DNA from: Candidatus Promineifilaceae bacterium
GTDB lineage: Bacteria; Chloroflexota; Anaerolineae; Promineifilales; Promineifilaceae
NCBI GenBank assembly: GCA_050301775.1
Contig: JBNKZT010000001.1
Location: 1 to 59,264, forward strand
DNA: 59,264 bases
Reading direction: 5' to 3'
Shown here: in pieces, positions 1-59,264 of the stretch
Layout of the letters: every line of letters starts with the position of its first letter
Numbering within the stretch: position 1 is the first letter of the stretch
The notes under the pieces: model-generated
What the model saw: only the letters and a program-made list of their open reading frames with translations
Told to the model about the DNA's origin: nothing
The model's database searches: none
Translations under genes and position numbers: made by a program

Positions 1-394
1 TCATTTGCTGAAAATCTGCACCGCTCACTTCCAGAAGCAGCTCGCCGGCGACGTTGTGGAATTGCACTTTTTTCAAATTTGGCGTCAGCAGTGTCCAATG
101 GTCATGGGTGACGATGAACACGTCCGCACCGGAGCGGGCCAGCGTACCCAATCCTTCACCGACCGTGTATTGGATCGCCTTTTGCCCATCTACCGTCACG
201 ACCTGCGGGTTGCCCAGCTCATCGGTCAAAGGTGCGAACAAGGTCATACGTACCGTCGCCGCCAGGATTTGCTGTTGGGCGTCCGCGTCAATCGTGTATG
301 AGGAAGCCAGAACTGTTTTGTTGAATTTCGTGAAGCCTAACGCGCTACTCACTACTAAAAGGGTTAAACTGCTGAACAAGATTTTGCGTAACAT
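1..394 (-). CDS. Secreted hypothetical protein, 5' part only (gene runs past the left window edge)
   Basis: Own minus-strand translation from ATG at 394-392: MLRKILFSSLTLLVVSSALGFTKFNKTVLASSYTIDADAQQQILAATVRMTLFAPLTDELGNPQVVTVDGQKAIQYTVGEGLGTLARSGADVFIVTHDHW... It is stop-free to the edge and has a signal-peptide-like N-terminus. It is missing from the ORF track only because no stop lies in the window. Confidence 0.5.
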   Translation of the reverse strand, partial: MLRKILFSSLTLLVVSSALGFTKFNKTVLASSYTIDADAQQQILAATVRMTLFAPLTDELGNPQVVTVDGQKAIQYTVGEGLGTLARSGADVFIVTHDHWTLLTPNLKKVQFHNVAGELLLEVSGADFQQM

Positions 395-470
395 TTTCCA
401 CCTCGCTACTTGCTGCGCCGCTGTCCCTTGCAGCGCTGTGAAATCTCTTGTTCGCAGTTTCGTTTGTCCC

Positions 471-669
471 CGTCATCAGCCTGTCTCAGTGGCGTCAACG
501 GTTCAAAACTTAGCGTCAACAAATCGTCAACATTTCAACTCTTTCGTTATGTAAAATTTAGGGCGGCATTGTTGGACGTGACTGGTTGACGATTTAGCGT
601 CGCCAACCGTCAACATTTTGGGGAAAATCGTCAACAAAGCCTCAAAACCGGTCATTTTTATGCTAGGAT
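471..669 (+). promoter_or_regulatory. Array of phased CGTCAAC heptamer repeats ending at an extended -10 (TGCTAGGAT, 661-669); candidate SARP operator/promoter in the divergent intergenic region
   Basis: Forward copies start at 471 (CGTCATC), 493, 514, 525, 608 and 629 (all CGTCAAC). Degenerate copies start at 640 (CCTCAAA) and 650 (GGTCATT). An inverted copy GTTGACG lies at 585-591. Spacings are 22, 21, 11, 83, 21, 11 and 10 nt, roughly multiples of one helical turn. The last repeat ends about 8 nt before TAGGAT. Confidence 0.5.
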
Positions 670-779
670 AAGGGTAGGAGTCATCCACGAATTCGACCCG
701 CCCCTGGAACCGGGTTCACGCTGACATCTCCAACATCATTCAGATAAATGGTCTGCCTGCCAGGCAGCCTGACAGGCAA

Positions 780-3700
780 ATGGACAGGAGGTCAATCATG
801 GGTACGTTGTCCTTGGCTCTTCTTGGTCGGTTTCAGGCTGTGTTAGATGGTGAAGTGCTGGCAGGTTTTCGCACCAACAAAGTCCAGGCGCTGCTCATCT
901 ACCTGGCGGTAGAACGAGCCAATCCCCATCGCCGCGAGTCGTTGATGACGCTGCTGTGGCCGGGCATGCCGGAACGCTCGGCGCGGCATAATTTGCGGCA
1001 GGTTCTCTATCATCTGCGGCGAGAAATTCCCGATTTGTCTCCTAAAGATAGTTCAGGTCAGACAACGGCCGTTCCCCTAATCCTGGCCAACCGTCAGACC
1101 ATCCAACTAAATCCACTGGCTGACGTTTGTATTGACACAGCCCAATTCGAAGCCCATTCGCGACAGGCACAAACCCATGACCACCTCGATTTGCTTACCT
1201 GCCGCGCCTGCCATCAGGAATTGGAAACGGCCGTCGCCCTCTACCGCGGCGATTTCCTGGCCGACTTCTACCTGGACGACAGCAACGAATTCGAAGAGTG
1301 GGCTGAGACTTCCCGGCAAACTTACCGCCGCAAGGCCCTCGATGCGCTGGAAACCTTGACAACCGTCAACACCCGCCAGAAAGCGTTCACTGAAGCCCGA
1401 GCCTTTGCCGAGCAGCAGCTTGAAATAGATGAACTGCGCGAAAGCGGCTACCGGCAGCTCATGGAAATTATGGCTCTCAGCGGGCAGCGTGAAGAAGCGT
1501 TGGCGCTGTACGAAACTTGCCGCCGCCGCCTGGCTGAAGAGTTGGGAATGGCCCCCACCACCCAAACGACGGCGCTTTACGAAAGAATCCAGGCCGGCGA
1601 CTTACGCTTTGACGTCCCCCAGGTTCAGGGTGTGCGCGGCTACGACCTCAAAGAAGAAATCGGCGAGGGCGCTTTTGGGACAATTCACCGGGCCATTCAA
1701 CCTGGCATTGGCCGGGAAGTGGCCGTGAAGGTAATTCGTCGCCGTTACGCCAATGATCCCGAATTTATCCGTCGTTTTGAGGCCGAAGCTCAAACCATCG
1801 CCCGCCTGGAACATCCCTACATTGTCCCCCTCTACGATTATTGGCGCGATCCGGAAGGGGCGTACCTGGTTATGCGCCTGCTGCGCGGCGGCAATCTGCT
1901 GGCTTCTTTAGAGGGCGGCCCCTGGGGAGTTGAGCCGACACTCAAGATGCTGGATCAGATCGCTTCTGCGCTGGCGGCTGCCCACCGGCAAGGCATCGTG
2001 CATCGGGACATCAAACCGGCCAACGTTCTTTTCGACGAAGCTGGCAATGCTTACTTGTCGGATTTTGGTATTGCCAAGAATTTGACGGGCGATATGCGGT
2101 TAACGGCCGTTGGCGCCATCATGGGCACACCCGACTACATCTCCCCGGAACAGCTACTCAACGATCCGGTCAGCCCTCAATCCGATCTGTACAGCCTGGG
2201 GGCTGTCTTGTACGAGACGTTGACCGGCGAAAAGCCCTTCCCCGATGCCTCCCTGGCCATGATCATCCAAAAGCAGCTCAACGAACCCATCCCACCGGTC
2301 AGCGCCAGCCGTTCCGATTTACCACGCCAGATTGACGCTGTCATCCAACGGGCGACGGCCAAAAGACCGCGTGATCGTTACCCGGATGTATTGGCAATGG
2401 CAGAAGCGTTCCGCCAGGCGACCCGTGAAAATGGGGTTCATGTGGCAGGGGTAACGCCTGTGCTGAGCGAAGTCGGAGTAGCCGTTCCCGCCGCAGTAGA
2501 CATCATCAACCCCTACAAAGGGCTGCGCGCCTTCCAGGAAGCCGACGCCGCCGACTTTTACGGCCGTGAAACCCTGGTCGAGCAATTAGTGGCCCGACTG
2601 GCCGAAAGCCGTTTCCTGGCCGTCGTCGGTCCCAGCGGCAGCGGCAAATCCAGCGCCGTTAAAGCCGGCCTGATTCCCGCCTTGCGTGAGGGGGCCGTCC
2701 CTGGTTCCGAAAAATGGTTTGTGGCCGAGATGGTTCCCGGCAGTTACCCGATGGAGGAATTAGAACTGGCCCTGCTGCCCATCGCCGTCGATCCGCCGCC
2801 CAGCCTGCTGGAACCGCTGCAAAAGGATAAGCGGGGGCTGCTGCGCACCGTCCGCCGCATTTTGCCCGATGAAGATGGGGCGCAATTGCTCCTGGTTGTG
2901 GATCAGTTTGAAGAGTTGTTTACGCTGGTCGAGGACGAAGCCCGACGGGTACATTTCTTAGACAGCCTGCTGGCTGCCCTCGCTGCGCCGCGCACGCCCC
3001 TGCGGGTGGTGGTGACGCTGCGGGCCGATTTCTATGATCGGCCGTTACAGTACCAGCCTGTTGGCGAACTGTTCAAACAGCATACGGAAGTCGTCCTGCC
3101 GCTAACCCAGGACGAATTGACCTGGGCCATTCAAGAACCGGCGCGGCGGGTTGGCGTGGGCATCGAAGAGGGCGTTGTAGCGGCGATGACTACCGACGTC
3201 GTTGACCAGCCCGGCGCACTGCCCCTGCTGCAATATGCGCTGACGGAGCTATTTGAGGAACGCCAGGATCATACGATGAGCCTGGCAAGTTACCGGGCGA
3301 TTGGCGGCGTGCCCGGCGCATTGGCCCAGCGCGCCGAGGAACTGTACGCCAATCTGGACTCAACCGAACAGGAGCGAGTTCGCCAGTTGTTCTTACGCCT
3401 GGTGACATTGGGCGAGGGCGTGGAAGATACACGGCGACGCGTGCGGTTGTCAGAGTTGGAAGCGTTATCGGTAAACGGTAAACAGTTATCGGTAAACGGT
3501 GATCGGTTGTCGGAAAACGAATTTCCGATTACTGATAGCCGATTACCGCTCACCAAATTCGGGGAACACCGTATCCTCACCTTTGACCGCGACCCCAACA
3601 CGCGAGAACCCACCGTCGAAGTCGCTCACGAAGCGCTGCTGCGCGAATGGCCCCGGCTGCGCCGCTGGCTGGATCAGAGCCGTGATGACATACGGATTCA

Positions 3701-6125
3701 GCGTCGTCTGGCTGCCGCCGCCGCCGAATGGGAACAATCCAGCCGCGATGAAGGATTTTTACTGCGCGGTTCACGGCTGGACTTGTTTTCCGGCTGGACG
3801 GCCGTTTCCGATCTGGCACTGACTCACGTTGAAAAAACATTTCTCGACACCTGCCTGACCGCCCAGCAAGAACGCCGGACAGCAGAAACAGCCCGGCAGC
3901 AGCGTGAACTGGAAACGATCCGGCAGTTGGCCGAAACTGAAAAAGTACGCGCCGATGAACAAACTCGATCGGCCAATCAACTGAGGCGGCGAGCGGTTTA
4001 TTTATCGGGTGCATTACTTATCGCTGCTGTTCTAGCTGTCGCCGCCCTCCTGTTTGGGCGGCAGGCCACAAAAAACGAACGGCTCGCTACCTCGCGGGAA
4101 TTGGCTGCCGCCGCACTCAACAACCTGGATGTAGACCCGGAGCGCAGTGTGTTATTAGCGCTACAGGCATTGTCAGAAGCCTACACAATCGAGGCCGAAA
4201 ATGCTCTACACGAGTCCATCCCAGAGTTGCATCTGTTGCACACATTAACCGGCCATACCGAAATGGTTGAGAGCGTCGCTGTTAGCCCGGATAGAACACG
4301 CCTGGCTTCAGCCAGCGACGATGGAATCGTAAAAGTATGGGATGTTACGACGGGCCAAGAACTATTGAGTTTCTCCACTTATCACACCGGAATTTCTATC
4401 TTCGGCCTCGCCTTCAGCCCGGATGGCGCCCGCATGGCGACAGCCAGCGATGATCAGACTGCGAAAGTGTGGGATACCACCACCGGTGAGCAATTGCTCG
4501 TCATCAATCATGGCGCTCCCCTCAGCGCCGTCGCCTTTAGCCCAGATGGGAAGCGCCTGGCAACGGCTGGCGCCGACGCAACAGCGAGGGTATGGGACAG
4601 CGCCTCCGGTCAACAACTGCTCGTCCTGACCGGCCATGCCGAGGCAATCCGGGCTGGCAGCATTCATCCCGGAGGTGTCATTGGCGTCATCTTCGCGCCA
4701 AACGGAAAACGACTCGTGACAGCCGGCGCCGATGGGACAGCCAGACTCTGGGATGCTGAGAATGGACAGGCGTTGTCGGTCATATCTGGCCATACGAACG
4801 AGATCTACATTGCCCTGAGTCCGGACGGGCAACGCTTGTTGACGGGTGGCTACGATGGATTCGTGAAGCTATGGGATATTTCGTCGGGGGCGGAGACAAA
4901 TGAGCCGTTGGTCATCATCAACCACGAGCAGTCGGCCCGCGCTGCCGCCTTCAGCCCAGATGGAACGCGGGTTGCGGCTGCCAGTCAGGATGGCGCGGCC
5001 AGGGTCTGGGATGCCGCTTCAGGGAGGAGATTGCTTACGCTGGTAGGCCACGCTGGAGTGGTGGACGATCTGACTTTTACGCCCGATGGGACGCGCCTGG
5101 TCACCGTGGGCGAAGACAAGACCGTAAAAGTATGGGACCTCGCCCCTGGAAGAGAATTGCTCACTCTGGTCGGCGCCGGGTCGCCTGCATACAGTCCTGA
5201 CGGGAAACGCCTGGCCACGGCTCAATCCGATGGTACGGTCGCTGTTCGGGACAGCACAACCGGTCAGGAGTTGCTAATCCTGGCAGGACACCCTGAATTT
5301 GGGACATTCCACATCGCATTTAGCCCAGACGGCAAACATCTGGCCACGGCCAGTTGGGACAGAACCGCCAAGCTGTGGGACGCTTCGACCGGCTCAGAGC
5401 TATTCACCTTGTCCGGCCACACGGATTACATCTTTAACGTTTCTTTCAACCAGGACGGGACCTGCCTGGTGACATCCAGCGCGGATGGGACAGCCAAAGT
5501 GTGGAATACGCGCACAGGCCAGGAGTTGTTTACGCTGCTTGGCCACAGCCGCTGGGTCCAGGGCGCCGCTTATAGCCCGGATGGGATGCGTATCGCAACG
5601 AGCAGCGACGATGGGACGGCGAGGATCTGGGATGCAGTTACTGGTCAAGAGTTGGAGACTCTGAACGCTGGGGTTAGTCTGTCAAGTATTGCGTTTAGCC
5701 CGGATGGTAAGCTCCTGGCGGCGGGCAGAAGTGATGGCAAGGTAATGGTCTGGGATATCTCGGGGGCAGAAAGCCGCGTGATAACGACTTTATCCGGTCA
5801 TTCAGCGTTTATCGGTCGCATTACTTTCAGTCCAGATGGCGCTCGCCTGGCCACGTCCAGCTTCGACGGGACAGCCAAGTTATGGGATCTGAAGACAGGT
5901 CAGGAGTGGCTGACGCTCTCTGCTGAGGACCCCCTGGACACGGCAATATTCAGCCCGGACGGGACACGATTGGCTACAGGTGCCTTTGGCGGTGGGCAGG
6001 TGAGGGTTTATGTCTTGGAACTTGAAGACCTGGTGGAACTGGCCCAGTCGCGTATCACTCGCTCGCTGACGGATGAGGAATGCCAGCGTTTTTTGCATGT
6101 GGCGGTGTGTCCGGAACGGCCGTAA
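780..6125 (+). CDS. Giant multidomain signalling protein: SARP (wHTH+BTAD) + Ser/Thr protein kinase + STAND-type P-loop NTPase + TM helix + 14 WD40 repeats
   Basis: Track ORF of 1781 aa. SARP/BTAD: LLGRFQAVLDGEVL..FRTNKVQALLIYLAVE, YRGDFLADFY, ESGYRQLMEIMALSGQREEALALYETCRRRLAEELG. Kinase: VAVKVI, HRDIKPANVLF, DFGIAK, GTPDYISPEQ. P-loop: VVGPSGSGKSS with LLLVVDQFEE. TM: AVYLSGALLIAAVLAVAALLFG. There are 14 units of the type SPDG..LATAS.DGTAKVWD. The start could also be the ATG at 798. Confidence 0.92.
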   Translation: MDRRSIMGTLSLALLGRFQAVLDGEVLAGFRTNKVQALLIYLAVERANPHRRESLMTLLWPGMPERSARHNLRQVLYHLRREIPDLSPKDSSGQTTAVPLILANRQTIQLNPLADVCIDTAQFEAHSRQAQTHDHLDLLTCRACHQELETAVALYRGDFLADFYLDDSNEFEEWAETSRQTYRRKALDALETLTTVNTRQKAFTEARAFAEQQLEIDELRESGYRQLMEIMALSGQREEALALYETCRRRLAEELGMAPTTQTTALYERIQAGDLRFDVPQVQGVRGYDLKEEIGEGAFGTIHRAIQPGIGREVAVKVIRRRYANDPEFIRRFEAEAQTIARLEHPYIVPLYDYWRDPEGAYLVMRLLRGGNLLASLEGGPWGVEPTLKMLDQIASALAAAHRQGIVHRDIKPANVLFDEAGNAYLSDFGIAKNLTGDMRLTAVGAIMGTPDYISPEQLLNDPVSPQSDLYSLGAVLYETLTGEKPFPDASLAMIIQKQLNEPIPPVSASRSDLPRQIDAVIQRATAKRPRDRYPDVLAMAEAFRQATRENGVHVAGVTPVLSEVGVAVPAAVDIINPYKGLRAFQEADAADFYGRETLVEQLVARLAESRFLAVVGPSGSGKSSAVKAGLIPALREGAVPGSEKWFVAEMVPGSYPMEELELALLPIAVDPPPSLLEPLQKDKRGLLRTVRRILPDEDGAQLLLVVDQFEELFTLVEDEARRVHFLDSLLAALAAPRTPLRVVVTLRADFYDRPLQYQPVGELFKQHTEVVLPLTQDELTWAIQEPARRVGVGIEEGVVAAMTTDVVDQPGALPLLQYALTELFEERQDHTMSLASYRAIGGVPGALAQRAEELYANLDSTEQERVRQLFLRLVTLGEGVEDTRRRVRLSELEALSVNGKQLSVNGDRLSENEFPITDSRLPLTKFGEHRILTFDRDPNTREPTVEVAHEALLREWPRLRRWLDQSRDDIRIQRRLAAAAAEWEQSSRDEGFLLRGSRLDLFSGWTAVSDLALTHVEKTFLDTCLTAQQERRTAETARQQRELETIRQLAETEKVRADEQTRSANQLRRRAVYLSGALLIAAVLAVAALLFGRQATKNERLATSRELAAAALNNLDVDPERSVLLALQALSEAYTIEAENALHESIPELHLLHTLTGHTEMVESVAVSPDRTRLASASDDGIVKVWDVTTGQELLSFSTYHTGISIFGLAFSPDGARMATASDDQTAKVWDTTTGEQLLVINHGAPLSAVAFSPDGKRLATAGADATARVWDSASGQQLLVLTGHAEAIRAGSIHPGGVIGVIFAPNGKRLVTAGADGTARLWDAENGQALSVISGHTNEIYIALSPDGQRLLTGGYDGFVKLWDISSGAETNEPLVIINHEQSARAAAFSPDGTRVAAASQDGAARVWDAASGRRLLTLVGHAGVVDDLTFTPDGTRLVTVGEDKTVKVWDLAPGRELLTLVGAGSPAYSPDGKRLATAQSDGTVAVRDSTTGQELLILAGHPEFGTFHIAFSPDGKHLATASWDRTAKLWDASTGSELFTLSGHTDYIFNVSFNQDGTCLVTSSADGTAKVWNTRTGQELFTLLGHSRWVQGAAYSPDGMRIATSSDDGTARIWDAVTGQELETLNAGVSLSSIAFSPDGKLLAAGRSDGKVMVWDISGAESRVITTLSGHSAFIGRITFSPDGARLATSSFDGTAKLWDLKTGQEWLTLSAEDPLDTAIFSPDGTRLATGAFGGGQVRVYVLELEDLVELAQSRITRSLTDEECQRFLHVAVCPERP
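3464..3552 (+). repeat. Palindromic repeat element inserted in frame inside the SARP-kinase-STAND gene
   Basis: Direct repeat GTTATCGGTAAACGGT x2 (3464-3479 and 3485-3500), followed by an imperfect hairpin GGTAAACGGTGATCGGTTGTCGGAAA / TTTCCGATTACTGATAGCCGATTACC. It is translated as LSVNGKQLSVNGDRLSENEFPITDSRLPL, a low-complexity stretch between otherwise ordinary protein sequence. Confidence 0.55.
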
Positions 6126-6140
6126 TCTCAGCAAAACTTA

Positions 6141-6149
6141 TGCTACAAT
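6141..6149 (+). promoter_or_regulatory. Extended -10 box TGCTACAAT, 6 nt upstream of the ATG at 6156 (predicted leaderless transcript)
   Basis: TACAAT lies at 6144-6149, is preceded by TGC, and the ATG is at 6156. There is no room for a Shine-Dalgarno sequence. Confidence 0.4.
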
Positions 6150-6155
6150 GATGCT

Positions 6156-9140
6156 ATGACCAAGCTATCCCTCTCGGTACTTGGCCCCTTTGCTGCTTCG
6201 TTGGATGAACGGCCGTTAACCCAATTCCGTACCAAAAGCGTTCAGGCGCTGCTGGTCTATCTGGCCTGCCAGCCGGAAGTCCACTCGCGCGAGCAGTTGA
6301 TGGCTCTGCTCTGGCCGGACATCCCGCAGCAATCGGCTCAGGGCAGTTTGCGCCAGACGCTGTACCTGCTGCGCAAAGCGATTCCTGAACTGCCATCACG
6401 CGATGGCAGCGGCATGGTTCCCCTCCTGCTGACTGACCGGCAGACGATACAGATGAACCCGAACGGCAGTTTCGACCTGGACCTACGCACCTTCACCGAA
6501 AAGCTCAAAGGGGACGAGTCTGGCTGGCCGGAAGCGGTTACCCTGTACCGGGGCGATTTCCTGGCCGATTTTTACTTACCAGACAGCGCTCCCTTTGAAG
6601 AATGGGCCGCCGCCCGCCGCGGCGATTTGCGCCGTCAGGTTCTGGATGCGCTGGACACGCTCACAAAAAACAATATCCAGTCCAATGACCTGGACACAGC
6701 CGAAACCTACGCCCGCCGCCAGCTAGAGCTTGACAACCTGCGGGAGAGTGCCCACAGGCAGTTGATGGAGATTTTGGCCAGGAACAGCCGTCGCCGGGCC
6801 GCCTTGTCCCATTACGAAATCTGCCGCCAACTTTTGCAAGATGAACTGGGTATTGAGCCTTCGGCCGAAACGCAGGCGCTCTACCAGCAAATACGCTCCG
6901 GTGCATCACCTTTCGTGCTGCCTACAAAGGGAACTCCAGACACAATTATCAAACCATCACCGAGAACTGTGGCCCATCCGCCCCACAACCTACCGACTCA
7001 GGTGACCGCCTTTGTCGGTCGGCAGCGTGAACTCTCACAGACTGCCAATCTACTTAAAGGCACTCGGCTGCTGACCTTAACCGGGCCAGGCGGCTCTGGC
7101 AAGACCCGATTAGCTTTGCAGCTAGCTGCGGCACAACTAACACACTTCCCCGATGGTGTTTTCTTTGTTTCTCTGGCTTCGCTCAAAGATCCACGGCTGG
7201 TCGAACAAACCATCGCCAGCATTTTGGATGTCAAACCAGTCGAGGGACAGAGCGTCCTGAAAGCTTTGCAAGATTATCTGAGGCCGAAACAGGTCTTGCT
7301 AATCCTGGACAATTACGAGCATTTACTTGATGCGGCGACCGTTGCCAGCAACTTGCTATCGTCGACCGACCAACTGCGGATTGTGGCCACCAGCAGGGAA
7401 CCACTCCAATTGCGCGGCGAACAACTTTACCCGGTGCCCCCCCTCCGGTTGCCTGGAGAAGACGCTGAGACCAAGGATGAAGTAGCCCAGGTAGAGGCTG
7501 TGCAACTCTTTCTCCTCCGCGCCCAGGCCACCGACCCCACTTTCCAATTAACCGACGACAACTTGGCAACTGTAGTGACCATCTGCCAACGCCTGGATGG
7601 TCTGCCCCTGGCCCTGGAATTGGCCGCTGCTCGTCTGAGTGCTTACTCGCCCGCCTTACTTTTGGAACGTCTCTGCAGCCGACTGAACGTGTTGACCAGG
7701 GGGCTGCGCGACTTACCCCATCGGCAGCAAACGCTGCGGGATACCATCGCCTGGAGCTACGACCTGCTTAACGATGACGAGCAGTTGCTCTTTTCTCGAT
7801 TGGGTGTTTTCGCTGGCCGTTGGACTTTAACCGACGCTGAGGCAGTCTGTAGTCCCGGCTTGTCTGTGGCGGTGGCCGATGGCCTCGAGTCACTTATCGA
7901 CAAGAATTTAGTGCAACTGGCGAGAGAAATGATTGACCAATCCTGCTATGACATGCTGGCCGCTATCCGCGAGTTCGCCGTCGAGCAACTCCAGATTGAT
8001 CAAGAAGAGTTAGCTGTTGTGGAACGGCTGGCTCGCCATGTGGCCAACCAACTGCCAGCGACAGTCCCCACCGACCGTTATGGCGCCAACCGGCAAATCT
8101 GGTTTAAGTTTCTGGCACTGGAGATGGATAATATTCGCACCGCATTGGCTTATTTTCTTGACCACGCCGAAGTAGAGCCAGTTCAGCAAATCATAGACGA
8201 GGTGTCCGATTACTGGGCGGATCGGCTTGTCGAGGAAGGCAGCGATTGGCTGGATAGGTTACTCGACCTGTTGGGCGACGACCCAACGGCCGCCAGAGGG
8301 AAGGCGCTTTTCCAACAAGGGAATCTATACGTTTATGGTTATGACAATCGGCGGGCAGCGGCTCTCTTGGAAGCAAGCACCCAATGTTTTCAAGCCTGTA
8401 ACGATCAGCAGGGTTTGTTTGACGCGCTTGATTCACTTGGGCTGGCTTATCACGCACTCGGTGATTACGAACAAATGCGCCAGACTTTTAAAAAGCTTAT
8501 TCCCCTCGCTGAGAAATTGGGCGACAACTCAGCCTTGCGTCGTGCGCTGTGTAGGAGTGTTTTGGGAACAACTGATTTTATCAAAGCGCGAGAGACCTTA
8601 TGTCGTTGTCTGGAACTGGCCGCCGAAGACGGTCAACCGGGTACTTTCTACAAGCAGTGGCTTGCCGATATTGAGATACGACTAGGCAACTATACCCTAG
8701 CCAGCAACATGTTACGAGAATGCCAGACAGCCTGGCAACAGATGGGCCAAGAGCGCAGCGTGGTCGCGATTCACTTTTTGCTGGGTGAGGCTGAGATAAG
8801 ACGTGGCCAACTCAACGACGCTGGTCGTATCCTAACAGAGGGCCTGGATTTAGTCAGCGACTTCGCCGACGTTGATTTTCCACCCTATTTTTACGAGCGC
8901 TTCGCCACACTGGCCGCTGCCCATGGGGATTTTGAGCGGGCAGCGCAACTGTTCGGAGCGGCCGAGGCCGCTCGTGAGCTGCCGGGGGCCACAGCCCTCA
9001 ACCCCGAGTATCGGCCAGCCTATGAGAAGGACGTGGCTGTTGTTCGGGCCGGGTTGTCTGAGGCGGCGTTTGCATCCGCCTGGCAGCGCGGTCGGGTTAT
9101 GAGTATTGAAGAAGCCACGGCTTTCGCACTTGGGAGATAA
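6156..9140 (+). CDS. AfsR-like regulator: SARP (wHTH+BTAD) + NB-ARC/AAA-type ATPase + TPR-like repeats
   Basis: Track ORF of 994 aa. The N-terminus is paralogous to the upstream gene (VLGPFAASLDERPLTQFRTKSVQALLVYLAC; YRGDFLADFYL; ESAHRQLMEILARNSRRRAALSHYEICRQLLQDELG). P-loop LTGPGGSGKTRLALQLA, Walker-B-like LLILDNYEHLL, and a helical repeat C-terminus. Confidence 0.9.
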   Translation: MTKLSLSVLGPFAASLDERPLTQFRTKSVQALLVYLACQPEVHSREQLMALLWPDIPQQSAQGSLRQTLYLLRKAIPELPSRDGSGMVPLLLTDRQTIQMNPNGSFDLDLRTFTEKLKGDESGWPEAVTLYRGDFLADFYLPDSAPFEEWAAARRGDLRRQVLDALDTLTKNNIQSNDLDTAETYARRQLELDNLRESAHRQLMEILARNSRRRAALSHYEICRQLLQDELGIEPSAETQALYQQIRSGASPFVLPTKGTPDTIIKPSPRTVAHPPHNLPTQVTAFVGRQRELSQTANLLKGTRLLTLTGPGGSGKTRLALQLAAAQLTHFPDGVFFVSLASLKDPRLVEQTIASILDVKPVEGQSVLKALQDYLRPKQVLLILDNYEHLLDAATVASNLLSSTDQLRIVATSREPLQLRGEQLYPVPPLRLPGEDAETKDEVAQVEAVQLFLLRAQATDPTFQLTDDNLATVVTICQRLDGLPLALELAAARLSAYSPALLLERLCSRLNVLTRGLRDLPHRQQTLRDTIAWSYDLLNDDEQLLFSRLGVFAGRWTLTDAEAVCSPGLSVAVADGLESLIDKNLVQLAREMIDQSCYDMLAAIREFAVEQLQIDQEELAVVERLARHVANQLPATVPTDRYGANRQIWFKFLALEMDNIRTALAYFLDHAEVEPVQQIIDEVSDYWADRLVEEGSDWLDRLLDLLGDDPTAARGKALFQQGNLYVYGYDNRRAAALLEASTQCFQACNDQQGLFDALDSLGLAYHALGDYEQMRQTFKKLIPLAEKLGDNSALRRALCRSVLGTTDFIKARETLCRCLELAAEDGQPGTFYKQWLADIEIRLGNYTLASNMLRECQTAWQQMGQERSVVAIHFLLGEAEIRRGQLNDAGRILTEGLDLVSDFADVDFPPYFYERFATLAAAHGDFERAAQLFGAAEAARELPGATALNPEYRPAYEKDVAVVRAGLSEAAFASAWQRGRVMSIEEATAFALGR

Positions 9141-9247
9141 GCGGGGAATTTCTTTTCAAAACTGGGCCGTAATTTAATGTCCGGGTTATTCCTTTCGGTG
9201 TTTGGATTTTTTGTCGCTTACCTGGATGAACGGCCGTTTTGACGAAC

Positions 9248-11209
9248 TCACTTTAGCTGCACAAGCCCTAATCGTTCCAGCAGTTCAAATTCGCGCACAA
9301 TGAGTTCAGCATCGCGGATACCAATTTCCATTTCGATCCGGTCGATTATGTCCAGGACAGTGCACCGGCCGTCGGCCCAATATTCGGCCAGCGTTTGGGC
9401 GGTGTAGGCTCCCTTCCGGTCTTTGCGGAATTGGTAAAGTTCCTCTTTTTCGGCAGCGGTTAATTCGGCCGTGGACCCAATGGCCAACCCTGGTCCGCGA
9501 TAATTTCGCTTGGGAATGAGCGTAGCTGCTTTTTGTTCCCATTCGCCCGGTTCTGCCGGGGCTACGGATTCACCGTTACTGAAAGAGTCGATGCGGGCGC
9601 GGGCTAATTCGGTGAATTGCAGCGCCTCATCGTAAATGTCTTCCAGGATCGGTCCCACATCAGCCCAGAGACGGTGGAGAGAATTCAGTCCGGCGCGAAA
9701 ACGATCCAGTTGGTAGTCGAGTTGGCGGTTGGGCATTCCCCCTTTACTATTTCCCTTCTCCACCATCTCTGTCACCAGCCCCTGTGCCCGATGGGCCAGC
9801 CGGGCCTGGAAGCGGGCTAGCATCTCGTGGGCCAGCCAGGCTGTTTCCTTTTCGCCGGCCGTGGCGATGAAATAGGCAAACGCCGCCGCCAGCGTGCCGG
9901 AACGATGCAACGTCGCCGGGCTGACCTTCTCAAGCGTATCCTGCGATGTGTGGTAAAACTTGTCCGGCCACTGGATGAACATCGGCATGGGCACGCCTAC
10001 CGTCGGGTCAGAAAAAATGTAATGGTCCGAGCCGCCGGTGAAGCCGGTGGTGGCATAGCGAAAATGGGCGTAGCCTTCCAGTCCGCCGTAGGTCTCCACG
10101 TCGTCGAACAATTCCTCGCGCAGCCGCTCGGCTAAATCGACGGCAAATGAAGCGGCAGCATCGGGCGGCCGCTCCAGAACCATGACCGCCCCTGTTTGCT
10201 CCTGATCAGCGCCAACCATGTCTAGATTTAGCCCGGCGATCATGCCCGGAATGTCAGCCTCGTGCCGCGAGAGGTAGGCGAAGGAGCCAGTCATTTCCGG
10301 CATCCACAGGAAGCGGATGCTGCGTTTAGGTGGTGGCAGCTGGCCATTGTCAATCAGCCGCTTGAGGGTGCGGGCCGCTTCCAGGTTGGCGGCCACCCCG
10401 CTGCCGTTGTCGTTGGCCGAGGGCTGGGGGTGGCAGAGATGGCTGACCAGGATGGTTTGTTCGTTGGGATGGGTTGTGCCGGGGAGTACGGCCGTTACCA
10501 CCTCAATCTCGCCATCATACAATTCAGCCTGAATATCGGCACGCACCTTGACCGGCCCCTTCTTGAGCAGGCCGCGCAGCCACTGCCCCTGGCGCGGAGT
10601 CAAGACAAAACCAAGACATTCCGTTTCATCGCCCGTCCACCAAAACGAGGTGTACTGCCGGGCATCGGCCAAGTCCATCGGCAGGCGCACTGGCGGGGCC
10701 AGCGCCATCCCGTCAAACAAAATGCCAATCGCGCCAAACTTTTCCACCGCCAACTGCTGCACGCGGCTTACGCTGCCATTCGTCAGGACGATTTTGCCGG
10801 TCACATCCAAGCCATCGTAATCAGCTTCTTCCTGACCGTCTTCCACCAGCACCACTTCCGCTTCGCCCTGAAAGGGGATGCTGCGCTGGATGAGGGCGAT
10901 TTTCTCTTCGCGGTAATCGGCCAGTTTGCGTGCTTCTTTCTCCGGTTCGATGAGGTGCAGCGTGGCGCTGGCGGCCGACCATTCCTGGAAAGAGTGGGCT
11001 TCCCAAAACTTCGTTTGATAATTGGCTGGATAGGTTTCGATGTGGGCTTCCAGTCCCGCTTTTTGCAGTTCGTCCAACACGTATTGGGCGGCGGCGCGGT
11101 AGCCGGGGCTGGCCTGGATGCGGTGGTGGCGGATAATGGCGGCGACGTCTTCTTTAGCGGCCGTTCCGGAAAACTCTCTGCGGATGATGGAAAAAGTCTT
11201 CTTTAACAT
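9248..11209 (-). CDS. M28-family aminopeptidase-like protein (DUF4910-type architecture)
   Basis: Track ORF 9248..11254. The likely start is the ATG at 11209 (MLKKTFSIIRREF). The metallopeptidase motif region is HLCHPQPSANDNGSGVAANLEAA, with LNLDMVG and GGSDHYIF. The family assignment is from memory of these motifs. Confidence 0.8.
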   Translation of the reverse strand: MLKKTFSIIRREFSGTAAKEDVAAIIRHHRIQASPGYRAAAQYVLDELQKAGLEAHIETYPANYQTKFWEAHSFQEWSAASATLHLIEPEKEARKLADYREEKIALIQRSIPFQGEAEVVLVEDGQEEADYDGLDVTGKIVLTNGSVSRVQQLAVEKFGAIGILFDGMALAPPVRLPMDLADARQYTSFWWTGDETECLGFVLTPRQGQWLRGLLKKGPVKVRADIQAELYDGEIEVVTAVLPGTTHPNEQTILVSHLCHPQPSANDNGSGVAANLEAARTLKRLIDNGQLPPPKRSIRFLWMPEMTGSFAYLSRHEADIPGMIAGLNLDMVGADQEQTGAVMVLERPPDAAASFAVDLAERLREELFDDVETYGGLEGYAHFRYATTGFTGGSDHYIFSDPTVGVPMPMFIQWPDKFYHTSQDTLEKVSPATLHRSGTLAAAFAYFIATAGEKETAWLAHEMLARFQARLAHRAQGLVTEMVEKGNSKGGMPNRQLDYQLDRFRAGLNSLHRLWADVGPILEDIYDEALQFTELARARIDSFSNGESVAPAEPGEWEQKAATLIPKRNYRGPGLAIGSTAELTAAEKEELYQFRKDRKGAYTAQTLAEYWADGRCTVLDIIDRIEMEIGIRDAELIVREFELLERLGLVQLK

Positions 11210-11228
11210 GGTTGCTTCCAAAATTTTT

Positions 11229-11293
11229 GGACACGGATAAACGCTGATAAACACGGATTAAAAAATCAGTGTAAATCCGTGTGATCCGTGTCC
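11229..11293. repeat. Decamer-unit palindromic element (hairpin) between the ybaK-like gene and the peptidase gene
   Basis: GGACACGGATAAACGCTGATAAACACGGATT ..loop.. AAATCCGTGTGATCCGTGTCC. The left arm is three 10-nt units (ACACGGATAA/ACGCTGATAA/ACACGGATTA). The outer 10 bp and the inner 9 bp pair perfectly. Confidence 0.7.
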
Positions 11294-11295
11294 CA

Positions 11296-11784
11296 TTAAT
11301 TCTTTCCCAGGCTGACAATTTCGATATCACCCAACGCCCGGCGTAAATCGGCGCTGGACAGGATGATGGTTGTGCCACGGAAGCCGGAACCCAACGATAC
11401 TTCCTCCGGCACAAAGATGCTTTCATCGGCCAGGATGCGCAGCGGCGCCGGCAGGCCAAACGGGGCAACGGCCCCCCGCTCGTAGCCGGTGACGCGGCGC
11501 ACCTCTTCTTCATTGGCGGTGGTCAGCCGCTTTTCGCCCAGATAACGGCGCAGCGCCTTCCAATCGATCTGCTGCGGCCCGGCCATCAGCACCATGACAA
11601 ACTCGTCGGCCGACAGGCGAAAGAGGATGGAGCGAATGACCTGCTCCGGCTGCTGGCCGCGCTCGGCCGCCGCCTGTTCCAGCGAACGCACCGGCCCCGG
11701 ATGGCGGAATTCGCGGTGAGGTACATTCATCTCGGTCAACGCAAGGCTAACGGGTGTAGGATCAGTCATCGAGTTGGGTTTCAA
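11296..11784 (-). CDS. YbaK/EbsC-family aminoacyl-tRNA deacylase domain protein
   Basis: Track ORF of 162 aa. It has the typical YbaK-domain stretch RSILFRLSADEFVMVLMAGPQQIDWKALRRYLGEKRLTTANEEEVRRVTGYERGAVAPFG. Confidence 0.8.
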   Translation of the reverse strand: MKPNSMTDPTPVSLALTEMNVPHREFRHPGPVRSLEQAAAERGQQPEQVIRSILFRLSADEFVMVLMAGPQQIDWKALRRYLGEKRLTTANEEEVRRVTGYERGAVAPFGLPAPLRILADESIFVPEEVSLGSGFRGTTIILSSADLRRALGDIEIVSLGKN

Positions 11785-12208
11785 TTTGTTTTACAAACTG
11801 GTGCAACTGTTTGCGTTCTTCACGGAGGAGGGGCAGGTTTTCGTCGTAGGCGTGTCGGATGCGAGCGCGTTCTTTGGGCCACAAGTCGGGATTAGTAGTG
11901 AAGATGACACGGCCGTTCCGCACAATCTCCATTCCCAACACCGGATCCAAATCAGGCGAGACCAAAGCTAAACTTACTTCTTTATCCAACAAGTTTTGCA
12001 GTTCGACCAGCCAGCGCAGCTTTGTCCCCGAATCAAGCGATTCGGCGGAATCAAGCGATTTAGAGGGCCACACAGCCAGGTCTACGTCGCTGCCCGGATG
12101 GGTTTGGCCGGTTGCCTGGGAGCCAAACAGAACACACAACCTTACCGGGTGTGTCTGGCACCAGTCGTGAACGGCCGTTATGATTTGCAAAACATCCTTA
12201 TCACTCAT
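11762..12208 (-). CDS. Nucleotidyltransferase-domain protein (MNT/minimal NTase type)
   Basis: Track ORF 11762..12274. The likely start is the ATG at 12208 (MSDKDVLQII). NTase motif LFGSQATGQTHPGSDVDLAVW. It overlaps the downstream gene by 23 nt. No HEPN partner is visible. Confidence 0.75.
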   Translation of the reverse strand: MSDKDVLQIITAVHDWCQTHPVRLCVLFGSQATGQTHPGSDVDLAVWPSKSLDSAESLDSGTKLRWLVELQNLLDKEVSLALVSPDLDPVLGMEIVRNGRVIFTTNPDLWPKERARIRHAYDENLPLLREERKQLHQFVKQIETQLDD

Positions 12209-12303
12209 AATGAAGATGATACCGGATGGCACAAGGTTGCACAATCCCTGAACAAAAAAGTGAACGGCAACCAACCTACGGATTACCGTTCACGAAATAC
12301 GGA

Positions 12304-13437
12304 TTACGGCAAAACTTCTTTCAACGCCGCCAACAGCAGCAGCACATTTTCCGGGCGGCTGTTGAAGCCCATGAGACCGACGCGCCAGATTTGGCCGGCC
12401 AGCGGTCCGAAGCCGCCGGCGATTTCGATGTTGTACTCGCGCAGCAGGCGGCCGGCCACCGCTTTGGCGTCCACGCCTTCGGGGACGCGCACGGTGGTCA
12501 GGCTGGGCAGGCGGTATTCGTGGGGTACGTGGCATTCGATGCCCATCTCGACCAGACCCTCCCAGAACAGTTCGGCGTTGGCTTGATGGCGTGCCCAGCG
12601 GGCTTCCAACCCCTCTTCGGCGACCAGGCGCAGCGCTTCGCGCAGGGCGTAGTTCATGTTGATGGGCGCGGTGTGGTGATAGGTGCGCTCACTGCCCCAA
12701 TATTTGCTCAACATGGACATGTCCAGATACCAGTTGGCGACTTTGGTCTTGCGATTGTTCAGTTTTTCCACGGCGCGCGGGCCGAGGGTCAGCGGGGCGA
12801 CACCAGGCGGGCAGCTCAAACATTTCTGGCTGCCGCTGTAAGCCACATCGACGCCCCATTCATCCAGCATGAGGGGCACGCCGCCTAGACTGGTAACGCT
12901 GTCGATGAGCAGCAGGCAGTCGAATTCGCGGCACAAATCGGCCACGCCTTCCAATGGCTGGCGAGCGCCCGTGGAAGTTTCGGCATGAACCAGGGCCAGG
13001 ATAGCCGGGCGGTGCTGTTCCAGTCCGGCGCGAATGTCATCCAGGCTGAATACATCGCCCCAGGGCTTTTCGATCTGGCGCACATCGCCGCCGTAACGGC
13101 CGGCCATATCAACCAGGCGTAAGCCAAAGTAGCCGTTGACGCCGACAAGAACGACGTCGCCCGGCTCGACGGTGTTGGCGACGCTGGCTTCCATGGCTGC
13201 GCTGCCGGTGCCGCTGACGGGGATGGTGAACTGGTTATCGGTTTGCCAGGCATAGCGCAGCAGTTCCTGGACTTCGTTCATCAATTCAATGAATTTGGGG
13301 TCAAGATGGCCGACCTGGCGCATACTGAGGGCTTGCAGAACGCGCGGGTGGGCGTTGGACGGGCCAGGGCCAAGCAGCAGACGCGGCGGGACGTCGAGCT
13401 GGCTGGCCTGGATACGATGGGTATTGTTGATTTGCAT
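12304..13437 (-). CDS. Class-V aminotransferase, alanine-glyoxylate / serine-pyruvate (AGXT) type
   Basis: Track ORF of 377 aa. LLLGPGPSNAHPRVLQA at the N-terminus, a PLP-lysine region YSGSQKCLSCPPG, and overall AGXT-like length and layout. Confidence 0.88.
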   Translation of the reverse strand: MQINNTHRIQASQLDVPPRLLLGPGPSNAHPRVLQALSMRQVGHLDPKFIELMNEVQELLRYAWQTDNQFTIPVSGTGSAAMEASVANTVEPGDVVLVGVNGYFGLRLVDMAGRYGGDVRQIEKPWGDVFSLDDIRAGLEQHRPAILALVHAETSTGARQPLEGVADLCREFDCLLLIDSVTSLGGVPLMLDEWGVDVAYSGSQKCLSCPPGVAPLTLGPRAVEKLNNRKTKVANWYLDMSMLSKYWGSERTYHHTAPINMNYALREALRLVAEEGLEARWARHQANAELFWEGLVEMGIECHVPHEYRLPSLTTVRVPEGVDAKAVAGRLLREYNIEIAGGFGPLAGQIWRVGLMGFNSRPENVLLLLAALKEVLP

Positions 13438-13461
13438 GATTTGGGTTCTCCTTTTTTAATA

Positions 13462-13492
13462 GGACGCAGACGAACGCGGATGACGCGGATTA
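13462..13492. repeat. Half copy of the decamer-unit element
   Basis: GGACGCAGACGAACGCGGATGACGCGGATTA aligns unit by unit with 11229-11259 and 46653-46684. No inverted partner is present here. Confidence 0.55.
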
Positions 13493-13539
13493 AAGATGGT
13501 AGAGCGAGGGAAGCCATTTTACCCTCTCGCTCTAGTTGA

Positions 13540-14145
13540 TTGGAATCATACGCCGGGCGGGGTAAAATTTCAAGGATGGAGGCTTTTATGTTGCAATCGA
13601 ATTTATTACGTGGTGAACGGGTGCGGTTAACGGCCGTCACCCCCGCCGACCTCCCCACACTGACCCAATGGTGGGCCGACGCCGATTTCCTGCGCCTGTA
13701 CGACTCCGTCCCGGCCTATCCGCAAACGGAAGCGCAGTTGGTGAAACGGATTGAGGATGGGCAGAAGGGAGACCGGACGTTTTTGTTTGGGATACGGCCG
13801 TTAACCACCACCGATCTCCTCGGCTTGCTGGAACTGGATGGGGTCATGTGGGCACACGGTACAACCTTTGTTAGTATTGCCATTGGGGATGAAGAAAATA
13901 GGGGGAAGGGATACGGCCGTGAAGCCATGCAGATCGCCCTCAAATTTGCCTTCCGCGAACTCAACCTGCACCGCGTCTGCCTGACCGTCTTTAGTTACAA
14001 CCAGGCCGCCATCAAACTGTACGAATCCCTCGGCTTCACCCGTGAAGGCACCTACCGGGAACATCTGCACCGCGACGGCCAGCGCCACGACATGATCTTG
14101 TATGGCTTGCTGCGCCATGAGTGGCCAATAAAAGCCGACCGCTGA
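13540..14145 (+). CDS. GNAT-family N-acetyltransferase (RimJ/RimL-like)
   Basis: Track ORF of 201 aa. Acetyl-CoA-binding region IGDEENRGKGYGREAMQIALKFAFRELNLHRVCLTVFSYNQAAIKLYESLGF. The start is uncertain; alternatives are ATG 13576 and 13588. Confidence 0.85.
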   Translation: MESYAGRGKISRMEAFMLQSNLLRGERVRLTAVTPADLPTLTQWWADADFLRLYDSVPAYPQTEAQLVKRIEDGQKGDRTFLFGIRPLTTTDLLGLLELDGVMWAHGTTFVSIAIGDEENRGKGYGREAMQIALKFAFRELNLHRVCLTVFSYNQAAIKLYESLGFTREGTYREHLHRDGQRHDMILYGLLRHEWPIKADR

Positions 14146-14178
14146 CAGGCTAATAGCTGACAAACTGACAAGCTGACC
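14141..14178. repeat. Short-period (about 7-nt) tandem array GCTGACA-like at the 3' end of the GNAT gene
   Basis: GCTGACAG GCTAATA GCTGACA AACTGACA AGCTGACC. It overlaps the GNAT stop codon at 14143-14145. Confidence 0.5.
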
Positions 14179-14371
14179 GCCATCCACTCCAAATGGTACA
14201 AAAGTCGGGTGAAAAGCCACCCTGACAGGTGAACATCACGTAAAAAAAACCGCCGTACTACTTCTCACTATGCTATCATGTGCCTAAGTAAATATTGAGG
14301 CAGAAAGCGGCCTTTTAACCCTACATCATTCATCATCCCGCCTTCATCCTTTTTATTTCTGGCAGGTCAAC

Positions 14372-15538
14372 ATGGCAAAAATCGATCCTATTTCGTTATT
14401 ACAAAATGTGTTTCCTGAACTAAATAAGGAAGACATCGCCACCCTGAACCAGGCTGCCGACAGCCAATCCTATGCCGCTGGAACAGATATTTTATTGGAA
14501 GGGGAAACCGGCACAACCTTATTCATTTTGGGGATTGGTCAAGCTGATATCCTTGTTCAGGCTAACAATCAAGAAATTTTGATCGACACCGTTGGCCCTA
14601 ACAGTTACTTCGGAGAAATGGCCTTTTTAGGCGAGACAACACGGACAGCCACCATCCGAGCCAAGACTGACTGCCAGGTTTTGACCCTTGATGAAATAGA
14701 TTTCATGCCCATTGCCCGGGCCAACCCCAATTTGCTGCGTAATTTACTGCGGCAGATCATCGGCCATCTTCGACGCAACGATCAAGCCGTCATTAGCGAA
14801 CTCAATGCCAAAAACACAGATTTAGAGCAGGCTTACGCCGATCTGGCCGAACAAGAAGAGCTGCGCACACAGTTCATTGCCACCCTTTCTCACGAAATTC
14901 GCACCCCGCTGACCTCTGTTCGCGGCTTCCTGGGTCTGATTGCTCAGGGTGCGCTCCAAGGTGATTCGCTGCGCGTGGCCATGGATTCAATTTCGCGCAA
15001 TGTCGAGCGTATGGTTGGCCTGACCAATGATTTGCTGCTCATGTATGAGATGCATCCCACTTCCATGGAATTCAGTTCTGTCAATTTAGCGGATGTATTG
15101 ATTGAAGCCCTTCATGATGCCCGCACCGCTCTAAACGGCACTACAACCGGTGTCAAACTGGATATTGCACCTGATTTACCTCAGCTTTATGCCGATCGAC
15201 GAGCCTTGACTTTGGCGGTGCGGGCGCTGACAGAAAATGCTTTCAAATTCAACCCCAATCAGCTGCCAATTTCAATTCGGGCGGCAACCAATGGCAACAA
15301 TGAAGTAATCATTACTGTGGAGGATAAGGGTATAGGCATTCCAGCGGCCGAACAGTCGCGTATTTTTGAACCTTTTGTCCGCCTGGAGAAGGAAGGCGGC
15401 ACTAATTTGTTCCCCGGTTTAGGCGTAGGATTAACAATCGCCCGATTTGTGGTGGAAAGGCATAATGGCCGTATCGAAGTCAAGAGTACACCCAATCAAG
15501 GCAGCACCTTTACGATTCATCTGCCCCAGTTAGCCTGA
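14372..15538 (+). CDS. Cyclic-nucleotide-binding domain + histidine kinase (HisKA + HATPase_c)
   Basis: Track ORF of 388 aa. cNMP-binding signature FGEMAFLGETTRTATIRA, H-box SHEIRTPLTSVRGF, and G-boxes EDKGIGIP and GLGVGLTIARFVV. Confidence 0.9.
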   Translation: MAKIDPISLLQNVFPELNKEDIATLNQAADSQSYAAGTDILLEGETGTTLFILGIGQADILVQANNQEILIDTVGPNSYFGEMAFLGETTRTATIRAKTDCQVLTLDEIDFMPIARANPNLLRNLLRQIIGHLRRNDQAVISELNAKNTDLEQAYADLAEQEELRTQFIATLSHEIRTPLTSVRGFLGLIAQGALQGDSLRVAMDSISRNVERMVGLTNDLLLMYEMHPTSMEFSSVNLADVLIEALHDARTALNGTTTGVKLDIAPDLPQLYADRRALTLAVRALTENAFKFNPNQLPISIRAATNGNNEVIITVEDKGIGIPAAEQSRIFEPFVRLEKEGGTNLFPGLGVGLTIARFVVERHNGRIEVKSTPNQGSTFTIHLPQLA

Positions 15539-15825
15539 TTTAGCCCCAAAATAACACCGCCTGCCCCCATTTTAACGCCAATTTGTCTCCTAATTGACGG
15601 CATGTTCCGTTTCGTATACACTATATGATAGAAGATTTAGGAACCTGTCTCAATTCATGACACAATCAGTACGATCAACACGATCTTACCTTGTTTATTC
15701 CCCTTTCGTAAGGTATATTTTCTGCGTCCAGCAGGAAAAAATCCCTGCTGACCAAACAGAATGGTTATCCTCAACCGTTCAAACCTACTATAAGAAGAGA
15801 GAGATTTTAATTTGAGCGGAGTGCT

Positions 15826-16830
15826 ATGACCCATTTACTTGAAGTCAGAGATCTTGTCACCAAATTTTATACGGAACAAGGCGTTGTCAACGCTGTTAAC
15901 GGTATTTCATACACCTTGGATGAAGGGGAATCCATCGCGATTGTTGGTGAAAGTGGTTCCGGCAAATCGGTTGGCGTGTTGTCCATCATGGGGCTGATCC
16001 CCAGCCCGCCCGGTCGGGTGGATAGTGGGCAGGCGTTGTTTAACGGCCGTGACATGATCCACATGAAAAGCGAAGAGCTGCGCCACATCCGCGGACGGGA
16101 AATGGCTATGGTCTTCCAGGATCCGATGACCTCGCTTAACCCAGTGCTGACCGTAGGTTATCAGTTAACAGAATCACTCAAGCTCCATTTGGCAATGGAT
16201 GATGCTCAAGCCAAAAAACGGGCAGCGGAGATGCTCGAACTGGTAGGGATTCCCAACCCGGAAGAGCGACTATCTGACTATCCCCATCAATTTTCTGGCG
16301 GTCAGCGGCAGCGCGTCATGATTGCGATGGCTTTGTCCTGTAATCCCTCCCTCCTCATTGCCGATGAGCCAACCACAGCGCTGGATGTAACGATTCAAGC
16401 CCAGATTGTAGAACTGATCAAGCAGCTTCAGGAAAAATTGGGGATGGCCCTCATCTGGATCACCCATGACCTGGCATTGGTCGCCGGCATGGTGGACAAA
16501 GTGGCTGTGATGTACGCCGGGTTTATTGTTGAGCAGGCGACGGTTCATGATTTGTATAAACGGCCGTTGCACCCCTACACCCTCGGCCTCCTGCACTCTA
16601 TGCCCAAACTGGATGCCAAAGACCAGCAGCGTCTGGCCTCCATCGATGGCCTCCCCCCCGATCTGCGACAAGATTTCAAATCTTGCCCATTTGCCCCCCG
16701 ATGCCCCTATGCGATTGATAAATGCAAGCAAGAAAACCCGCCTTTATTGCCCACCGGGCCAAATCGCGTATCTGCCTGCTGGCGCTGGGAAGACCTCCGC
16801 GAAGAAACTGGTTTTGGAGTTAACGCATGA
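15826..16830 (+). CDS. Peptide (Opp/Dpp-type) ABC transporter ATP-binding protein, D-type
   Basis: Track ORF of 334 aa. Walker A GESGSGKS, signature [15 protein letters not shown], Walker [13 protein letters not shown], and a Cys-containing oligopeptide C-terminal extension. Confidence 0.92.
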
Positions 16831-17834
16831 GTCAAGAAAACGGAAAAGAAGTATTCATTGAAGTTCGCAACCTGAAAAAACATTTTCCAATTATGCGCGG
16901 TATATTTCGCCGCCAGGTAGGGGCCGTTAAAGCCGTGGATGGTGTTTCCTTCGATATTTACAAAGGTGAAACACTCGGACTTGTCGGCGAAAGTGGCTGT
17001 GGCAAATCCACAACCGGGCGCAGCATTCTACAGCTATTAAAACCCACAGATGGCCAAGTCCACTTCAAAGGACAGGACCTGACCAAATTGGGACAGAACG
17101 AACTCCGTAGAACGCGCCGGCATATGCAAATGATTTTCCAGGATCCATATGCCTCCCTCAATCCGCGTATGACCGTTGGCAACATCATTGGCGAACCATT
17201 GGAAATCCACAACATCGGCGATACCAACAGCCGCAAAGAACGCGTCAAAGAACTGCTAAAAATCGTGGGGCTTAATCCTTATTTCATCAATCGCTATCCC
17301 CATGAATTCTCTGGTGGACAGCGGCAGCGCATTGGTGTCGCCCGCGCCCTGGCTACAAACCCCGATTTCATTGTGGCCGATGAACCCATTTCGGCGCTGG
17401 ATGTCTCCATTCAAGCCCAGGTCGTCAACTTATTGGATGACCTGAAAGCAGAGCTAGGGCTGACCTACCTTTTTATTGCCCACGACCTGTCCATGATTCG
17501 CTACATTAGCGATCGGGTAGCCGTGATGTACTTAGGCAAAGTTGTTGAACTGAGCGAAAAAGACCAGGTCTTCGATCATGCGCTCCATCCCTATACACAA
17601 GCCCTTCTGTCGGCTATTCCTATCCCGGATCCCGAAAAAGAAGAAAAGCGGCAGCGCCTGATTTTGGAAGGCGGTGTACCCAGCCCGGCAAACCCGCCCA
17701 GTGGCTGCCATTTCCATCCTCGTTGTTCTTACGCAACTGACATCTGCCATGAAGTTGACCCTGAGTTTCGTAACATGGGTGCAAACAACAACCCCCACTG
17801 GGTTGCCTGTCATCATGCCGAACAGTTTGCTTAA
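16827..17834 (+). CDS. Peptide (Opp/Dpp-type) ABC transporter ATP-binding protein, F-type
   Basis: Track ORF of 335 aa. [36 protein letters not shown], with a 4-nt overlap with the upstream ATPase gene. Confidence 0.92.
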
Positions 17835-18036
17835 AGATGGCATATTGCCATGTAGATAACCGATCTAATTTATGAATCGCTATCAAGTGTATAGAGTAAT
17901 CTATACACCACCAATTAAGTTTAATAGAAATTTTCAAGGAGGTGAGGCCTGACAATTAGCTGAATTTTAGAAGATAATGGTTTACGCTTATTTAATTTTC
18001 TCAAAAATCCATTAATTTGGAGGAGGTTTAGAAAAA

Positions 18037-19923
18037 ATGTTGAAGAAGAAAAGTTTGTTATTTGTAGCCCTCATGGTGGTTGCTCTTTTAGTGGTTGCTT
18101 GCCAACCCGAAGTTGTAACCGAAACCGTTGAGGTGCCCGTAGAAGTAACCCGTGTTATTACCGAAACCGTCGTGGAAGAAGGCCAGACAGTTGAGGTGAC
18201 CCGTGTTGTCGAGACCGTGGTTGAAGCTCCGGTTGAAGAAGAACCGGCAATGGCAGAACCAGTGACCAGTTATGGTGCTTCGACAACTGACATCCCCACC
18301 CTTGATCCACAAATTGCGGAAGATGTGGTGTCTAACACCTACATCGAGAACCTGTTTGTAGCTCTAACCGCTTATGATCTGGAAACAACCGAGATCGTGC
18401 CTGAAGCGGCCACGAGTTGGGACATCAGTGAAGATGGTCTGGTTTACACTTTCACTCTGCGCAACGACATTCCCTGGGTAAAACACAACCCGGTTACCGG
18501 CGAAACAGTTCAGGTTATGCGCCCGCTCTTTGATGACGCTGGCGAGCCGGCTGGTGAAGAACCCGCTTTTGTAACTGCTCAAGACTTCGTTTACAGCATC
18601 AAGCGCGCCTGTGATCCCAATATTGGCTCCTACTACAGCAGTGTGATTGCCCCGCAGGTTTTGGGTTGCTCTGCCGTATTGAACGCAGAAGATCCGGAGA
18701 ATATCCCTCAAGAATTGTGGGATGGGATTGGCGTGAGTGCTCCTGATGCCGCCACATTGGTTATCAACCTAGAATTCCCGGCCGGCTACTTCCTTTCCAT
18801 GACCCCGATGTGGACACTGGCGGCAGTGCCGCAGTGGACGATTGAAGAACACGGCGACAGCTGGATTGAAGCCGGTAATATTGTCACCAGCGGCCGTTAC
18901 GTCCTCAATGAATGGGTCCACAACGTGCGCCGTATCGTCGTCCGCAACCCCCTTATGCCGGCCGACATGTATGGTACTGGAAACATCGAAAAGATCGTGA
19001 CCAATGTCGTGCCCGACACCAGCACGGAATATGCCCTCTGGCTCAACGGCGAAGTTGACCGAACAAACATTCCTGAAGCTGAATTGGAATCTCACCTAGC
19101 CCAGTACGGCGACGAAACCATCCAGATCGCTGACCTGGCGGTGTTCTATATTGCTTTCCGTATGACCAAACCGCCGTTTGATGACGCCCGCGTCCGCCGC
19201 GCTTTTGGCGCTGCTTTCGACAGCGCTACCTACATTGCCACCGTGCGCCAGGGCCAGGGCTTGCCCATGAAACACTTCGCGCCTCCTGGCATCTTCGGTG
19301 CGCCGCCCATCAATGAAGTTGGTGTGGGCTTCGATCCAGAATTCGCCGCCGCGCAATTGGCAGAAGCCGGTTATCCCAACTGCGAAGGCTTCCCGACCGT
19401 AACCCTGCTGGGCTACAGCGGCCAAAGCACCCTCAACTGGATTGAGTTCGCCCAGGCCAACTGGTCCGAAAACCTCGGCTGCTCCGCCGACCTGATCCAG
19501 ATCGAACAGCAGCCGTTCAGCGAACTGCTGACAGCGACCGCTGCCGATGCGCCCGACGAAGAAGCGCCGCACATGTGGACGCTTGGTTGGGGTCCCGACT
19601 ATGCTGACGAAAACAACTGGGTTGGCGACGTACTCTGGTGTGAGACCGACAATCGCTCCAAGCGTACCTGCAACGAAATCGACGACATGATCGTTGAAGC
19701 CCGCCTGGAAACCGATCCGGCCACGCGTATCGAAATGTACGCCGCAATCGAAGAAGCTTTCTTCGGCTATGAGGGTGAATATCCCTTCTTCCCCATTTTC
19801 CTGCGCATTGCTTACGTTGGTTTGCACAGCTGGTATGACTATAATCCCGCCTTGTTCGGTGGCGATCAGTGGTACAACTACACAATCGACCAGGAAGCTC
19901 AAATGGCCGCTCAGGGCATGTAA
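18037..19923 (+). CDS. ABC transporter substrate-binding protein, family 5 (peptide/nickel type), lipoprotein
   Basis: Track ORF of 628 aa. Lipobox LLVVAC, a Val/Glu/Thr-rich linker, then a family-5 SBP-like body (e.g. YTFTLRNDIPWVKH, GPDYADENNW). GGAGGAGG lies 8 nt upstream of the ATG. Confidence 0.88.
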   Translation: MLKKKSLLFVALMVVALLVVACQPEVVTETVEVPVEVTRVITETVVEEGQTVEVTRVVETVVEAPVEEEPAMAEPVTSYGASTTDIPTLDPQIAEDVVSNTYIENLFVALTAYDLETTEIVPEAATSWDISEDGLVYTFTLRNDIPWVKHNPVTGETVQVMRPLFDDAGEPAGEEPAFVTAQDFVYSIKRACDPNIGSYYSSVIAPQVLGCSAVLNAEDPENIPQELWDGIGVSAPDAATLVINLEFPAGYFLSMTPMWTLAAVPQWTIEEHGDSWIEAGNIVTSGRYVLNEWVHNVRRIVVRNPLMPADMYGTGNIEKIVTNVVPDTSTEYALWLNGEVDRTNIPEAELESHLAQYGDETIQIADLAVFYIAFRMTKPPFDDARVRRAFGAAFDSATYIATVRQGQGLPMKHFAPPGIFGAPPINEVGVGFDPEFAAAQLAEAGYPNCEGFPTVTLLGYSGQSTLNWIEFAQANWSENLGCSADLIQIEQQPFSELLTATAADAPDEEAPHMWTLGWGPDYADENNWVGDVLWCETDNRSKRTCNEIDDMIVEARLETDPATRIEMYAAIEEAFFGYEGEYPFFPIFLRIAYVGLHSWYDYNPALFGGDQWYNYTIDQEAQMAAQGM

Positions 19924-19950
19924 TCAGGCTCTGATTTAGCCTTTTTCTTT

Positions 19951-19978
19951 GGGGGAGCAGTTACAAAACTGCTCCCCC
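19951..19978 (+). terminator. Perfect 10-bp stem-loop just after the SBP gene (possible attenuating terminator or mRNA stabiliser)
   Basis: GGGGGAGCAG ttacaaaa CTGCTCCCCC. No clear T-run follows, so this is a stem-loop rather than a canonical intrinsic terminator. Confidence 0.45.
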
Positions 19979-20273
19979 ATTCCACCTCTTCATTTCGGCC
20001 TTTAGGAGCCATGTTTGTATTTTGTTCAGTGAGTGGTGTTTGTTGGTCAGGTCATCATAAAATAATCAACATTTGACAAGACTTGATAACCAAACACTTA
20101 TTACTGAACAAATGTAACTGCTGTAAAGGAAGCAGCCATTTCGATGAGCGAAGCGAGAAAAAATCTTTATCGTCTAATACGATAGGCAAGATTTCTCCCT
20201 CTGGTCGAAATGATACTTGTGCAATTACGAATAGCTAATTTTCAAAAACCATTTACTGATTTGAGAGGTTGTT

Positions 20274-21245
20274 ATGATTACCTACATTATTCGCCGTCTG
20301 TTAATTTCTATTCCGGTTATCTTTTTGATCGTGTTGGTCACTTTCTTGTTAGTCCAGGCAATGCCCGGTGGCCCTTTTGACACCGTAGGTACAAAAGCAA
20401 TGCCGGAATATATGCGGCGAATCATGGAAGAAAGGTACGGCCTTAATCAACCCGTGTCGGTGCAGTTTTTTAACTACCTTGGCAACCTCTTAAAAGGCGA
20501 TTTAGGCCCCATGCTGCGTTTACGCAGCCAGGATGTGAATGATATTGTGTCCGAAACCTTTCCGGTTTCCTTCCAGTTAGGAGCCATGTCTCTGATGCTA
20601 GGCTTCGGCATTGGCATTCCGGCGGGCATTCTAGCGGCATTGAAACATAATACCTTCATTGATTATTCGTCCACATTTATTGCTGTCGTAGCGGCATCGA
20701 TTCCGAATCTCGTTTTAGGCCCTGTTTTGATCCTCATCTTTGGCGTATGGCTAGACTGGTTCCCAATAGCCTTTTGGGGGGCCGAACCGCCGTTTGTTTT
20801 AGGATTTTTGCCCAAATTGACGGTTAATTTTTGGACACATGCCGTTTTACCTGTCTTTGCGTTGGGGACGGCATATTCCGCCGGTATCGCCCGTCTGACA
20901 CGAGCCGGTCTGTTAGAAACTTTGGATTCGGATTACATTCGCACGGCACGCGCCAAGGGGCTGCATGAGCGTGTGATCATTGCTATTCATGCTTTAAAGA
21001 ATTCACTTATCCCTGTTGTAACCATTGTTGGGCCGCTGCTGGCTGGCGCCGTGACCGGTGCTTTTATCACAGAGACCATTTTTGCCTTAAATGGGATGGG
21101 ACGGCGATTTGTCGAAAGTATCAACCAGCGAGAATATTTTTTGCAAACGAGTTTGACACTGATTTTTGGCATTTTATTAATCGCGGGCAACCTTTTGGTG
21201 GATATCCTTTACGCCTGGTTGGATCCGCGTATTCGTTACGATTAA
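20274..21245 (+). CDS. Peptide ABC transporter permease, B-type
   Basis: Track ORF of 323 aa. It has the typical OppB/DppB N-terminus MITYIIRRLLISIPVIFLIVLVTFLLVQAMPGGPF and the EAA-loop region DYIRTARAKGL. Confidence 0.92.
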   Translation: MITYIIRRLLISIPVIFLIVLVTFLLVQAMPGGPFDTVGTKAMPEYMRRIMEERYGLNQPVSVQFFNYLGNLLKGDLGPMLRLRSQDVNDIVSETFPVSFQLGAMSLMLGFGIGIPAGILAALKHNTFIDYSSTFIAVVAASIPNLVLGPVLILIFGVWLDWFPIAFWGAEPPFVLGFLPKLTVNFWTHAVLPVFALGTAYSAGIARLTRAGLLETLDSDYIRTARAKGLHERVIIAIHALKNSLIPVVTIVGPLLAGAVTGAFITETIFALNGMGRRFVESINQREYFLQTSLTLIFGILLIAGNLLVDILYAWLDPRIRYD

Positions 21246-21381
21246 TCATGAGTCCCCACTGTTCATTGTTAAGTTGGCAGTTTCCAGAAAGCCAGTTTCG
21301 GGAATTGTAATTCCTGAAACATTCAGTTTACTACGAAAGTGTAACCTGGTTTGAAATGAATTTTTTGTTAGGAAATGAATT

Positions 21382-22413
21382 ATGATTGCAGAATTGGAAT
21401 TAGAACAGGTAAAAGAGGAAACGAAAGGACGCAGCCCAGGGCAAGATGCCTGGCGTGAATTTCGTCGCAACAAGATCGCGGTGGCTGGTGGAATTTTCAT
21501 TATCATTTTAGTTATTGTGGCTTTGGCTGCCCCCATATTTGCCCCTTATCACTATGCTACCCAAAATAATCTTAATAATCGGGCTAAGCCAATGGAAGCA
21601 TACATTGTAACAACAGACAAATTGCCCGAATGTAATTGGGCGAATACGCCATTGGAATGGGGCTGCACGCTGTTTATATTTGGTTCGGACGCATTGGGTA
21701 GAGATATTTGGAGCCGGGTTGTATACGGCGCTCGCGTATCTTTGGCGGTAGCGATTGTGGCCTCGACGGTTTCGCTGAGTATTGGGATTATCTATGGGAC
21801 GGTCTCCGGTTATGCCGGTGGTGTAGTTGACAATGTCATGATGCGCATTGTTGACTTTATGTATGCAATCCCTTTGCTGCCGATCATTATTTTGATGACA
21901 GTATATTTTAAGGCGCTGTCTCGAGCCGGCGTTTCGACAGGAGTCGCTGGTTTTCTTATTCAGCTCGATCGGTCAGCCGGCGGGCTGCTGTTTGTCTTTA
22001 TTGCTTTGGGCGCGTTGAGCTGGATTGGTATGGCCCGGCTGGCTCGCGGCCAGGTACTCTCTTATAAACAAAAAGAGTTTGTGGAAGCGGCTACGGCAAT
22101 GGGTGCGACCAATTCTCGTATCATTTTTAAACATTTGTTACCGAATATCATTGGTCCACTGTTGATTTCTGAAAGTCTGGCCATACCAGGTTACATTTTC
22201 CTGGAAGCAGCGCTCAGTTTTATCGGGCTGGGCGTCAATCCGCCTACTCCAAGTTGGGGGGCCATGATTACTGAAGGCTATCAAGGTCTTCGGTCTAATC
22301 CGCATTTGGTACTGGTGCCAGGCATGGCTTTGGTTTTAACGACGCTGGCTTTTAATTTCATGGGGGATGGCTTGCGTGACGCGTTTGATCCGCGGATGCG
22401 TGGGAAACATTAA
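21382..22413 (+). CDS. Peptide ABC transporter permease, C-type
   Basis: Track ORF of 343 aa. OppC/DppC-like features: RRNKIAVAGGIFIIILVIVALAAPIFAPY, FGSDALGRDIWSRVVYGARVSL and EFVEAATAMGA. Confidence 0.92.
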   Translation: MIAELELEQVKEETKGRSPGQDAWREFRRNKIAVAGGIFIIILVIVALAAPIFAPYHYATQNNLNNRAKPMEAYIVTTDKLPECNWANTPLEWGCTLFIFGSDALGRDIWSRVVYGARVSLAVAIVASTVSLSIGIIYGTVSGYAGGVVDNVMMRIVDFMYAIPLLPIIILMTVYFKALSRAGVSTGVAGFLIQLDRSAGGLLFVFIALGALSWIGMARLARGQVLSYKQKEFVEAATAMGATNSRIIFKHLLPNIIGPLLISESLAIPGYIFLEAALSFIGLGVNPPTPSWGAMITEGYQGLRSNPHLVLVPGMALVLTTLAFNFMGDGLRDAFDPRMRGKH

Positions 22414-22428
22414 AGATTTGCCCGTTAG

Positions 22429-22527
22429 GCAAGCGCAGTTTTTAACTTGTGCATTTTAAGCGGAAAAAACTGCGTTTGCTTAAGAGGAATCGTTTTCTTT
22501 TTGAAAAGTTATTTGTAAACGATTCCA
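22429..22527 (+). terminator. Two consecutive long stem-loops downstream of the last permease gene
   Basis: GCAAGCGCAGTTTTT(20 nt)AAAAAACTGCGTTTGC at 22429-22479, and GGAATCGTTT(21 nt)AAACGATTCC at 22487-22527. Confidence 0.45.
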
Positions 22528-22581
22528 AATTGTCATTCCTGTGGCGAACTAAATTTGGAGTGAAGAGGAAGAACAAGTGTA

Positions 22582-23199
22582 ATGAAGGGACGAAGAGCAT
22601 TAGTTTTAATGATTGGGGTGTTGATTCTGGCCAGTCTGGCATGTAGTCAAGCAGGTGAGATTTTAACACCGGCTGAAGCGACAGCGCGCGCAGTAGAAGC
22701 AGCACCCGTTTTTACAACAGGTGGTTCATCGGTGGAAGGTGGTATGTTTGAGGCCGGGGATAAAGCGGCGTTGACAGACCGCAGCTTTTTGGTGAATCTG
22801 TATGATGCTCCTGGTGGTAAAGTTTCGGCGGGACAGGAACGTGGCGCTGAAGTGACTGTGTTGGAGGTTTCGACTGAAGCGGGTAACGTCTGGTACAAAA
22901 TTGAAGCGCCGACGGGCGAAGCCTGGGTCCCAGCAAAAAATCTTGAGGCCCTGGAAGGTGAAGCGGGAACTACTATTGAAGGGCCGCAGCCAGGTGATGG
23001 CGCTTATTTGCAGGGAAGGAGCTTCCTGGTGAACTTATTAGATACACCGGGTGGGAAAATGATAGCCGGTCAGGAACGTGGTATGGCGATTACTATTTTG
23101 CAGGTTGTCGAGGTTGACGGTGCTGTGTGGTATCAAATTGACGCGCCAACTGGCCAGGGTTGGGTACCAGCAGAGAATATTACGACTGAAGCACCGTAA
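22582..23199 (+). CDS. Lipoprotein with two tandem SH3b-like domains
   Basis: Track ORF of 205 aa. Lipobox LASLAC. Internal duplication: RSFLVNLYDAPGGKVSAGQERGAEVTVLEV..GNVWYKIEAPTGEAWVPAKNL versus RSFLVNLLDTPGGKMIAGQERGMAITILQV..GAVWYQIDAPTGQGWVPAENI. Confidence 0.7.
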   Translation: MKGRRALVLMIGVLILASLACSQAGEILTPAEATARAVEAAPVFTTGGSSVEGGMFEAGDKAALTDRSFLVNLYDAPGGKVSAGQERGAEVTVLEVSTEAGNVWYKIEAPTGEAWVPAKNLEALEGEAGTTIEGPQPGDGAYLQGRSFLVNLLDTPGGKMIAGQERGMAITILQVVEVDGAVWYQIDAPTGQGWVPAENITTEAP

Positions 23200-23329
23200 G
23201 CTTTTCTGAATCTTACAGCTTAGTAAGCGGCCGACAATAAATTATCTAGTCGGAAGGCCGCTTACTCTAAGCCTGTTCGCCAATTCCGCTAACTTATTTG
23301 CGAACGGGCACTTAATATAATTGATAACG

Positions 23330-23368
23330 CAGGGAAGCGTAGATTCAGATCGGCGCTTCCCTGTTTTT
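23330..23368 (+). terminator. Intrinsic terminator
   Basis: CAGGGAAGCG (14-nt loop) CGCTTCCCTG followed by TTTTT. A second hairpin lies upstream at about 23223-23268 (AGTAAGCGGCCGAC...GTCGG..GGCCGCTTACT). Confidence 0.7.
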
Positions 23369-23394
23369 ATTGGATGGGGCTTGGGAATTGTGTG

Positions 23395-25194
23395 ATGTAC
23401 GCTTTGCTTAATCTGAGCAGGAAATTGCAAAACAAACCACATGCCTTGTGGTTTGTTGTTGGTTTGTTTTTTTTGTTGTCGGCCTGTTCTGGCGGAGCCG
23501 CTCGAGAGTGGCTGAATGCGCCAGATTGGAGTCATGGGCTGCCATTGCAGGAGACGCGAATCGGTGATCCGGTGGCATTAACGCTGGATGATGACGGGGG
23601 CATTTATTTATTGTTTGTCACGGCCGTTAACTCACAGCTTGCACCCAAAATTGTCGCCTTGAACCGGCAGGCGGAACATGTATGGGAACAAACACTGCCG
23701 ATTACCCTTTCACAACCCGATAAGCCGATCCTACTTTGGGATGGCCAGGTGTTGAACTTGCTGTGGCTGGCGAGTAACAGCCTGTACCAGGCGCAGCTAG
23801 ACACGGCCGGTAATATGGTAATGGAACCGAGCCAGTTGTCCGGGGATACGATTGTGGCTGCGTTTGACGCGGCAGTATCCCCGGACGGGCGGCTGACGGT
23901 CTGGTATGCCGGGCGGCGGAATACTCCAGGGCTGTATGCGCTGCCAGGTGGCAGTTTGACAAACGAGGCAGTTTTGGTCGATGCAGAGGGGATACGGCCG
24001 TCACTCCAATACGACAACGCCGGCAATTTACATAGTTCCTGGACGCATTATCCACCAGGGTATGGTGACACGGTTTATTTTTATGCGGTTTATGATGCGG
24101 GCCTGTTTGAAGCAGGGCGGGAAACGGCCGTATACCGTTCCCAACCCAAACCGTCGGACATTATGACCGGCCCCTGGCTGGGAATGGACAGCCAACTTGT
24201 TTACCTCTTCTGGAACATCTCGGTGCGGACCGGACCGGAAGCGGGGAAAGTTCTAACCCAGTATCTAACTTTCCCGCCTGGCCATCCGGCACTGTTTTCT
24301 GGACCGCAGGCGATTATTGTGCCGGGTACGGCTGATTTGGACTATGCTTACGAACCGGATGCGGGGCTGACGGCCGGACAGCGTGTTTTTCCAATTGACA
24401 TCTACCCAGCGACAACGGCCGTTACCGATGCCGCCTTGCTCACAACCAATCAACCTGCCCCGGAAATGGCCGTCGCTTTTGATGCCTTGATCCCATATGA
24501 ATTCCGCAAAGAACGGGGGCAGATAGGTGTCTTGTACCTACAAAACTGGCAGGTCAATGGCTACCAACTACTCAGCTTCACCCCCAATGCCTCCGTTATG
24601 CCGACGATTGTCAGTGATGCCAACGACTACCTCTATTTGACCTGGTTGGAGCGCGCCGACTCCGGTGGGTTCCAGATTTATTTTGCCAGCACCGCGCCCG
24701 ATCTTGTTGAAGCATTATCAGACGTGACGACAGGTGATTTGGCCCGAATAGGCCGGGAAACAACCTTTGGCTTACTATCAGGCGCGGTTTTATCGCCCAT
24801 CCTGGTCGCACTGTGGGCTTTGCTGCCCATGTTCGTGTTGTATATCACTTCGATTCTGCGTCGCGGACAGCCAGGCAAACGAGTCTTAGTTGGCACAATA
24901 ATCAGTTTACTATTGGCCTTTGCCGCTTATTGGTTGATGAAGCTGGCGACAATCCCCGGTATTCGTAGTTACGTACCTTTTTCGGCCTGGGTTCCGGGAA
25001 TACCGGTCTGGCTGCAAGCTGCCTTGCAGATTGGCGTACCGATTGTGACGACACTGGCCGGGATTGCTGCCGCCTGGTATTTTACGTATCGGCGCAATTC
25101 GGAATCAATTCTGAATTTTTTGTTTATTTTTATCGCCGTAGATGGCTTGATCACAATGGCTATTTATGGCTTCCAGTTTTATAATGTGATTTAG
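23395..25194 (+). CDS. Hypothetical lipoprotein/membrane protein: large extracytoplasmic domain plus C-terminal multi-TM region
   Basis: Track ORF 23374..25194. The likely start is ATG 23395 (MYALLNLSRKLQNKPHALWFVVGLFFLLSAC, lipobox). The C-terminal third has several hydrophobic helices (AVLSPILVALWALLPMFVLYI, LVGTIISLLLAFAAYWLM, and others). I recognise no family motif. Confidence 0.7.
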   Translation: MYALLNLSRKLQNKPHALWFVVGLFFLLSACSGGAAREWLNAPDWSHGLPLQETRIGDPVALTLDDDGGIYLLFVTAVNSQLAPKIVALNRQAEHVWEQTLPITLSQPDKPILLWDGQVLNLLWLASNSLYQAQLDTAGNMVMEPSQLSGDTIVAAFDAAVSPDGRLTVWYAGRRNTPGLYALPGGSLTNEAVLVDAEGIRPSLQYDNAGNLHSSWTHYPPGYGDTVYFYAVYDAGLFEAGRETAVYRSQPKPSDIMTGPWLGMDSQLVYLFWNISVRTGPEAGKVLTQYLTFPPGHPALFSGPQAIIVPGTADLDYAYEPDAGLTAGQRVFPIDIYPATTAVTDAALLTTNQPAPEMAVAFDALIPYEFRKERGQIGVLYLQNWQVNGYQLLSFTPNASVMPTIVSDANDYLYLTWLERADSGGFQIYFASTAPDLVEALSDVTTGDLARIGRETTFGLLSGAVLSPILVALWALLPMFVLYITSILRRGQPGKRVLVGTIISLLLAFAAYWLMKLATIPGIRSYVPFSAWVPGIPVWLQAALQIGVPIVTTLAGIAAAWYFTYRRNSESILNFLFIFIAVDGLITMAIYGFQFYNVI

Positions 25195-25222
25195 GTGAAA
25201 GCGGGAAGATATTTAGAATTCT

Positions 25223-25369
25223 ATGAAGGCCGTTCTCCCGCTTCCCCTGAGTAAACCGCAGAGAAATGACGTATTATTCATCCCAATACTTTTTGCGGTT
25301 TACCTGGCAGGCTGTCGGGAAAGTCAAAACCAGTCAATCAATCAGCGAATTAGCCCTCTGAAATACTAA
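25223..25369 (+). CDS. Candidate 48-aa small lipoprotein (below the ORF-track cutoff)
   Basis: Own translation: MKAVLPLPLSKPQRNDVLFIPILFAVYLAGCRESQNQSINQRISPLKY. It has a charged n-region, a hydrophobic core and a LAGC lipobox. There is no homology evidence. Confidence 0.25.
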   Translation: MKAVLPLPLSKPQRNDVLFIPILFAVYLAGCRESQNQSINQRISPLKY

Positions 25370-25385
25370 CAAGCAAACCGGCCAT

Positions 25386-26081
25386 CTACTCCTCCGGTGG
25401 CGCGGAAATGAAGACCCAATAATGCTTGTATGTACTGTTCGCAACATAGGCATAACCGATACCGTAGTTGGTCTGATCCGCCCAAAACGTGTCTTCCGCC
25501 AGCACGTGGGTGCGATGTCCGGCCGAGTTCAACCAACCCGCCCAGGTTGCGGACGCAGTCGTGTAACCGGCGGCAATGGATTCGATGTTGTTGGCATCGT
25601 TCGCCGTACCGTACCAGGTTGGTAAAGCATAACCTGCTTGCCGGACCAGGTAATTGGGTCCGTACCCATCGGGGTTGGTATGGCTGAAATAATTGCGTGT
25701 TCCCATGTCCAATGCCCGCTCACGCGCCACCTGGGCCAGCGTAGGATCACAGATCATGAACGGCCGTCCCTGATCGGGATGATTGATGGCAAAACTGGCA
25801 ATTTCCTGTTCCTGTGGATTAAGTTCACATTCGAACGGTCGTACAACAAGCGGCAAATAAACAAATTTATCAAGTGCGGCAGCGGTGTCGCTTGGCGGGT
25901 TCTCCGACGCTGTGGATGGGAAAATCGGCTCAGGAAGTTGTGTTGGGCTTTCTCCAATGACAGGGGTTGTTGGCAAATTATCTTGTGCGCTCGCGAGTCT
26001 GGCGATAATGAAGATGGCTGAAACGAGCAGCAAACCCAAGACGATGGTTAGTATTTGATAGGCTTTGGGTTTCACTTTCAT
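25386..26081 (-). CDS. Secreted CAP/SCP (PR-1-like, YkwD-type) domain protein
   Basis: Track ORF of 231 aa. N-terminal TM/signal, a Pro-rich linker, and CAP motifs YFSHTNPDG, AGWLNSAGHRTHVL and YWVFI. It contains VYLPLVV between the linker and the CAP domain. Confidence 0.85.
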   Translation of the reverse strand: MKVKPKAYQILTIVLGLLLVSAIFIIARLASAQDNLPTTPVIGESPTQLPEPIFPSTASENPPSDTAAALDKFVYLPLVVRPFECELNPQEQEIASFAINHPDQGRPFMICDPTLAQVARERALDMGTRNYFSHTNPDGYGPNYLVRQAGYALPTWYGTANDANNIESIAAGYTTASATWAGWLNSAGHRTHVLAEDTFWADQTNYGIGYAYVANSTYKHYWVFISAPPEE

Positions 26082-26094
26082 GAATTATCTCCAT

Positions 26095-26206
26095 TTAGAC
26101 TCAGCAGATCCAGATTTTTGCCACAGATTTCACGAATTACACGAAAACAAGCGCCTAATTTGTGAGATTCGTGACATTCGTGGCAGATTTTGGATCTACT
26201 TAGACT
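26095..26206. mobile_element. MITE-like element: about 98 bp with roughly 45-nt imperfect terminal inverted repeats, flanked by a 7-bp direct repeat TTAGACT
   Basis: TTAGACT (26095-26101) | CAGCAGATCCAGATTTTTGCCACAGATTTCACGAATTACACG ... TGTGAGATTCGTGACATTCGTGGCAGATTTTGGATCTAC | TTAGACT (26200-26206). The core is built of CACGAAT/CACAGAT decamer units, as at 48121-48190. Confidence 0.55.
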
Positions 26207-26331
26207 GATTAATTTTATTATCGTTGCTGAAACTGGCAATTGGTACAGTACGTTGGGCCTACCCAATGTCGGACAAACAGGTGCAATGGTGCTGTTTCAA
26301 GCTGTGTTTTTTTGAAACTGGGTGTTGTGGG

Positions 26332-27159
26332 TTAGTTGTGCCTGATTTGAATGTTTAGCGCAGACGTTAGAGAGTTCATAAGGGTAACGGCCGTTCCCTC
26401 TTTCTCTAAAGTGATGCTGATAAGCTTCCCATTCATGTCCTCAAATTTAGTCTGCTCGGAAAACCCGGCCGCTTGCAAAACCTGAATGTAATCCAGATCG
26501 GCACTTTCCTTCTCGAACTGGCAGTTGATGACGTATTGGCCTTCATTGGGGCTAAGGACGGCCGTTAATTCACACGATTCGGGCGGTGGCACCAGGGGGG
26601 CGGGCCATTGGAGGGGAACGGCCGTTGGCGGACTATTGGGGACTGGGACAGCATCCTGAATGACGGCCTTGAACCCATTGGTGTAAATATCGTAAACGGC
26701 CGTGTCGCCACCCGCTTCCAGGCGCATGTGATAATCGCCTTTCGTGATGTCAACCGCGTCAAACTCACCCCGCTTTAGCTTTTCTTCCGAACTGTCAGAA
26801 AAACCTTCTTGCGAATAAACGAGATATTCAAGCGCGAACCCGGCCTTTTCCAGTTGGTCCAGGTATTGTTCAATTTGACGATCAGTCACCGACTCGTAAA
26901 AAATTCTAACCTTGTCGGAACCGCCCATGACCAAATTGATGCTGCCATCCAAAACAGGAATAGCATCCGGGATATATTCCGGCCATTGGGCACTGTCGCC
27001 AAACACCGCCGGCGCAGCCCCATTATCAGCGCCGGTTGATTGACTGCCGGTCAGACCTTCAGCAGTTGAGTCATTGACGACCTCATTGTCGTTCCCGCAG
27101 CTAATGAGCGTTAAAAGCGAAAATAGGACGATAAAGAACGTTGCGAATTTAGCTCCCAT
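26332..27159 (-). CDS. Hypothetical lipoprotein
   Basis: Track ORF of 275 aa. Signal plus lipobox FSLLTLISCGN. Two loosely similar alpha/beta segments (IEQYLDQLEKAGFALEY and LDYIQVLQAAGFSEQ). No family is recognised. Confidence 0.7.
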   Translation of the reverse strand: MGAKFATFFIVLFSLLTLISCGNDNEVVNDSTAEGLTGSQSTGADNGAAPAVFGDSAQWPEYIPDAIPVLDGSINLVMGGSDKVRIFYESVTDRQIEQYLDQLEKAGFALEYLVYSQEGFSDSSEEKLKRGEFDAVDITKGDYHMRLEAGGDTAVYDIYTNGFKAVIQDAVPVPNSPPTAVPLQWPAPLVPPPESCELTAVLSPNEGQYVINCQFEKESADLDYIQVLQAAGFSEQTKFEDMNGKLISITLEKEGTAVTLMNSLTSALNIQIRHN

Positions 27160-27250
27160 TTGTTAACCCCTTTTCCGGTTGAAGCGTGCGTTGGCTTTCC
27201 GGTGCCTATCGATTTGAATATTATGCAAGACATAAAAGTTCAAGTCAATT

Positions 27251-27482
27251 AAATCAATTGGGTGTGTTTCAAATGGGTTAAAATCAACCGTAGGGGCGAG
27301 ACAGGCGGGAAAGGCGTTGCTGGATCACCAAAACGTTTGTTCCCGCCTGTCTCGCCCGCTTGGTCAGCCATCGGGCGAGACGGTGCGGAGACAAGGTTAT
27401 CTGTTCTGTCCAACTCATATCCGCACCGTCTCGCCCCTACGATAAACCATAACTGAAATGAAACACACCCAAATCAATTGGG
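27251..27482. repeat. Nested-hairpin, MITE-like or structured-RNA element
   Basis: Outer inverted repeat TTGGGTGTGTTTCA (27258-27271) / TGAAACACACCCAA (27459-27472), with AAATCAATTGGG on both flanks. Inner hairpins are GGGGCGAGACAGGCGGGAA...TTCCCGCCTGTCTCGCCC and GGGCGAGACGGTGCGGA...TCCGCACCGTCTCGCCCCTAC. GTAGGGGCGAGAC at the 5' end also pairs with GTCTCGCCCCTAC at the 3' end. Confidence 0.6.
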
Positions 27483-27771
27483 AAAAGAGCGCAGGCAGCT
27501 TGCCTGCCCTGCGAAATGGAGTAGGGTATGAGAAAATTGGCGCATTCGGTGGAGACCGGTTATACTGCCCGGCTTTTGTTGACTGTCCCAAACCCATTTA
27601 GGAGAGACAGAAGCTTATATTTTCGGGCTAAGAGTGCGACTTGGCTCACCTGAGGAATCGTTGACAAATAATTGTTAAAAAGAAACCGATTCCTTTCAAG
27701 CAGGCGCGATTTTTAAACTTATACCATTGAATTAAAAAAGCAGCGCTTGCCCGAGTCAAGGAGACTTTATC

Positions 27772-29073
27772 TTGAATTTTGAACAATTCTCACTTGATCC
27801 GCGCCTGGAGGCCGGTATCAAGGCTGTCGGTTATACCGAACCTACCCCCATCCAACAACAAGCTATTCCCGTCGTCCTGGAAGGACGTGATGTTCTGGGC
27901 CTGGCCCAAACCGGAACCGGCAAAACGGCCGCTTTCGCCTTACCCATTTTGCAGCGATTGACCAAAGGGGCGCTGCGCCGGACACGCGTCCTCATTGTCG
28001 CCCCCACGCGGGAACTGGCTGAACAAATCCACGAAGCAATTGGTGAACTGGGTCAAAAAACCAAAGTACGCAGCGCCACTGTTTACGGCGGCGTGGGTAA
28101 AGGCCCGCAGATAGCCGCCTTAAAAAGCGGTGTCGAAATCGTCGTGGCCTGCCCGGGGCGGCTGCTCGACTTGATGGGCGAAGGGGTTGTTGACCTGTCG
28201 CAAATCGAGGTGTTGGTATTGGACGAGGCCGATCGAATGTGCGATATGGGCTTTTTGCCTGACATCCGCCGCATCCTCAAACAACTGCCGGAAAAACGGC
28301 AAACGCTTTTCTTTTCGGCAACGATGCCCGACGATACACGTGAACTGGCCGACACTATCCTCAAAAATCCGGCAACCGTGCAAATCGGGATGATCGCCCC
28401 GGCGAAGACGGTGGCCCACGCCCTGTATCCAGTCCCACAAGACCTGAAAACAGATATGATGATGGTGATGCTGGAACAGATGGCGATTGGGCGGGCGTTG
28501 ATTTTCACGCGCACCAAGTACCGGGCGCGTAATCTGGCGCGAAAACTGGAACGGCAGAAGTATCGAGTGGCGGCGCTGCAAGGCAATATGTCACAAAATC
28601 AGCGGCAGAAGGCGATTAATGGCTTCCGTGACGGCAAAGTTGATATTTTAGTAGCGACGGACATTGCGGCGCGCGGGATTGATGTGCCGGACATCTCGCA
28701 TGTGATTAATTTTGATATGCCGGACACAGTGGATGCGTACACCCACCGGATCGGCCGTACCGGTCGGGCGCTGGAAACGGGTGAAGCATTTACGTTTACT
28801 GCGCCTGATGACGAAGCAATGGTGCGTGATATTGAAAGACTGCTGGGTAAGCCGATTGAACGGCGGCGGTTGGAAGGGTTTGCTTATGGCGCTTTTAACC
28901 CGGAAGATCGTCCACGGCCGTACAGCAATGGTACGAATCAGGGCAGCAAGAACGGCTCTAACCGTAATCGCGGCCAACGAAACAGCAACCGTCAACAGTC
29001 GCCGCGCCGTTCTTCGGCCCGTTCTTCGGCCCGTTCTTCGGCCAGATCATCCCAAGTGCGCGGCAATAAATAG
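27772..29073 (+). CDS. DEAD-box ATP-dependent RNA helicase (RhlE-like) with Arg/Ser-rich tail
   Basis: Track ORF of 433 aa with a TTG start. Q-motif GYTEPTPIQ, AQTGTGKT, PTRELA, DEAD, SAT and HRIGRTGR. The tail is RRSSARSSARSSARSS. Confidence 0.93.
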   Translation: MNFEQFSLDPRLEAGIKAVGYTEPTPIQQQAIPVVLEGRDVLGLAQTGTGKTAAFALPILQRLTKGALRRTRVLIVAPTRELAEQIHEAIGELGQKTKVRSATVYGGVGKGPQIAALKSGVEIVVACPGRLLDLMGEGVVDLSQIEVLVLDEADRMCDMGFLPDIRRILKQLPEKRQTLFFSATMPDDTRELADTILKNPATVQIGMIAPAKTVAHALYPVPQDLKTDMMMVMLEQMAIGRALIFTRTKYRARNLARKLERQKYRVAALQGNMSQNQRQKAINGFRDGKVDILVATDIAARGIDVPDISHVINFDMPDTVDAYTHRIGRTGRALETGEAFTFTAPDDEAMVRDIERLLGKPIERRRLEGFAYGAFNPEDRPRPYSNGTNQGSKNGSNRNRGQRNSNRQQSPRRSSARSSARSSARSSQVRGNK

Positions 29074-29115
29074 ATCGCGGCGACTTCCCCATTTCTCGTT
29101 TCATCTGACAATATG

Positions 29116-29148
29116 GAGCGTACCGGTTCAAAACCGGTACGCTCTTTT
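29116..29148 (+). terminator. Intrinsic terminator of the helicase gene
   Basis: A perfect 13-bp stem GAGCGTACCGGTT caaa AACCGGTACGCTC followed by TTTT. Confidence 0.8.
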
Positions 29149-29223
29149 GCCTTGCCGGTAAACCTTTGTGTATAATGTGGCCACACGACAACAGAACATA
29201 AAGTCGTGTAACGGGTAATTTTT

Positions 29224-30195
29224 ATGAATAGATCTTATTTTTTTGTGATTGGTTTGTTGGTGGTTGGTTTGTTGGGTACGGCCTGTGCTGAACAGGATGG
29301 ACCGGAAATTGTGCCGACAACGGCCGTTTCTGCCCCCACCATTCCCCCGACCGCAGCCATTATTCCCACGCCGACTGCCATCCCACCGACGCCAACGCCC
29401 ACCGAACCAATGGCGGCGCTGGTCAACAACCAACCCATTTTCCTGGCCGAGTATGAACAGGAGTTGGCCCGATACGAGCAAGCCCTGTTAGAAATGGGCA
29501 GCACGCCCGACGCGGATGGTGTCAATTACCGGGCACAGGTATTGGATGTATTGATTGAAAAAGAGCTGATTGTCCAGGCCGCGACCCAACGGGGTATCAC
29601 GATAGGAGCCGAAACAGTTAACGCCAAATTGGCTGAACTGGAAAGCGCTGCCGGTGAAACAGGCAATTTCGATGCCTGGTTGTCAGCCAACCAGTGGACA
29701 CGGGAACAGTTCCAAATCGCATTGGCCGAAGAAATGTTGACAGAAGCTGTTGTGGCTGATGTGACTGCCGCCGTGCCGACCACAGCCGAACAGGTCTGGG
29801 CGCGCTACCTGCAAGTTGATGACCTGGCGCTGGCCGAGAGTCTTTTACAACAAATCCAGGCGGGCGCTGACTTTGGCACATTGGCCAACCAATATTCATT
29901 AGATCGTATCACGGCCGAAAACGGTGGCGACCTGGATTATTTTGCGCGGGGTTCATTGTTGATAACGGCCGTAGAAGAAGCAGCCTTTGCTCTCCAACCC
30001 GGAGAAATAAGTGCCGTCATTACCGATACCGGTCTGGATGGTGTCCCCACCTATTATTTGGTACAAACACTGGAGCGGGATCCGGAACGGCCGTTAAAAG
30101 CCAATATGCGGTATACTATGTTACAACAAGCCTTTGAAACGTGGCTGGACGGGTTGTGGCAGTCAGCTGACATTACCCGGTTGATTGAATCGTAA
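29224..30195 (+). CDS. Secreted parvulin-type peptidyl-prolyl isomerase (SurA/PrsA-like)
   Basis: Track ORF of 323 aa. Signal/lipobox-like LLGTAC, a Pro/Thr linker, a SurA-N-like helical part, and a PpiC region ADFGTLANQYSLDRITAENGGDLDYFARGSLLITAVEEAAFALQPGEISAVI. Confidence 0.85.
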   Translation: MNRSYFFVIGLLVVGLLGTACAEQDGPEIVPTTAVSAPTIPPTAAIIPTPTAIPPTPTPTEPMAALVNNQPIFLAEYEQELARYEQALLEMGSTPDADGVNYRAQVLDVLIEKELIVQAATQRGITIGAETVNAKLAELESAAGETGNFDAWLSANQWTREQFQIALAEEMLTEAVVADVTAAVPTTAEQVWARYLQVDDLALAESLLQQIQAGADFGTLANQYSLDRITAENGGDLDYFARGSLLITAVEEAAFALQPGEISAVITDTGLDGVPTYYLVQTLERDPERPLKANMRYTMLQQAFETWLDGLWQSADITRLIES

Positions 30196-30201
30196 GAGAA
30201 A

Positions 30202-31026
30202 GTGAGGGGAAACGTGGACAGAAAAAAACGCCGTGGCTGCGGCTCGATTATCCAAAATGTCGTTGCTATTCTGTTTCTTTTAGTCGCTTTGCTGGTGGTG
30301 GCCGGATTCGTGGCTGTCTTTTTCATGCCCGATTTGCTGGAACTGACTCCCTTGGCCGGGCTGGTACGGACAGAAGATACAACCAACCCAGCAGATGCAC
30401 CGACAGCGGCCGTTGCCGCCGTTGTGCCCTCCCTGACGCCAACCAATACGCCCAATTCGCTGCTGCCCACCTGGACGCCTAAATCTGAGGTTCCAACTCC
30501 GGAACCACTGCCCACCAATACGCGGAAACCGACTTTAGAGCCGTCCATCACGCCGACGCTTCCAACCAAAACACCCACACCGACCGCAACAAACACCCCA
30601 ACCAGCACCCCCACAGAAACCCCGATTGGCCCAACGCCTACAGCAAGTCCGACAAAATCGGCCTTCCCCTTTACAAAATCTGATACCAGCCCATTTTATT
30701 TGCGGAATTTCGCCAACAATGCCGGGTGTGATTGGATGGGAATTGCCGGGGAAGTATTAGATTTAAACCGTAATCCGGTGGCAGGTGGCAGTTATCAGGT
30801 GCATGTGTGGGGCAGTGGAATTGATGCCCGCTTGTCCGTGGGGTCGGCCCCCGCCTACAGCCCGTCCGGTTGGGAGCAGTTCCTGTTTGATTCGCCGGTT
30901 GTTCGCGATTATTCGGTGCAGTTAGAGTCGAGCAGCGGCACGGCCGTTTCCGAGGCTTATCGCGTCCAATCCCGCGCCAGCTGTAACCAAAACCTGGTAC
31001 GTTTCGATTTTATCCAAAATCACTAA
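30202..31026 (+). CDS. Membrane-anchored protein with a long Pro/Thr-rich linker and an uncharacterised C-terminal domain
   Basis: Track ORF of 274 aa (GTG start; GTG 30214 is also possible). TM AILFLLVALLVVAGFVAVFF, a PT-rich stretch of about 100 aa, and a C-terminal domain of about 110 aa with 2 Cys (NAGCDWMGIAGEVLD...SRASCNQNLVRFDF). Confidence 0.7.
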   Translation: MRGNVDRKKRRGCGSIIQNVVAILFLLVALLVVAGFVAVFFMPDLLELTPLAGLVRTEDTTNPADAPTAAVAAVVPSLTPTNTPNSLLPTWTPKSEVPTPEPLPTNTRKPTLEPSITPTLPTKTPTPTATNTPTSTPTETPIGPTPTASPTKSAFPFTKSDTSPFYLRNFANNAGCDWMGIAGEVLDLNRNPVAGGSYQVHVWGSGIDARLSVGSAPAYSPSGWEQFLFDSPVVRDYSVQLESSSGTAVSEAYRVQSRASCNQNLVRFDFIQNH

Positions 31027-31028
31027 CA

Positions 31029-31420
31029 GATTGGTCAGAGGATACGACCCCATTTTCCACATTCACCACTACTGTCACTCCCCTCACAGCCAGCCACCCG
31101 TTCACCTACACCTGGCAGGCGACTGGGCAGCTAACAGTTGTCCAAACCGGAGGCATCACTGATATTGTCGTTTATTCCTGGCCAAACACTAGTACTGCTT
31201 TCCATAAGTCCGCATAAGGTTTGTAGTGCCCATTTTAGTGGGTCGCCCGGCTAAAGTCGTTACTACAAACCTGATAAGGATTTACGAAAACGTGTACTAG
31301 AACAAAAACCATCACGGTGACGGTGGAAAATGAGGTGGACGGGCGGTGACGACGCCCCATACCGTTGATGTGGAGCCACTTCGGGTTTGTTTGCCGGTAG
31401 TATTGGAGGAGGAGTGGGGG
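31029..31420 (+). pseudogene. Relic of the 3' end of a P2-like paralog (PKD-like domain + CLPVV tail), disrupted by a ~104-bp insertion and a 1-nt deletion
   Basis: Own translation: DWSEDTTPFSTFTTTVTPLTASHPFTYTWQATGQLTVVQTGGITDIVVYSWPNTS.. then ..TKTITVTVENEVDG(frameshift)VTTPHTVDVEPLRVCLPVVLEEE. It aligns at DNA level to 36960-37228 of the intact gene. GGGCGGTGACG here versus GGGCCGGTGACG there gives the frameshift. Confidence 0.75.
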
Positions 31421-31516
31421 GGGGAACGGCCGTTGCACCCCCAATAAAAACTAAAGAGCAATCGTAAGCGAGGCAATTTACACTTTCACTACAGCAATAA
31501 ATAGAAGGAGAATGCA

Positions 31517-33844
31517 ATGAAGACACGGGGAGCCTCATGGGCCATTACAATTGGGTTTAGCCTGACCTTTTTAACTCTATTCATTTTGACCACCGTCGGC
31601 CAGTTAACGGCCGCGCCAACCGAAATGCCGGCCGCCGTCGCCGGTGGACTATACGCCAACCGGCGCAGTGATGGCGTCATCAAAACGTCCACCCAGGGCA
31701 TTCACGGGCCTAAAACGTGTACCGATTTCGGCGATCCTTATTCGCCCCTCAACAGCGTCTGGGCGCCCGGCCTTTACACCTACACCTACCGCATCCGCAT
31801 TCCCGATAACTATCCATCGGACATTATCCGGGTGGAACTGTTTGATCCCGACACGATCAACAATGCTGTGGCCAGTACAATCATTACGCATACGGATACG
31901 GCCGTTGCCAACGGCCTGCCCATTACCCAAACGTTAAGCTGCCTTCCCAACGACCAGAAGGATGCCTGTCTGGTGGATACTGGCGAAAATCTCCTGGTTG
32001 GAGTAGATCAGGAGCAAATCAATCCTTTTTGGATAGTCCGCGTTGATGAAAATCGGGGTTACGGCCCCGATGACGGGAATGGCGTGTGTGGCCAACCCAC
32101 TTATTATACGCCGGTCTACAACACCCAAACCGCCTACAAACTGTATTACCAGGCCGATGCCGGTGGTGGCATAACCCAGACCGTCAACCTAGCCACCTAT
32201 ACCGGCCAAGTTGACGATGGTGTGCGCGACTCTGGCGAGCACCAGACTGATTTGCGCTGGGTCTCACCGGGTGCAGCCGCCAATTATGACCAATTGGCCG
32301 CTGCCCCCACCGACTGCGGCAGTCCCAATGGCGGCGATTATGACCCCGTTGCTTGCCCCGGCGGCACGGCCGCCGGTTCCGGCAGTGGGTTTGAAGTCAG
32401 TATCTCCCAGGATTTGGCCAACATCGCCGCCGATCCGGTTACGGGCGAGCGTTATTTGTATCTGGCCGTCGCTACAATTAATGGTGCGTCAGAAAATGTA
32501 TTCGAATTATGGGCCGGACCGCCCGATTATGTGGCTACTATCGCCGGCGAAGTTAATCAACGCAATCTACAAATCTACAACAATCCCGGCAGCCATAACT
32601 CAGATGGGATAATCATCTTTACGGATAAATATCTACCGCAAAATACGATGACGGATACTCTGGTTGACAGCCCCTTGATGTATGTAGGCCCGGAATATGC
32701 CGGTGCGGAAATTTATATTACCCACTTTGATTTCGACGCCGGTACACAACCACCCATCACCTTTTCGCTGGCCTCGCTGGCCCTGACTGATTGGTCGATG
32801 ACCTTTGGCCTGCCAGGCGTGGATGACCCCGATGGCGTGGCCGCCGGCGTGCGCTGCCTGCCCGGCCTCTGTAACAACCAGTGGGTAACTCCAGCCTATA
32901 CCCTCACCCTGCCGGGCGATTTGAGTCAGTGTGATTGGCTCAATCCCAATCCGGCCGACTGCACGCCCTTTTACGGCGGGCGGTTGATGGCCCGCTATTA
33001 TGGAGGCAGCTACGGCAACACCTTTGGCTGGCAGGTAACGTTGTCGGAACCGGTTGCCGCACCTTTGCAGGGATGTGCCGCTTTCCCCATCGCCGTCCAG
33101 GATGAGATTCGTTCGGTAACGGCCGTAACCGGCCCCAATCCCTATCCCAACCTGACCGACTTTATCTATCCGGCCGACCCGCCAGCCTATGACAGATTTA
33201 TGTCCCATTCAGCGGACATTCCTTTAGCGGCGGCCGAGCCGGGTCATGTATTCAAATTGGTTGGCGAGGGATTTAGCGTAGGTAATTATGGCTGGCTGGT
33301 ATGGAACGCGGGACGGCCGTTCACCGCCGATACGTTAGCCGCCAGCCTGACCTGGCCGGGCGACAGCCTGGACTATGCCGATCATAGTGACGCGGGTACG
33401 GCCGTTGGCAGTTTTTCGCATGTTGTTCGCGGTTATGTTAACCCCATCAACCCCGCTGACGTGACGCTCAACACCCAGAATCCGGTATTGGCCAGCCCGG
33501 CGACGATTCATGATGGACCGGTGCAAACGGCCGTTAACACGCTCATTGACTCCAACCGGCTGTTACGGCTGCCTTTATGGAATACGGGGGATGGGGGGAA
33601 CGGCCGTTACACCATCAGCAGCTTTGCCATCTTCCGCATCGTCGGCTACGGCACGACTGCTGGGGAGGGGGACTGGCTGCTGCTGGAGTTTGTCGGCCAG
33701 GATACGTCGTGCGGTCAACAGTTACCCACCAGCGTCAGGCTGCATGAGGTCGCGGCCGGCGGCTCGCCAGGGTTTATGCCGGCAGTGACGGCGGCATTCC
33801 TGCTACTGACTGGTTTGGGTTTAGTGATGTGGCGGAGAAGGTAG
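31517..33844 (+). CDS. P1: large secreted Cys-rich protein of unknown function (shared module A + module B), PGF-motif/TM/RRR C-terminal anchor
   Basis: Track ORF of 775 aa. GAAGGAG lies 6 nt upstream of the ATG. N-terminal TM/signal. Motifs shared with P2/P3: GP..C..FGDP(Y/F)SP.NS.WA, Y(T/H)YRI.IP..YPSD..RVE.FDPD.IN, INPFW.VR.DENRG, GNG.CG.P, H.TD..W.SPG, G.SEN.F.LWAGP, RC.PG.C...W, CTPFYGG. Module B motifs: GC.AFPIA, GN(Y/F)GWL.WN, SLTWPGDSLDY, LRLP.W, GFA.FR. Tail: SPGFMPAVTAAFLLLTGLGLVMWRRR. Confidence 0.85.
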   Translation: MKTRGASWAITIGFSLTFLTLFILTTVGQLTAAPTEMPAAVAGGLYANRRSDGVIKTSTQGIHGPKTCTDFGDPYSPLNSVWAPGLYTYTYRIRIPDNYPSDIIRVELFDPDTINNAVASTIITHTDTAVANGLPITQTLSCLPNDQKDACLVDTGENLLVGVDQEQINPFWIVRVDENRGYGPDDGNGVCGQPTYYTPVYNTQTAYKLYYQADAGGGITQTVNLATYTGQVDDGVRDSGEHQTDLRWVSPGAAANYDQLAAAPTDCGSPNGGDYDPVACPGGTAAGSGSGFEVSISQDLANIAADPVTGERYLYLAVATINGASENVFELWAGPPDYVATIAGEVNQRNLQIYNNPGSHNSDGIIIFTDKYLPQNTMTDTLVDSPLMYVGPEYAGAEIYITHFDFDAGTQPPITFSLASLALTDWSMTFGLPGVDDPDGVAAGVRCLPGLCNNQWVTPAYTLTLPGDLSQCDWLNPNPADCTPFYGGRLMARYYGGSYGNTFGWQVTLSEPVAAPLQGCAAFPIAVQDEIRSVTAVTGPNPYPNLTDFIYPADPPAYDRFMSHSADIPLAAAEPGHVFKLVGEGFSVGNYGWLVWNAGRPFTADTLAASLTWPGDSLDYADHSDAGTAVGSFSHVVRGYVNPINPADVTLNTQNPVLASPATIHDGPVQTAVNTLIDSNRLLRLPLWNTGDGGNGRYTISSFAIFRIVGYGTTAGEGDWLLLEFVGQDTSCGQQLPTSVRLHEVAAGGSPGFMPAVTAAFLLLTGLGLVMWRRR

Positions 33845-33904
33845 AGAGGGAAGGCAACTGTTACCCCGCCACCCAAATTTCTATTTACAATTGTGGAGGA
33901 AGCC

Positions 33905-36900
33905 ATGAAAAAACGTGCCGTGTTGGCCATTTTGCTTGTCAATATTGTTTCAGTTTTGATTATTTTGCAGGTTAACCAGGCGGCGGCGACGGTAACGGCC
34001 GTGCAGCCCGCCGATGTTTATATCGGACGTAGAACGTCAACCGGCATCATTAATACGTCAAACTTGTCCATTTTTGGCCCCAATATTTGTATCTATTACG
34101 GCGACCCATTCTCGCCCTGGAACAGCCCCTGGGCGCCTAACTCTTACACCTACCATTACCGCATCCTCATTCCGTCCGATTATCCTTCCGATGTCCTGCG
34201 CGTGGAACTGTTCGACCCCGATTCTATAAACCAGGCGACCAATACCCATGCTATTAGCTATTCAGCCAATGCCCACGCTCTCGATCCAGTGAGTTTCCCA
34301 CTGGGGACCGTCAATAAAAATTGCAGTAGCTCAGATCGTAGGAACGCTTGCTTGATAAGCACCGGCGAAATGAGTCTAGTCGATCCTACGGGTGCCCCAC
34401 CGGTATTGTTGGACCAGATAAATCCATTTTGGTTTGTGCGTATAGATGAAAATCGTGGTGCTGGAGCTGCTCCTGGTAATGGGCTTTGTGGCATGCCCGG
34501 TTATTATAATCCTGCTTTTAACACATCAACCCTTTACGAACTGTTTTACTACACTCAAAACTCCGATGGCTCAACGACCAGGACTCCCCTGGCAAACTAC
34601 ACTGGTCAAACAGGTGATAATATTCGTGATGATGGAAGCCATTTGACCGACATGCATTGGGTTTCGCCCGGCGGCACTCAAATCTACGACCAACCGGCTG
34701 CCGTACCGGTTGATCCTGGTTCGTCCAGCGATTTTGAATTGAGCATTGCTCAAGACCTTCCCGGCATTGTCACCGACCCAGCGACTGGCGATCGGTATGT
34801 TTACCTGGACATCACCACCTTGAGCGGTGCTTCGGAGAATGGCTTCGATATTTGGGCCGGGCCGCTTTATCCAGATGTTTCCAGTGATGTAAATATTCGT
34901 AATATTCGGGTTCTCAACAGCCCTTCCAGCCACAACGCCAAAGGCGTGGTCGTATCCGCTTTAGAGTACAATCTCGTCAACTCTAATTACAGCAACGTGA
35001 TTGACATTCCCTTGACTTACGTTAATGCAGATCAGGCTGGGCAGCCCGTTTATGTATCCTTGTTCGATACCGATTCTGGTGCAGAGCCTCCTATCATTTT
35101 TTACCTGGATACGGTGCCTGAATCGGATTGGTCACTTACTTTTGGCGCTGGCGATCCTGATCCGGATGGGGTTAGCGGCCGTTGCAAGCCCGGTTTCTGT
35201 GACGGCAAATGGGTCGATCCGCTTTACCAAATTCAAATGCCGGACTTGACGAGCGCCTGCGACCTGGCCAATCCTGATTCACAGATTTGCACCCCATTTT
35301 ACGGCGGCCGCCTCATGGCTCATTATATCGGTGGGGTTGGCGACACGTACGCCTGGCAGGTCAACGCCGAAGAAGGTCAGCCTGATCCAACGGCCGGCTG
35401 CTCCGCTTTTCCCATTGCCATCAGCAAATTTGTTCGCTCCGTATCACCACCCGGTTCAGGGGCTAACCCTTATCCTGATGCCAATGATTTTGATTATCCC
35501 GACGGTAAAGACGCACCCGAACCACCGGAGTATATTGATTTTCCAAACCATATACCTGATGTGCCCTTGCTCCAGGCCAAGGAAGGCTCTGTTTTTCTGG
35601 TTAGAGCAGGGACTCAGCCGGGCAATTTTGGCTGGCTGCTGTGGAACAATATCTACCAGACAGGCAGTGCTGCTACTTTAAGTCGAAGTTTAACCTGGCC
35701 TGGTGACAGTCTTGACTATCCTTTTAATGGTTATTACGAACCAGGCGATCCGACGGACATGTCGCTGGGTATTGATGACTGGGTGGCTAGCAATGATGGT
35801 AATGTCAACTCAATGGATGTTCTCCAGGCATTGAATGAACACATTGATCTGGGACGCGTTCTCCGGCTGCCTATTTGGGATTATTCTACTCAAGTTACCG
35901 GAGATACTATGTACCAGATGAGCGGATTCGCCTTGTTCCGTTTGCAGGGCTACAACATCAGTCAAAACTGGCTGCTGCTGGAGTTTATTGGCTGGGATGA
36001 CTCTTGTGGCCAGGAAACAGTCTATTCAGAGAGCGTCACGATTGACGGTCCGGTAACAGGGCTGGTGAATACATCCCATACATTTACGGCGACGGTCAGC
36101 CCTATTACAACGACGCTGCCGTTATCGTACACTTGGGAAGCAACCGATCATGCACCTGTTACGCACAGCAGCGGTTTGACCGATGTCATTTCCTACACCT
36201 GGTCGATTACGGGCACTAAAACTATTACGGTTTCTACCCGATATGGCGTTGTTGATACACATACGATCACGATTGACCCGGCGCTGGCCGATTTGACGAT
36301 TGGGGATTTGACGCTGCTCTCCCCGTTGCCTATTGCCGCCAATGAGCCGGTGGACTTTCAGGTAACCATTAGCAACACCGGTGACGTGGCCACCAATCAG
36401 ACATTTTTCGTTGATGTGTTCCTGGACCCCACGGAAGTGTATTCGACCAGTATCCCCCTCAACCAGAGTTCTGGTTACGTGGCGGTTGGTTCGTTGGGCG
36501 CACATGCCAGCCGGGTGATCACGATGACGACAGCCGGCTTTGCTACCGAACCAGACCCGCATCAGGTGTATGCGATGGTGGACTCGGTGCGGCAGGTGAG
36601 CGAAGGGAATGAAGCGAATAACATTGTCGGGCCTTTAGTTGTCAATGACGTGGGCGTACCACTACACTCAATTACACTGCTGCCTAACTGTGGCACTGGT
36701 CCTGACGTGCAGTTTACGGTGATGGGTTTTAACTGGCCGCAAAATACGGATGTTCACTTATACTGGGACTATATGCTTCAAAGCATAATCCAGACAGGGG
36801 GCCTCACCTCTTTTTCACAGACCTGGCAAAAATTTGGGCTATCGGATGGGAGTTATACCTTAACTGCGGTCGCAAATGGTCATACGGCAACGGCCGTATT

Positions 36901-37228
36901 CACCGTCCCTTGCCCATCAGCCCCCATGGCTGTTACCGTCAATGGTCCAACAACAAACCTGGTCAACGCTACAGGCACGTTCACTGCCACCGTCACCCCC
37001 CTCACCGTCACCCAGCCGTTCACTTACACCTGGCAGGCCACCGGCCAGCCCGACATTGTCCAGACCGGCGGCTTTACGGATACGGTTGCCTACACCTGGG
37101 CCATCACCGGGACGAAAACCATCACGGTTACGGTGGAAAATGGGGTGGACGGGCCGGTGACGACCACCCATACCGTTGAAGTGGAGCCTTTCCGGTGTTA
37201 TTTGCCGGTGGTGTTAAAAGAGGAGTGA
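33905..37228 (+). CDS. P2: paralog of P1 (modules A + B) extended by PKD-like, CARDB-like and Ig-like domains; CYLPVV tail
   Basis: Track ORF 33893..37228. The likely start is ATG 33905 (MKKRAVLAIL), with GGAGGA 5 nt upstream. It has the same conserved Cys/motif set as P1. There are two PKD-like repeats (..FTATVSPITTTLPLSYTWEATD.. and ..FTATVTPLTVTQPFTYTWQATG..), a CARDB-like segment ADLTIGDLTLLSPLPIAANEPVDFQVTISNTGDVAT, and the protein ends VEPFRCYLPVVLKEE. Confidence 0.88.
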   Translation: MKKRAVLAILLVNIVSVLIILQVNQAAATVTAVQPADVYIGRRTSTGIINTSNLSIFGPNICIYYGDPFSPWNSPWAPNSYTYHYRILIPSDYPSDVLRVELFDPDSINQATNTHAISYSANAHALDPVSFPLGTVNKNCSSSDRRNACLISTGEMSLVDPTGAPPVLLDQINPFWFVRIDENRGAGAAPGNGLCGMPGYYNPAFNTSTLYELFYYTQNSDGSTTRTPLANYTGQTGDNIRDDGSHLTDMHWVSPGGTQIYDQPAAVPVDPGSSSDFELSIAQDLPGIVTDPATGDRYVYLDITTLSGASENGFDIWAGPLYPDVSSDVNIRNIRVLNSPSSHNAKGVVVSALEYNLVNSNYSNVIDIPLTYVNADQAGQPVYVSLFDTDSGAEPPIIFYLDTVPESDWSLTFGAGDPDPDGVSGRCKPGFCDGKWVDPLYQIQMPDLTSACDLANPDSQICTPFYGGRLMAHYIGGVGDTYAWQVNAEEGQPDPTAGCSAFPIAISKFVRSVSPPGSGANPYPDANDFDYPDGKDAPEPPEYIDFPNHIPDVPLLQAKEGSVFLVRAGTQPGNFGWLLWNNIYQTGSAATLSRSLTWPGDSLDYPFNGYYEPGDPTDMSLGIDDWVASNDGNVNSMDVLQALNEHIDLGRVLRLPIWDYSTQVTGDTMYQMSGFALFRLQGYNISQNWLLLEFIGWDDSCGQETVYSESVTIDGPVTGLVNTSHTFTATVSPITTTLPLSYTWEATDHAPVTHSSGLTDVISYTWSITGTKTITVSTRYGVVDTHTITIDPALADLTIGDLTLLSPLPIAANEPVDFQVTISNTGDVATNQTFFVDVFLDPTEVYSTSIPLNQSSGYVAVGSLGAHASRVITMTTAGFATEPDPHQVYAMVDSVRQVSEGNEANNIVGPLVVNDVGVPLHSITLLPNCGTGPDVQFTVMGFNWPQNTDVHLYWDYMLQSIIQTGGLTSFSQTWQKFGLSDGSYTLTAVANGHTATAVFTVPCPSAPMAVTVNGPTTNLVNATGTFTATVTPLTVTQPFTYTWQATGQPDIVQTGGFTDTVAYTWAITGTKTITVTVENGVDGPVTTTHTVEVEPFRCYLPVVLKEE

Positions 37229-37307
37229 GGAGGTAAACGGCCGTTGTTCCCATCACATAACCAGTAACAGTCGCCAGGGAACGGTCGTTCATTTTTTGGA
37301 GAAAGCC

Positions 37308-39110
37308 ATGAATAAACAAAATATCTCTTTAGCCGCCGCTATTGTCGTCAGCCTGCTCATGCTGGTCTTCCTCACCCACAATATTGCCTCATACAGTTCA
37401 GAAATTCAGAGTGGGGATACGGCCGTTGCCGTTCCCCCACCGCCAGTTAAAAGAACGATCACTTCTTTTTACTCTTTGATTTATGGTCCCAACATCTGCA
37501 CCAGTTTTGGTGATCCGTTTTCTCCCTGGAACAGTGTTTGGGCGCTAGGGTCTTACACTTACCATTATCGGATCATCATCCCCGATGATTACCCTGACGA
37601 TGTTTTGCGCGTGGAGATTTTTGACCCCGATTCCATCAATCGTGCTGAAAATACGGCCGAGATGTTTCATACGGAAACGGCCGTAAACGCCGGCTTCCCA
37701 CTTTTCGAAACCCGCTCCTGCACAGACGACCAGAGATTTAGCTGTCTTCTCGATACAGGAGAATTGGCTCTAACAACCGGGGATCCGCCGCTGGATTTTA
37801 CCAGCATCAACCCCTTTTGGTTGGTACGCGTCGACGAAAATCGGGGCGGAGGTACCCCGCCGGGTAATGGCACATGCGGTATTCCTGCCGCCTACGACGC
37901 GGCTTTTAACACCTCAACACTTTTTGAACTTTTCTACTATGCCCAAAACAGCGACGGCACAATCACGAAAATACCTCTATCAAGATATACCGGACAGGCT
38001 GGGGATAGTCTTCGCGACAATGGTAATCATCAAACCGATTTGCATTGGATTTCCCCAGGTGGAACGAGATTGTACGATCAACCGGCTGATGTGCCGGTAG
38101 ACCCGGGTTCCCCAGGCGATTTTGAACTCAGTGTTGCCAACGATTTGCCCGGCATCATCATTGATCCCTACACAAACAAACGAACCATTTACCTGGACAT
38201 TACCTCTTTACAAGGCGCTTCCGGCAATGGCTTTGATCTCTGGGCCGGACCGCTGTATCCCGATATTTCCAGCGATGCCAATGTTCGAAATGTTCAACTT
38301 ATCGACGATCCTCAGGCCCATGACACACAGGGTGTTTTCGTTGAACCGTTAGGACAATGGCCAATCCACTCAGCCTACGAATACCCTTACGAAATGCCGC
38401 TGATATACGTTGATGCGCAGAATGCCGGTAAATCAGCTTATGTTTCTTTGTTTGACACCGATGAGGGCACACAACCGCCCATTACCTTCTATTTTGATAC
38501 CATTCCCGAAGAAGATTGGTCTATGTCGTTTGGTGACGGCGATCCCGATCCAGATGGGGTTTCAGGGCGCTGTAAACCAGGGAGTTGCGACAATCGCTGG
38601 GTAAATCCCGCTTATGAAGTCCAAATTCCTGGGATCCTGGATAATTGTGACTGGGAAAATCCCACGCAAGAAGATTGTACACCATTTTATGGGGGATACC
38701 TGATGGTTCGTTACAATGGCGGGCCGGGAGATACCCATGTTTGGCAGGTTCCTATTGTCAGGCCACAAGTAACAATCGAGCCAGAACACAGCCAAATAGA
38801 TACGACACCGGGTATCACGGTAACTCACGTATTTACCACCACCTGGTTAGAATTTGAAAGGATGAACGACCTGGCGGTTACGGACTCGACCTGGCCTGCT
38901 CAATTGGATTGGTATGCTACTCGCGATCCCTTGGGTGTGACATGGGGAACAATCACGGTCACTGTGTTGCCACCAGATATATTGTGGGTTTCTGACACCT
39001 TTACACTCACGCTCAGTAACGAACCATTGGCCACAGGCACCACCCGGACAACTTTGAATGGTTTGTTTTTGCCGCACCGGGCCTATTTGCCGATGGTTTC
39101 GCAGCCGTAG
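37308..39110 (+). CDS. P3: paralog carrying module A only, then a distinct C-terminal domain; AYLPMV tail
   Basis: Track ORF 37296..39110. The likely start is ATG 37308 (MNKQNISLAAA), with GGAGA upstream. It shares all 8 module-A cysteines with P1/P2 (GPNICTSFGDPFSPWNSVWA ... DCTPFYGGYLMVRYNGG) and ends LFLPHRAYLPMVSQP. Confidence 0.85.
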   Translation: MNKQNISLAAAIVVSLLMLVFLTHNIASYSSEIQSGDTAVAVPPPPVKRTITSFYSLIYGPNICTSFGDPFSPWNSVWALGSYTYHYRIIIPDDYPDDVLRVEIFDPDSINRAENTAEMFHTETAVNAGFPLFETRSCTDDQRFSCLLDTGELALTTGDPPLDFTSINPFWLVRVDENRGGGTPPGNGTCGIPAAYDAAFNTSTLFELFYYAQNSDGTITKIPLSRYTGQAGDSLRDNGNHQTDLHWISPGGTRLYDQPADVPVDPGSPGDFELSVANDLPGIIIDPYTNKRTIYLDITSLQGASGNGFDLWAGPLYPDISSDANVRNVQLIDDPQAHDTQGVFVEPLGQWPIHSAYEYPYEMPLIYVDAQNAGKSAYVSLFDTDEGTQPPITFYFDTIPEEDWSMSFGDGDPDPDGVSGRCKPGSCDNRWVNPAYEVQIPGILDNCDWENPTQEDCTPFYGGYLMVRYNGGPGDTHVWQVPIVRPQVTIEPEHSQIDTTPGITVTHVFTTTWLEFERMNDLAVTDSTWPAQLDWYATRDPLGVTWGTITVTVLPPDILWVSDTFTLTLSNEPLATGTTRTTLNGLFLPHRAYLPMVSQP

Positions 39111-39131
39111 ATTGGGTGGTGAACGGCCGTA

Positions 39132-41006
39132 TCACGCCAAATGCGCCTTCACTGCCTCCGCCACCTCAAGCGGAATGCCCGGTACCGAACCAATCTCTTC
39201 GGCCGTTGCTTTACGCAAATCATCCAGCGAGCCAAAATGGGCCAGCAAAATCTGCCGCCGCTTTTTGCCGACGCCGGGCACGCTGTCCAAAACCGAAGCC
39301 ACGCCCACTTTGGCGCGCCGTTTGCGGTGCCCCTCATTGGCAAAACGATGTGCTTCATCCCGCACCCGCTGCACCAGATACAGCGCTTCCGAGCGGCGCG
39401 AGAGCAAAATCGACTTTGACTGCCCTGGTACAAACAACTCTTCTTCCTGTTTGGCCAGTCCTGTCAACGGCACCTCATCTTGCAGATCGAACTGGGCCAA
39501 AACATCCACGGCCATCGACAACTGCCCTTTACCCCCGTCCACAATCAGCAAATCGGGCAGCAATGACCAGGCAGTGTCTTTCTTGATCTGGCCAATCTGA
39601 CTGGGATCGTGCAGTTCACCGGCCAGTGTGTCCTTGTAGCGCTGGAAACGGCGCGTCAGCACTTCCTTCATCGCGCCGTAATCGTCATTGCCCACCGTCT
39701 GCACATTAAAGCGGCGGTAGTCGCTTTTGCGCGGCGCCCCCTGGACAAACACCACCATCGAGCCGACCGTTTGCGCCCCCTGCGTGTGGCTGATGTCATA
39801 GCATTCAATGCGCGCCGGCGGCGTCGGCAAATTCAGCGCCTCTTGCAGTTCCGTCATGGCCGTGACGTGTTTGGAGCGGTCGGCGGCCCACTGTTGGCGC
39901 AGCGTGGCCAACGTGTCGGCGGCGTTGTTGGCGGCCATTTGCACCAGTTCTTTCTTTTTGCCCCGCTGCGGAATTTGTAGCGTAACTTTGGTGCCCCGCT
40001 TCTGCTTCAGCCACTGCTCGATAATCATCGCTTCGGCCACCTCGTTGGGCAGCAGGACTTCTTTGGGAATGTGGGCGGCTTCATCATAAAACTGGGTCAG
40101 GAAATCTTGCAGCACATCGCCATCACTTTCGTCTTCTGTGCCGTCCAGTAAGAAATATTCCCGGCCAATCAGCTTGCCATGCCGGATGAAAAAGATTTGC
40201 ACGCAGGCGTCTCCCTGTTCACGAGCAAAGGCCACAACGTCTTGATCGGTGCTGGCCGCGCCGATGACTTTTTGTTTGGCCACCACTTTATCCACAGCCC
40301 GCAGTTGGTCACGGATTTCGGCCGCTTTTTCAAACTGCAAGTTTTCGGCCGCCTTGTTCATCCGCGCTTCCAATTGTTTGGCGATATGTTCTGATTTGCC
40401 GTTGAGAAAATCCATTAACTGTTGGATCATGCCGCGATACTGCTGTTTGTTAACTGCGCCAATACAGGGACCATTACACAGCTTAATGTCGTAGTACAAA
40501 CAGGCGCGGGCATCGTTTCCGGTGATATTCCGGTCACAAGTCAGGTAGGGGAAGATTTTGCGCAGCAGGTCTAATGTTTGGTGAACAGCCCAAACGGAGG
40601 CATATGGGCCAAAGTAGCGGGAGCCATCGCGGACCATCCGCCGGGTGACGGTGACTTTGGGGTAATTATCGGCCCAATGTATTTTGATGTAGGGCATCCG
40701 CTTGTCGTCTTTGAGTTGGATGTTGTAGCGGGGGCGGTGCTTTTTGATGAGATTCATCTCTAGCAGCAGTGCTTCCAGTTCGGAATCGGTGGTGATGATC
40801 TCTATATCGGTAATCTGGCGGCGTAACTGCTCCGTTTTGGTGCGGTCGACTTTGGCGGCAAAGTAGGAGCGGACACGGTGGCGTAGATTGACCGATTTGC
40901 CGACGTAAATGATGGTTCCGCTTTTATCTTTGTGCAGATAAACGCCGGGCTTCTGGGGCAGGTTTTTAAGGATTTTCTGGATGTTTTCGGGTGGTGTGTA
41001 AGCCAT
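39132..41006 (-). CDS. uvrC: Excinuclease ABC subunit C
   Basis: Track ORF of 624 aa. GIY-YIG N-terminus (PGVYLHKDKSGTIIYVGKSVNLRHRVRSYF), a UvrBC-interaction region, an endonuclease-V-like domain and a C-terminal (HhH)2 (IPGVGKKRRQILLAHFGSLDDLRKATAEEI). Confidence 0.95.
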   Translation of the reverse strand: MAYTPPENIQKILKNLPQKPGVYLHKDKSGTIIYVGKSVNLRHRVRSYFAAKVDRTKTEQLRRQITDIEIITTDSELEALLLEMNLIKKHRPRYNIQLKDDKRMPYIKIHWADNYPKVTVTRRMVRDGSRYFGPYASVWAVHQTLDLLRKIFPYLTCDRNITGNDARACLYYDIKLCNGPCIGAVNKQQYRGMIQQLMDFLNGKSEHIAKQLEARMNKAAENLQFEKAAEIRDQLRAVDKVVAKQKVIGAASTDQDVVAFAREQGDACVQIFFIRHGKLIGREYFLLDGTEDESDGDVLQDFLTQFYDEAAHIPKEVLLPNEVAEAMIIEQWLKQKRGTKVTLQIPQRGKKKELVQMAANNAADTLATLRQQWAADRSKHVTAMTELQEALNLPTPPARIECYDISHTQGAQTVGSMVVFVQGAPRKSDYRRFNVQTVGNDDYGAMKEVLTRRFQRYKDTLAGELHDPSQIGQIKKDTAWSLLPDLLIVDGGKGQLSMAVDVLAQFDLQDEVPLTGLAKQEEELFVPGQSKSILLSRRSEALYLVQRVRDEAHRFANEGHRKRRAKVGVASVLDSVPGVGKKRRQILLAHFGSLDDLRKATAEEIGSVPGIPLEVAEAVKAHLA

Positions 41007-41009
41007 TGG

Positions 41010-41429
41010 TTATTGGTCGGTTTGGTCAGGCCATAATTGGAAACCGGCCTGGACAAAATGCTGGTCGAAGGAAAAGGCTTGCCAAAGATGAAGTTGGCGC
41101 ATTAAGATAAAGCTCGTGCAATCGGTAAATGCCCATTCTTTGTCATCATAGGCCTGAAACATTTCCCAGGCAGCCTGCCAGGTACTCTCATCAACATGAA
41201 TGATTTCCACATTTTTAGCAGCAAGTAGCCATAAGCCAAATCGAGTCGCCGCGCCATGCCCGCTCCGTTTGAGTAGAATGGTTAATGCTTCGTCGAAAAC
41301 ATAATCGCTGGTTTGGATAGTAACGGATTGTCCTTCCAATTGGCGGAAGCTGGCTGAAGCCGCTCGATGGTATTTGTCACTTTTATCGAAGAGGGCAACC
41401 CAGCCGCTGCTATCTGCAAACAGGTTCAT
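41010..41429 (-). CDS. vapC: PIN-domain toxin (VapC-type)
   Basis: Track ORF 41010..41456. The likely start is ATG 41429 (MNLFADSSGWVALFDKSDKYH), giving an ATGA overlap with the antitoxin stop. It has PIN-like acidic residues (D at the N-terminus, DEALT, FTDCTSF). Confidence 0.8.
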   Translation of the reverse strand: MNLFADSSGWVALFDKSDKYHRAASASFRQLEGQSVTIQTSDYVFDEALTILLKRSGHGAATRFGLWLLAAKNVEIIHVDESTWQAAWEMFQAYDDKEWAFTDCTSFILMRQLHLWQAFSFDQHFVQAGFQLWPDQTDQ

Positions 41430-41716
41430 TTGTCTTCTTCTGTCTCCGGATCCCAATCGCGGGTATAAATGTATTTGTCGTGATTGACTGAGCCGTCGGT
41501 AATGCCACTTTCAACCATGCCGATGATGTTCCAGATGGGGTCGTCGGCCGTTAAGATGTGACCTTCTTCTTTGGCAGGGGATTCGGTGACGTATTGGGCC
41601 AGCGCTTCCCGGATTTGGATGGCCATGGTGATGCCTTCGGCGTCGGCGCGATCTTTTAGCTGTTCGTAAATATCGCGGGGCAGGTAGACCTGTGTGCGAA
41701 CCATTTTCTCAGACAT
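41426..41716 (-). CDS. Ribbon-helix-helix antitoxin (VapB/CopG-like) with an extended C-terminal tail
   Basis: Track ORF 41426..41797. The likely start is ATG 41716 (MSEKMVRTQVYLPRDIYEQLKDRADAEGITMAIQIREALAQYV). RHH fold pattern, with a 4-nt overlap with vapC. Confidence 0.75.
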   Translation of the reverse strand: MSEKMVRTQVYLPRDIYEQLKDRADAEGITMAIQIREALAQYVTESPAKEEGHILTADDPIWNIIGMVESGITDGSVNHDKYIYTRDWDPETEEDK

Positions 41717-41802
41717 GATATTTCTCCGCTCGATAGATGTATGTAATATACATCTGTTGCGCCGGGGTGTCAACGGCCGTAACCACCCTCTCCCCACTAA
41801 AC

Positions 41803-41838
41803 AAAAAAAGAGGAACGGTTTACGGCCGTTCCTCTTTT
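41803..41838 (-). terminator. Intrinsic terminator downstream of the DUF11-protein gene (A-run/T-run on both sides)
   Basis: AAAAAAAG AGGAACGG tttacgg CCGTTCCTCT TTT. On the minus strand the hairpin is followed by a run of 7 T. The loop/stem contains an ACGGCCGT copy. Confidence 0.75.
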
Positions 41839-41864
41839 GACATCCTTGTTTGAATTAAACTGAT

Positions 41865-42536
41865 TTAACGAATAACCACCGGCAGGTAAACTTCGTATTG
41901 AGTTGGCTGAACAATGAGGGTGACTTCGGCCTGGTTGTTACCGGTGAATGCATCGATGTCGGATGAGATAACGGCCGTACTTACCAAACTTGTCTTCGCA
42001 TTGATTGAAGGATCAACGACACCCGTCACAATAACCGTTCCCGTCACACCGGGTGCTAAATCCTCCACATGCATGACATAGCCTGTCCCGTCCACTAATG
42101 TCACTCCTGGTCCTTTGCTTTCAAAAGTCGTCTGAATGAGGTTCGACGGTTTTTTATAGTCAATCACCACACCGGTGGCTGTAGCGTTGCCATCATTGCG
42201 GAAGGTCACAATGTAAGTCACAACCTGCCCTGGTTCGACCACTGTCGGCGTCACTACATGAGTAATCGACAGGTCAGGCGCGGCGTCGGTGGCCACCGGC
42301 TCATGCCAAAAACCACCGCTGAGGCTGAATTCGCCGCCGGACATCGTGCCGGCGTCGGGCTGACCAGCCGTACCGACAACTTCCAGGCCGCCGCCGCTGC
42401 TGCGCCCGCCGCCGCCGTCAAACGTAAACCAGGGCAAGCTGAAGGTTGGCTCCTGGGTAAATCCATGCCGGTTAATCAGGGCCAGGGCCGCGATTAAAGC
42501 CAGCAGCGGAACCAGGATTTTGCTTTTTCTGTTCAT
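41865..42536 (-). CDS. Secreted DUF11 (conserved repeat domain) protein with VYLPVV tail
   Basis: Track ORF of 223 aa. Signal peptide LVPLLALIAALALI. DUF11-like PDLSITHVVTPTVVEPGQVVTYIVTFRNDGNATATGVVI. It ends PTQYEVYLPVVIR. Confidence 0.8.
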   Translation of the reverse strand: MNRKSKILVPLLALIAALALINRHGFTQEPTFSLPWFTFDGGGGRSSGGGLEVVGTAGQPDAGTMSGGEFSLSGGFWHEPVATDAAPDLSITHVVTPTVVEPGQVVTYIVTFRNDGNATATGVVIDYKKPSNLIQTTFESKGPGVTLVDGTGYVMHVEDLAPGVTGTVIVTGVVDPSINAKTSLVSTAVISSDIDAFTGNNQAEVTLIVQPTQYEVYLPVVIR

Positions 42537-42578
42537 GATGAGTCCTTTCGACTGCTTTTGGCAACTTCCGAAAATGCC

Positions 42579-45122
42579 TTACTGAGCGGTAGCCATCCAG
42601 TTGATAGATACAGCCTGGCTGTCGGGATATGCATAAAGCAAACCTATGTTGGACCCGCCGTAATAGCTGACGGCCGGTTGACCATCGATAACAGCTAACG
42701 AAGTAGCCCCATTCCATCCCGAATAAGCGGCAGCCCCAACAACAGTAGGCGTATTCCACGAAGCACCATTAGCATCACCGGCCTGGGCAAACTTCACCTG
42801 GGAATTTGAATAGTCAAAGTAGCTGATGGCTGGTTTACCATCAACGACTACCAGCGAGGAATATTCACCAACATCGCCTACAGTATCTACACCAATTGGT
42901 GTGTTCCAGGTTGTGCCATTGGCATCACTGGCCTGAACATACAGTAAATCATTTGAAGCGTAGTCGTAATAGCTAATAGCCGGTTTGTTATTGACCAGGG
43001 CTAATGAACTGTCCAGTCCGTCAGTACCCACCGTATCGATGACGACGGAAGTGTTCCAGGTTGACCCATTGGCATCACTGGCTTGAATGTATTTCAAAGA
43101 GGTATTTGTTCTGTCATAATAACTGATAGCCGGTTTATCATTTACGACCAGGAGTGAATTGAATTCGCCAACCCTACCAGTCGAATCTACTCGTACCGGG
43201 GTGTTCCAGGTTGTACCATCGGCATCTTGGGCCTGGACATACATCAAATCATCTTTGTTGCTGTCTTCATAATAACTAATGGCCGGTTTGCCATTTACCA
43301 CAGCCAAGGAAGTGTGCGTGCCCACCTGACCGGAATCTACCGTAACGGGCGTATTCCAGGTTGCCCCATTAGCGTCTGCGGTCTGGACATATTTCAAGCT
43401 GTCGTTGGTCGTGTCGTGGTAGCTGATAGCCGGGCTGCCATTGACGATGGCCATGGACAGGTGGTCGCCGACGTTGCCAGCTGCGTCCACGGTGACCGGG
43501 GCACCCCAGGTCGTGCCGGCAGCATCCAACGCCTGGACGTATTTCAAATCGCCATTTGTCGCGTCGTAGTAGCTGATGGCCGGTTTGCCGTTGACCAGAA
43601 GTAGGGCCGAGTATTGCCCGACATTGCCATTGGCATCTACTGTGGTGGCACTGGCGACTGCTGTGAAGAGCGCCTGGGCTGTAAACCCATCGGTTGTTAC
43701 GTCGGTGACAAATAATCGAGCGCCACCGGCCAGTATCGATGAATTTGTTTGTAATGTCAGGTTGACAATTGGCTCAGAAGTAAACGCTGTATCAAAAACA
43801 ACCGGGAACTGCACGGCCGTTGTCGAACCAAACCCACCCAGGTCGGGGACGTTAATTTTGCCCGATTGCAGGTTGGCCGATCCGCCGCTGCCCATGAGAC
43901 TGCTTAAATCAACCGAAATCGTGCCGCCGCCGTCGGTGATTTCTAGCACTGCACCATTCAGGCTGGCTGACAGGTTAAACTCATTGCCCGGGTCAGCATC
44001 GGCGTCACCTGTATTTGCAATGGTTGTGCCATTAATTGCAATGCCATCCCCGGCGTCGTAAGTTGGACCGGGTTCACCTTGCGGGCCTTGTTCACCCTGG
44101 GGGCCTTGCGGACCCATCAGACCTTGCTCGCCTTGCAAACCCTGTTCACCCTGCGGGCCTTGTTCGCCTTGTAGTCCTTGCTCGCCTTGTAAACCCTGTT
44201 CACCCTGCAGGCCTTGTTCACCCTGTGGTCCTTGGGGACCCATCAGACCTTGTTCGCCCTGCGCGCCTTGTTCACCCTGGGGACCTTGCGGACCCATGGG
44301 GCCAACTGCGCCGTCAGTGCCAGCGGGGCCTTGTTCGCCTTGCGGGCCTTGCGGACCAGTTGCACCGTCAGCGCCGGCCGGGCCTTGCTCGCCTTGTGGT
44401 CCTTGCGGGCCGGCGGGGCCTTGTTCGCCTTGTATTCCTTCGGGCAGGCTGATGGTTCCGCCGCCGCCAGAGAGGATCAGGTTACTGCCATCCAGAGTCA
44501 GGATTTGTAATTCGTTGGTGGGGTCAGCGTCAGCGTCTTCCGTGCCATCTTGCAAGCTGCTCAAATCCAGGGCGATGGTGCCACCAGCGTCGGTCAGTTC
44601 CAGGGTTGTGCCGGTAAGGAGCAGGCTGGTAACGAGTTCGTTGAGCGGATCGGCGTCTTCGTCACGGCCGTATAACGCATAGGGTGCGGCCGTTAAGGGC
44701 TGCATCGGGGTCAACGCCGTCAGCGGCGTAACGCCATCGGGAGCAACATGAATCGACAACCAGCGGGCCGAGCCATCAAAAGCGCCAATGCCGAAATCGA
44801 GTTCGACGGTAAACAGACCATCGGTTACCAGAACATCGGGGAGGATAACGGTGCTGCCAACTTGTACGGCCGTTGCCGCATCTGCGCCATCGTAAAGGTA
44901 AAACTCAAAATCAAACAGGCCATTGGCCGGTGTACCATCTTGATTAAGCTGACCCTGATAGGTAAAGCCTTGACTCAATGGGGATGCGGCTGCACCGCGG
45001 CTGAAAACGGCTAAAATGAGTAAAAATATGAGGACAGCCAGGAAGGTTAAGAGACTGTTTTGTTTTTGTTTCGACCCAGCGCTCAATCTTCCAAACGGAT
45101 ACTGGTTGTTACGAAAATTCAT
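42579..45122 (-). CDS. Collagen-like surface fibre protein: N-terminal beta-sandwich-like region, about 40 G-X-Y triplets, H-type-lectin-like segment, 7-blade beta-propeller
   Basis: Track ORF 42579..45152. The likely start is ATG 45122 (MNFRNNQ), with GAGGAG 8 nt upstream. TM/signal [60 protein letters not shown]... tract. [29 protein letters not shown]. Seven units of about 45 aa of the type [33 protein letters not shown]. Confidence 0.85.
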
Positions 45123-45377
45123 TTGTTTTGCTCCTCGTGCGAAACCCAGCAACCATTACCGGCATAAACCAATTGAAAAAATCATGGGAATGTATTGAAA
45201 AAATTTGGGGTTGCGAACTACTTCCGCCAATAATGGTTATTTATTTGTTTGCACAAAATATTTTCTGTCATTAATAATGTACCACTGGATTGTTAAAATA
45301 TTTGTTACAATCGTAAGATTTCTACCTGGGAAAAAGGTACTGGGGAGCAGGGTACTAGGCGGCTGGCACGTTGCCGC

Positions 45378-45383
45378 TATAAT
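45378..45383 (+). promoter_or_regulatory. -10 box TATAAT, 6 nt upstream of ATG 45390 (leaderless candidate)
   Basis: GCTATAATcaagacATG. The preceding 230 nt are AT-rich and shared with the divergent collagen-like gene. Confidence 0.35.
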
Positions 45384-45389
45384 CAAGAC

Positions 45390-46646
45390 ATGCGTGAAAG
45401 CGAAATGAAACAACGGCGGGTTTTGCTGCTGCTGACCAATCACACGTACCGTGCCCCGGCGTTTTTGGCGGCAGCGGAACAATTGGGGATCGAGGTGGTG
45501 CAGGCGTTGGATATGCCCCACCAGTTAGCAGCGCAGCGGCCGGTTGAGTTGGGACTGGATTATCAGGATGTAGGGACGGCCGTTGCCACCATCACCCAAT
45601 ACGCCCAAACCAAACCATTTGACGCCATCCTGGCTGTTGATGACAGCGGCAGCTTACTGGCAGCGCAAGCCAGTGCTGCGCTGGGGCTGCCCCACAATGA
45701 TCCGGCGGCCGCCGAAGCGGCCCGCAACAAATACCGGATGCGGCAGCTTTTGAGCCAATCGGGGATTTTGTCACCACGTTTCCGGCGGTTTTCCACGTCC
45801 GATGCGATTGCTGACGTAGCGGCGCAGGTAAGCTATCCCAGCGTGGTCAAGCCGTTGGCGCTTTCCGGCAGCCGGGGGGTGATGCGGGTAGATGATGCAG
45901 GGGCATTGGAAACGGCCGTATCCCGTCTTACCGCCATCCTGGACAAAACTGAACCGGGACCACACCATTACCTCATCGAGGATTACATCCCTGGCGTAGA
46001 GGTGGCGCTGGAAGGGATGGTGGACAACGGCCGTTTAACCGTTTTGTCCCTGTTTGATAAGCCGGATCCGCTGGATGGCCCCTTCTTCGAGGAAACAATT
46101 TACGTCACACCCTCACGCCTGCCGGCGGCAGATCAGGCCGCGATTGCCGATTGTACGGCACGCGCCGCCGCGACACTAGGATTGCGGCGCGGCCCCGTCC
46201 ATGCCGAACTGCGCCTCAATGAGGCCGGCCCCTGGCTGGTGGAAATCGCCGGCCGTTCGATTGGCGGGCTGTGTTCGCAGACACTGCGCTTTGGGCTAGA
46301 TGTGTCGCTGGAGGCGCTGATTTTGCGCCAGGCGTGCGGCTTGCCCTGGCAGTTTGCCCCATCCCAGCAGGCCAGTGGGGTGATGATGATCCCTATCCCG
46401 GAAGCGGGTTTGCTGAAAGGGGTGACCGGCATTGAAGCGGCGGAAGCCGTACCACTGATTGAAAGTGTGGAAATAACGGCCCCGCTCAATTACCCACTGG
46501 TGCCGCTGCCGGAAGGGGAAAGCTATCTGGGGTTTATTTTTGCCCGGGGCGAGACGGCAACGGCTGTTGAACAAGCTCTACGTGATGCCCACAATCAGCT
46601 CCAATTCAAGATTACCCCCCACATTCCCCTTACGTTGGCCAGATGA
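45390..46646 (+). CDS. ATP-grasp domain protein (carboxylate-amine ligase type)
   Basis: Track ORF of 418 aa (alternative start ATG 45405, MKQRRVLLL). ATP-grasp layout: pre-ATP-grasp Rossmann-like N-terminus, NKYRMRQLL, YPSVVKPLALSGSRGV, LIEDYIPGVEVALEG, GPVHAELRL, EIAGRSIGG. Confidence 0.8.
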   Translation: MRESEMKQRRVLLLLTNHTYRAPAFLAAAEQLGIEVVQALDMPHQLAAQRPVELGLDYQDVGTAVATITQYAQTKPFDAILAVDDSGSLLAAQASAALGLPHNDPAAAEAARNKYRMRQLLSQSGILSPRFRRFSTSDAIADVAAQVSYPSVVKPLALSGSRGVMRVDDAGALETAVSRLTAILDKTEPGPHHYLIEDYIPGVEVALEGMVDNGRLTVLSLFDKPDPLDGPFFEETIYVTPSRLPAADQAAIADCTARAAATLGLRRGPVHAELRLNEAGPWLVEIAGRSIGGLCSQTLRFGLDVSLEALILRQACGLPWQFAPSQQASGVMMIPIPEAGLLKGVTGIEAAEAVPLIESVEITAPLNYPLVPLPEGESYLGFIFARGETATAVEQALRDAHNQLQFKITPHIPLTLAR

Positions 46647-46652
46647 TTTTTT

Positions 46653-46686
46653 GGCCCACAGATAAACGCAGATGAACCCGGATTTT
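46653..46686. repeat. Copy of the three-decamer element overlapping the annotated start of the next gene
   Basis: GGCCCACAGATAAACGCAGATGAACCCGGATTTTTT aligns with 11229-11263 (units CCACAGATAA/ACGCAGATGA/ACCCGGATTT). Confidence 0.55.
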
Positions 46687-48099
46687 TTGTCGGCATTTGA
46701 ATTGCAACCACCCGCAATGGTCGCTTTTGTTGGCGGCGGGGGCAAAACGAGCTTGATGTTTGCCCTGGCTAACGTGCTGCCAGGCCGGGTCGTGACGACA
46801 ACGACGACACGTATCTTCGCCGCCCAGATGAAGCTGTCACCGACGGTATGCTTTTTTACCGCAAAGGACGCGAAGAACGCAAAGAAAAACAAAGAAAACT
46901 TTGCGCTCTCTGCACCCTTTGCGGTTGATTCCTTCACAGAACTTTCAGACGCGCTTGATCGATTTGGGCAGTGTCTGGTGGTGGGGGCAGTAGGCGAAGG
47001 CAAAGATCGGGAAAAGGCGCTGGGCGTGCCGCCGACGCTGTCCGGCCAACTGTTGGCCCGCCCGGATGTTGATTTTGTCCTGGTCGAGGCCGATGGCTCG
47101 CGGATGCGGCCGATTAAAGCGCCCGCCGACCATGAACCGGTTATCCCGCCGGAGACGACACTGGTGGTGCTGGTGGTGGGGATTGATGCGGTCGGCGGCC
47201 CGGTTGGGGAAGTGGCCCACCGGCCGGAACTGCTATGTTCGGTAATTGGTAAGCCGTATTCGGTAAACCGTAGGCTGACGCCGAAGGATGTGGCCGTTTT
47301 GCTGACACATCCGCAGGGGGGATTGAAGGGCGTGCCGAAAAATGCACGGGTTATACCGTTCATCAACAAGGTAGAAACGGCCGATCAACTAACCGCCGCC
47401 CGCCAGATTGCCTATCACGCCTTACGCCTGACGCCTGACGCATCATGCCTTACGCAAGTCGTCATCGGCGCAATCCAGTCGCAGCAGCCTATCCGCGAGG
47501 TACACAAACGGGTAATGGCCGTTGTCCTGGCTGCCGGGCAGGCAAAACGCATGGGACAAACCAAGCAGTTGCTGCCGTGGGGGAAAACGACGGTGCTGGG
47601 GCAGGTGTTGCAGAATGTGGCGGAAACGGCCGTACACAATACCCTCGTCGTCACCGGTCATGATGCGGAAAAAGTTGAGCAGATTGCCATTGGAGAAGGG
47701 GCGGGAACTGTTTTCAATCCTGATTATGCTTCCGGTGAAATGGTGTCGTCGTTGCAAACGGCCGTTCGCCATTTGCCGGACCACGTCGCTGCCGTTCTCG
47801 TCATCCTGGCCGACCAGCCGATGGTGGAAACGGGAACCATCAACCAACTGCTTGAGGCATACTGGCAGCAAAAAAGCGGCCTGATTGCCCCTGAATTCCA
47901 GGGGCAGCGCGGCAATCCGGTTTTGATTGACCGCACTTATTTTGCTGAACTATTGGAATTGCCCCCCAGCGCGGCCCCCCGCCATTTGCTGCGCCATCAC
48001 GAAGCCGGCCTGCACCTCGTCCCTGTGACCAGCGACTCTATTTTGCGTGACCTGGATAATCCCGGCGAATACGAGCGTTGGCGTCCTGAAATCCCCTAA
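46672..48099 (+). CDS. Fusion protein: YqeC-like (selenium-dependent molybdenum hydroxylase accessory family) + MocA/MobA-like molybdenum cofactor nucleotidyltransferase
   Basis: Track ORF of 475 aa. N-terminal half: VAFVGGGGKTSLMFALA..VVTTTTTRIF..VEADGSRMRPIKAP..HEPVIP (YqeC-type). C-terminal half: VMAVVLAAGQAKRMGQTKQLLPWG..ADQP (MobA-like NTP transferase). The true start may be downstream (MVAFVGGGG), because the first codons lie in a repeat element. Confidence 0.8.
   Translation: MNPDFLSAFELQPPAMVAFVGGGGKTSLMFALANVLPGRVVTTTTTRIFAAQMKLSPTVCFFTAKDAKNAKKNKENFALSAPFAVDSFTELSDALDRFGQCLVVGAVGEGKDREKALGVPPTLSGQLLARPDVDFVLVEADGSRMRPIKAPADHEPVIPPETTLVVLVVGIDAVGGPVGEVAHRPELLCSVIGKPYSVNRRLTPKDVAVLLTHPQGGLKGVPKNARVIPFINKVETADQLTAARQIAYHALRLTPDASCLTQVVIGAIQSQQPIREVHKRVMAVVLAAGQAKRMGQTKQLLPWGKTTVLGQVLQNVAETAVHNTLVVTGHDAEKVEQIAIGEGAGTVFNPDYASGEMVSSLQTAVRHLPDHVAAVLVILADQPMVETGTINQLLEAYWQQKSGLIAPEFQGQRGNPVLIDRTYFAELLELPPSAAPRHLLRHHEAGLHLVPVTSDSILRDLDNPGEYERWRPEIP
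46858..46925 (+). repeat. Palindromic element inserted in frame in the YqeC-like half
   Basis: ACCGCAAAGG acgcgaagaacgcaaagaaaaacaaagaaaactttgcgctctctgca CCTTTGCGGT, with perfect 10-bp outer arms and partly pairing inner arms (ACGCAAAG/CTTTGCGC). It is translated as TAKDAKNAKKNKENFALSAPFAV. Confidence 0.6.
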
Positions 48100-48120
48100 A
48101 CTGGATAAACCAGAAAAGAG

Positions 48121-48190
48121 TCTGCCACGAATTTCACGAATGAAGAAAAATTAGTGCCATTTGTGAAATTCGTGTCGAAAAATTCTTGTA
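48121..48190. repeat. CACGAAT-decamer palindromic element, shorter relative of 26102-26199
   Basis: TCTGCCACGAATTTCACGAATgaagaaaaattagtgccATTTGTGAAATTCGTGtcgaaaaattcttg. It lies in the convergent intergenic region between the yqeC-mocA fusion and add. Confidence 0.6.
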
Positions 48191-48243
48191 CACCGTGCAA
48201 AAATTTCGCTGATAAGGTACTGATCCCTCAATCCCCGCTTTCT

Positions 48244-49284
48244 TTATAATCCCAACTCGGCCCGCAGGTGAGTGAATTCAACCTGGAACTGTTTTGCCAT
48301 CGCCGACCGCACTTGGAGTTTTTGAAGACTGGCCTGGACGCCATTAAGCACCAGCTTCTCAATCGTGGCCACGTCAAAGCCAAACGTTTTGGCAACAGCC
48401 AGATATTCATTCGTCAAGGTTGTGTTAAACATGGGCGGATCGTCGGAATTGATGGTGACGAACAGCCCTTCGTCCAATAGGCGCGGCAGCGGATGTTCGG
48501 CCAGTGATGGAGCTACCTTCAGGCAAACATTACTCGTAGGGCTGACGTCTAGCGGGATTTGCCGCTGCCACAGGTAGGCCACCAGTTCCGGGTCTTCCAG
48601 GCAGCGCACACCATGCCCGATGCGCGTTGCTTGCAAGGTGCGAATCGCTCCCCAAATGCTGGCCGGTCCTTCCGTTTCCCCGGCATGAGGCAGACTGGCC
48701 AGTCCGGCAGCCCGCGCCCGATCAAACGCTGCGGTAAATAGTTGCGGCGGATTGCCAACCTCTGCCCCGCCAACCCCAAAACCAACGATGCCCTGGTCTT
48801 TGCCGCTGATTGCCCAATCGGCCACCAGCAGGCTGTGTTCTACCGGGCGGACGCCGCGTGAAACATCGGGAATCCAGACGGTTTGAACGCCTAATTCATC
48901 GACCGCCCACTGCTGCGCTCGACTTAGCGCCGCTAATTGCTCGGAAAAAGGAATACCGTTTTCACCGTTGGCATGGGTGTAGGGCGTGAAAATGACTTCG
49001 CTGTAGCGGATGTTTTGTGCCGCCTGGCCGCGCAGGAACTCGCGGGCAATTAGTTCGAAATCGTCGGCGGTGGCGATGCAGGCGCAAATTGCCAGGTAAA
49101 CTTCGATAAAATGGTCAAAATCGGTGAAGGTGTACCAATCGCGCAGCCCCTGGACCGTATTGGCGGGCAGCGGCTTCCGGTTGCGGCGGGCTAGCTGGAG
49201 CAGTGTCTCTGGCTGGATGGAGCCTTCCAGGTGAACGTGCAGCTCAACTTTGGGCATGGCGCGGATGAATTGATCTAGAGACAT
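48244..49284 (-). CDS. add: Adenosine deaminase
   Basis: Track ORF of 346 aa. Metal and catalytic motifs: PKVELHVHLEGS, HAGE (SLPHAGETEG), RIGHGV and the NSDDP-type INSDDPPMF. Confidence 0.92.
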   Translation of the reverse strand: MSLDQFIRAMPKVELHVHLEGSIQPETLLQLARRNRKPLPANTVQGLRDWYTFTDFDHFIEVYLAICACIATADDFELIAREFLRGQAAQNIRYSEVIFTPYTHANGENGIPFSEQLAALSRAQQWAVDELGVQTVWIPDVSRGVRPVEHSLLVADWAISGKDQGIVGFGVGGAEVGNPPQLFTAAFDRARAAGLASLPHAGETEGPASIWGAIRTLQATRIGHGVRCLEDPELVAYLWQRQIPLDVSPTSNVCLKVAPSLAEHPLPRLLDEGLFVTINSDDPPMFNTTLTNEYLAVAKTFGFDVATIEKLVLNGVQASLQKLQVRSAMAKQFQVEFTHLRAELGL

Positions 49285-49290
49285 TTGCAG

Positions 49291-49758
49291 TTACTCGTTG
49301 TCTTGTTTTTGCATAAATCGCTCTAATTGTTTCCCAATAATGGGATAGCGAAAATCTTTGCCTTGAACGGTCATGATAGCAGCGATAACACCATAAATCA
49401 CAAAGATAGCGCCACCAAGGAAAATGGCGCCCATGGTTATGAAGGGTATGAAAAAACCAATCATCTCACCCGGCGCCCCTGGAGCACTTGATTCAGCAAA
49501 GGGAATCGTCAAAAACATCCCGAAAAACGAAATCATATAACAACCCATACCAATAAACCAGGCCAAAATCATGGTTAATTGGTAAACAATCGCTTGAAGG
49601 GCTTGAAACGCAACAAACTCTGATTTGTCCTTTTGCGTAGCCCAAATGACAATTGGACCAATGACACCCATCAACGGCAGCAAGGCTGTTATGTGCGACA
49701 AAGCAGCCATAATACGATCATTTTGGTTTGGCGTTTGTATGGATACGCTTTCGTTCAC
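49291..49758 (-). CDS. DUF4870-type small membrane protein
   Basis: Track ORF of 155 aa with a GTG start; AGGAG lies 8 nt upstream. MAALSHITALLPLMGVIGPIVIWATQKDKSEFVAFQALQA, with 3-4 TM helices. Confidence 0.75.
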   Translation of the reverse strand: MNESVSIQTPNQNDRIMAALSHITALLPLMGVIGPIVIWATQKDKSEFVAFQALQAIVYQLTMILAWFIGMGCYMISFFGMFLTIPFAESSAPGAPGEMIGFFIPFITMGAIFLGGAIFVIYGVIAAIMTVQGKDFRYPIIGKQLERFMQKQDNE

Positions 49759-49923
49759 GCGTTTGTCTCCTGACTTGTTTGAAATGGCTTCCCACCTGGT
49801 TCATAAAACATTGGGTAGAACCTGCGAAACCGGTAAGATTTTTGCTGTCAACCGATTATACAATATTGTCGCGCTTGAGCGACTTGAATGGTTGCAAATT
49901 AAGAATCTCCGCTGCCAGGAAGA

Positions 49924-51819
49924 TTACGGCCGTTCCGGGACAACAAGCGACAGCCACTCTGTATTGACAAAACTACCATCCTCAACAACCTGATACATGC
50001 TCACCCGCACCGCTACCGGATTGGCGCCGGGCGGCACGTTCAATCGGTAAAAACTGCGGACTACTTCCCCGGTTTGCCAGCGCGATGTGGGGTAACGGCC
50101 GGCTACCGGATGATTACGATCGGCCTGAGTCAGAATATCCTGCGGGCCGGTAGGTGGGTCTTGGGCTACTAAATGGATGGCAATGCTGTAATCGGACAAG
50201 CCAGCGCGTTGGGCCTGCCAATCAACTGACAACAACAGGGCATCGGCCGATTCCCAGGTTAGTTCGGCCTGTTGGATAAGGACGCCATTGCCTAAATCGA
50301 ACAGAGCCGTCTCCGGCGCAACCGGTTCAATCAGCGGTTCCGTTTTGATTTCCACCAATCCCGGCGCAGCTACCGCCAGATAAACATCACTGCCCAACAC
50401 CTCTTCCCACCAGTCAACAGGTCGTTGGAAAAACGTTTCGCGGGGTGTGATTAAACGGCGACCTTCGGCGATATAGTCTTTGAAGGGGGCATTATGGTCA
50501 ACCAGCGTTACGCCTTCCAGTTGACCCCGGTAAGCCTGGGCATAAGCCGCACCCCAAAAATTATGGCCCCACAAAATCATGAGGATAGTTGGCTCATCAG
50601 GGTTTGCAATCTGGTCGGCGACGGCAATGGAGGCTTCCACGGTGCGATCTTTGGTGATGGCCACAACTTGCGGATAGTTGCGCCAGCCGGCATAGAGCGT
50701 ACCAATGGCCAACAGGATCAGGAGTATGTGGCCAAAGATTGGCCGCCAATTATAGAAGCGGGAGATGAGCAAGGCCCATCCCAAACCGGTAAACATGGCC
50801 ACGGGCAGTTTGACGGCCAGCAGGGCATCGCCGACAAAGCCAGCGTAGATGAGCAGCGGCACGACGGCGAAGGGCAGCCAGATGAAATGGGCGGCGGGCA
50901 TGATGCGCCAGTAGGCGCGGCGCGGTTTGTTGATGAAAAACAGGCCGCCCAGTCCCAGGCCAATCAGGAGCAGTGGCAAATCGTCGTTGAGGATTTGCAA
51001 GGTGACGCGCCCTTTTTCCAGCCAGGTGTAACCGGTAGTGGAGCGCTCGGTGAAACGACCGGCTTTGATGTTGAGGAAAGCGCGCCAGAAACCATCCCAG
51101 GTGCTGGTGTTGCCGAACGTCCAATCGGCGCCCATCCATTCACGCAGCGGCATGTAAAAATAGAGCAGCAGGGCGATGAGGCTGAGGCCAATGAGGGCCG
51201 GCAGGTTTTTCCAGACGATACGCCAACGGGGAAAGACGATGAGAAATACGCCGGGCAGGACGCCCATGACGGAACGGCCGTGAAACACACCCTGGCTCAA
51301 AAAAAAGGTCAACCATAGCAAGTCGCGCCGCTCCCCGGTGCGGTCGAAGCGCAGAGCAAAGTAGAAAATGGCGGCGACAAACATCATGCTCATGCTGTGG
51401 ACTTCGGCCAGGGAGGAATCGATCCAGACGGAGGTGGCGACGGCGAAGGTGATGGGTCCCAGCACGGCCGGCAGGCGTCTGGCGCCCAGTTCGAGGGCGG
51501 TTTGGGTGAGGAATACGGCCGTTACCGCTCCCCACAACAGTGACACCAACGATGACCCCAACGCCGGTTTGATGCCCACCCATCGCAAAATGGTTACGAT
51601 GAAGGAGCCGGTGATGGAGTAGAGCGGGTACCCGGTGAAATGGATCGTGCCCCAGCGAGGTAAGGCGTTCTGGATTTCACCGACGTCGGTGACGTAGGGA
51701 TGGCTGCCGCCGTTGATGTGGGTTTGCAGGGTGATGGTGAAGAGGACGGCCGTTACCAATCCAGCCAATAATGCTATATTCCATGAATAACGATTTCCCT
51801 GTTTATTAAACAGCATCAA
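49924..51819 (-). CDS. DUF2723 / TMEM260-like polytopic membrane glycosyltransferase-fold protein
   Basis: Track ORF of 631 aa. N-terminal VTDVGEIQNALPRWGTIHFTGYPLYSITG, about 11 TM helices, and a C-terminal soluble domain. Confidence 0.75.
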   Translation of the reverse strand: MMLFNKQGNRYSWNIALLAGLVTAVLFTITLQTHINGGSHPYVTDVGEIQNALPRWGTIHFTGYPLYSITGSFIVTILRWVGIKPALGSSLVSLLWGAVTAVFLTQTALELGARRLPAVLGPITFAVATSVWIDSSLAEVHSMSMMFVAAIFYFALRFDRTGERRDLLWLTFFLSQGVFHGRSVMGVLPGVFLIVFPRWRIVWKNLPALIGLSLIALLLYFYMPLREWMGADWTFGNTSTWDGFWRAFLNIKAGRFTERSTTGYTWLEKGRVTLQILNDDLPLLLIGLGLGGLFFINKPRRAYWRIMPAAHFIWLPFAVVPLLIYAGFVGDALLAVKLPVAMFTGLGWALLISRFYNWRPIFGHILLILLAIGTLYAGWRNYPQVVAITKDRTVEASIAVADQIANPDEPTILMILWGHNFWGAAYAQAYRGQLEGVTLVDHNAPFKDYIAEGRRLITPRETFFQRPVDWWEEVLGSDVYLAVAAPGLVEIKTEPLIEPVAPETALFDLGNGVLIQQAELTWESADALLLSVDWQAQRAGLSDYSIAIHLVAQDPPTGPQDILTQADRNHPVAGRYPTSRWQTGEVVRSFYRLNVPPGANPVAVRVSMYQVVEDGSFVNTEWLSLVVPERP

Positions 51820-51945
51820 TTTAACCTGGCTCCTTGCAAAAATGTGTCATAAAAAAGGCCAACAACCAGTGATTAGTCAGACAGGATGAAGTATATCCTA
51901 TTTTTGCCAAGATAATGGGGTAATGGCAGCGTAAAATAGCTGGGC

Positions 51946-51951
51946 TATACT
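51946..51951 (+). promoter_or_regulatory. -10 box TATACT, 6 nt upstream of ATG 51958 (leaderless candidate)
   Basis: GGCTATACTtgtcacATG. Confidence 0.35.
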
Positions 51952-51957
51952 TGTCAC

Positions 51958-52476
51958 ATGGGAACACAGAATACAGAATGGCCCGTAGAGATTATTCGCA
52001 GTGCCAAGCGTAGAAAAACAGTCAGCGCAGAATTGAAGGGTGGTGTTTTGATTGTACGCGCACCGGCTCAAATGAGTGATGGGCAGTTAATGCCGATTAT
52101 TGAAAAGCTGCAAATGCGTCTGCGTAAAAAGGTGCAGCGCGCACCCAAATCTGATGCTGAGTTAGTGCAGCTTGCGCAGCGGCTCAATAAATCCTATTTT
52201 TCAGGCGAGTTGAAGTGGCAGTCCATTCGCTATGTGACCAATCAGGACAAGCGTTTTGGCAGCTGCACGCCCAGTCAAGGGACCATCCGCATTAGTGACC
52301 GTCTGGCCGCAATGCCTGATTGGGTTCTGGAATATGTTGTGATGCACGAGCTGGCTCATTTGCAGGAGGCCAATCACGGTGCGCGTTTCTGGAAACTGGT
52401 CAATCGCTACCCGCTGACGGAACGGGCGCGGGGCTATTTGATGGCGGTTGGGCTGGAGGAAGGAACTGACACGTAA
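51958..52476 (+). CDS. DUF45 / YgjP-like zinc metallopeptidase-fold protein (M48 superfamily)
   Basis: Track ORF of 172 aa. RFGSCTP..GTIRISDRL and the zincin motif VVMHELAHLQEANHGARFW. Confidence 0.85.
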   Translation: MGTQNTEWPVEIIRSAKRRKTVSAELKGGVLIVRAPAQMSDGQLMPIIEKLQMRLRKKVQRAPKSDAELVQLAQRLNKSYFSGELKWQSIRYVTNQDKRFGSCTPSQGTIRISDRLAAMPDWVLEYVVMHELAHLQEANHGARFWKLVNRYPLTERARGYLMAVGLEEGTDT

Positions 52477-52524
52477 TCGGTAATCAAAATGCAATTATCA
52501 AAAACACCGATCACCCTATTTCCC

Positions 52525-53019
52525 TTACTTTTGATGAATCTGCCGGTAGCCGCGATTCCAGTAAATGAGCGGCGCTTCGTCGGGGCGGGGAACGGCGCTG
52601 GCTTGAACCAGCCCCAGATAGATGGTGTTGTTGCCGGTATTCAGGCGATCATAGATGGTGCAGTCCAGCCAGGCCAGCGCATTTTTGAGGATGGGGGCGC
52701 CGGTAACGGCCGTACCCCAATCCCCTATCCCAAACCGATCTTCATCCTTAATCCAGGCAAAACGGTTCGATAATTCCGTTTGGTCATGCGCCAGAATATT
52801 GACGGCAAAGACCGTACCTTCCTGTTCCAGCATATCATAAGCATTGTTCCGATGGTCAATCGTAATCATGATTAGCGGCGGTTTAGGCGAAATAGATGAA
52901 AAAGCTGACACTGTCAGGCCGTGGGGAACTTCGTTCCTCGGTGTTTTGACGGTGACAATGGTCACGCCGGCGGGGAAATGGCGCAGGGCTTCCCGGTAAT
53001 CTTCAGAACCTATAGTCAT
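52525..53019 (-). CDS. Flavin reductase (FMN-binding split-barrel, HpaC-like)
   Basis: Track ORF of 164 aa. ALRHFPAGVTIVTV..HGLTVSAFSSISPKPPLIMITI. Confidence 0.88.
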   Translation of the reverse strand: MTIGSEDYREALRHFPAGVTIVTVKTPRNEVPHGLTVSAFSSISPKPPLIMITIDHRNNAYDMLEQEGTVFAVNILAHDQTELSNRFAWIKDEDRFGIGDWGTAVTGAPILKNALAWLDCTIYDRLNTGNNTIYLGLVQASAVPRPDEAPLIYWNRGYRQIHQK

Positions 53020-54011
53020 AACGTTTCTCTTCCTTTATTGTTTTGGTCAGGCAGCCCTAAAAACGTGCGAACGACCGCCGCTATATCTGTTAAATCGTCG
53101 ATTTGACCGGCCCAATCCGCATGTTGCGGGCCAACGAGTATCGTCGGCACTGGATTGCGTGTGTGCTGGCGCTGTGATTTGTCTTCAATATTGCCGTGGT
53201 CGCTGGTGATGATCAGCAGGCCATGTTCATCGTCCCAGGTGTCCAAAAGGCCGCCCAGCGCGCCATCGATCATCTCCAGATGGACCACAGCCTGGGCCAG
53301 CGACCCGCGATGGCCGCTGCGGTCGCTGGGCCAATGTTCGAAGAAGCTGAAATGATGGGTTTGGGCAATGGCGGCAATACGTCCCCCGGCCTCGGCCAGA
53401 GTCATGATGGGGATGTCGTCGTAGCCCAGATGTTCCTGCCAGGCCTGACCGGTAAAACCAGGGCTGACCGCACGGCCGTTCCGCAAATCAGCCACATCCA
53501 TCAACGACAATCCGGCGCTGGTCGCCGCCAGAGGGACGCTGGAAAACAGCCGTTTACCGCTGTTGATGCCGTCAAAATAACCCTGTGGATAGGGGGTGAT
53601 GAGCGCCGCCCGGCCACCGGCAGCAGTCACGTCGTGAAAAAGGGTTCCCTGGTGGATGATGTCGGCAACGGCCGTATTCGGTTTTGGTCCGTAATGTTCG
53701 CCCACCAACTGGGGCACGTTGCGCCCGGTCAAAATGGCCGCCTGCCCGGTAGCGCTCTGCGGCTTGCCTGGCAGTCCTAAATTGGGGTCGGTGGGGATGA
53801 GGCTGGCCCGGTTGGTGATGATACGGTTTTTCCCTTGCAAAAACCAGTTGTCGCCCAGCAAATTAGTCAGGTTGGGGAGAACGGCCGTGACAAACGGGTT
53901 CACATCCGGGTCCGGCCCGCCCAGTCCAACGCCATCCATGAAAAAGAGCAGAACGTGGCGGGAGATTAGAGGTTGGAGATTGGAGATTGGAGATTGTTTA
54001 TTCTGTTTCAA
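53016..54011 (-). CDS. Alkaline-phosphatase-superfamily 'metalloenzyme' protein (phosphopentomutase / cofactor-independent PGM-like)
   Basis: Track ORF of 331 aa. LLFFMDGVGLG near the N-terminus, FFEHWPSDRSGH, and ITSDHGN. The first 17 codons (QSPISNLQPLIS) are encoded by a TTGGAGA tandem array, so the true start is uncertain. Confidence 0.7.
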   Translation of the reverse strand: MKQNKQSPISNLQPLISRHVLLFFMDGVGLGGPDPDVNPFVTAVLPNLTNLLGDNWFLQGKNRIITNRASLIPTDPNLGLPGKPQSATGQAAILTGRNVPQLVGEHYGPKPNTAVADIIHQGTLFHDVTAAGGRAALITPYPQGYFDGINSGKRLFSSVPLAATSAGLSLMDVADLRNGRAVSPGFTGQAWQEHLGYDDIPIMTLAEAGGRIAAIAQTHHFSFFEHWPSDRSGHRGSLAQAVVHLEMIDGALGGLLDTWDDEHGLLIITSDHGNIEDKSQRQHTRNPVPTILVGPQHADWAGQIDDLTDIAAVVRTFLGLPDQNNKGRETL

Positions 54012-54903
54012 AATAATCTAAATCAATTTTCTTAATCGTGTATTGAGCTACTTCACTTACTCCAACCCCATGATCTATCATCAATTCCGCCAATTGTTCG
54101 CCATCAATCAGTACGATTTTCTTCTCAATACGGGTTACGTAGTCTTTTGCAGTTTTAGAGAAATTCGAAGTTGTAATCAAAACGCCTTTTCTGGCTCTAA
54201 AACCTTCCAGACTGCCTGCGAAAGTCTGGACTACGGGGCGACCTACCGTTCCTTCCCACCTTTTTGCCTGAATATACACAACATCCAAACCTAATTTGTC
54301 TTCTTTAATGATGCCATCGATACCACCATCACCACTTTGACCAACTGCTTGACCTGCATCCTTTTTTGAACCACCATAACCCATTGCAACTAATAAATCC
54401 ACTACCAAGCTTTCAAAGAAACCAGGTGTGCAAATTTTAGCCAAACTTAATAGCTCTTGTGCAAGTTCTTGCCGAAGTTCTTGGTAGCTTGATTCTAGCG
54501 ATTCCTCTGGTGTTTGCTCAGAAACTGATTCGGGAGTTTCTTTATCATCATTTTGTTTTGATGATGTGCGGAATTCAACAAATTCGGGGAATTGTTTGAG
54601 AAATTTCAGGTCTATCTTTTCTGGTTTAGACTTTAATACTTGTTGACCGCGTTCTGTTATACGGAATTTTCCTCTCCCTTCACTTTTTAATAGATTTGCT
54701 TTCCTTAAATGGGTTGTTGCCCAACCAATACGATTATTGAATCTTTTCTGTCTTCCACTTGGCAGATGTTCTTTTAGATCTTGCTCAGTTAATTGAAACG
54801 TAATTGCCAGTGTTTCGATAACTTCACTGTTTGTATGCTCTTTTCCATCTCCCGCCAACATCAAAAGTGGCAACATTAAACTTTGAAAATCTGGAACGGC
54901 CAT
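53998..54903 (-). CDS. mrr: Mrr-type (type IV, modification-dependent) restriction endonuclease
   Basis: Track ORF of 301 aa. Mrr_N winged helix (PDFQSLMLPLLMLAGDGKEHT..RFNNRIGWATTHLRKANLL) and Mrr catalytic core (DGGIDGII..VYIQAKRW). It is visibly AT-rich relative to its neighbours. Confidence 0.9.
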   Translation of the reverse strand: MAVPDFQSLMLPLLMLAGDGKEHTNSEVIETLAITFQLTEQDLKEHLPSGRQKRFNNRIGWATTHLRKANLLKSEGRGKFRITERGQQVLKSKPEKIDLKFLKQFPEFVEFRTSSKQNDDKETPESVSEQTPEESLESSYQELRQELAQELLSLAKICTPGFFESLVVDLLVAMGYGGSKKDAGQAVGQSGDGGIDGIIKEDKLGLDVVYIQAKRWEGTVGRPVVQTFAGSLEGFRARKGVLITTSNFSKTAKDYVTRIEKKIVLIDGEQLAELMIDHGVGVSEVAQYTIKKIDLDYFETE

Positions 54904-54977
54904 AACCCACCTCGTTATTTGAATGAATCAAAAGGTTTTTTAAGAGTTTACTGAGATTGGTTCGGCTGTCAACTTGA

Positions 54978-55466
54978 TTACCTTAGGGTAGAAATTTTTT
55001 GAGTTACATCGTCAGGCGACAACGAACCGACATTGCGCCAGACTTCATCGCCCGATTTGTCGAACAGGATAAACGTGGGCGTAAAGCGGAAATTAAGCCG
55101 TTGTAACAAATCAGCGGCGCTGTCGTCTTGAACGTTGAGGCGTACGACCTGTACCGCGTCACCCCACTCTGCTTCTAGCCCATCAACGATGGGCCTGGCC
55201 TGGCGGCAGGCCGCTCAATAATCGGAATACAATTCCAGGAAAACGGGCTGGCCGGGATCGGCCAGCAGCATTTCCACCTCATTGGCCGCAGTCCCTTTGG
55301 TTTCGGTTTGGAGCAGAAAGTAACCCACGATAATCAGGGCCAGCAGCCCGCCGATGAGGGACAGACGACTGAGTAACGGCCGTTGCCGCCACACCACCGC
55401 CAATATCAACAAGCCCAATGGCAAAACCAGCGAGAACACGGCCGAATATTGATTAACGATTTGCAT
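54978..55466 (-). CDS. Membrane-anchored thioredoxin-fold protein with in-frame TGA at 55217-55215 in the redox motif (U-A-A-C): predicted selenoprotein, or a Cys-to-stop pseudogene
   Basis: Track ORF 55215..55502 ends ...PGQPVFLELYSDY at a TGA. My in-frame continuation is stop-free for 79 codons: AACRQARPIVDGLEAEWGDAVQVVRLNVQDDSAADLLQRLNFRFTPTFILFDKSGDEVWRNVGSLSPDDVTQKISTLR, then TAA at 54980-54978. This is the remainder of a thioredoxin fold (cis-Pro TPT). The likely start is ATG 55466 (MQIVNQYSAVF, TM helices). Confidence 0.6.
55178..55194 (-). promoter_or_regulatory. Candidate bacterial SECIS hairpin 20 nt downstream of the in-frame UGA
   Basis: Minus-strand RNA: UGA GCGGCCUGCCGCCAGGCCAG GCCCAUC GUU GAUGGGC. 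It has a 7-bp stem and a G/U-containing apical loop. A second small hairpin GGCCUG CCGC CAGGCC lies directly after the UGA. Confidence 0.4.
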
Positions 55467-55573
55467 AGCCGCGAGTGTAACGGAATCGTCCGGCAAGCAC
55501 AAACAGTTTCATGAGCGTTTCAGCTAATCAGCGATTCGCTGATCGCTGACCGGCTGACAAGCTGATGGCTAAT

Positions 55574-55582
55574 TGGTACAAT
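55574..55582 (+). promoter_or_regulatory. Extended -10 box TGGTACAAT, 9 nt upstream of ATG 55592 (very short leader or none)
   Basis: TGGTACAATcatcaggcaATG. It is preceded by the palindrome ATCAGCGAtTCGCTGAT (55527-55543) and GCTGAC-type short repeats. Confidence 0.35.
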
Positions 55583-55591
55583 CATCAGGCA

Positions 55592-56023
55592 ATGAACGAC
55601 GAGTCCCTGATCATCATTAACGAACAGGTCAGCATTCCGGCGGCCGAACTGCAATTTCGCTTTTCCACCAGCAGCGGGCCGGGCGGCCAACACGTCAACC
55701 GCTCGGCGACACGGGTAACGCTGCTGTTTGACGTGGCCCAGTCGCCCAGCCTGGACGAGACCGTGCGCGCCCGGCTGCTGCAAAAGCTGGCCCCGCGCCT
55801 GGATAAGGAAGGCGTTCTGCACATCGACGTTCAAGAATCACGCAGCCAGTACCGGAATCGGGAAACGGCCGTGCTTCGCTTCCAACTCATCCTGGCCAAC
55901 GCCCTCAAACAGCCCAAAAAACGGCGCAAAACCAAACCCAACCGGGCCGCCATCGAGCGCCGCCTGACCGAAAAAAAGCAGCACAGCCAGCGCAAGCAAG
56001 AGCGCCGGCAAAGCTGGGAATGA
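55592..56023 (+). CDS. arfB: Alternative ribosome-rescue factor ArfB (peptidyl-tRNA hydrolase, GGQ class)
   Basis: Track ORF 55565..56023. The likely start is ATG 55592 (MNDESLIIINEQV). GGQ motif SSGPGGQHVNRSATRV and a basic C-terminal tail KKRRKTKPNRAAIERRLTEKKQHSQRKQERR. Confidence 0.9.
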   Translation: MNDESLIIINEQVSIPAAELQFRFSTSSGPGGQHVNRSATRVTLLFDVAQSPSLDETVRARLLQKLAPRLDKEGVLHIDVQESRSQYRNRETAVLRFQLILANALKQPKKRRKTKPNRAAIERRLTEKKQHSQRKQERRQSWE

Positions 56024-56122
56024 AGGGTTGAAGGAGTGAAAGGGTGAAGGGGTGAAGAGACTGTAATCAGCTATTCGACTATAAGACTATGAGATTACGA
56101 GACTACACAACTACGAGACCAC
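56022..56122. repeat. Two short-period (8-nt) tandem arrays filling the arfB - cyclase intergenic spacer
   Basis: GGGTTGAAG GAGTGAAAG GGTGAAGG GGTGAAGA, then GACTATAA GACTATGA GATTACGA GACTACACAACTACGA GACCACA, ending at ATG 56123. Confidence 0.5.
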
Positions 56123-56776
56123 ATGACTATTATTGACATTAGCCGCAATTTGGAAAAAGGGATGGCCGTCTGGCCGGGAGATACGCCCTATCATTTAGAA
56201 ATCGTGTTGGATCGACAGCACGGTAATGTGGTCAACCTGACAACGTTAACCCTGAGCGCCCACACCGGCAGCCACGCCGACGCACCGCGCCATTTTACGG
56301 ATGAGGGGTTGACAATGGAGCAAGTGGATTTACGGCCGTATTGGGGCCCCGCCCTCGTTGTTACCGTCAGCAAAACCGCCGGACCGCTGCTGCCGGCCGA
56401 TTTCGCCGCCACTGATTTGCGCGGCGCGGAACGGCTGCTGGTGCGCACGCCGCTGCAAGGGCTGCCCTTCGACCAGTTCCCCGACGCTGTGCCTCATCCC
56501 AGCCCGGAACTGGCCGACTTTTTGGGTGAGTTAGGCATCCTGCTCTACGGAACCGACACGCCTTCGATGGATGCCATCGACAGCAAAGACCTGCCCGGCC
56601 ATAATGCTTTGCTGCGCAACGGGATTGCTATTTTGGAAGGATTAGATTTGTCGGGGGCGGGGGACGGCCGTTACGAACTCGTTGCTCTCCCCCTAAAAAT
56701 TGTGGGCGGGGATGGCAGTCCGGTGCGGGCGGCGTTGAGGAGTTGGCAAGTTGGCGAGAAAGCGAGTGACGAGTGA
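56123..56776 (+). CDS. Cyclase-family protein (arylformamidase / kynurenine formamidase-like)
   Basis: Track ORF of 217 aa. Metal-binding motif HTGSHADAPRHF, plus GTDTPSMD and LPLKIVGGDGSPVRA. Confidence 0.85.
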   Translation: MTIIDISRNLEKGMAVWPGDTPYHLEIVLDRQHGNVVNLTTLTLSAHTGSHADAPRHFTDEGLTMEQVDLRPYWGPALVVTVSKTAGPLLPADFAATDLRGAERLLVRTPLQGLPFDQFPDAVPHPSPELADFLGELGILLYGTDTPSMDAIDSKDLPGHNALLRNGIAILEGLDLSGAGDGRYELVALPLKIVGGDGSPVRAALRSWQVGEKASDE

Positions 56777-56791
56777 AGCAGCCTCATCTAA

Positions 56792-56820
56792 TTGACATGT
56801 GACACCACATACGGTACTAT
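56792..56820 (+). promoter_or_regulatory. Sigma-70-type promoter TTGACA-17 nt-TACTAT with the predicted TSS at or next to ATG 56829 (leaderless hicA)
   Basis: TTGACA lies at 56792-56797 and TACTAT at 56815-56820. The ATG follows 8 nt later. Confidence 0.5.
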
Positions 56821-56828
56821 AAATCACA

Positions 56829-57074
56829 ATGACACAGCGAGAAAAACGGCTCGCCAAAATTCGCAACAATCCGAAAAATGTTCGTTTTGACGATCTGAAT
56901 CGCGTGCTGCGCGATTATGGATTTGAGCGGCGACAACCAAAAGGTGGCTCCAGTCATTATTTCTATTTTCTTGGCGACAGGCGCTTGACCATTCCGATGA
57001 AACGGCCGTTTGTGAAAGCCATTTACGTCAAGCAAGTTTTGAGCATCCTGGAGGAAATTGATGATGAACGATAA
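56829..57074 (+). CDS. hicA: HicA-family mRNA interferase toxin
   Basis: Track ORF of 81 aa. RFDDLNRVLRDYGFERRQPKGGSSHYFY. Confidence 0.85.
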   Translation: MTQREKRLAKIRNNPKNVRFDDLNRVLRDYGFERRQPKGGSSHYFYFLGDRRLTIPMKRPFVKAIYVKQVLSILEEIDDER

Positions 57075-57435
57075 AACAATTGAGTATTATTTGGACTTAC
57101 CCTATACCATTGAATTCCAACAAGATAAATCCGATCCGCAACATCCAGTATGGTTTGCCAAAGTGAAGGAACTGCCCGGCTGCATGACGGAAGCTGACAA
57201 AGTGGAAGAAGCCGCCGAGATGATTCAAGATGCAATGGTAACCTGGATTCAAGGGTCATTGGACGCCGGTCTTGCCATTCCCGAACCGCAAAGTGACTCA
57301 CAATACAGCGGCAAATTTTCGGTGCGCTTGCCTAAATCTTTGCACCGCGATTTGGTAGAAGTTGCCGAACGCGAGGGCGTTAGCCTGAATCAATACATTA
57401 ATGTCATGCTTAGTCGGGTCATTGGATCGCATTAA
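57058..57435 (+). CDS. hicB: HicB-family antitoxin with C-terminal RHH DNA-binding domain
   Basis: Track ORF of 125 aa. HicB fold (WFAKVKELPGCMTEADKVEEA) and RHH (GKFSVRLPKSLHRDLVEVAEREGVSLNQYINVMLS). It overlaps hicA by 17 nt. Confidence 0.85.
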   Translation: MMMNDKTIEYYLDLPYTIEFQQDKSDPQHPVWFAKVKELPGCMTEADKVEEAAEMIQDAMVTWIQGSLDAGLAIPEPQSDSQYSGKFSVRLPKSLHRDLVEVAEREGVSLNQYINVMLSRVIGSH

Positions 57436-57702
57436 CAACAATTTCTCTGAACTGAAATGAGCCGTTAACGTGTATTGTTTACGGCCGTGTTCTGGCTAGT
57501 CAAACATAAGAAGCGTGCCAGTATGAGCGATCAGTAATCCGAACAATCTGGAACCAGCGACGAGATTTGCGTCGATAATATCGAGGATAGCAAAGTTGTT
57601 GCGGTTGGCTGGCACAACGGCCGTTTCCCCACCCCCAGGCTGCTTTTTTTTATCTTTCACATCAGGGATTTACACAGCCCATTTTGGAGGTTAATCTCAA
57701 CT

Positions 57703-58252
57703 TTATGAACGAGTGAGTTCGCCCCTTAGGTCAGTTTGCATCAACGATTTAATGGTTGTGGTGGGTAAGTTCTGGCTAAAAAGATAAAACAGCTTGGCCA
57801 AAGCAGCTTCAACCGTCAAATCATAACCGCTATTCAGCCGCCAGAATCATGGCCGTGATCAGGTTTTCACGGGCATCATTGCGGGCTTCACAAAGCGGGA
57901 CTTGCGAGCCGGTCAAAATGACCGGCTTACGCAAACCCTCCAGCATAAACGGCAGCGCCGACGCGGTATAGGCCATCGTATCGGTGCCGTGTAAAATGAC
58001 AAACCCGTCATAATCGTCATACCGGTCGGCAATATCTTGGGCAATTTTCAGCCAATCACGCGGAGTCATATTGGCCGAATCAAGTAAGGGATTGTACTCG
58101 TGCAAGTCGTAGTCGGGCAGGGGCAGGTTGTCCAAGGTTGAAATTTGGGCCATTTGTTCCGCCAGGTAGCCCGGCGCAGGAGCGTAGCCATTGGGCGTCT
58201 TTCTCATGCCGATAGTGCCGCCGGTGTTGGCGATGTAAACGCGCTTGGTCAT
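57703..58252 (-). pseudogene. ansA: Type I L-asparaginase gene with an internal deletion of about 155 codons plus a frame change
   Basis: Track ORF 57830..58252 encodes residues 1-140 (RVYIANTGGTIGM, ILHGTDTMAYTASAL, PVILTGSQVP) and stops at TAG. In another frame, directly downstream, I read YDLTVEAALAKLFYLFSQNLPTTTIKSLMQTDLRGELTRS, then TAA at 57705-57703. That matches the extreme C-terminus of AnsA-type enzymes as I remember it (E. coli ...DMTVEATLTKLHYLLSQELDTETIRKAMSQNLRGELT). Confidence 0.7.
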
Positions 58253-58258
58253 GTTCTT

Positions 58259-59212
58259 TTACGGAAGTACGTTCACCGCATTGCGTGTTTCCACACCGCG
58301 CAGGCAGTCTAATACCTTGCTGACGATTTGGGTGGACACATTGCGCTGTGCTTCGGCTGTACTGGCTCCCAGGTGGGGGGTGTGCAGCACGTTGGGCAGA
58401 CCAAGTAAGGGATTGTCGGCGGCCGGTGGTTCGCTGGTGTACACATCCAATGCTGCTGCTTTCACATGCCCGTTTTGTAACGCATCAGCCAGGGCGGCTT
58501 CGTCAATTAGTTTGCCACGAGCGACATTGACGATGACAACGCCTTTTTTCATCTTTTTGATGGCCGAGTCGTTGATCATTTGGGTGGTTGCGGGGGTAAC
58601 GGCCGTATGCAATGTCAAATAATCAGCCTGTGACAAAACCTGGTCCAGATCAACTAATGACACATCCAACGCAGCCGCCTCTTCCGCCTTCACAAACGGA
58701 TCATGGGCCAGCACCGTCATGCCAAATGCTTTGGCTCGTTCGGCAACCAGGCGCCCAATCCGGCCCAAGCCGACAATGCCCAACACCTTGCCGAATAGTT
58801 CCGTCCCGGCAAACTGCGCCCGGTTCCATTCACCGGCGGCCAGCGAATTATGTGCCGGAACGGTGTACCGGGTGACGGCCAGCATAAGGGCCATCGTCTG
58901 TTCGGCCGTGGCTACACTGTTCGATCCTGGTGTGTTCATCACGACAACGCCATGATTGGTTGCGGCGGCGATGTCGATATTGTCTACGCCAATCCCGGCC
59001 CGGCCTATCACCTTGAGCTTTTTACCAGCGGCAATGACATCGGCGTCAGGCCGCGTATCGCTGCGAATAATCAGTCCATCGTACTCCGGGATAATGGCCA
59101 GCAATTCTTCTTTGCTCAAGCCAGTTTTCATGTCGTAGGCGGCATCGGCCGCTTTGTCCAGCATGTCCAGTCCGGCAGCGCCTAATTTATCAGAAACGAG
59201 AATTCGATACAT
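58259..59212 (-). CDS. serA: D-3-phosphoglycerate dehydrogenase, short form without ACT/ASB domains
   Basis: Track ORF of 317 aa. MYRILVSDKLG..., the NAD-binding motif GIVGLGRIGRLVA, and catalytic R/E/H positions (NVARG, HLGAST). Confidence 0.85.
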   Translation of the reverse strand: MYRILVSDKLGAAGLDMLDKAADAAYDMKTGLSKEELLAIIPEYDGLIIRSDTRPDADVIAAGKKLKVIGRAGIGVDNIDIAAATNHGVVVMNTPGSNSVATAEQTMALMLAVTRYTVPAHNSLAAGEWNRAQFAGTELFGKVLGIVGLGRIGRLVAERAKAFGMTVLAHDPFVKAEEAAALDVSLVDLDQVLSQADYLTLHTAVTPATTQMINDSAIKKMKKGVVIVNVARGKLIDEAALADALQNGHVKAAALDVYTSEPPAADNPLLGLPNVLHTPHLGASTAEAQRNVSTQIVSKVLDCLRGVETRNAVNVLP

Positions 59213-59223
59213 TGTATTTCCCC

Positions 59224-59264
59224 TTACTGTGCCAAAAATTCGTCAATCGCCGCGAACAGTTCTT
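59224..59264 (-). CDS. 3' end of an unidentified gene entering from the right window edge
   Basis: Minus-strand reading ..ELFAAIDEFLAQ, then TAA at 59226-59224. Only 13 codons are visible. Confidence 0.25.
   Translation of the reverse strand, partial: ELFAAIDEFLAQ

Follow-up and report, generated by a model that had tools for sequence, protein, structure and literature searches.

A gene on the minus strand of the window, the whole 59,264-nucleotide stretch of contig JBNKZT010000001.1 (assembly GCA_050301775.1, a Candidatus Promineifilaceae bacterium) analysed here, very probably encodes a selenoprotein decoded through an in-frame UGA, namely a membrane-anchored thioredoxin-fold oxidoreductase of 162 aa with a Sec84/Cys87 redox pair. 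The same high confidence covers this reading as a whole, including the proposal that the ORF (55466–54978) yields one 162-residue protein and not a 95-residue fragment. The original prediction of a likely missed selenoprotein is supported by conservation of the TGA, a Sec/Cys pair among homologs, low dN/dS downstream of the TGA and a covarying hairpin. Coordinates below refer to the minus strand.

The open reading frame

Translation of window positions 55502–54978 gives ...PVFLELYSDY*AACRQARPIVDGLEAEW...RLNFRFTPTFILFDKSGDEVWRNVG...TLR*, in which the first asterisk is the only in-frame TGA (55217–55215) of an ORF running from ATG 55466–55464 to TAA 54980–54978. The complete ORF (54978–55466; 162 codons, counting UGA-Sec codon 84) is defined by its translation, by its match to PF00085 and by a frame that is open in all homologs. 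The TGA lies where it had been placed, after FLELYSDY, and the frame beyond it is indeed open, but the 79 stop-free codons originally counted there are one too many, as 78 sense codons are followed by TAA. The ATG at 55466–55464 (MQIVNQYS) is the likely start codon, since distant homologs all begin just before a conserved NQ[YFH]S; in the alignment of homologs this N-terminal motif (N-Q-Y-S, residues 5–8; 55443–55454) has N5, Q6 and S8 invariant, and most Cys forms carry NQYS or NHYS.

It is almost inconceivable that the organism uses UGA as a sense codon throughout (translation table 4 or 25). Such a code would accommodate homolog P0002 and ten cluster representatives that are translated with W at codon 84, but these W calls are artefacts, since the DNA itself reads TGA and under table 11 the locus fails to translate to the query. 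Furthermore, TGA terminates 12 of the 37 window genes supported by Pfam or NCBIfam, so the code is not reassigned, and no other credible window ORF is split by TGA, a scan for such ORFs having returned only shadow-frame noise apart from the thioredoxin gene. For the window, reassignment is therefore already refuted. A scan for Cys-adjacent TGA codons across all loci was too noisy for use, its sole credible extra match being locus L033.

Conservation of the UGA codon and of the downstream frame

The in-frame UGA (55215–55217), read as selenocysteine 84, would occupy the first, nucleophilic position of a U-A-A-C redox motif, and the TGC at 55206–55208 encodes Cys87, the resolving Cys of this UxxC motif and an invariant column. 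At codon 84, each of the 30 distinct homologous loci without Cys that were checked has TGA; the set, drawn from Chloroflexota/Anaerolineae MAGs and metagenome contigs together with one contig of 30 % GC (L040), extends over approximately 35–88 % protein identity and includes five relatives of the window gene (L001–L005; 47–88 %). Among 23 genome loci from different Chloroflexota/Anaerolineae MAGs, 21 have the TGA form, as do four metagenome contigs; loci L023 and L026 have TGC at the Sec84 codon. A profile search recovered at least 268 homologs of the same architecture, most of the family members found being from Chloroflexota/Anaerolineae, and CxxC is present in 120/120 full-length homologs among the matches listed. 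In homologs the codon is thus TGA or else TGC/TGT, which amounts to a Sec/Cys pair, and the proposal that the stop in Y-[TGA]-A-A-C stands where thioredoxins have their nucleophilic Cys is borne out by Cys at the aligned codon.

The frame 3' of the TGA is open in every TGA-form homolog, and neither a frameshift nor a further stop was found downstream in any homolog checked, the former having been named at the outset as the mark of a decayed gene. In 14 pairs, dN/dS across the 70 codons that follow the TGA was 0.07–0.21, equal to or below the upstream value; purifying selection continues across the TGA. In a single sequence, one TGC to TGA change, whether in a pseudogene or through a sequencing or assembly error, would give such a pattern, yet the TGA recurs in independent assemblies across the range of divergence given above, in genes that are free of further lesions and under purifying selection. 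Homologs with TGA or Cys, the intact frame, the low dN/dS and the covarying SECIS-like hairpin described below together lead us to reject a Cys-to-stop pseudogene; this explanation, already refuted by the comparative data, retains next to no probability.

Fold and predicted topology

When C is substituted for U, the protein sequence matches Pfam Thioredoxin PF00085 over residues 63–158 (E=1.3e-9; 38.4 bits, cut-off 23.5). The thioredoxin-fold domain, placed at approximately residues 72–162 (54981–55253) from this match, a structural model and Foldseek, contains the T-P-T cis-proline loop (residues 129–131; 55074–55082); T129, P130 and T131, like the U84-A-A-C87 dyad at the N-terminus of helix 1 of the fold, are invariant columns. 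The sequence beyond the UGA is therefore, as had been recognized, the remainder of a thioredoxin fold including its cis-Pro TPT. The structural comparison used an AlphaFold model of the Cys homolog P0018 (pLDDT 82.9), built from the Cys-homolog alignment, which superposes on thioredoxins in Foldseek (target-normalized TM approximately 0.8). In a profile search of the PDB the closest solved structures were classical thioredoxins, and the DsbD C-terminal domain was matched at E approximately 4e-12. These structures, together with a buried conserved acid, E78, at the position of thioredoxin Asp26, suggest a role as reductase or isomerase rather than as a DsbA-like oxidase.

The two N-terminal transmembrane helices of the original prediction are supported by the same model. 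Helix 1 is predicted from a hydrophobic stretch at approximately residues 9–26 (55389–55442; helix 9–27 in the P0018 model) and helix 2 at approximately residues 35–52 (55311–55364; helix 32–52 in the model). Between them lies a short Arg-rich loop, RQRPLLSR (55365–55388), predicted by the positive-inside rule to be cytoplasmic; from this the protein would be N-out/C-out, and its redox domain would probably lie on the outer side of the cytoplasmic membrane. A charge map of 24 homologs showed 3–4 K/R in the inter-helix loop and a net acidic segment after the second helix in most, with an ambiguous pattern in one subclade (the L017 group).

The fold also bears on whether the UGA is a true stop, in which case the product would be an 83-residue two-helix membrane peptide and the 3' region would be conserved as an RNA element or because it encodes a C-terminal protein with a start of its own. 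Database entries are compatible with this: in four independent assemblies gene callers begin at a TTG further upstream and give a 95-aa product, fragments of 84–86 aa are common, and in some homologs C-terminal ORFs of 65–75 aa are called from an internal Met. However, a thioredoxin fold needs both halves of the ORF, since strand beta1 is encoded, together with the first redox residue, before the UGA; the low dN/dS holds in the exact frame from immediately after the TGA; the window has no start just past the TGA, the first listed being TTG 55109, 35 codons downstream; and the Cys forms are single polypeptides. We consider a true stop extremely unlikely.

A SECIS-type hairpin within the coding region

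Folding, conservation of pairing and peptide constraint all point to a SECIS-type hairpin at 55177–55195, where the coding sequence specifies (R)PIVDG(L). The arms pair G55194–C55188 with G55184–C55178 around a GUU apical loop (55187–55185), the outermost stem letters being G55195 and U55177; the stem begins 20 nt and the loop 27 nt downstream of the UGA. The 7-bp stem-loop GCCCAUC GUU GAUGGGC had been described exactly so, 20 nt past the UGA. In the window the stem is of 7–8 bp, the general form being 6–8 bp with a GUN loop, and the MFE is −12.8 kcal/mol (z=−4.8 against shuffles). Set against the published criteria for bacterial SECIS elements (loop, stem, spacing and MFE; PMC13188914, Fig. 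2), the hairpin lies within all of them, with a 3-nt loop that starts G-U. The claim of a SECIS-compatible distance likewise holds, in that the loop position fits the published model. A second potential hairpin directly after the UGA (GGCCUG-CCGC-CAGGCC) was not counted in the element, because it is not conserved in register and is dropped by RNAalifold. A scan of the window at Rfam gathering thresholds gave no match.

Like the TGA and the intact frame beyond it, the hairpin was seen in each of the non-Cys homologs examined. Across the alignment, 94 % of cells in the hairpin columns pair, compared with 22–52 % when the partner is slid by 1–3 columns. Compensatory changes convert CCCAUC/GAUGGG to CCUGUC/GACAGG and also to CCUAUC/GAUAGG (pair types CG to UA and AU to GC), and the pairs are kept even though the changes alter the peptide (Ile to Val; Gly to Arg through the rare AGG codon). 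The peptide over the stem, P[IV]VD[GR], is found in 24/24 Sec forms as against 27/120 Cys forms (Fisher p=1.7e-13), and codon usage alone would be expected to give the stem in approximately 4 % of genes. As judged from these alignments, the stem peptide is constrained only in Sec forms.

Five Cys-codon relatives also retain the hairpin, with compensatory variants of their own, so the stem is not exclusive to UGA-bearing genes; among the Cys forms tested that have a compatible peptide, 5/5 show selection on such a hairpin. The stem may thus have another, or an earlier, role than Sec decoding. One possible explanation, which we regard as rather unlikely, is that the stem-loop formed by the P-[IV]-V-D-[GR] codons is an older, Sec-independent element of the family that happens to suit SelB; it might, for example, make translation pause at the moment when the two membrane helices emerge from the ribosome. 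If such an element already provided what SelB requires, a single change between TGC and TGA could switch the protein between Cys and Sec, and a rough NJ tree implies at least three such interconversions. Were this true, the family would be a natural system of repeated Cys/Sec interconversion on a pre-adapted SECIS element.

Proposed decoding of the UGA

The best-supported reading is that, when the ribosome arrives at the UGA of codon 84, the downstream hairpin would serve as a bacterial SECIS element and recruit SelB.GTP.Sec-tRNA(Sec), with the result that selenocysteine is inserted and translation goes on. The product would be a thiol/selenol-disulfide oxidoreductase tethered by its two N-terminal helices, in which Sec84 would act as the attacking nucleophile and Cys87 as the resolving residue, the oxidized state being a selenenylsulfide. 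We infer that it is Sec specifically that is inserted.

The conserved TGA, the open frame and the hairpin point to continued translation and not to the identity of the residue, so recoding of another kind has to be weighed: Cys could be inserted by a tRNA(ReC)-type tRNA with SECIS and SelB, or the hairpin could stimulate near-cognate read-through (Trp, Cys or Arg), giving a thioredoxin that is sulfur-only or inactive. Indeed, tRNA(ReC)-like tRNAs have been reported in genomes of Sec-using lineages (PMC13582414). Against this, insertion of Cys by way of UGA and a constrained hairpin has no evident gain over the TGC used by most members, replacement of the nucleophile by Trp or Arg would leave the motif inactive in a domain that is nevertheless under purifying selection, and the hairpin fits the SelB-type SECIS consensus (PMC13188914). 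Recoding to a residue other than Sec appears very unlikely.

Published work documents decoding of UGA as Sec by Chloroflexota, subphylum I relatives among them (PMC13326102, PMC13582414, PMC5736913). ARAGORN found no tRNA genes in the window and, in 23 related loci, ordinary tRNAs only and no tRNA-Sec; a six-frame regex scan of 410 kb (the window and the loci) for SelA (GDKLLGGPQ-type) and SelD signatures gave nothing credible. Thus, selA, selB, selD and tRNA-Sec were found neither in the window nor in the 410 kb, an amount of sequence too small for evidence of absence. The YqeC-family protein that the original prediction reported in the window is indeed encoded there, at 46672–48099, fused to a MobA-like domain. 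The link between YqeC and selenium that was drawn from it is real, but it is weak evidence, YqeC being a pointer to the selenium-dependent molybdenum hydroxylase trait and not to Sec decoding (PMC2276186).

Gene neighbourhood

A gene of the PF01676 metalloenzyme superfamily (53016–54011, minus strand; placed by family assignment and synteny) directly follows the thioredoxin gene in 15 other loci of the 16 compared for synteny, and in the window an insertion separates the two. The third gene of the conserved trio, a PF01613 flavin reductase (52525–53019, minus strand), is syntenic in 12 loci, and a TPMT-like methyltransferase is a neighbour in Cys forms. A 12.6-kb contig of GCA_050300535.1, reached through a window-encoded protein, breaks at the ArfB/thioredoxin boundary and adds only glycine-cleavage genes.

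Annotation and significance

Annotation errors for this gene are systematic. In public protein collections it appears as stubs of 84–95 aa, in some as a full-length protein in which the Sec codon is wrongly translated as Trp, and in others as orphan C-terminal ORFs; at least 16 of 62 classifiable clusters at 50 % identity look like Sec forms. No account of this membrane-anchored Anaerolineae family came to light in our literature searches. Its recognition would add a widespread family to the Chloroflexota/Anaerolineae selenoproteome and, on the predicted topology, would probably provide a case of a selenoprotein exposed on the outer side of the membrane. With one conserved hairpin common to Sec and Cys forms, the family is also a handy test case for the origin and persistence of SECIS elements during Sec/Cys exchange. 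The general picture of bacterial selenoproteins is unaltered.

Comparison with known families

Thioredoxin-fold proteins with a UxxC motif are the commonest kind of bacterial selenoprotein, and the protein described here belongs to this already well-known group, although no curated selenoprotein model matches it. Of the curated selenoprotein NCBIfam families only TsoB (NF045694) gave any score, 18.1 bits against a cut-off of 805, and the NCBIfam scan reported no match to SaoT (NF040730), HUIPC (NF047660) or VPGUxxT (NF041383).

Thioredoxin selenoproteins of the PF00085 type are known from Treponema denticola (Kim et al., 2015) and from Geobacter, Anaeromyxobacter and Carboxydothermus (PMC13188914, Table 1; PMC1794560). 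The window protein shares with them the thioredoxin fold, the putative Sec in first and Cys in fourth position of UxxC, a SECIS-type element within the ORF just downstream, the existence of Cys orthologs and PF00085 as best match. It differs in having Y-U-A-A-C instead of W-U-G-P-C, and the conserved NQYS motif and two predicted N-terminal membrane helices set it apart from soluble cytoplasmic thioredoxins; the equivalog model of canonical TrxA (TIGR01068; WCGPC) scored 44.6 bits, below its cut-off of 96.8. With the thiol:disulfide interchange selenoproteins of PF13098 (UxxC; Geobacter metallireducens type; PMC13188914, Table 1; PMC1794560) it has in common a UxxC thioredoxin-like domain that probably works outside the cytoplasm, and its match to PF13098 is borderline (27.2 bits against a 27-bit cut-off). 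Unlike these, its anchor is a two-helix hairpin and not a signal peptide or single anchor helix, and no DsbD/CcdA-type partner is encoded near the gene.

A thioredoxin-fold redox domain at, or tethered to, the outer face of the cytoplasmic membrane, as predicted for the window protein, is also the arrangement of TlpA, ResA, CcmG/DsbE and the periplasmic C-terminal domain of DsbD. NCBIfam matches to DsbD, TlpA and DsbE were weak and far below the family cut-offs (TlpA, 21 bits against 230; DsbE, 20 against 123), which places the protein outside these families, and its domain is a minimal classical thioredoxin without the insertions of TlpA/ResA. Compared with membrane-anchored Cys thioredoxin-like proteins in general, it would use Sec, and its family has other neighbours, namely the PF01676 metalloenzyme, the flavin reductase and, in Cys forms, the TPMT-like methyltransferase.

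Retention of a stem-loop at the SECIS position by close Cys-codon relatives has a parallel in the group 4 [NiFeSe] hydrogenases, whose Cys-type relatives keep SECIS-like stem-loops (PMC13582414). In the family described here, by contrast, the G-U of the loop is fixed by a Val codon, and so is kept in Cys forms as well, and the stems of the Cys forms have compensatory variants of their own, which argue for selection and not decay.

An in-frame TGA codon in a thioredoxin-fold gene

On the minus strand of the window, positions 55502-54978 form a reading frame that is interrupted once, by TGA at 55217-55215, between ...GQPVFLELYSDY and AACRQARPIVDGLEAEWGDAVQVVRLNVQDDSAADLLQRLNFRFTPTFILFDKSGDEVWRNVGSLSPDDVTQKISTLR, and that closes with a TAA (54980-54978). 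A gene caller would report only its first part, and this 95-aa product, from TTG 55502 to the TGA, is the one in the mechanical ORF list of the window. Since all distant homologues begin shortly before a conserved N-Q-[YFH]-S motif, found a few residues after the start, ATG 55466 (MQIVNQYS) is the likely start of this gene, here termed trx; counted from there, the ORF has 162 codons and the UGA is codon 84. With Cys substituted for the stop, the protein matches the Pfam families PF00085 (Thioredoxin; E=1.3e-9, 38.4 bits against a cut-off of 23.5) and, at threshold, PF13098 (Thioredoxin_2). The NCBIfam thioredoxin model is matched below threshold (44.6 bits against 96.8) and the DsbD, TlpA, DsbE and TsoB models far under their cut-offs, and no curated selenoprotein family scored above cut-off in the NCBIfam scan. 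Among PDB sequences, a profile search matched thioredoxins (E ~1e-16) and, at E ~4e-12, DsbD in its periplasmic C-terminal domain.

The two N-terminal transmembrane helices of the original prediction are seen as helices 9-27 and 32-52 in the AlphaFold model of P0018, a Cys-containing homologue (pLDDT 82.9), followed by a beta-alpha-beta-alpha-beta-beta-alpha thioredoxin domain that Foldseek places with the classical thioredoxins (target-normalised TM ~0.8). The conserved acid E78, within ...L-E-L/F..., occupies the place of the buried Asp26 of thioredoxin. Most homologues have 3-4 Arg/Lys residues in the inter-helix loop, and a charge map of the homologues shows an uncharged N-terminus and an acidic segment past helix 2, the pattern being ambiguous in one subclade. 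Because the loop is rich in Arg/Lys, the positive-inside rule would place the thioredoxin domain outside the membrane.

Conservation of the TGA and of the frame beyond it

A word-indexed protein search found four 95-aa proteins, each ending ...LELYSDY, and a fifth, of 165 aa, that has W in place of the stop; the DNA of all five has TGA at this codon, the W being a code-4 gene call from a locus that, on translation, gave no match to the query. Scanning one genome per species yielded 23 loci, all in MAGs of Chloroflexota/Anaerolineae, and five more contigs came from a metagenome scan; one of the five is the contig of locus L002. The context [YF]-TGA-x-x-C is present at 21 of the 23 genome loci and in four metagenome contigs, and the other two genome loci (L023 and L026) have TGC, which answers the question, posed with the original prediction, of whether homologues carry TGA or Cys here. 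In every case the frame stays open past the TGA until a stop ~78 codons on, and it encodes the conserved ...RLN[VI]...F[RQE][FY]TPTFI...W[RQ]..G... of the thioredoxin fold. Over 70 post-TGA codons dN/dS is 0.07-0.21 (Nei-Gojobori, 14 pairs), equal to or below the pre-TGA value; the decay expected of a Cys-to-stop pseudogene was not found. Given this conservation, the open frame and the low dN/dS, a pseudogene can be ruled out, as can a sequencing error, since TGA and open frame recur across homologous loci. A reassigned genetic code is likewise ruled out, because TGA is the terminal stop of 12 of the 37 domain-supported genes in the window and a scan of the window for split ORFs found no other credible TGA-interrupted ORF.

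Members with Cys at this codon (Cys forms) complete the Sec/Cys pair. A profile search with 16 family members returned at least 268 proteins; all 120 listed are ~160 aa long and have CxxC at the aligned position, usually as LLEFQSPYC[ILV][AG]C, under the source name 'thioredoxin family protein' (Anaerolineae, Anaerolineales, Chloroflexota). All 23 Cys forms examined at full length are built alike, with the NQYS motif, a pair of hydrophobic helices and then the thioredoxin domain. Searched exhaustively, a set of 1.84 billion cluster representatives yielded 1,491 matches at E<=1e-10; the best 150 include 46 full-length CxxC clusters, six clusters of 84-111-aa fragments ending exactly at ...LLEFQSPY, and 10 full-length clusters that have W where Sec would be. 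For one W cluster, P0209, whose DNA lies on a 30 %-GC contig (L040, ERZ23495111 scaffold_134912, 431-916), the library protein has Trp at the Sec codon but the DNA has TGA, with a matching hairpin, GCCUGU-AGUUG-AUAGGC; the nine further 50 %-identity W clusters are probably the same code-4 gene-calling artefact. A rough NJ tree requires at least three Sec<->Cys changes.

A candidate SECIS element

The hairpin described in the original prediction is present on the minus strand, with G55194-C55188 paired with G55184-C55178 around a GUU loop (55187-55185). A 2026 review gives, for bacterial SECIS elements, an apical loop 3-9 nt long whose first or second base is G, usually followed by G/U, an upper stem of 4-16 bp, a UGA-to-loop distance of 16-37 nt and an MFE of <= -7.5 kcal/mol (PMC13188914). 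The window hairpin agrees on all four, with its GUU loop, 7-8 bp stem, 27-nt spacing and MFE of -12.8 kcal/mol (-3.7 +/- 1.9 in shuffles). Among 25 distinct TGA-bearing sequences, six core pairs are the sole structure kept by RNAalifold, and 94 % of cells are paired in the specified 8-pair stem, a figure that drops to 22-52 % once the 3' arm is shifted by 1-3 columns. Pair 27-37 changes from CG to UA four times and to UG three times, and pair 28-36 from AU to GC four times and to GU twice. These compensatory changes alter the protein as well: CCC-AUC...GAU-GGG (P-I...D-G) becomes CCU-GUC...GAC-AGG (P-V...D-R), although AGG is a rare Arg codon in the window (3.4 %). In the loop, G and U are invariant and the third base is free (U, G, C, A). 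The stem peptide P[IV]VD[GR] occurs in 24/24 Sec forms versus 27/120 Cys forms (Fisher p=1.7e-13), in which the Gly position holds G, A, E, D, R, Q, N, S, K and others.

The hairpin is absent from L023 and L026, the two Cys-form loci of the window's own YSDY group. The stem is kept, at codons 8-13 after the first Cys codon, in all five Cys-codon homologues encoding P[IV]VD[GR] whose DNA was examined, each in its own version (loci L034, L035, L036, L038 and L039). The five versions found among them are CCC AUC GUG GAU GGG, CCC GUC GUC GAU GGG, CCC GUU GUG GAC GGG, CCU GUU GUG GAC GGG and CCU GUC GUA GAC AGG. Because codon usage alone would give the stem in ~4 % of PIVDG/PVVDG genes and ~0.2 % of those with PVVDR, the predicted hairpin is not exclusive to UGA-bearing genes, and the compensatory variants among Cys forms argue for continuing selection on it. 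A like situation in group 4 [NiFeSe] hydrogenases has been read either as a remnant of lost Sec or as a pre-existing structure that eased Sec gain (PMC13582414). In the trx family, the Cys-form hairpin may similarly be a fossil SECIS or a pre-adapted one, or it may be an element independent of Sec.

A different, redoxin-like ORF with a signal peptide and SNSW-TGA-GSC lies at ~1932 on a low-GC marine contig (L033, Ga0066849_10029819). After its TGA comes the hairpin ACCCAU-AGUUG-AUGGGU, over PIVDGLEADW, the same peptide as in the trx stem; the ORF probably encodes a further UxxC selenoprotein and shares an almost identical SECIS with trx.

Gene neighbourhood

In 15 loci other than the window, a PF01676 metalloenzyme-superfamily gene comes directly after trx; a flavin reductase gene is next in 12 loci and a divergent ArfB gene lies upstream of trx in nine, the window being included in both counts. 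The window has an Mrr-type restriction endonuclease gene (Mrr_N + Mrr_cat; 53998-54903, minus strand) between trx and the metalloenzyme gene, overlapping the start of the latter by 14 nt; as the pair is adjacent elsewhere, this gene seems to be a lineage-specific insertion. In all four Cys-form loci where downstream genes were called, trx has a TPMT/TehB-like methyltransferase gene directly behind it or overlapping its end (L034, 543-1139; L036, 6487-7101; L038, 6497-7057; L039, 6483-7049); the window's Sec-form clade is without it. Such families are associated with methylating selenium and tellurium compounds. An EF-G paralogue lies upstream of trx in L036, L038 and L039. No CcdA/DsbD, VKOR or cytochrome c maturation genes were found near trx in the window and related loci.

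Elsewhere in the window, 780-6125 (plus strand) encodes a 1781-aa protein in which a Ser/Thr kinase domain is joined to an nSTAND1 NTPase and a long array of WD40 repeats, and the next gene (6156-9140, plus) a 994-aa BTAD/AAA/TPR regulator. An asparaginase ORF (57830-58252, minus) of only 140 aa covers the N-terminal 140 of ~337 family positions and adjoins a HicB antitoxin gene (57058-57435, plus), so it may have been cut down when a toxin-antitoxin module inserted. GCA_050300535.1 (L037, contig JBNKXX010000185.1) has this short call too; the contig encodes a PGDH identical to that of the window, shares gene order over window ~55800-59212 and ends within the ArfB gene, just short of trx.

Selenium use and comparison with known selenoproteins

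A YqeC domain (PF19842) fused to a MobA-like NTP transferase domain (PF12804) is encoded at 46672-48099 (plus); its gene comes after one for an ATP-grasp ligase, and an adenosine deaminase gene lies nearby. The association of YqeC is with molybdenum hydroxylases that depend on selenium (PMC2276186), so the link drawn in the original prediction holds as a suggestion of selenium use but gives no pointer to Sec decoding. Genes for tRNA-Sec, SelA, SelB and SelD were absent from the window, from 23 related loci of 4-20 kb and from the 9 kb past the window end. Sec decoding is known in Chloroflexota from the 46-49 selenoproteins of Dehalococcoidia (PMC13326102), a [NiFeSe] hydrogenase (PMC13582414) and, in single-cell genomes of subphylum I, formate dehydrogenases containing Sec (PMC5736913).

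As judged from sequence, trx passes the computational tests for a selenoprotein, having a conserved UGA, a Sec/Cys pair, a consensus SECIS and coding constraint downstream, and the selenoprotein reading first proposed for it is thereby supported; current annotation does not recognise the gene. Among selenoproteins, the UxxC thioredoxins and thiol:disulfide-interchange proteins form established families (PMC13188914, Table 1; PMC1794560), and trx would work as they do. It differs from them in its two-helix membrane anchor and conserved NQYS motif, its Y-U-A-A-C active site, its probably outward orientation and its distribution, which is mainly in Anaerolineae.
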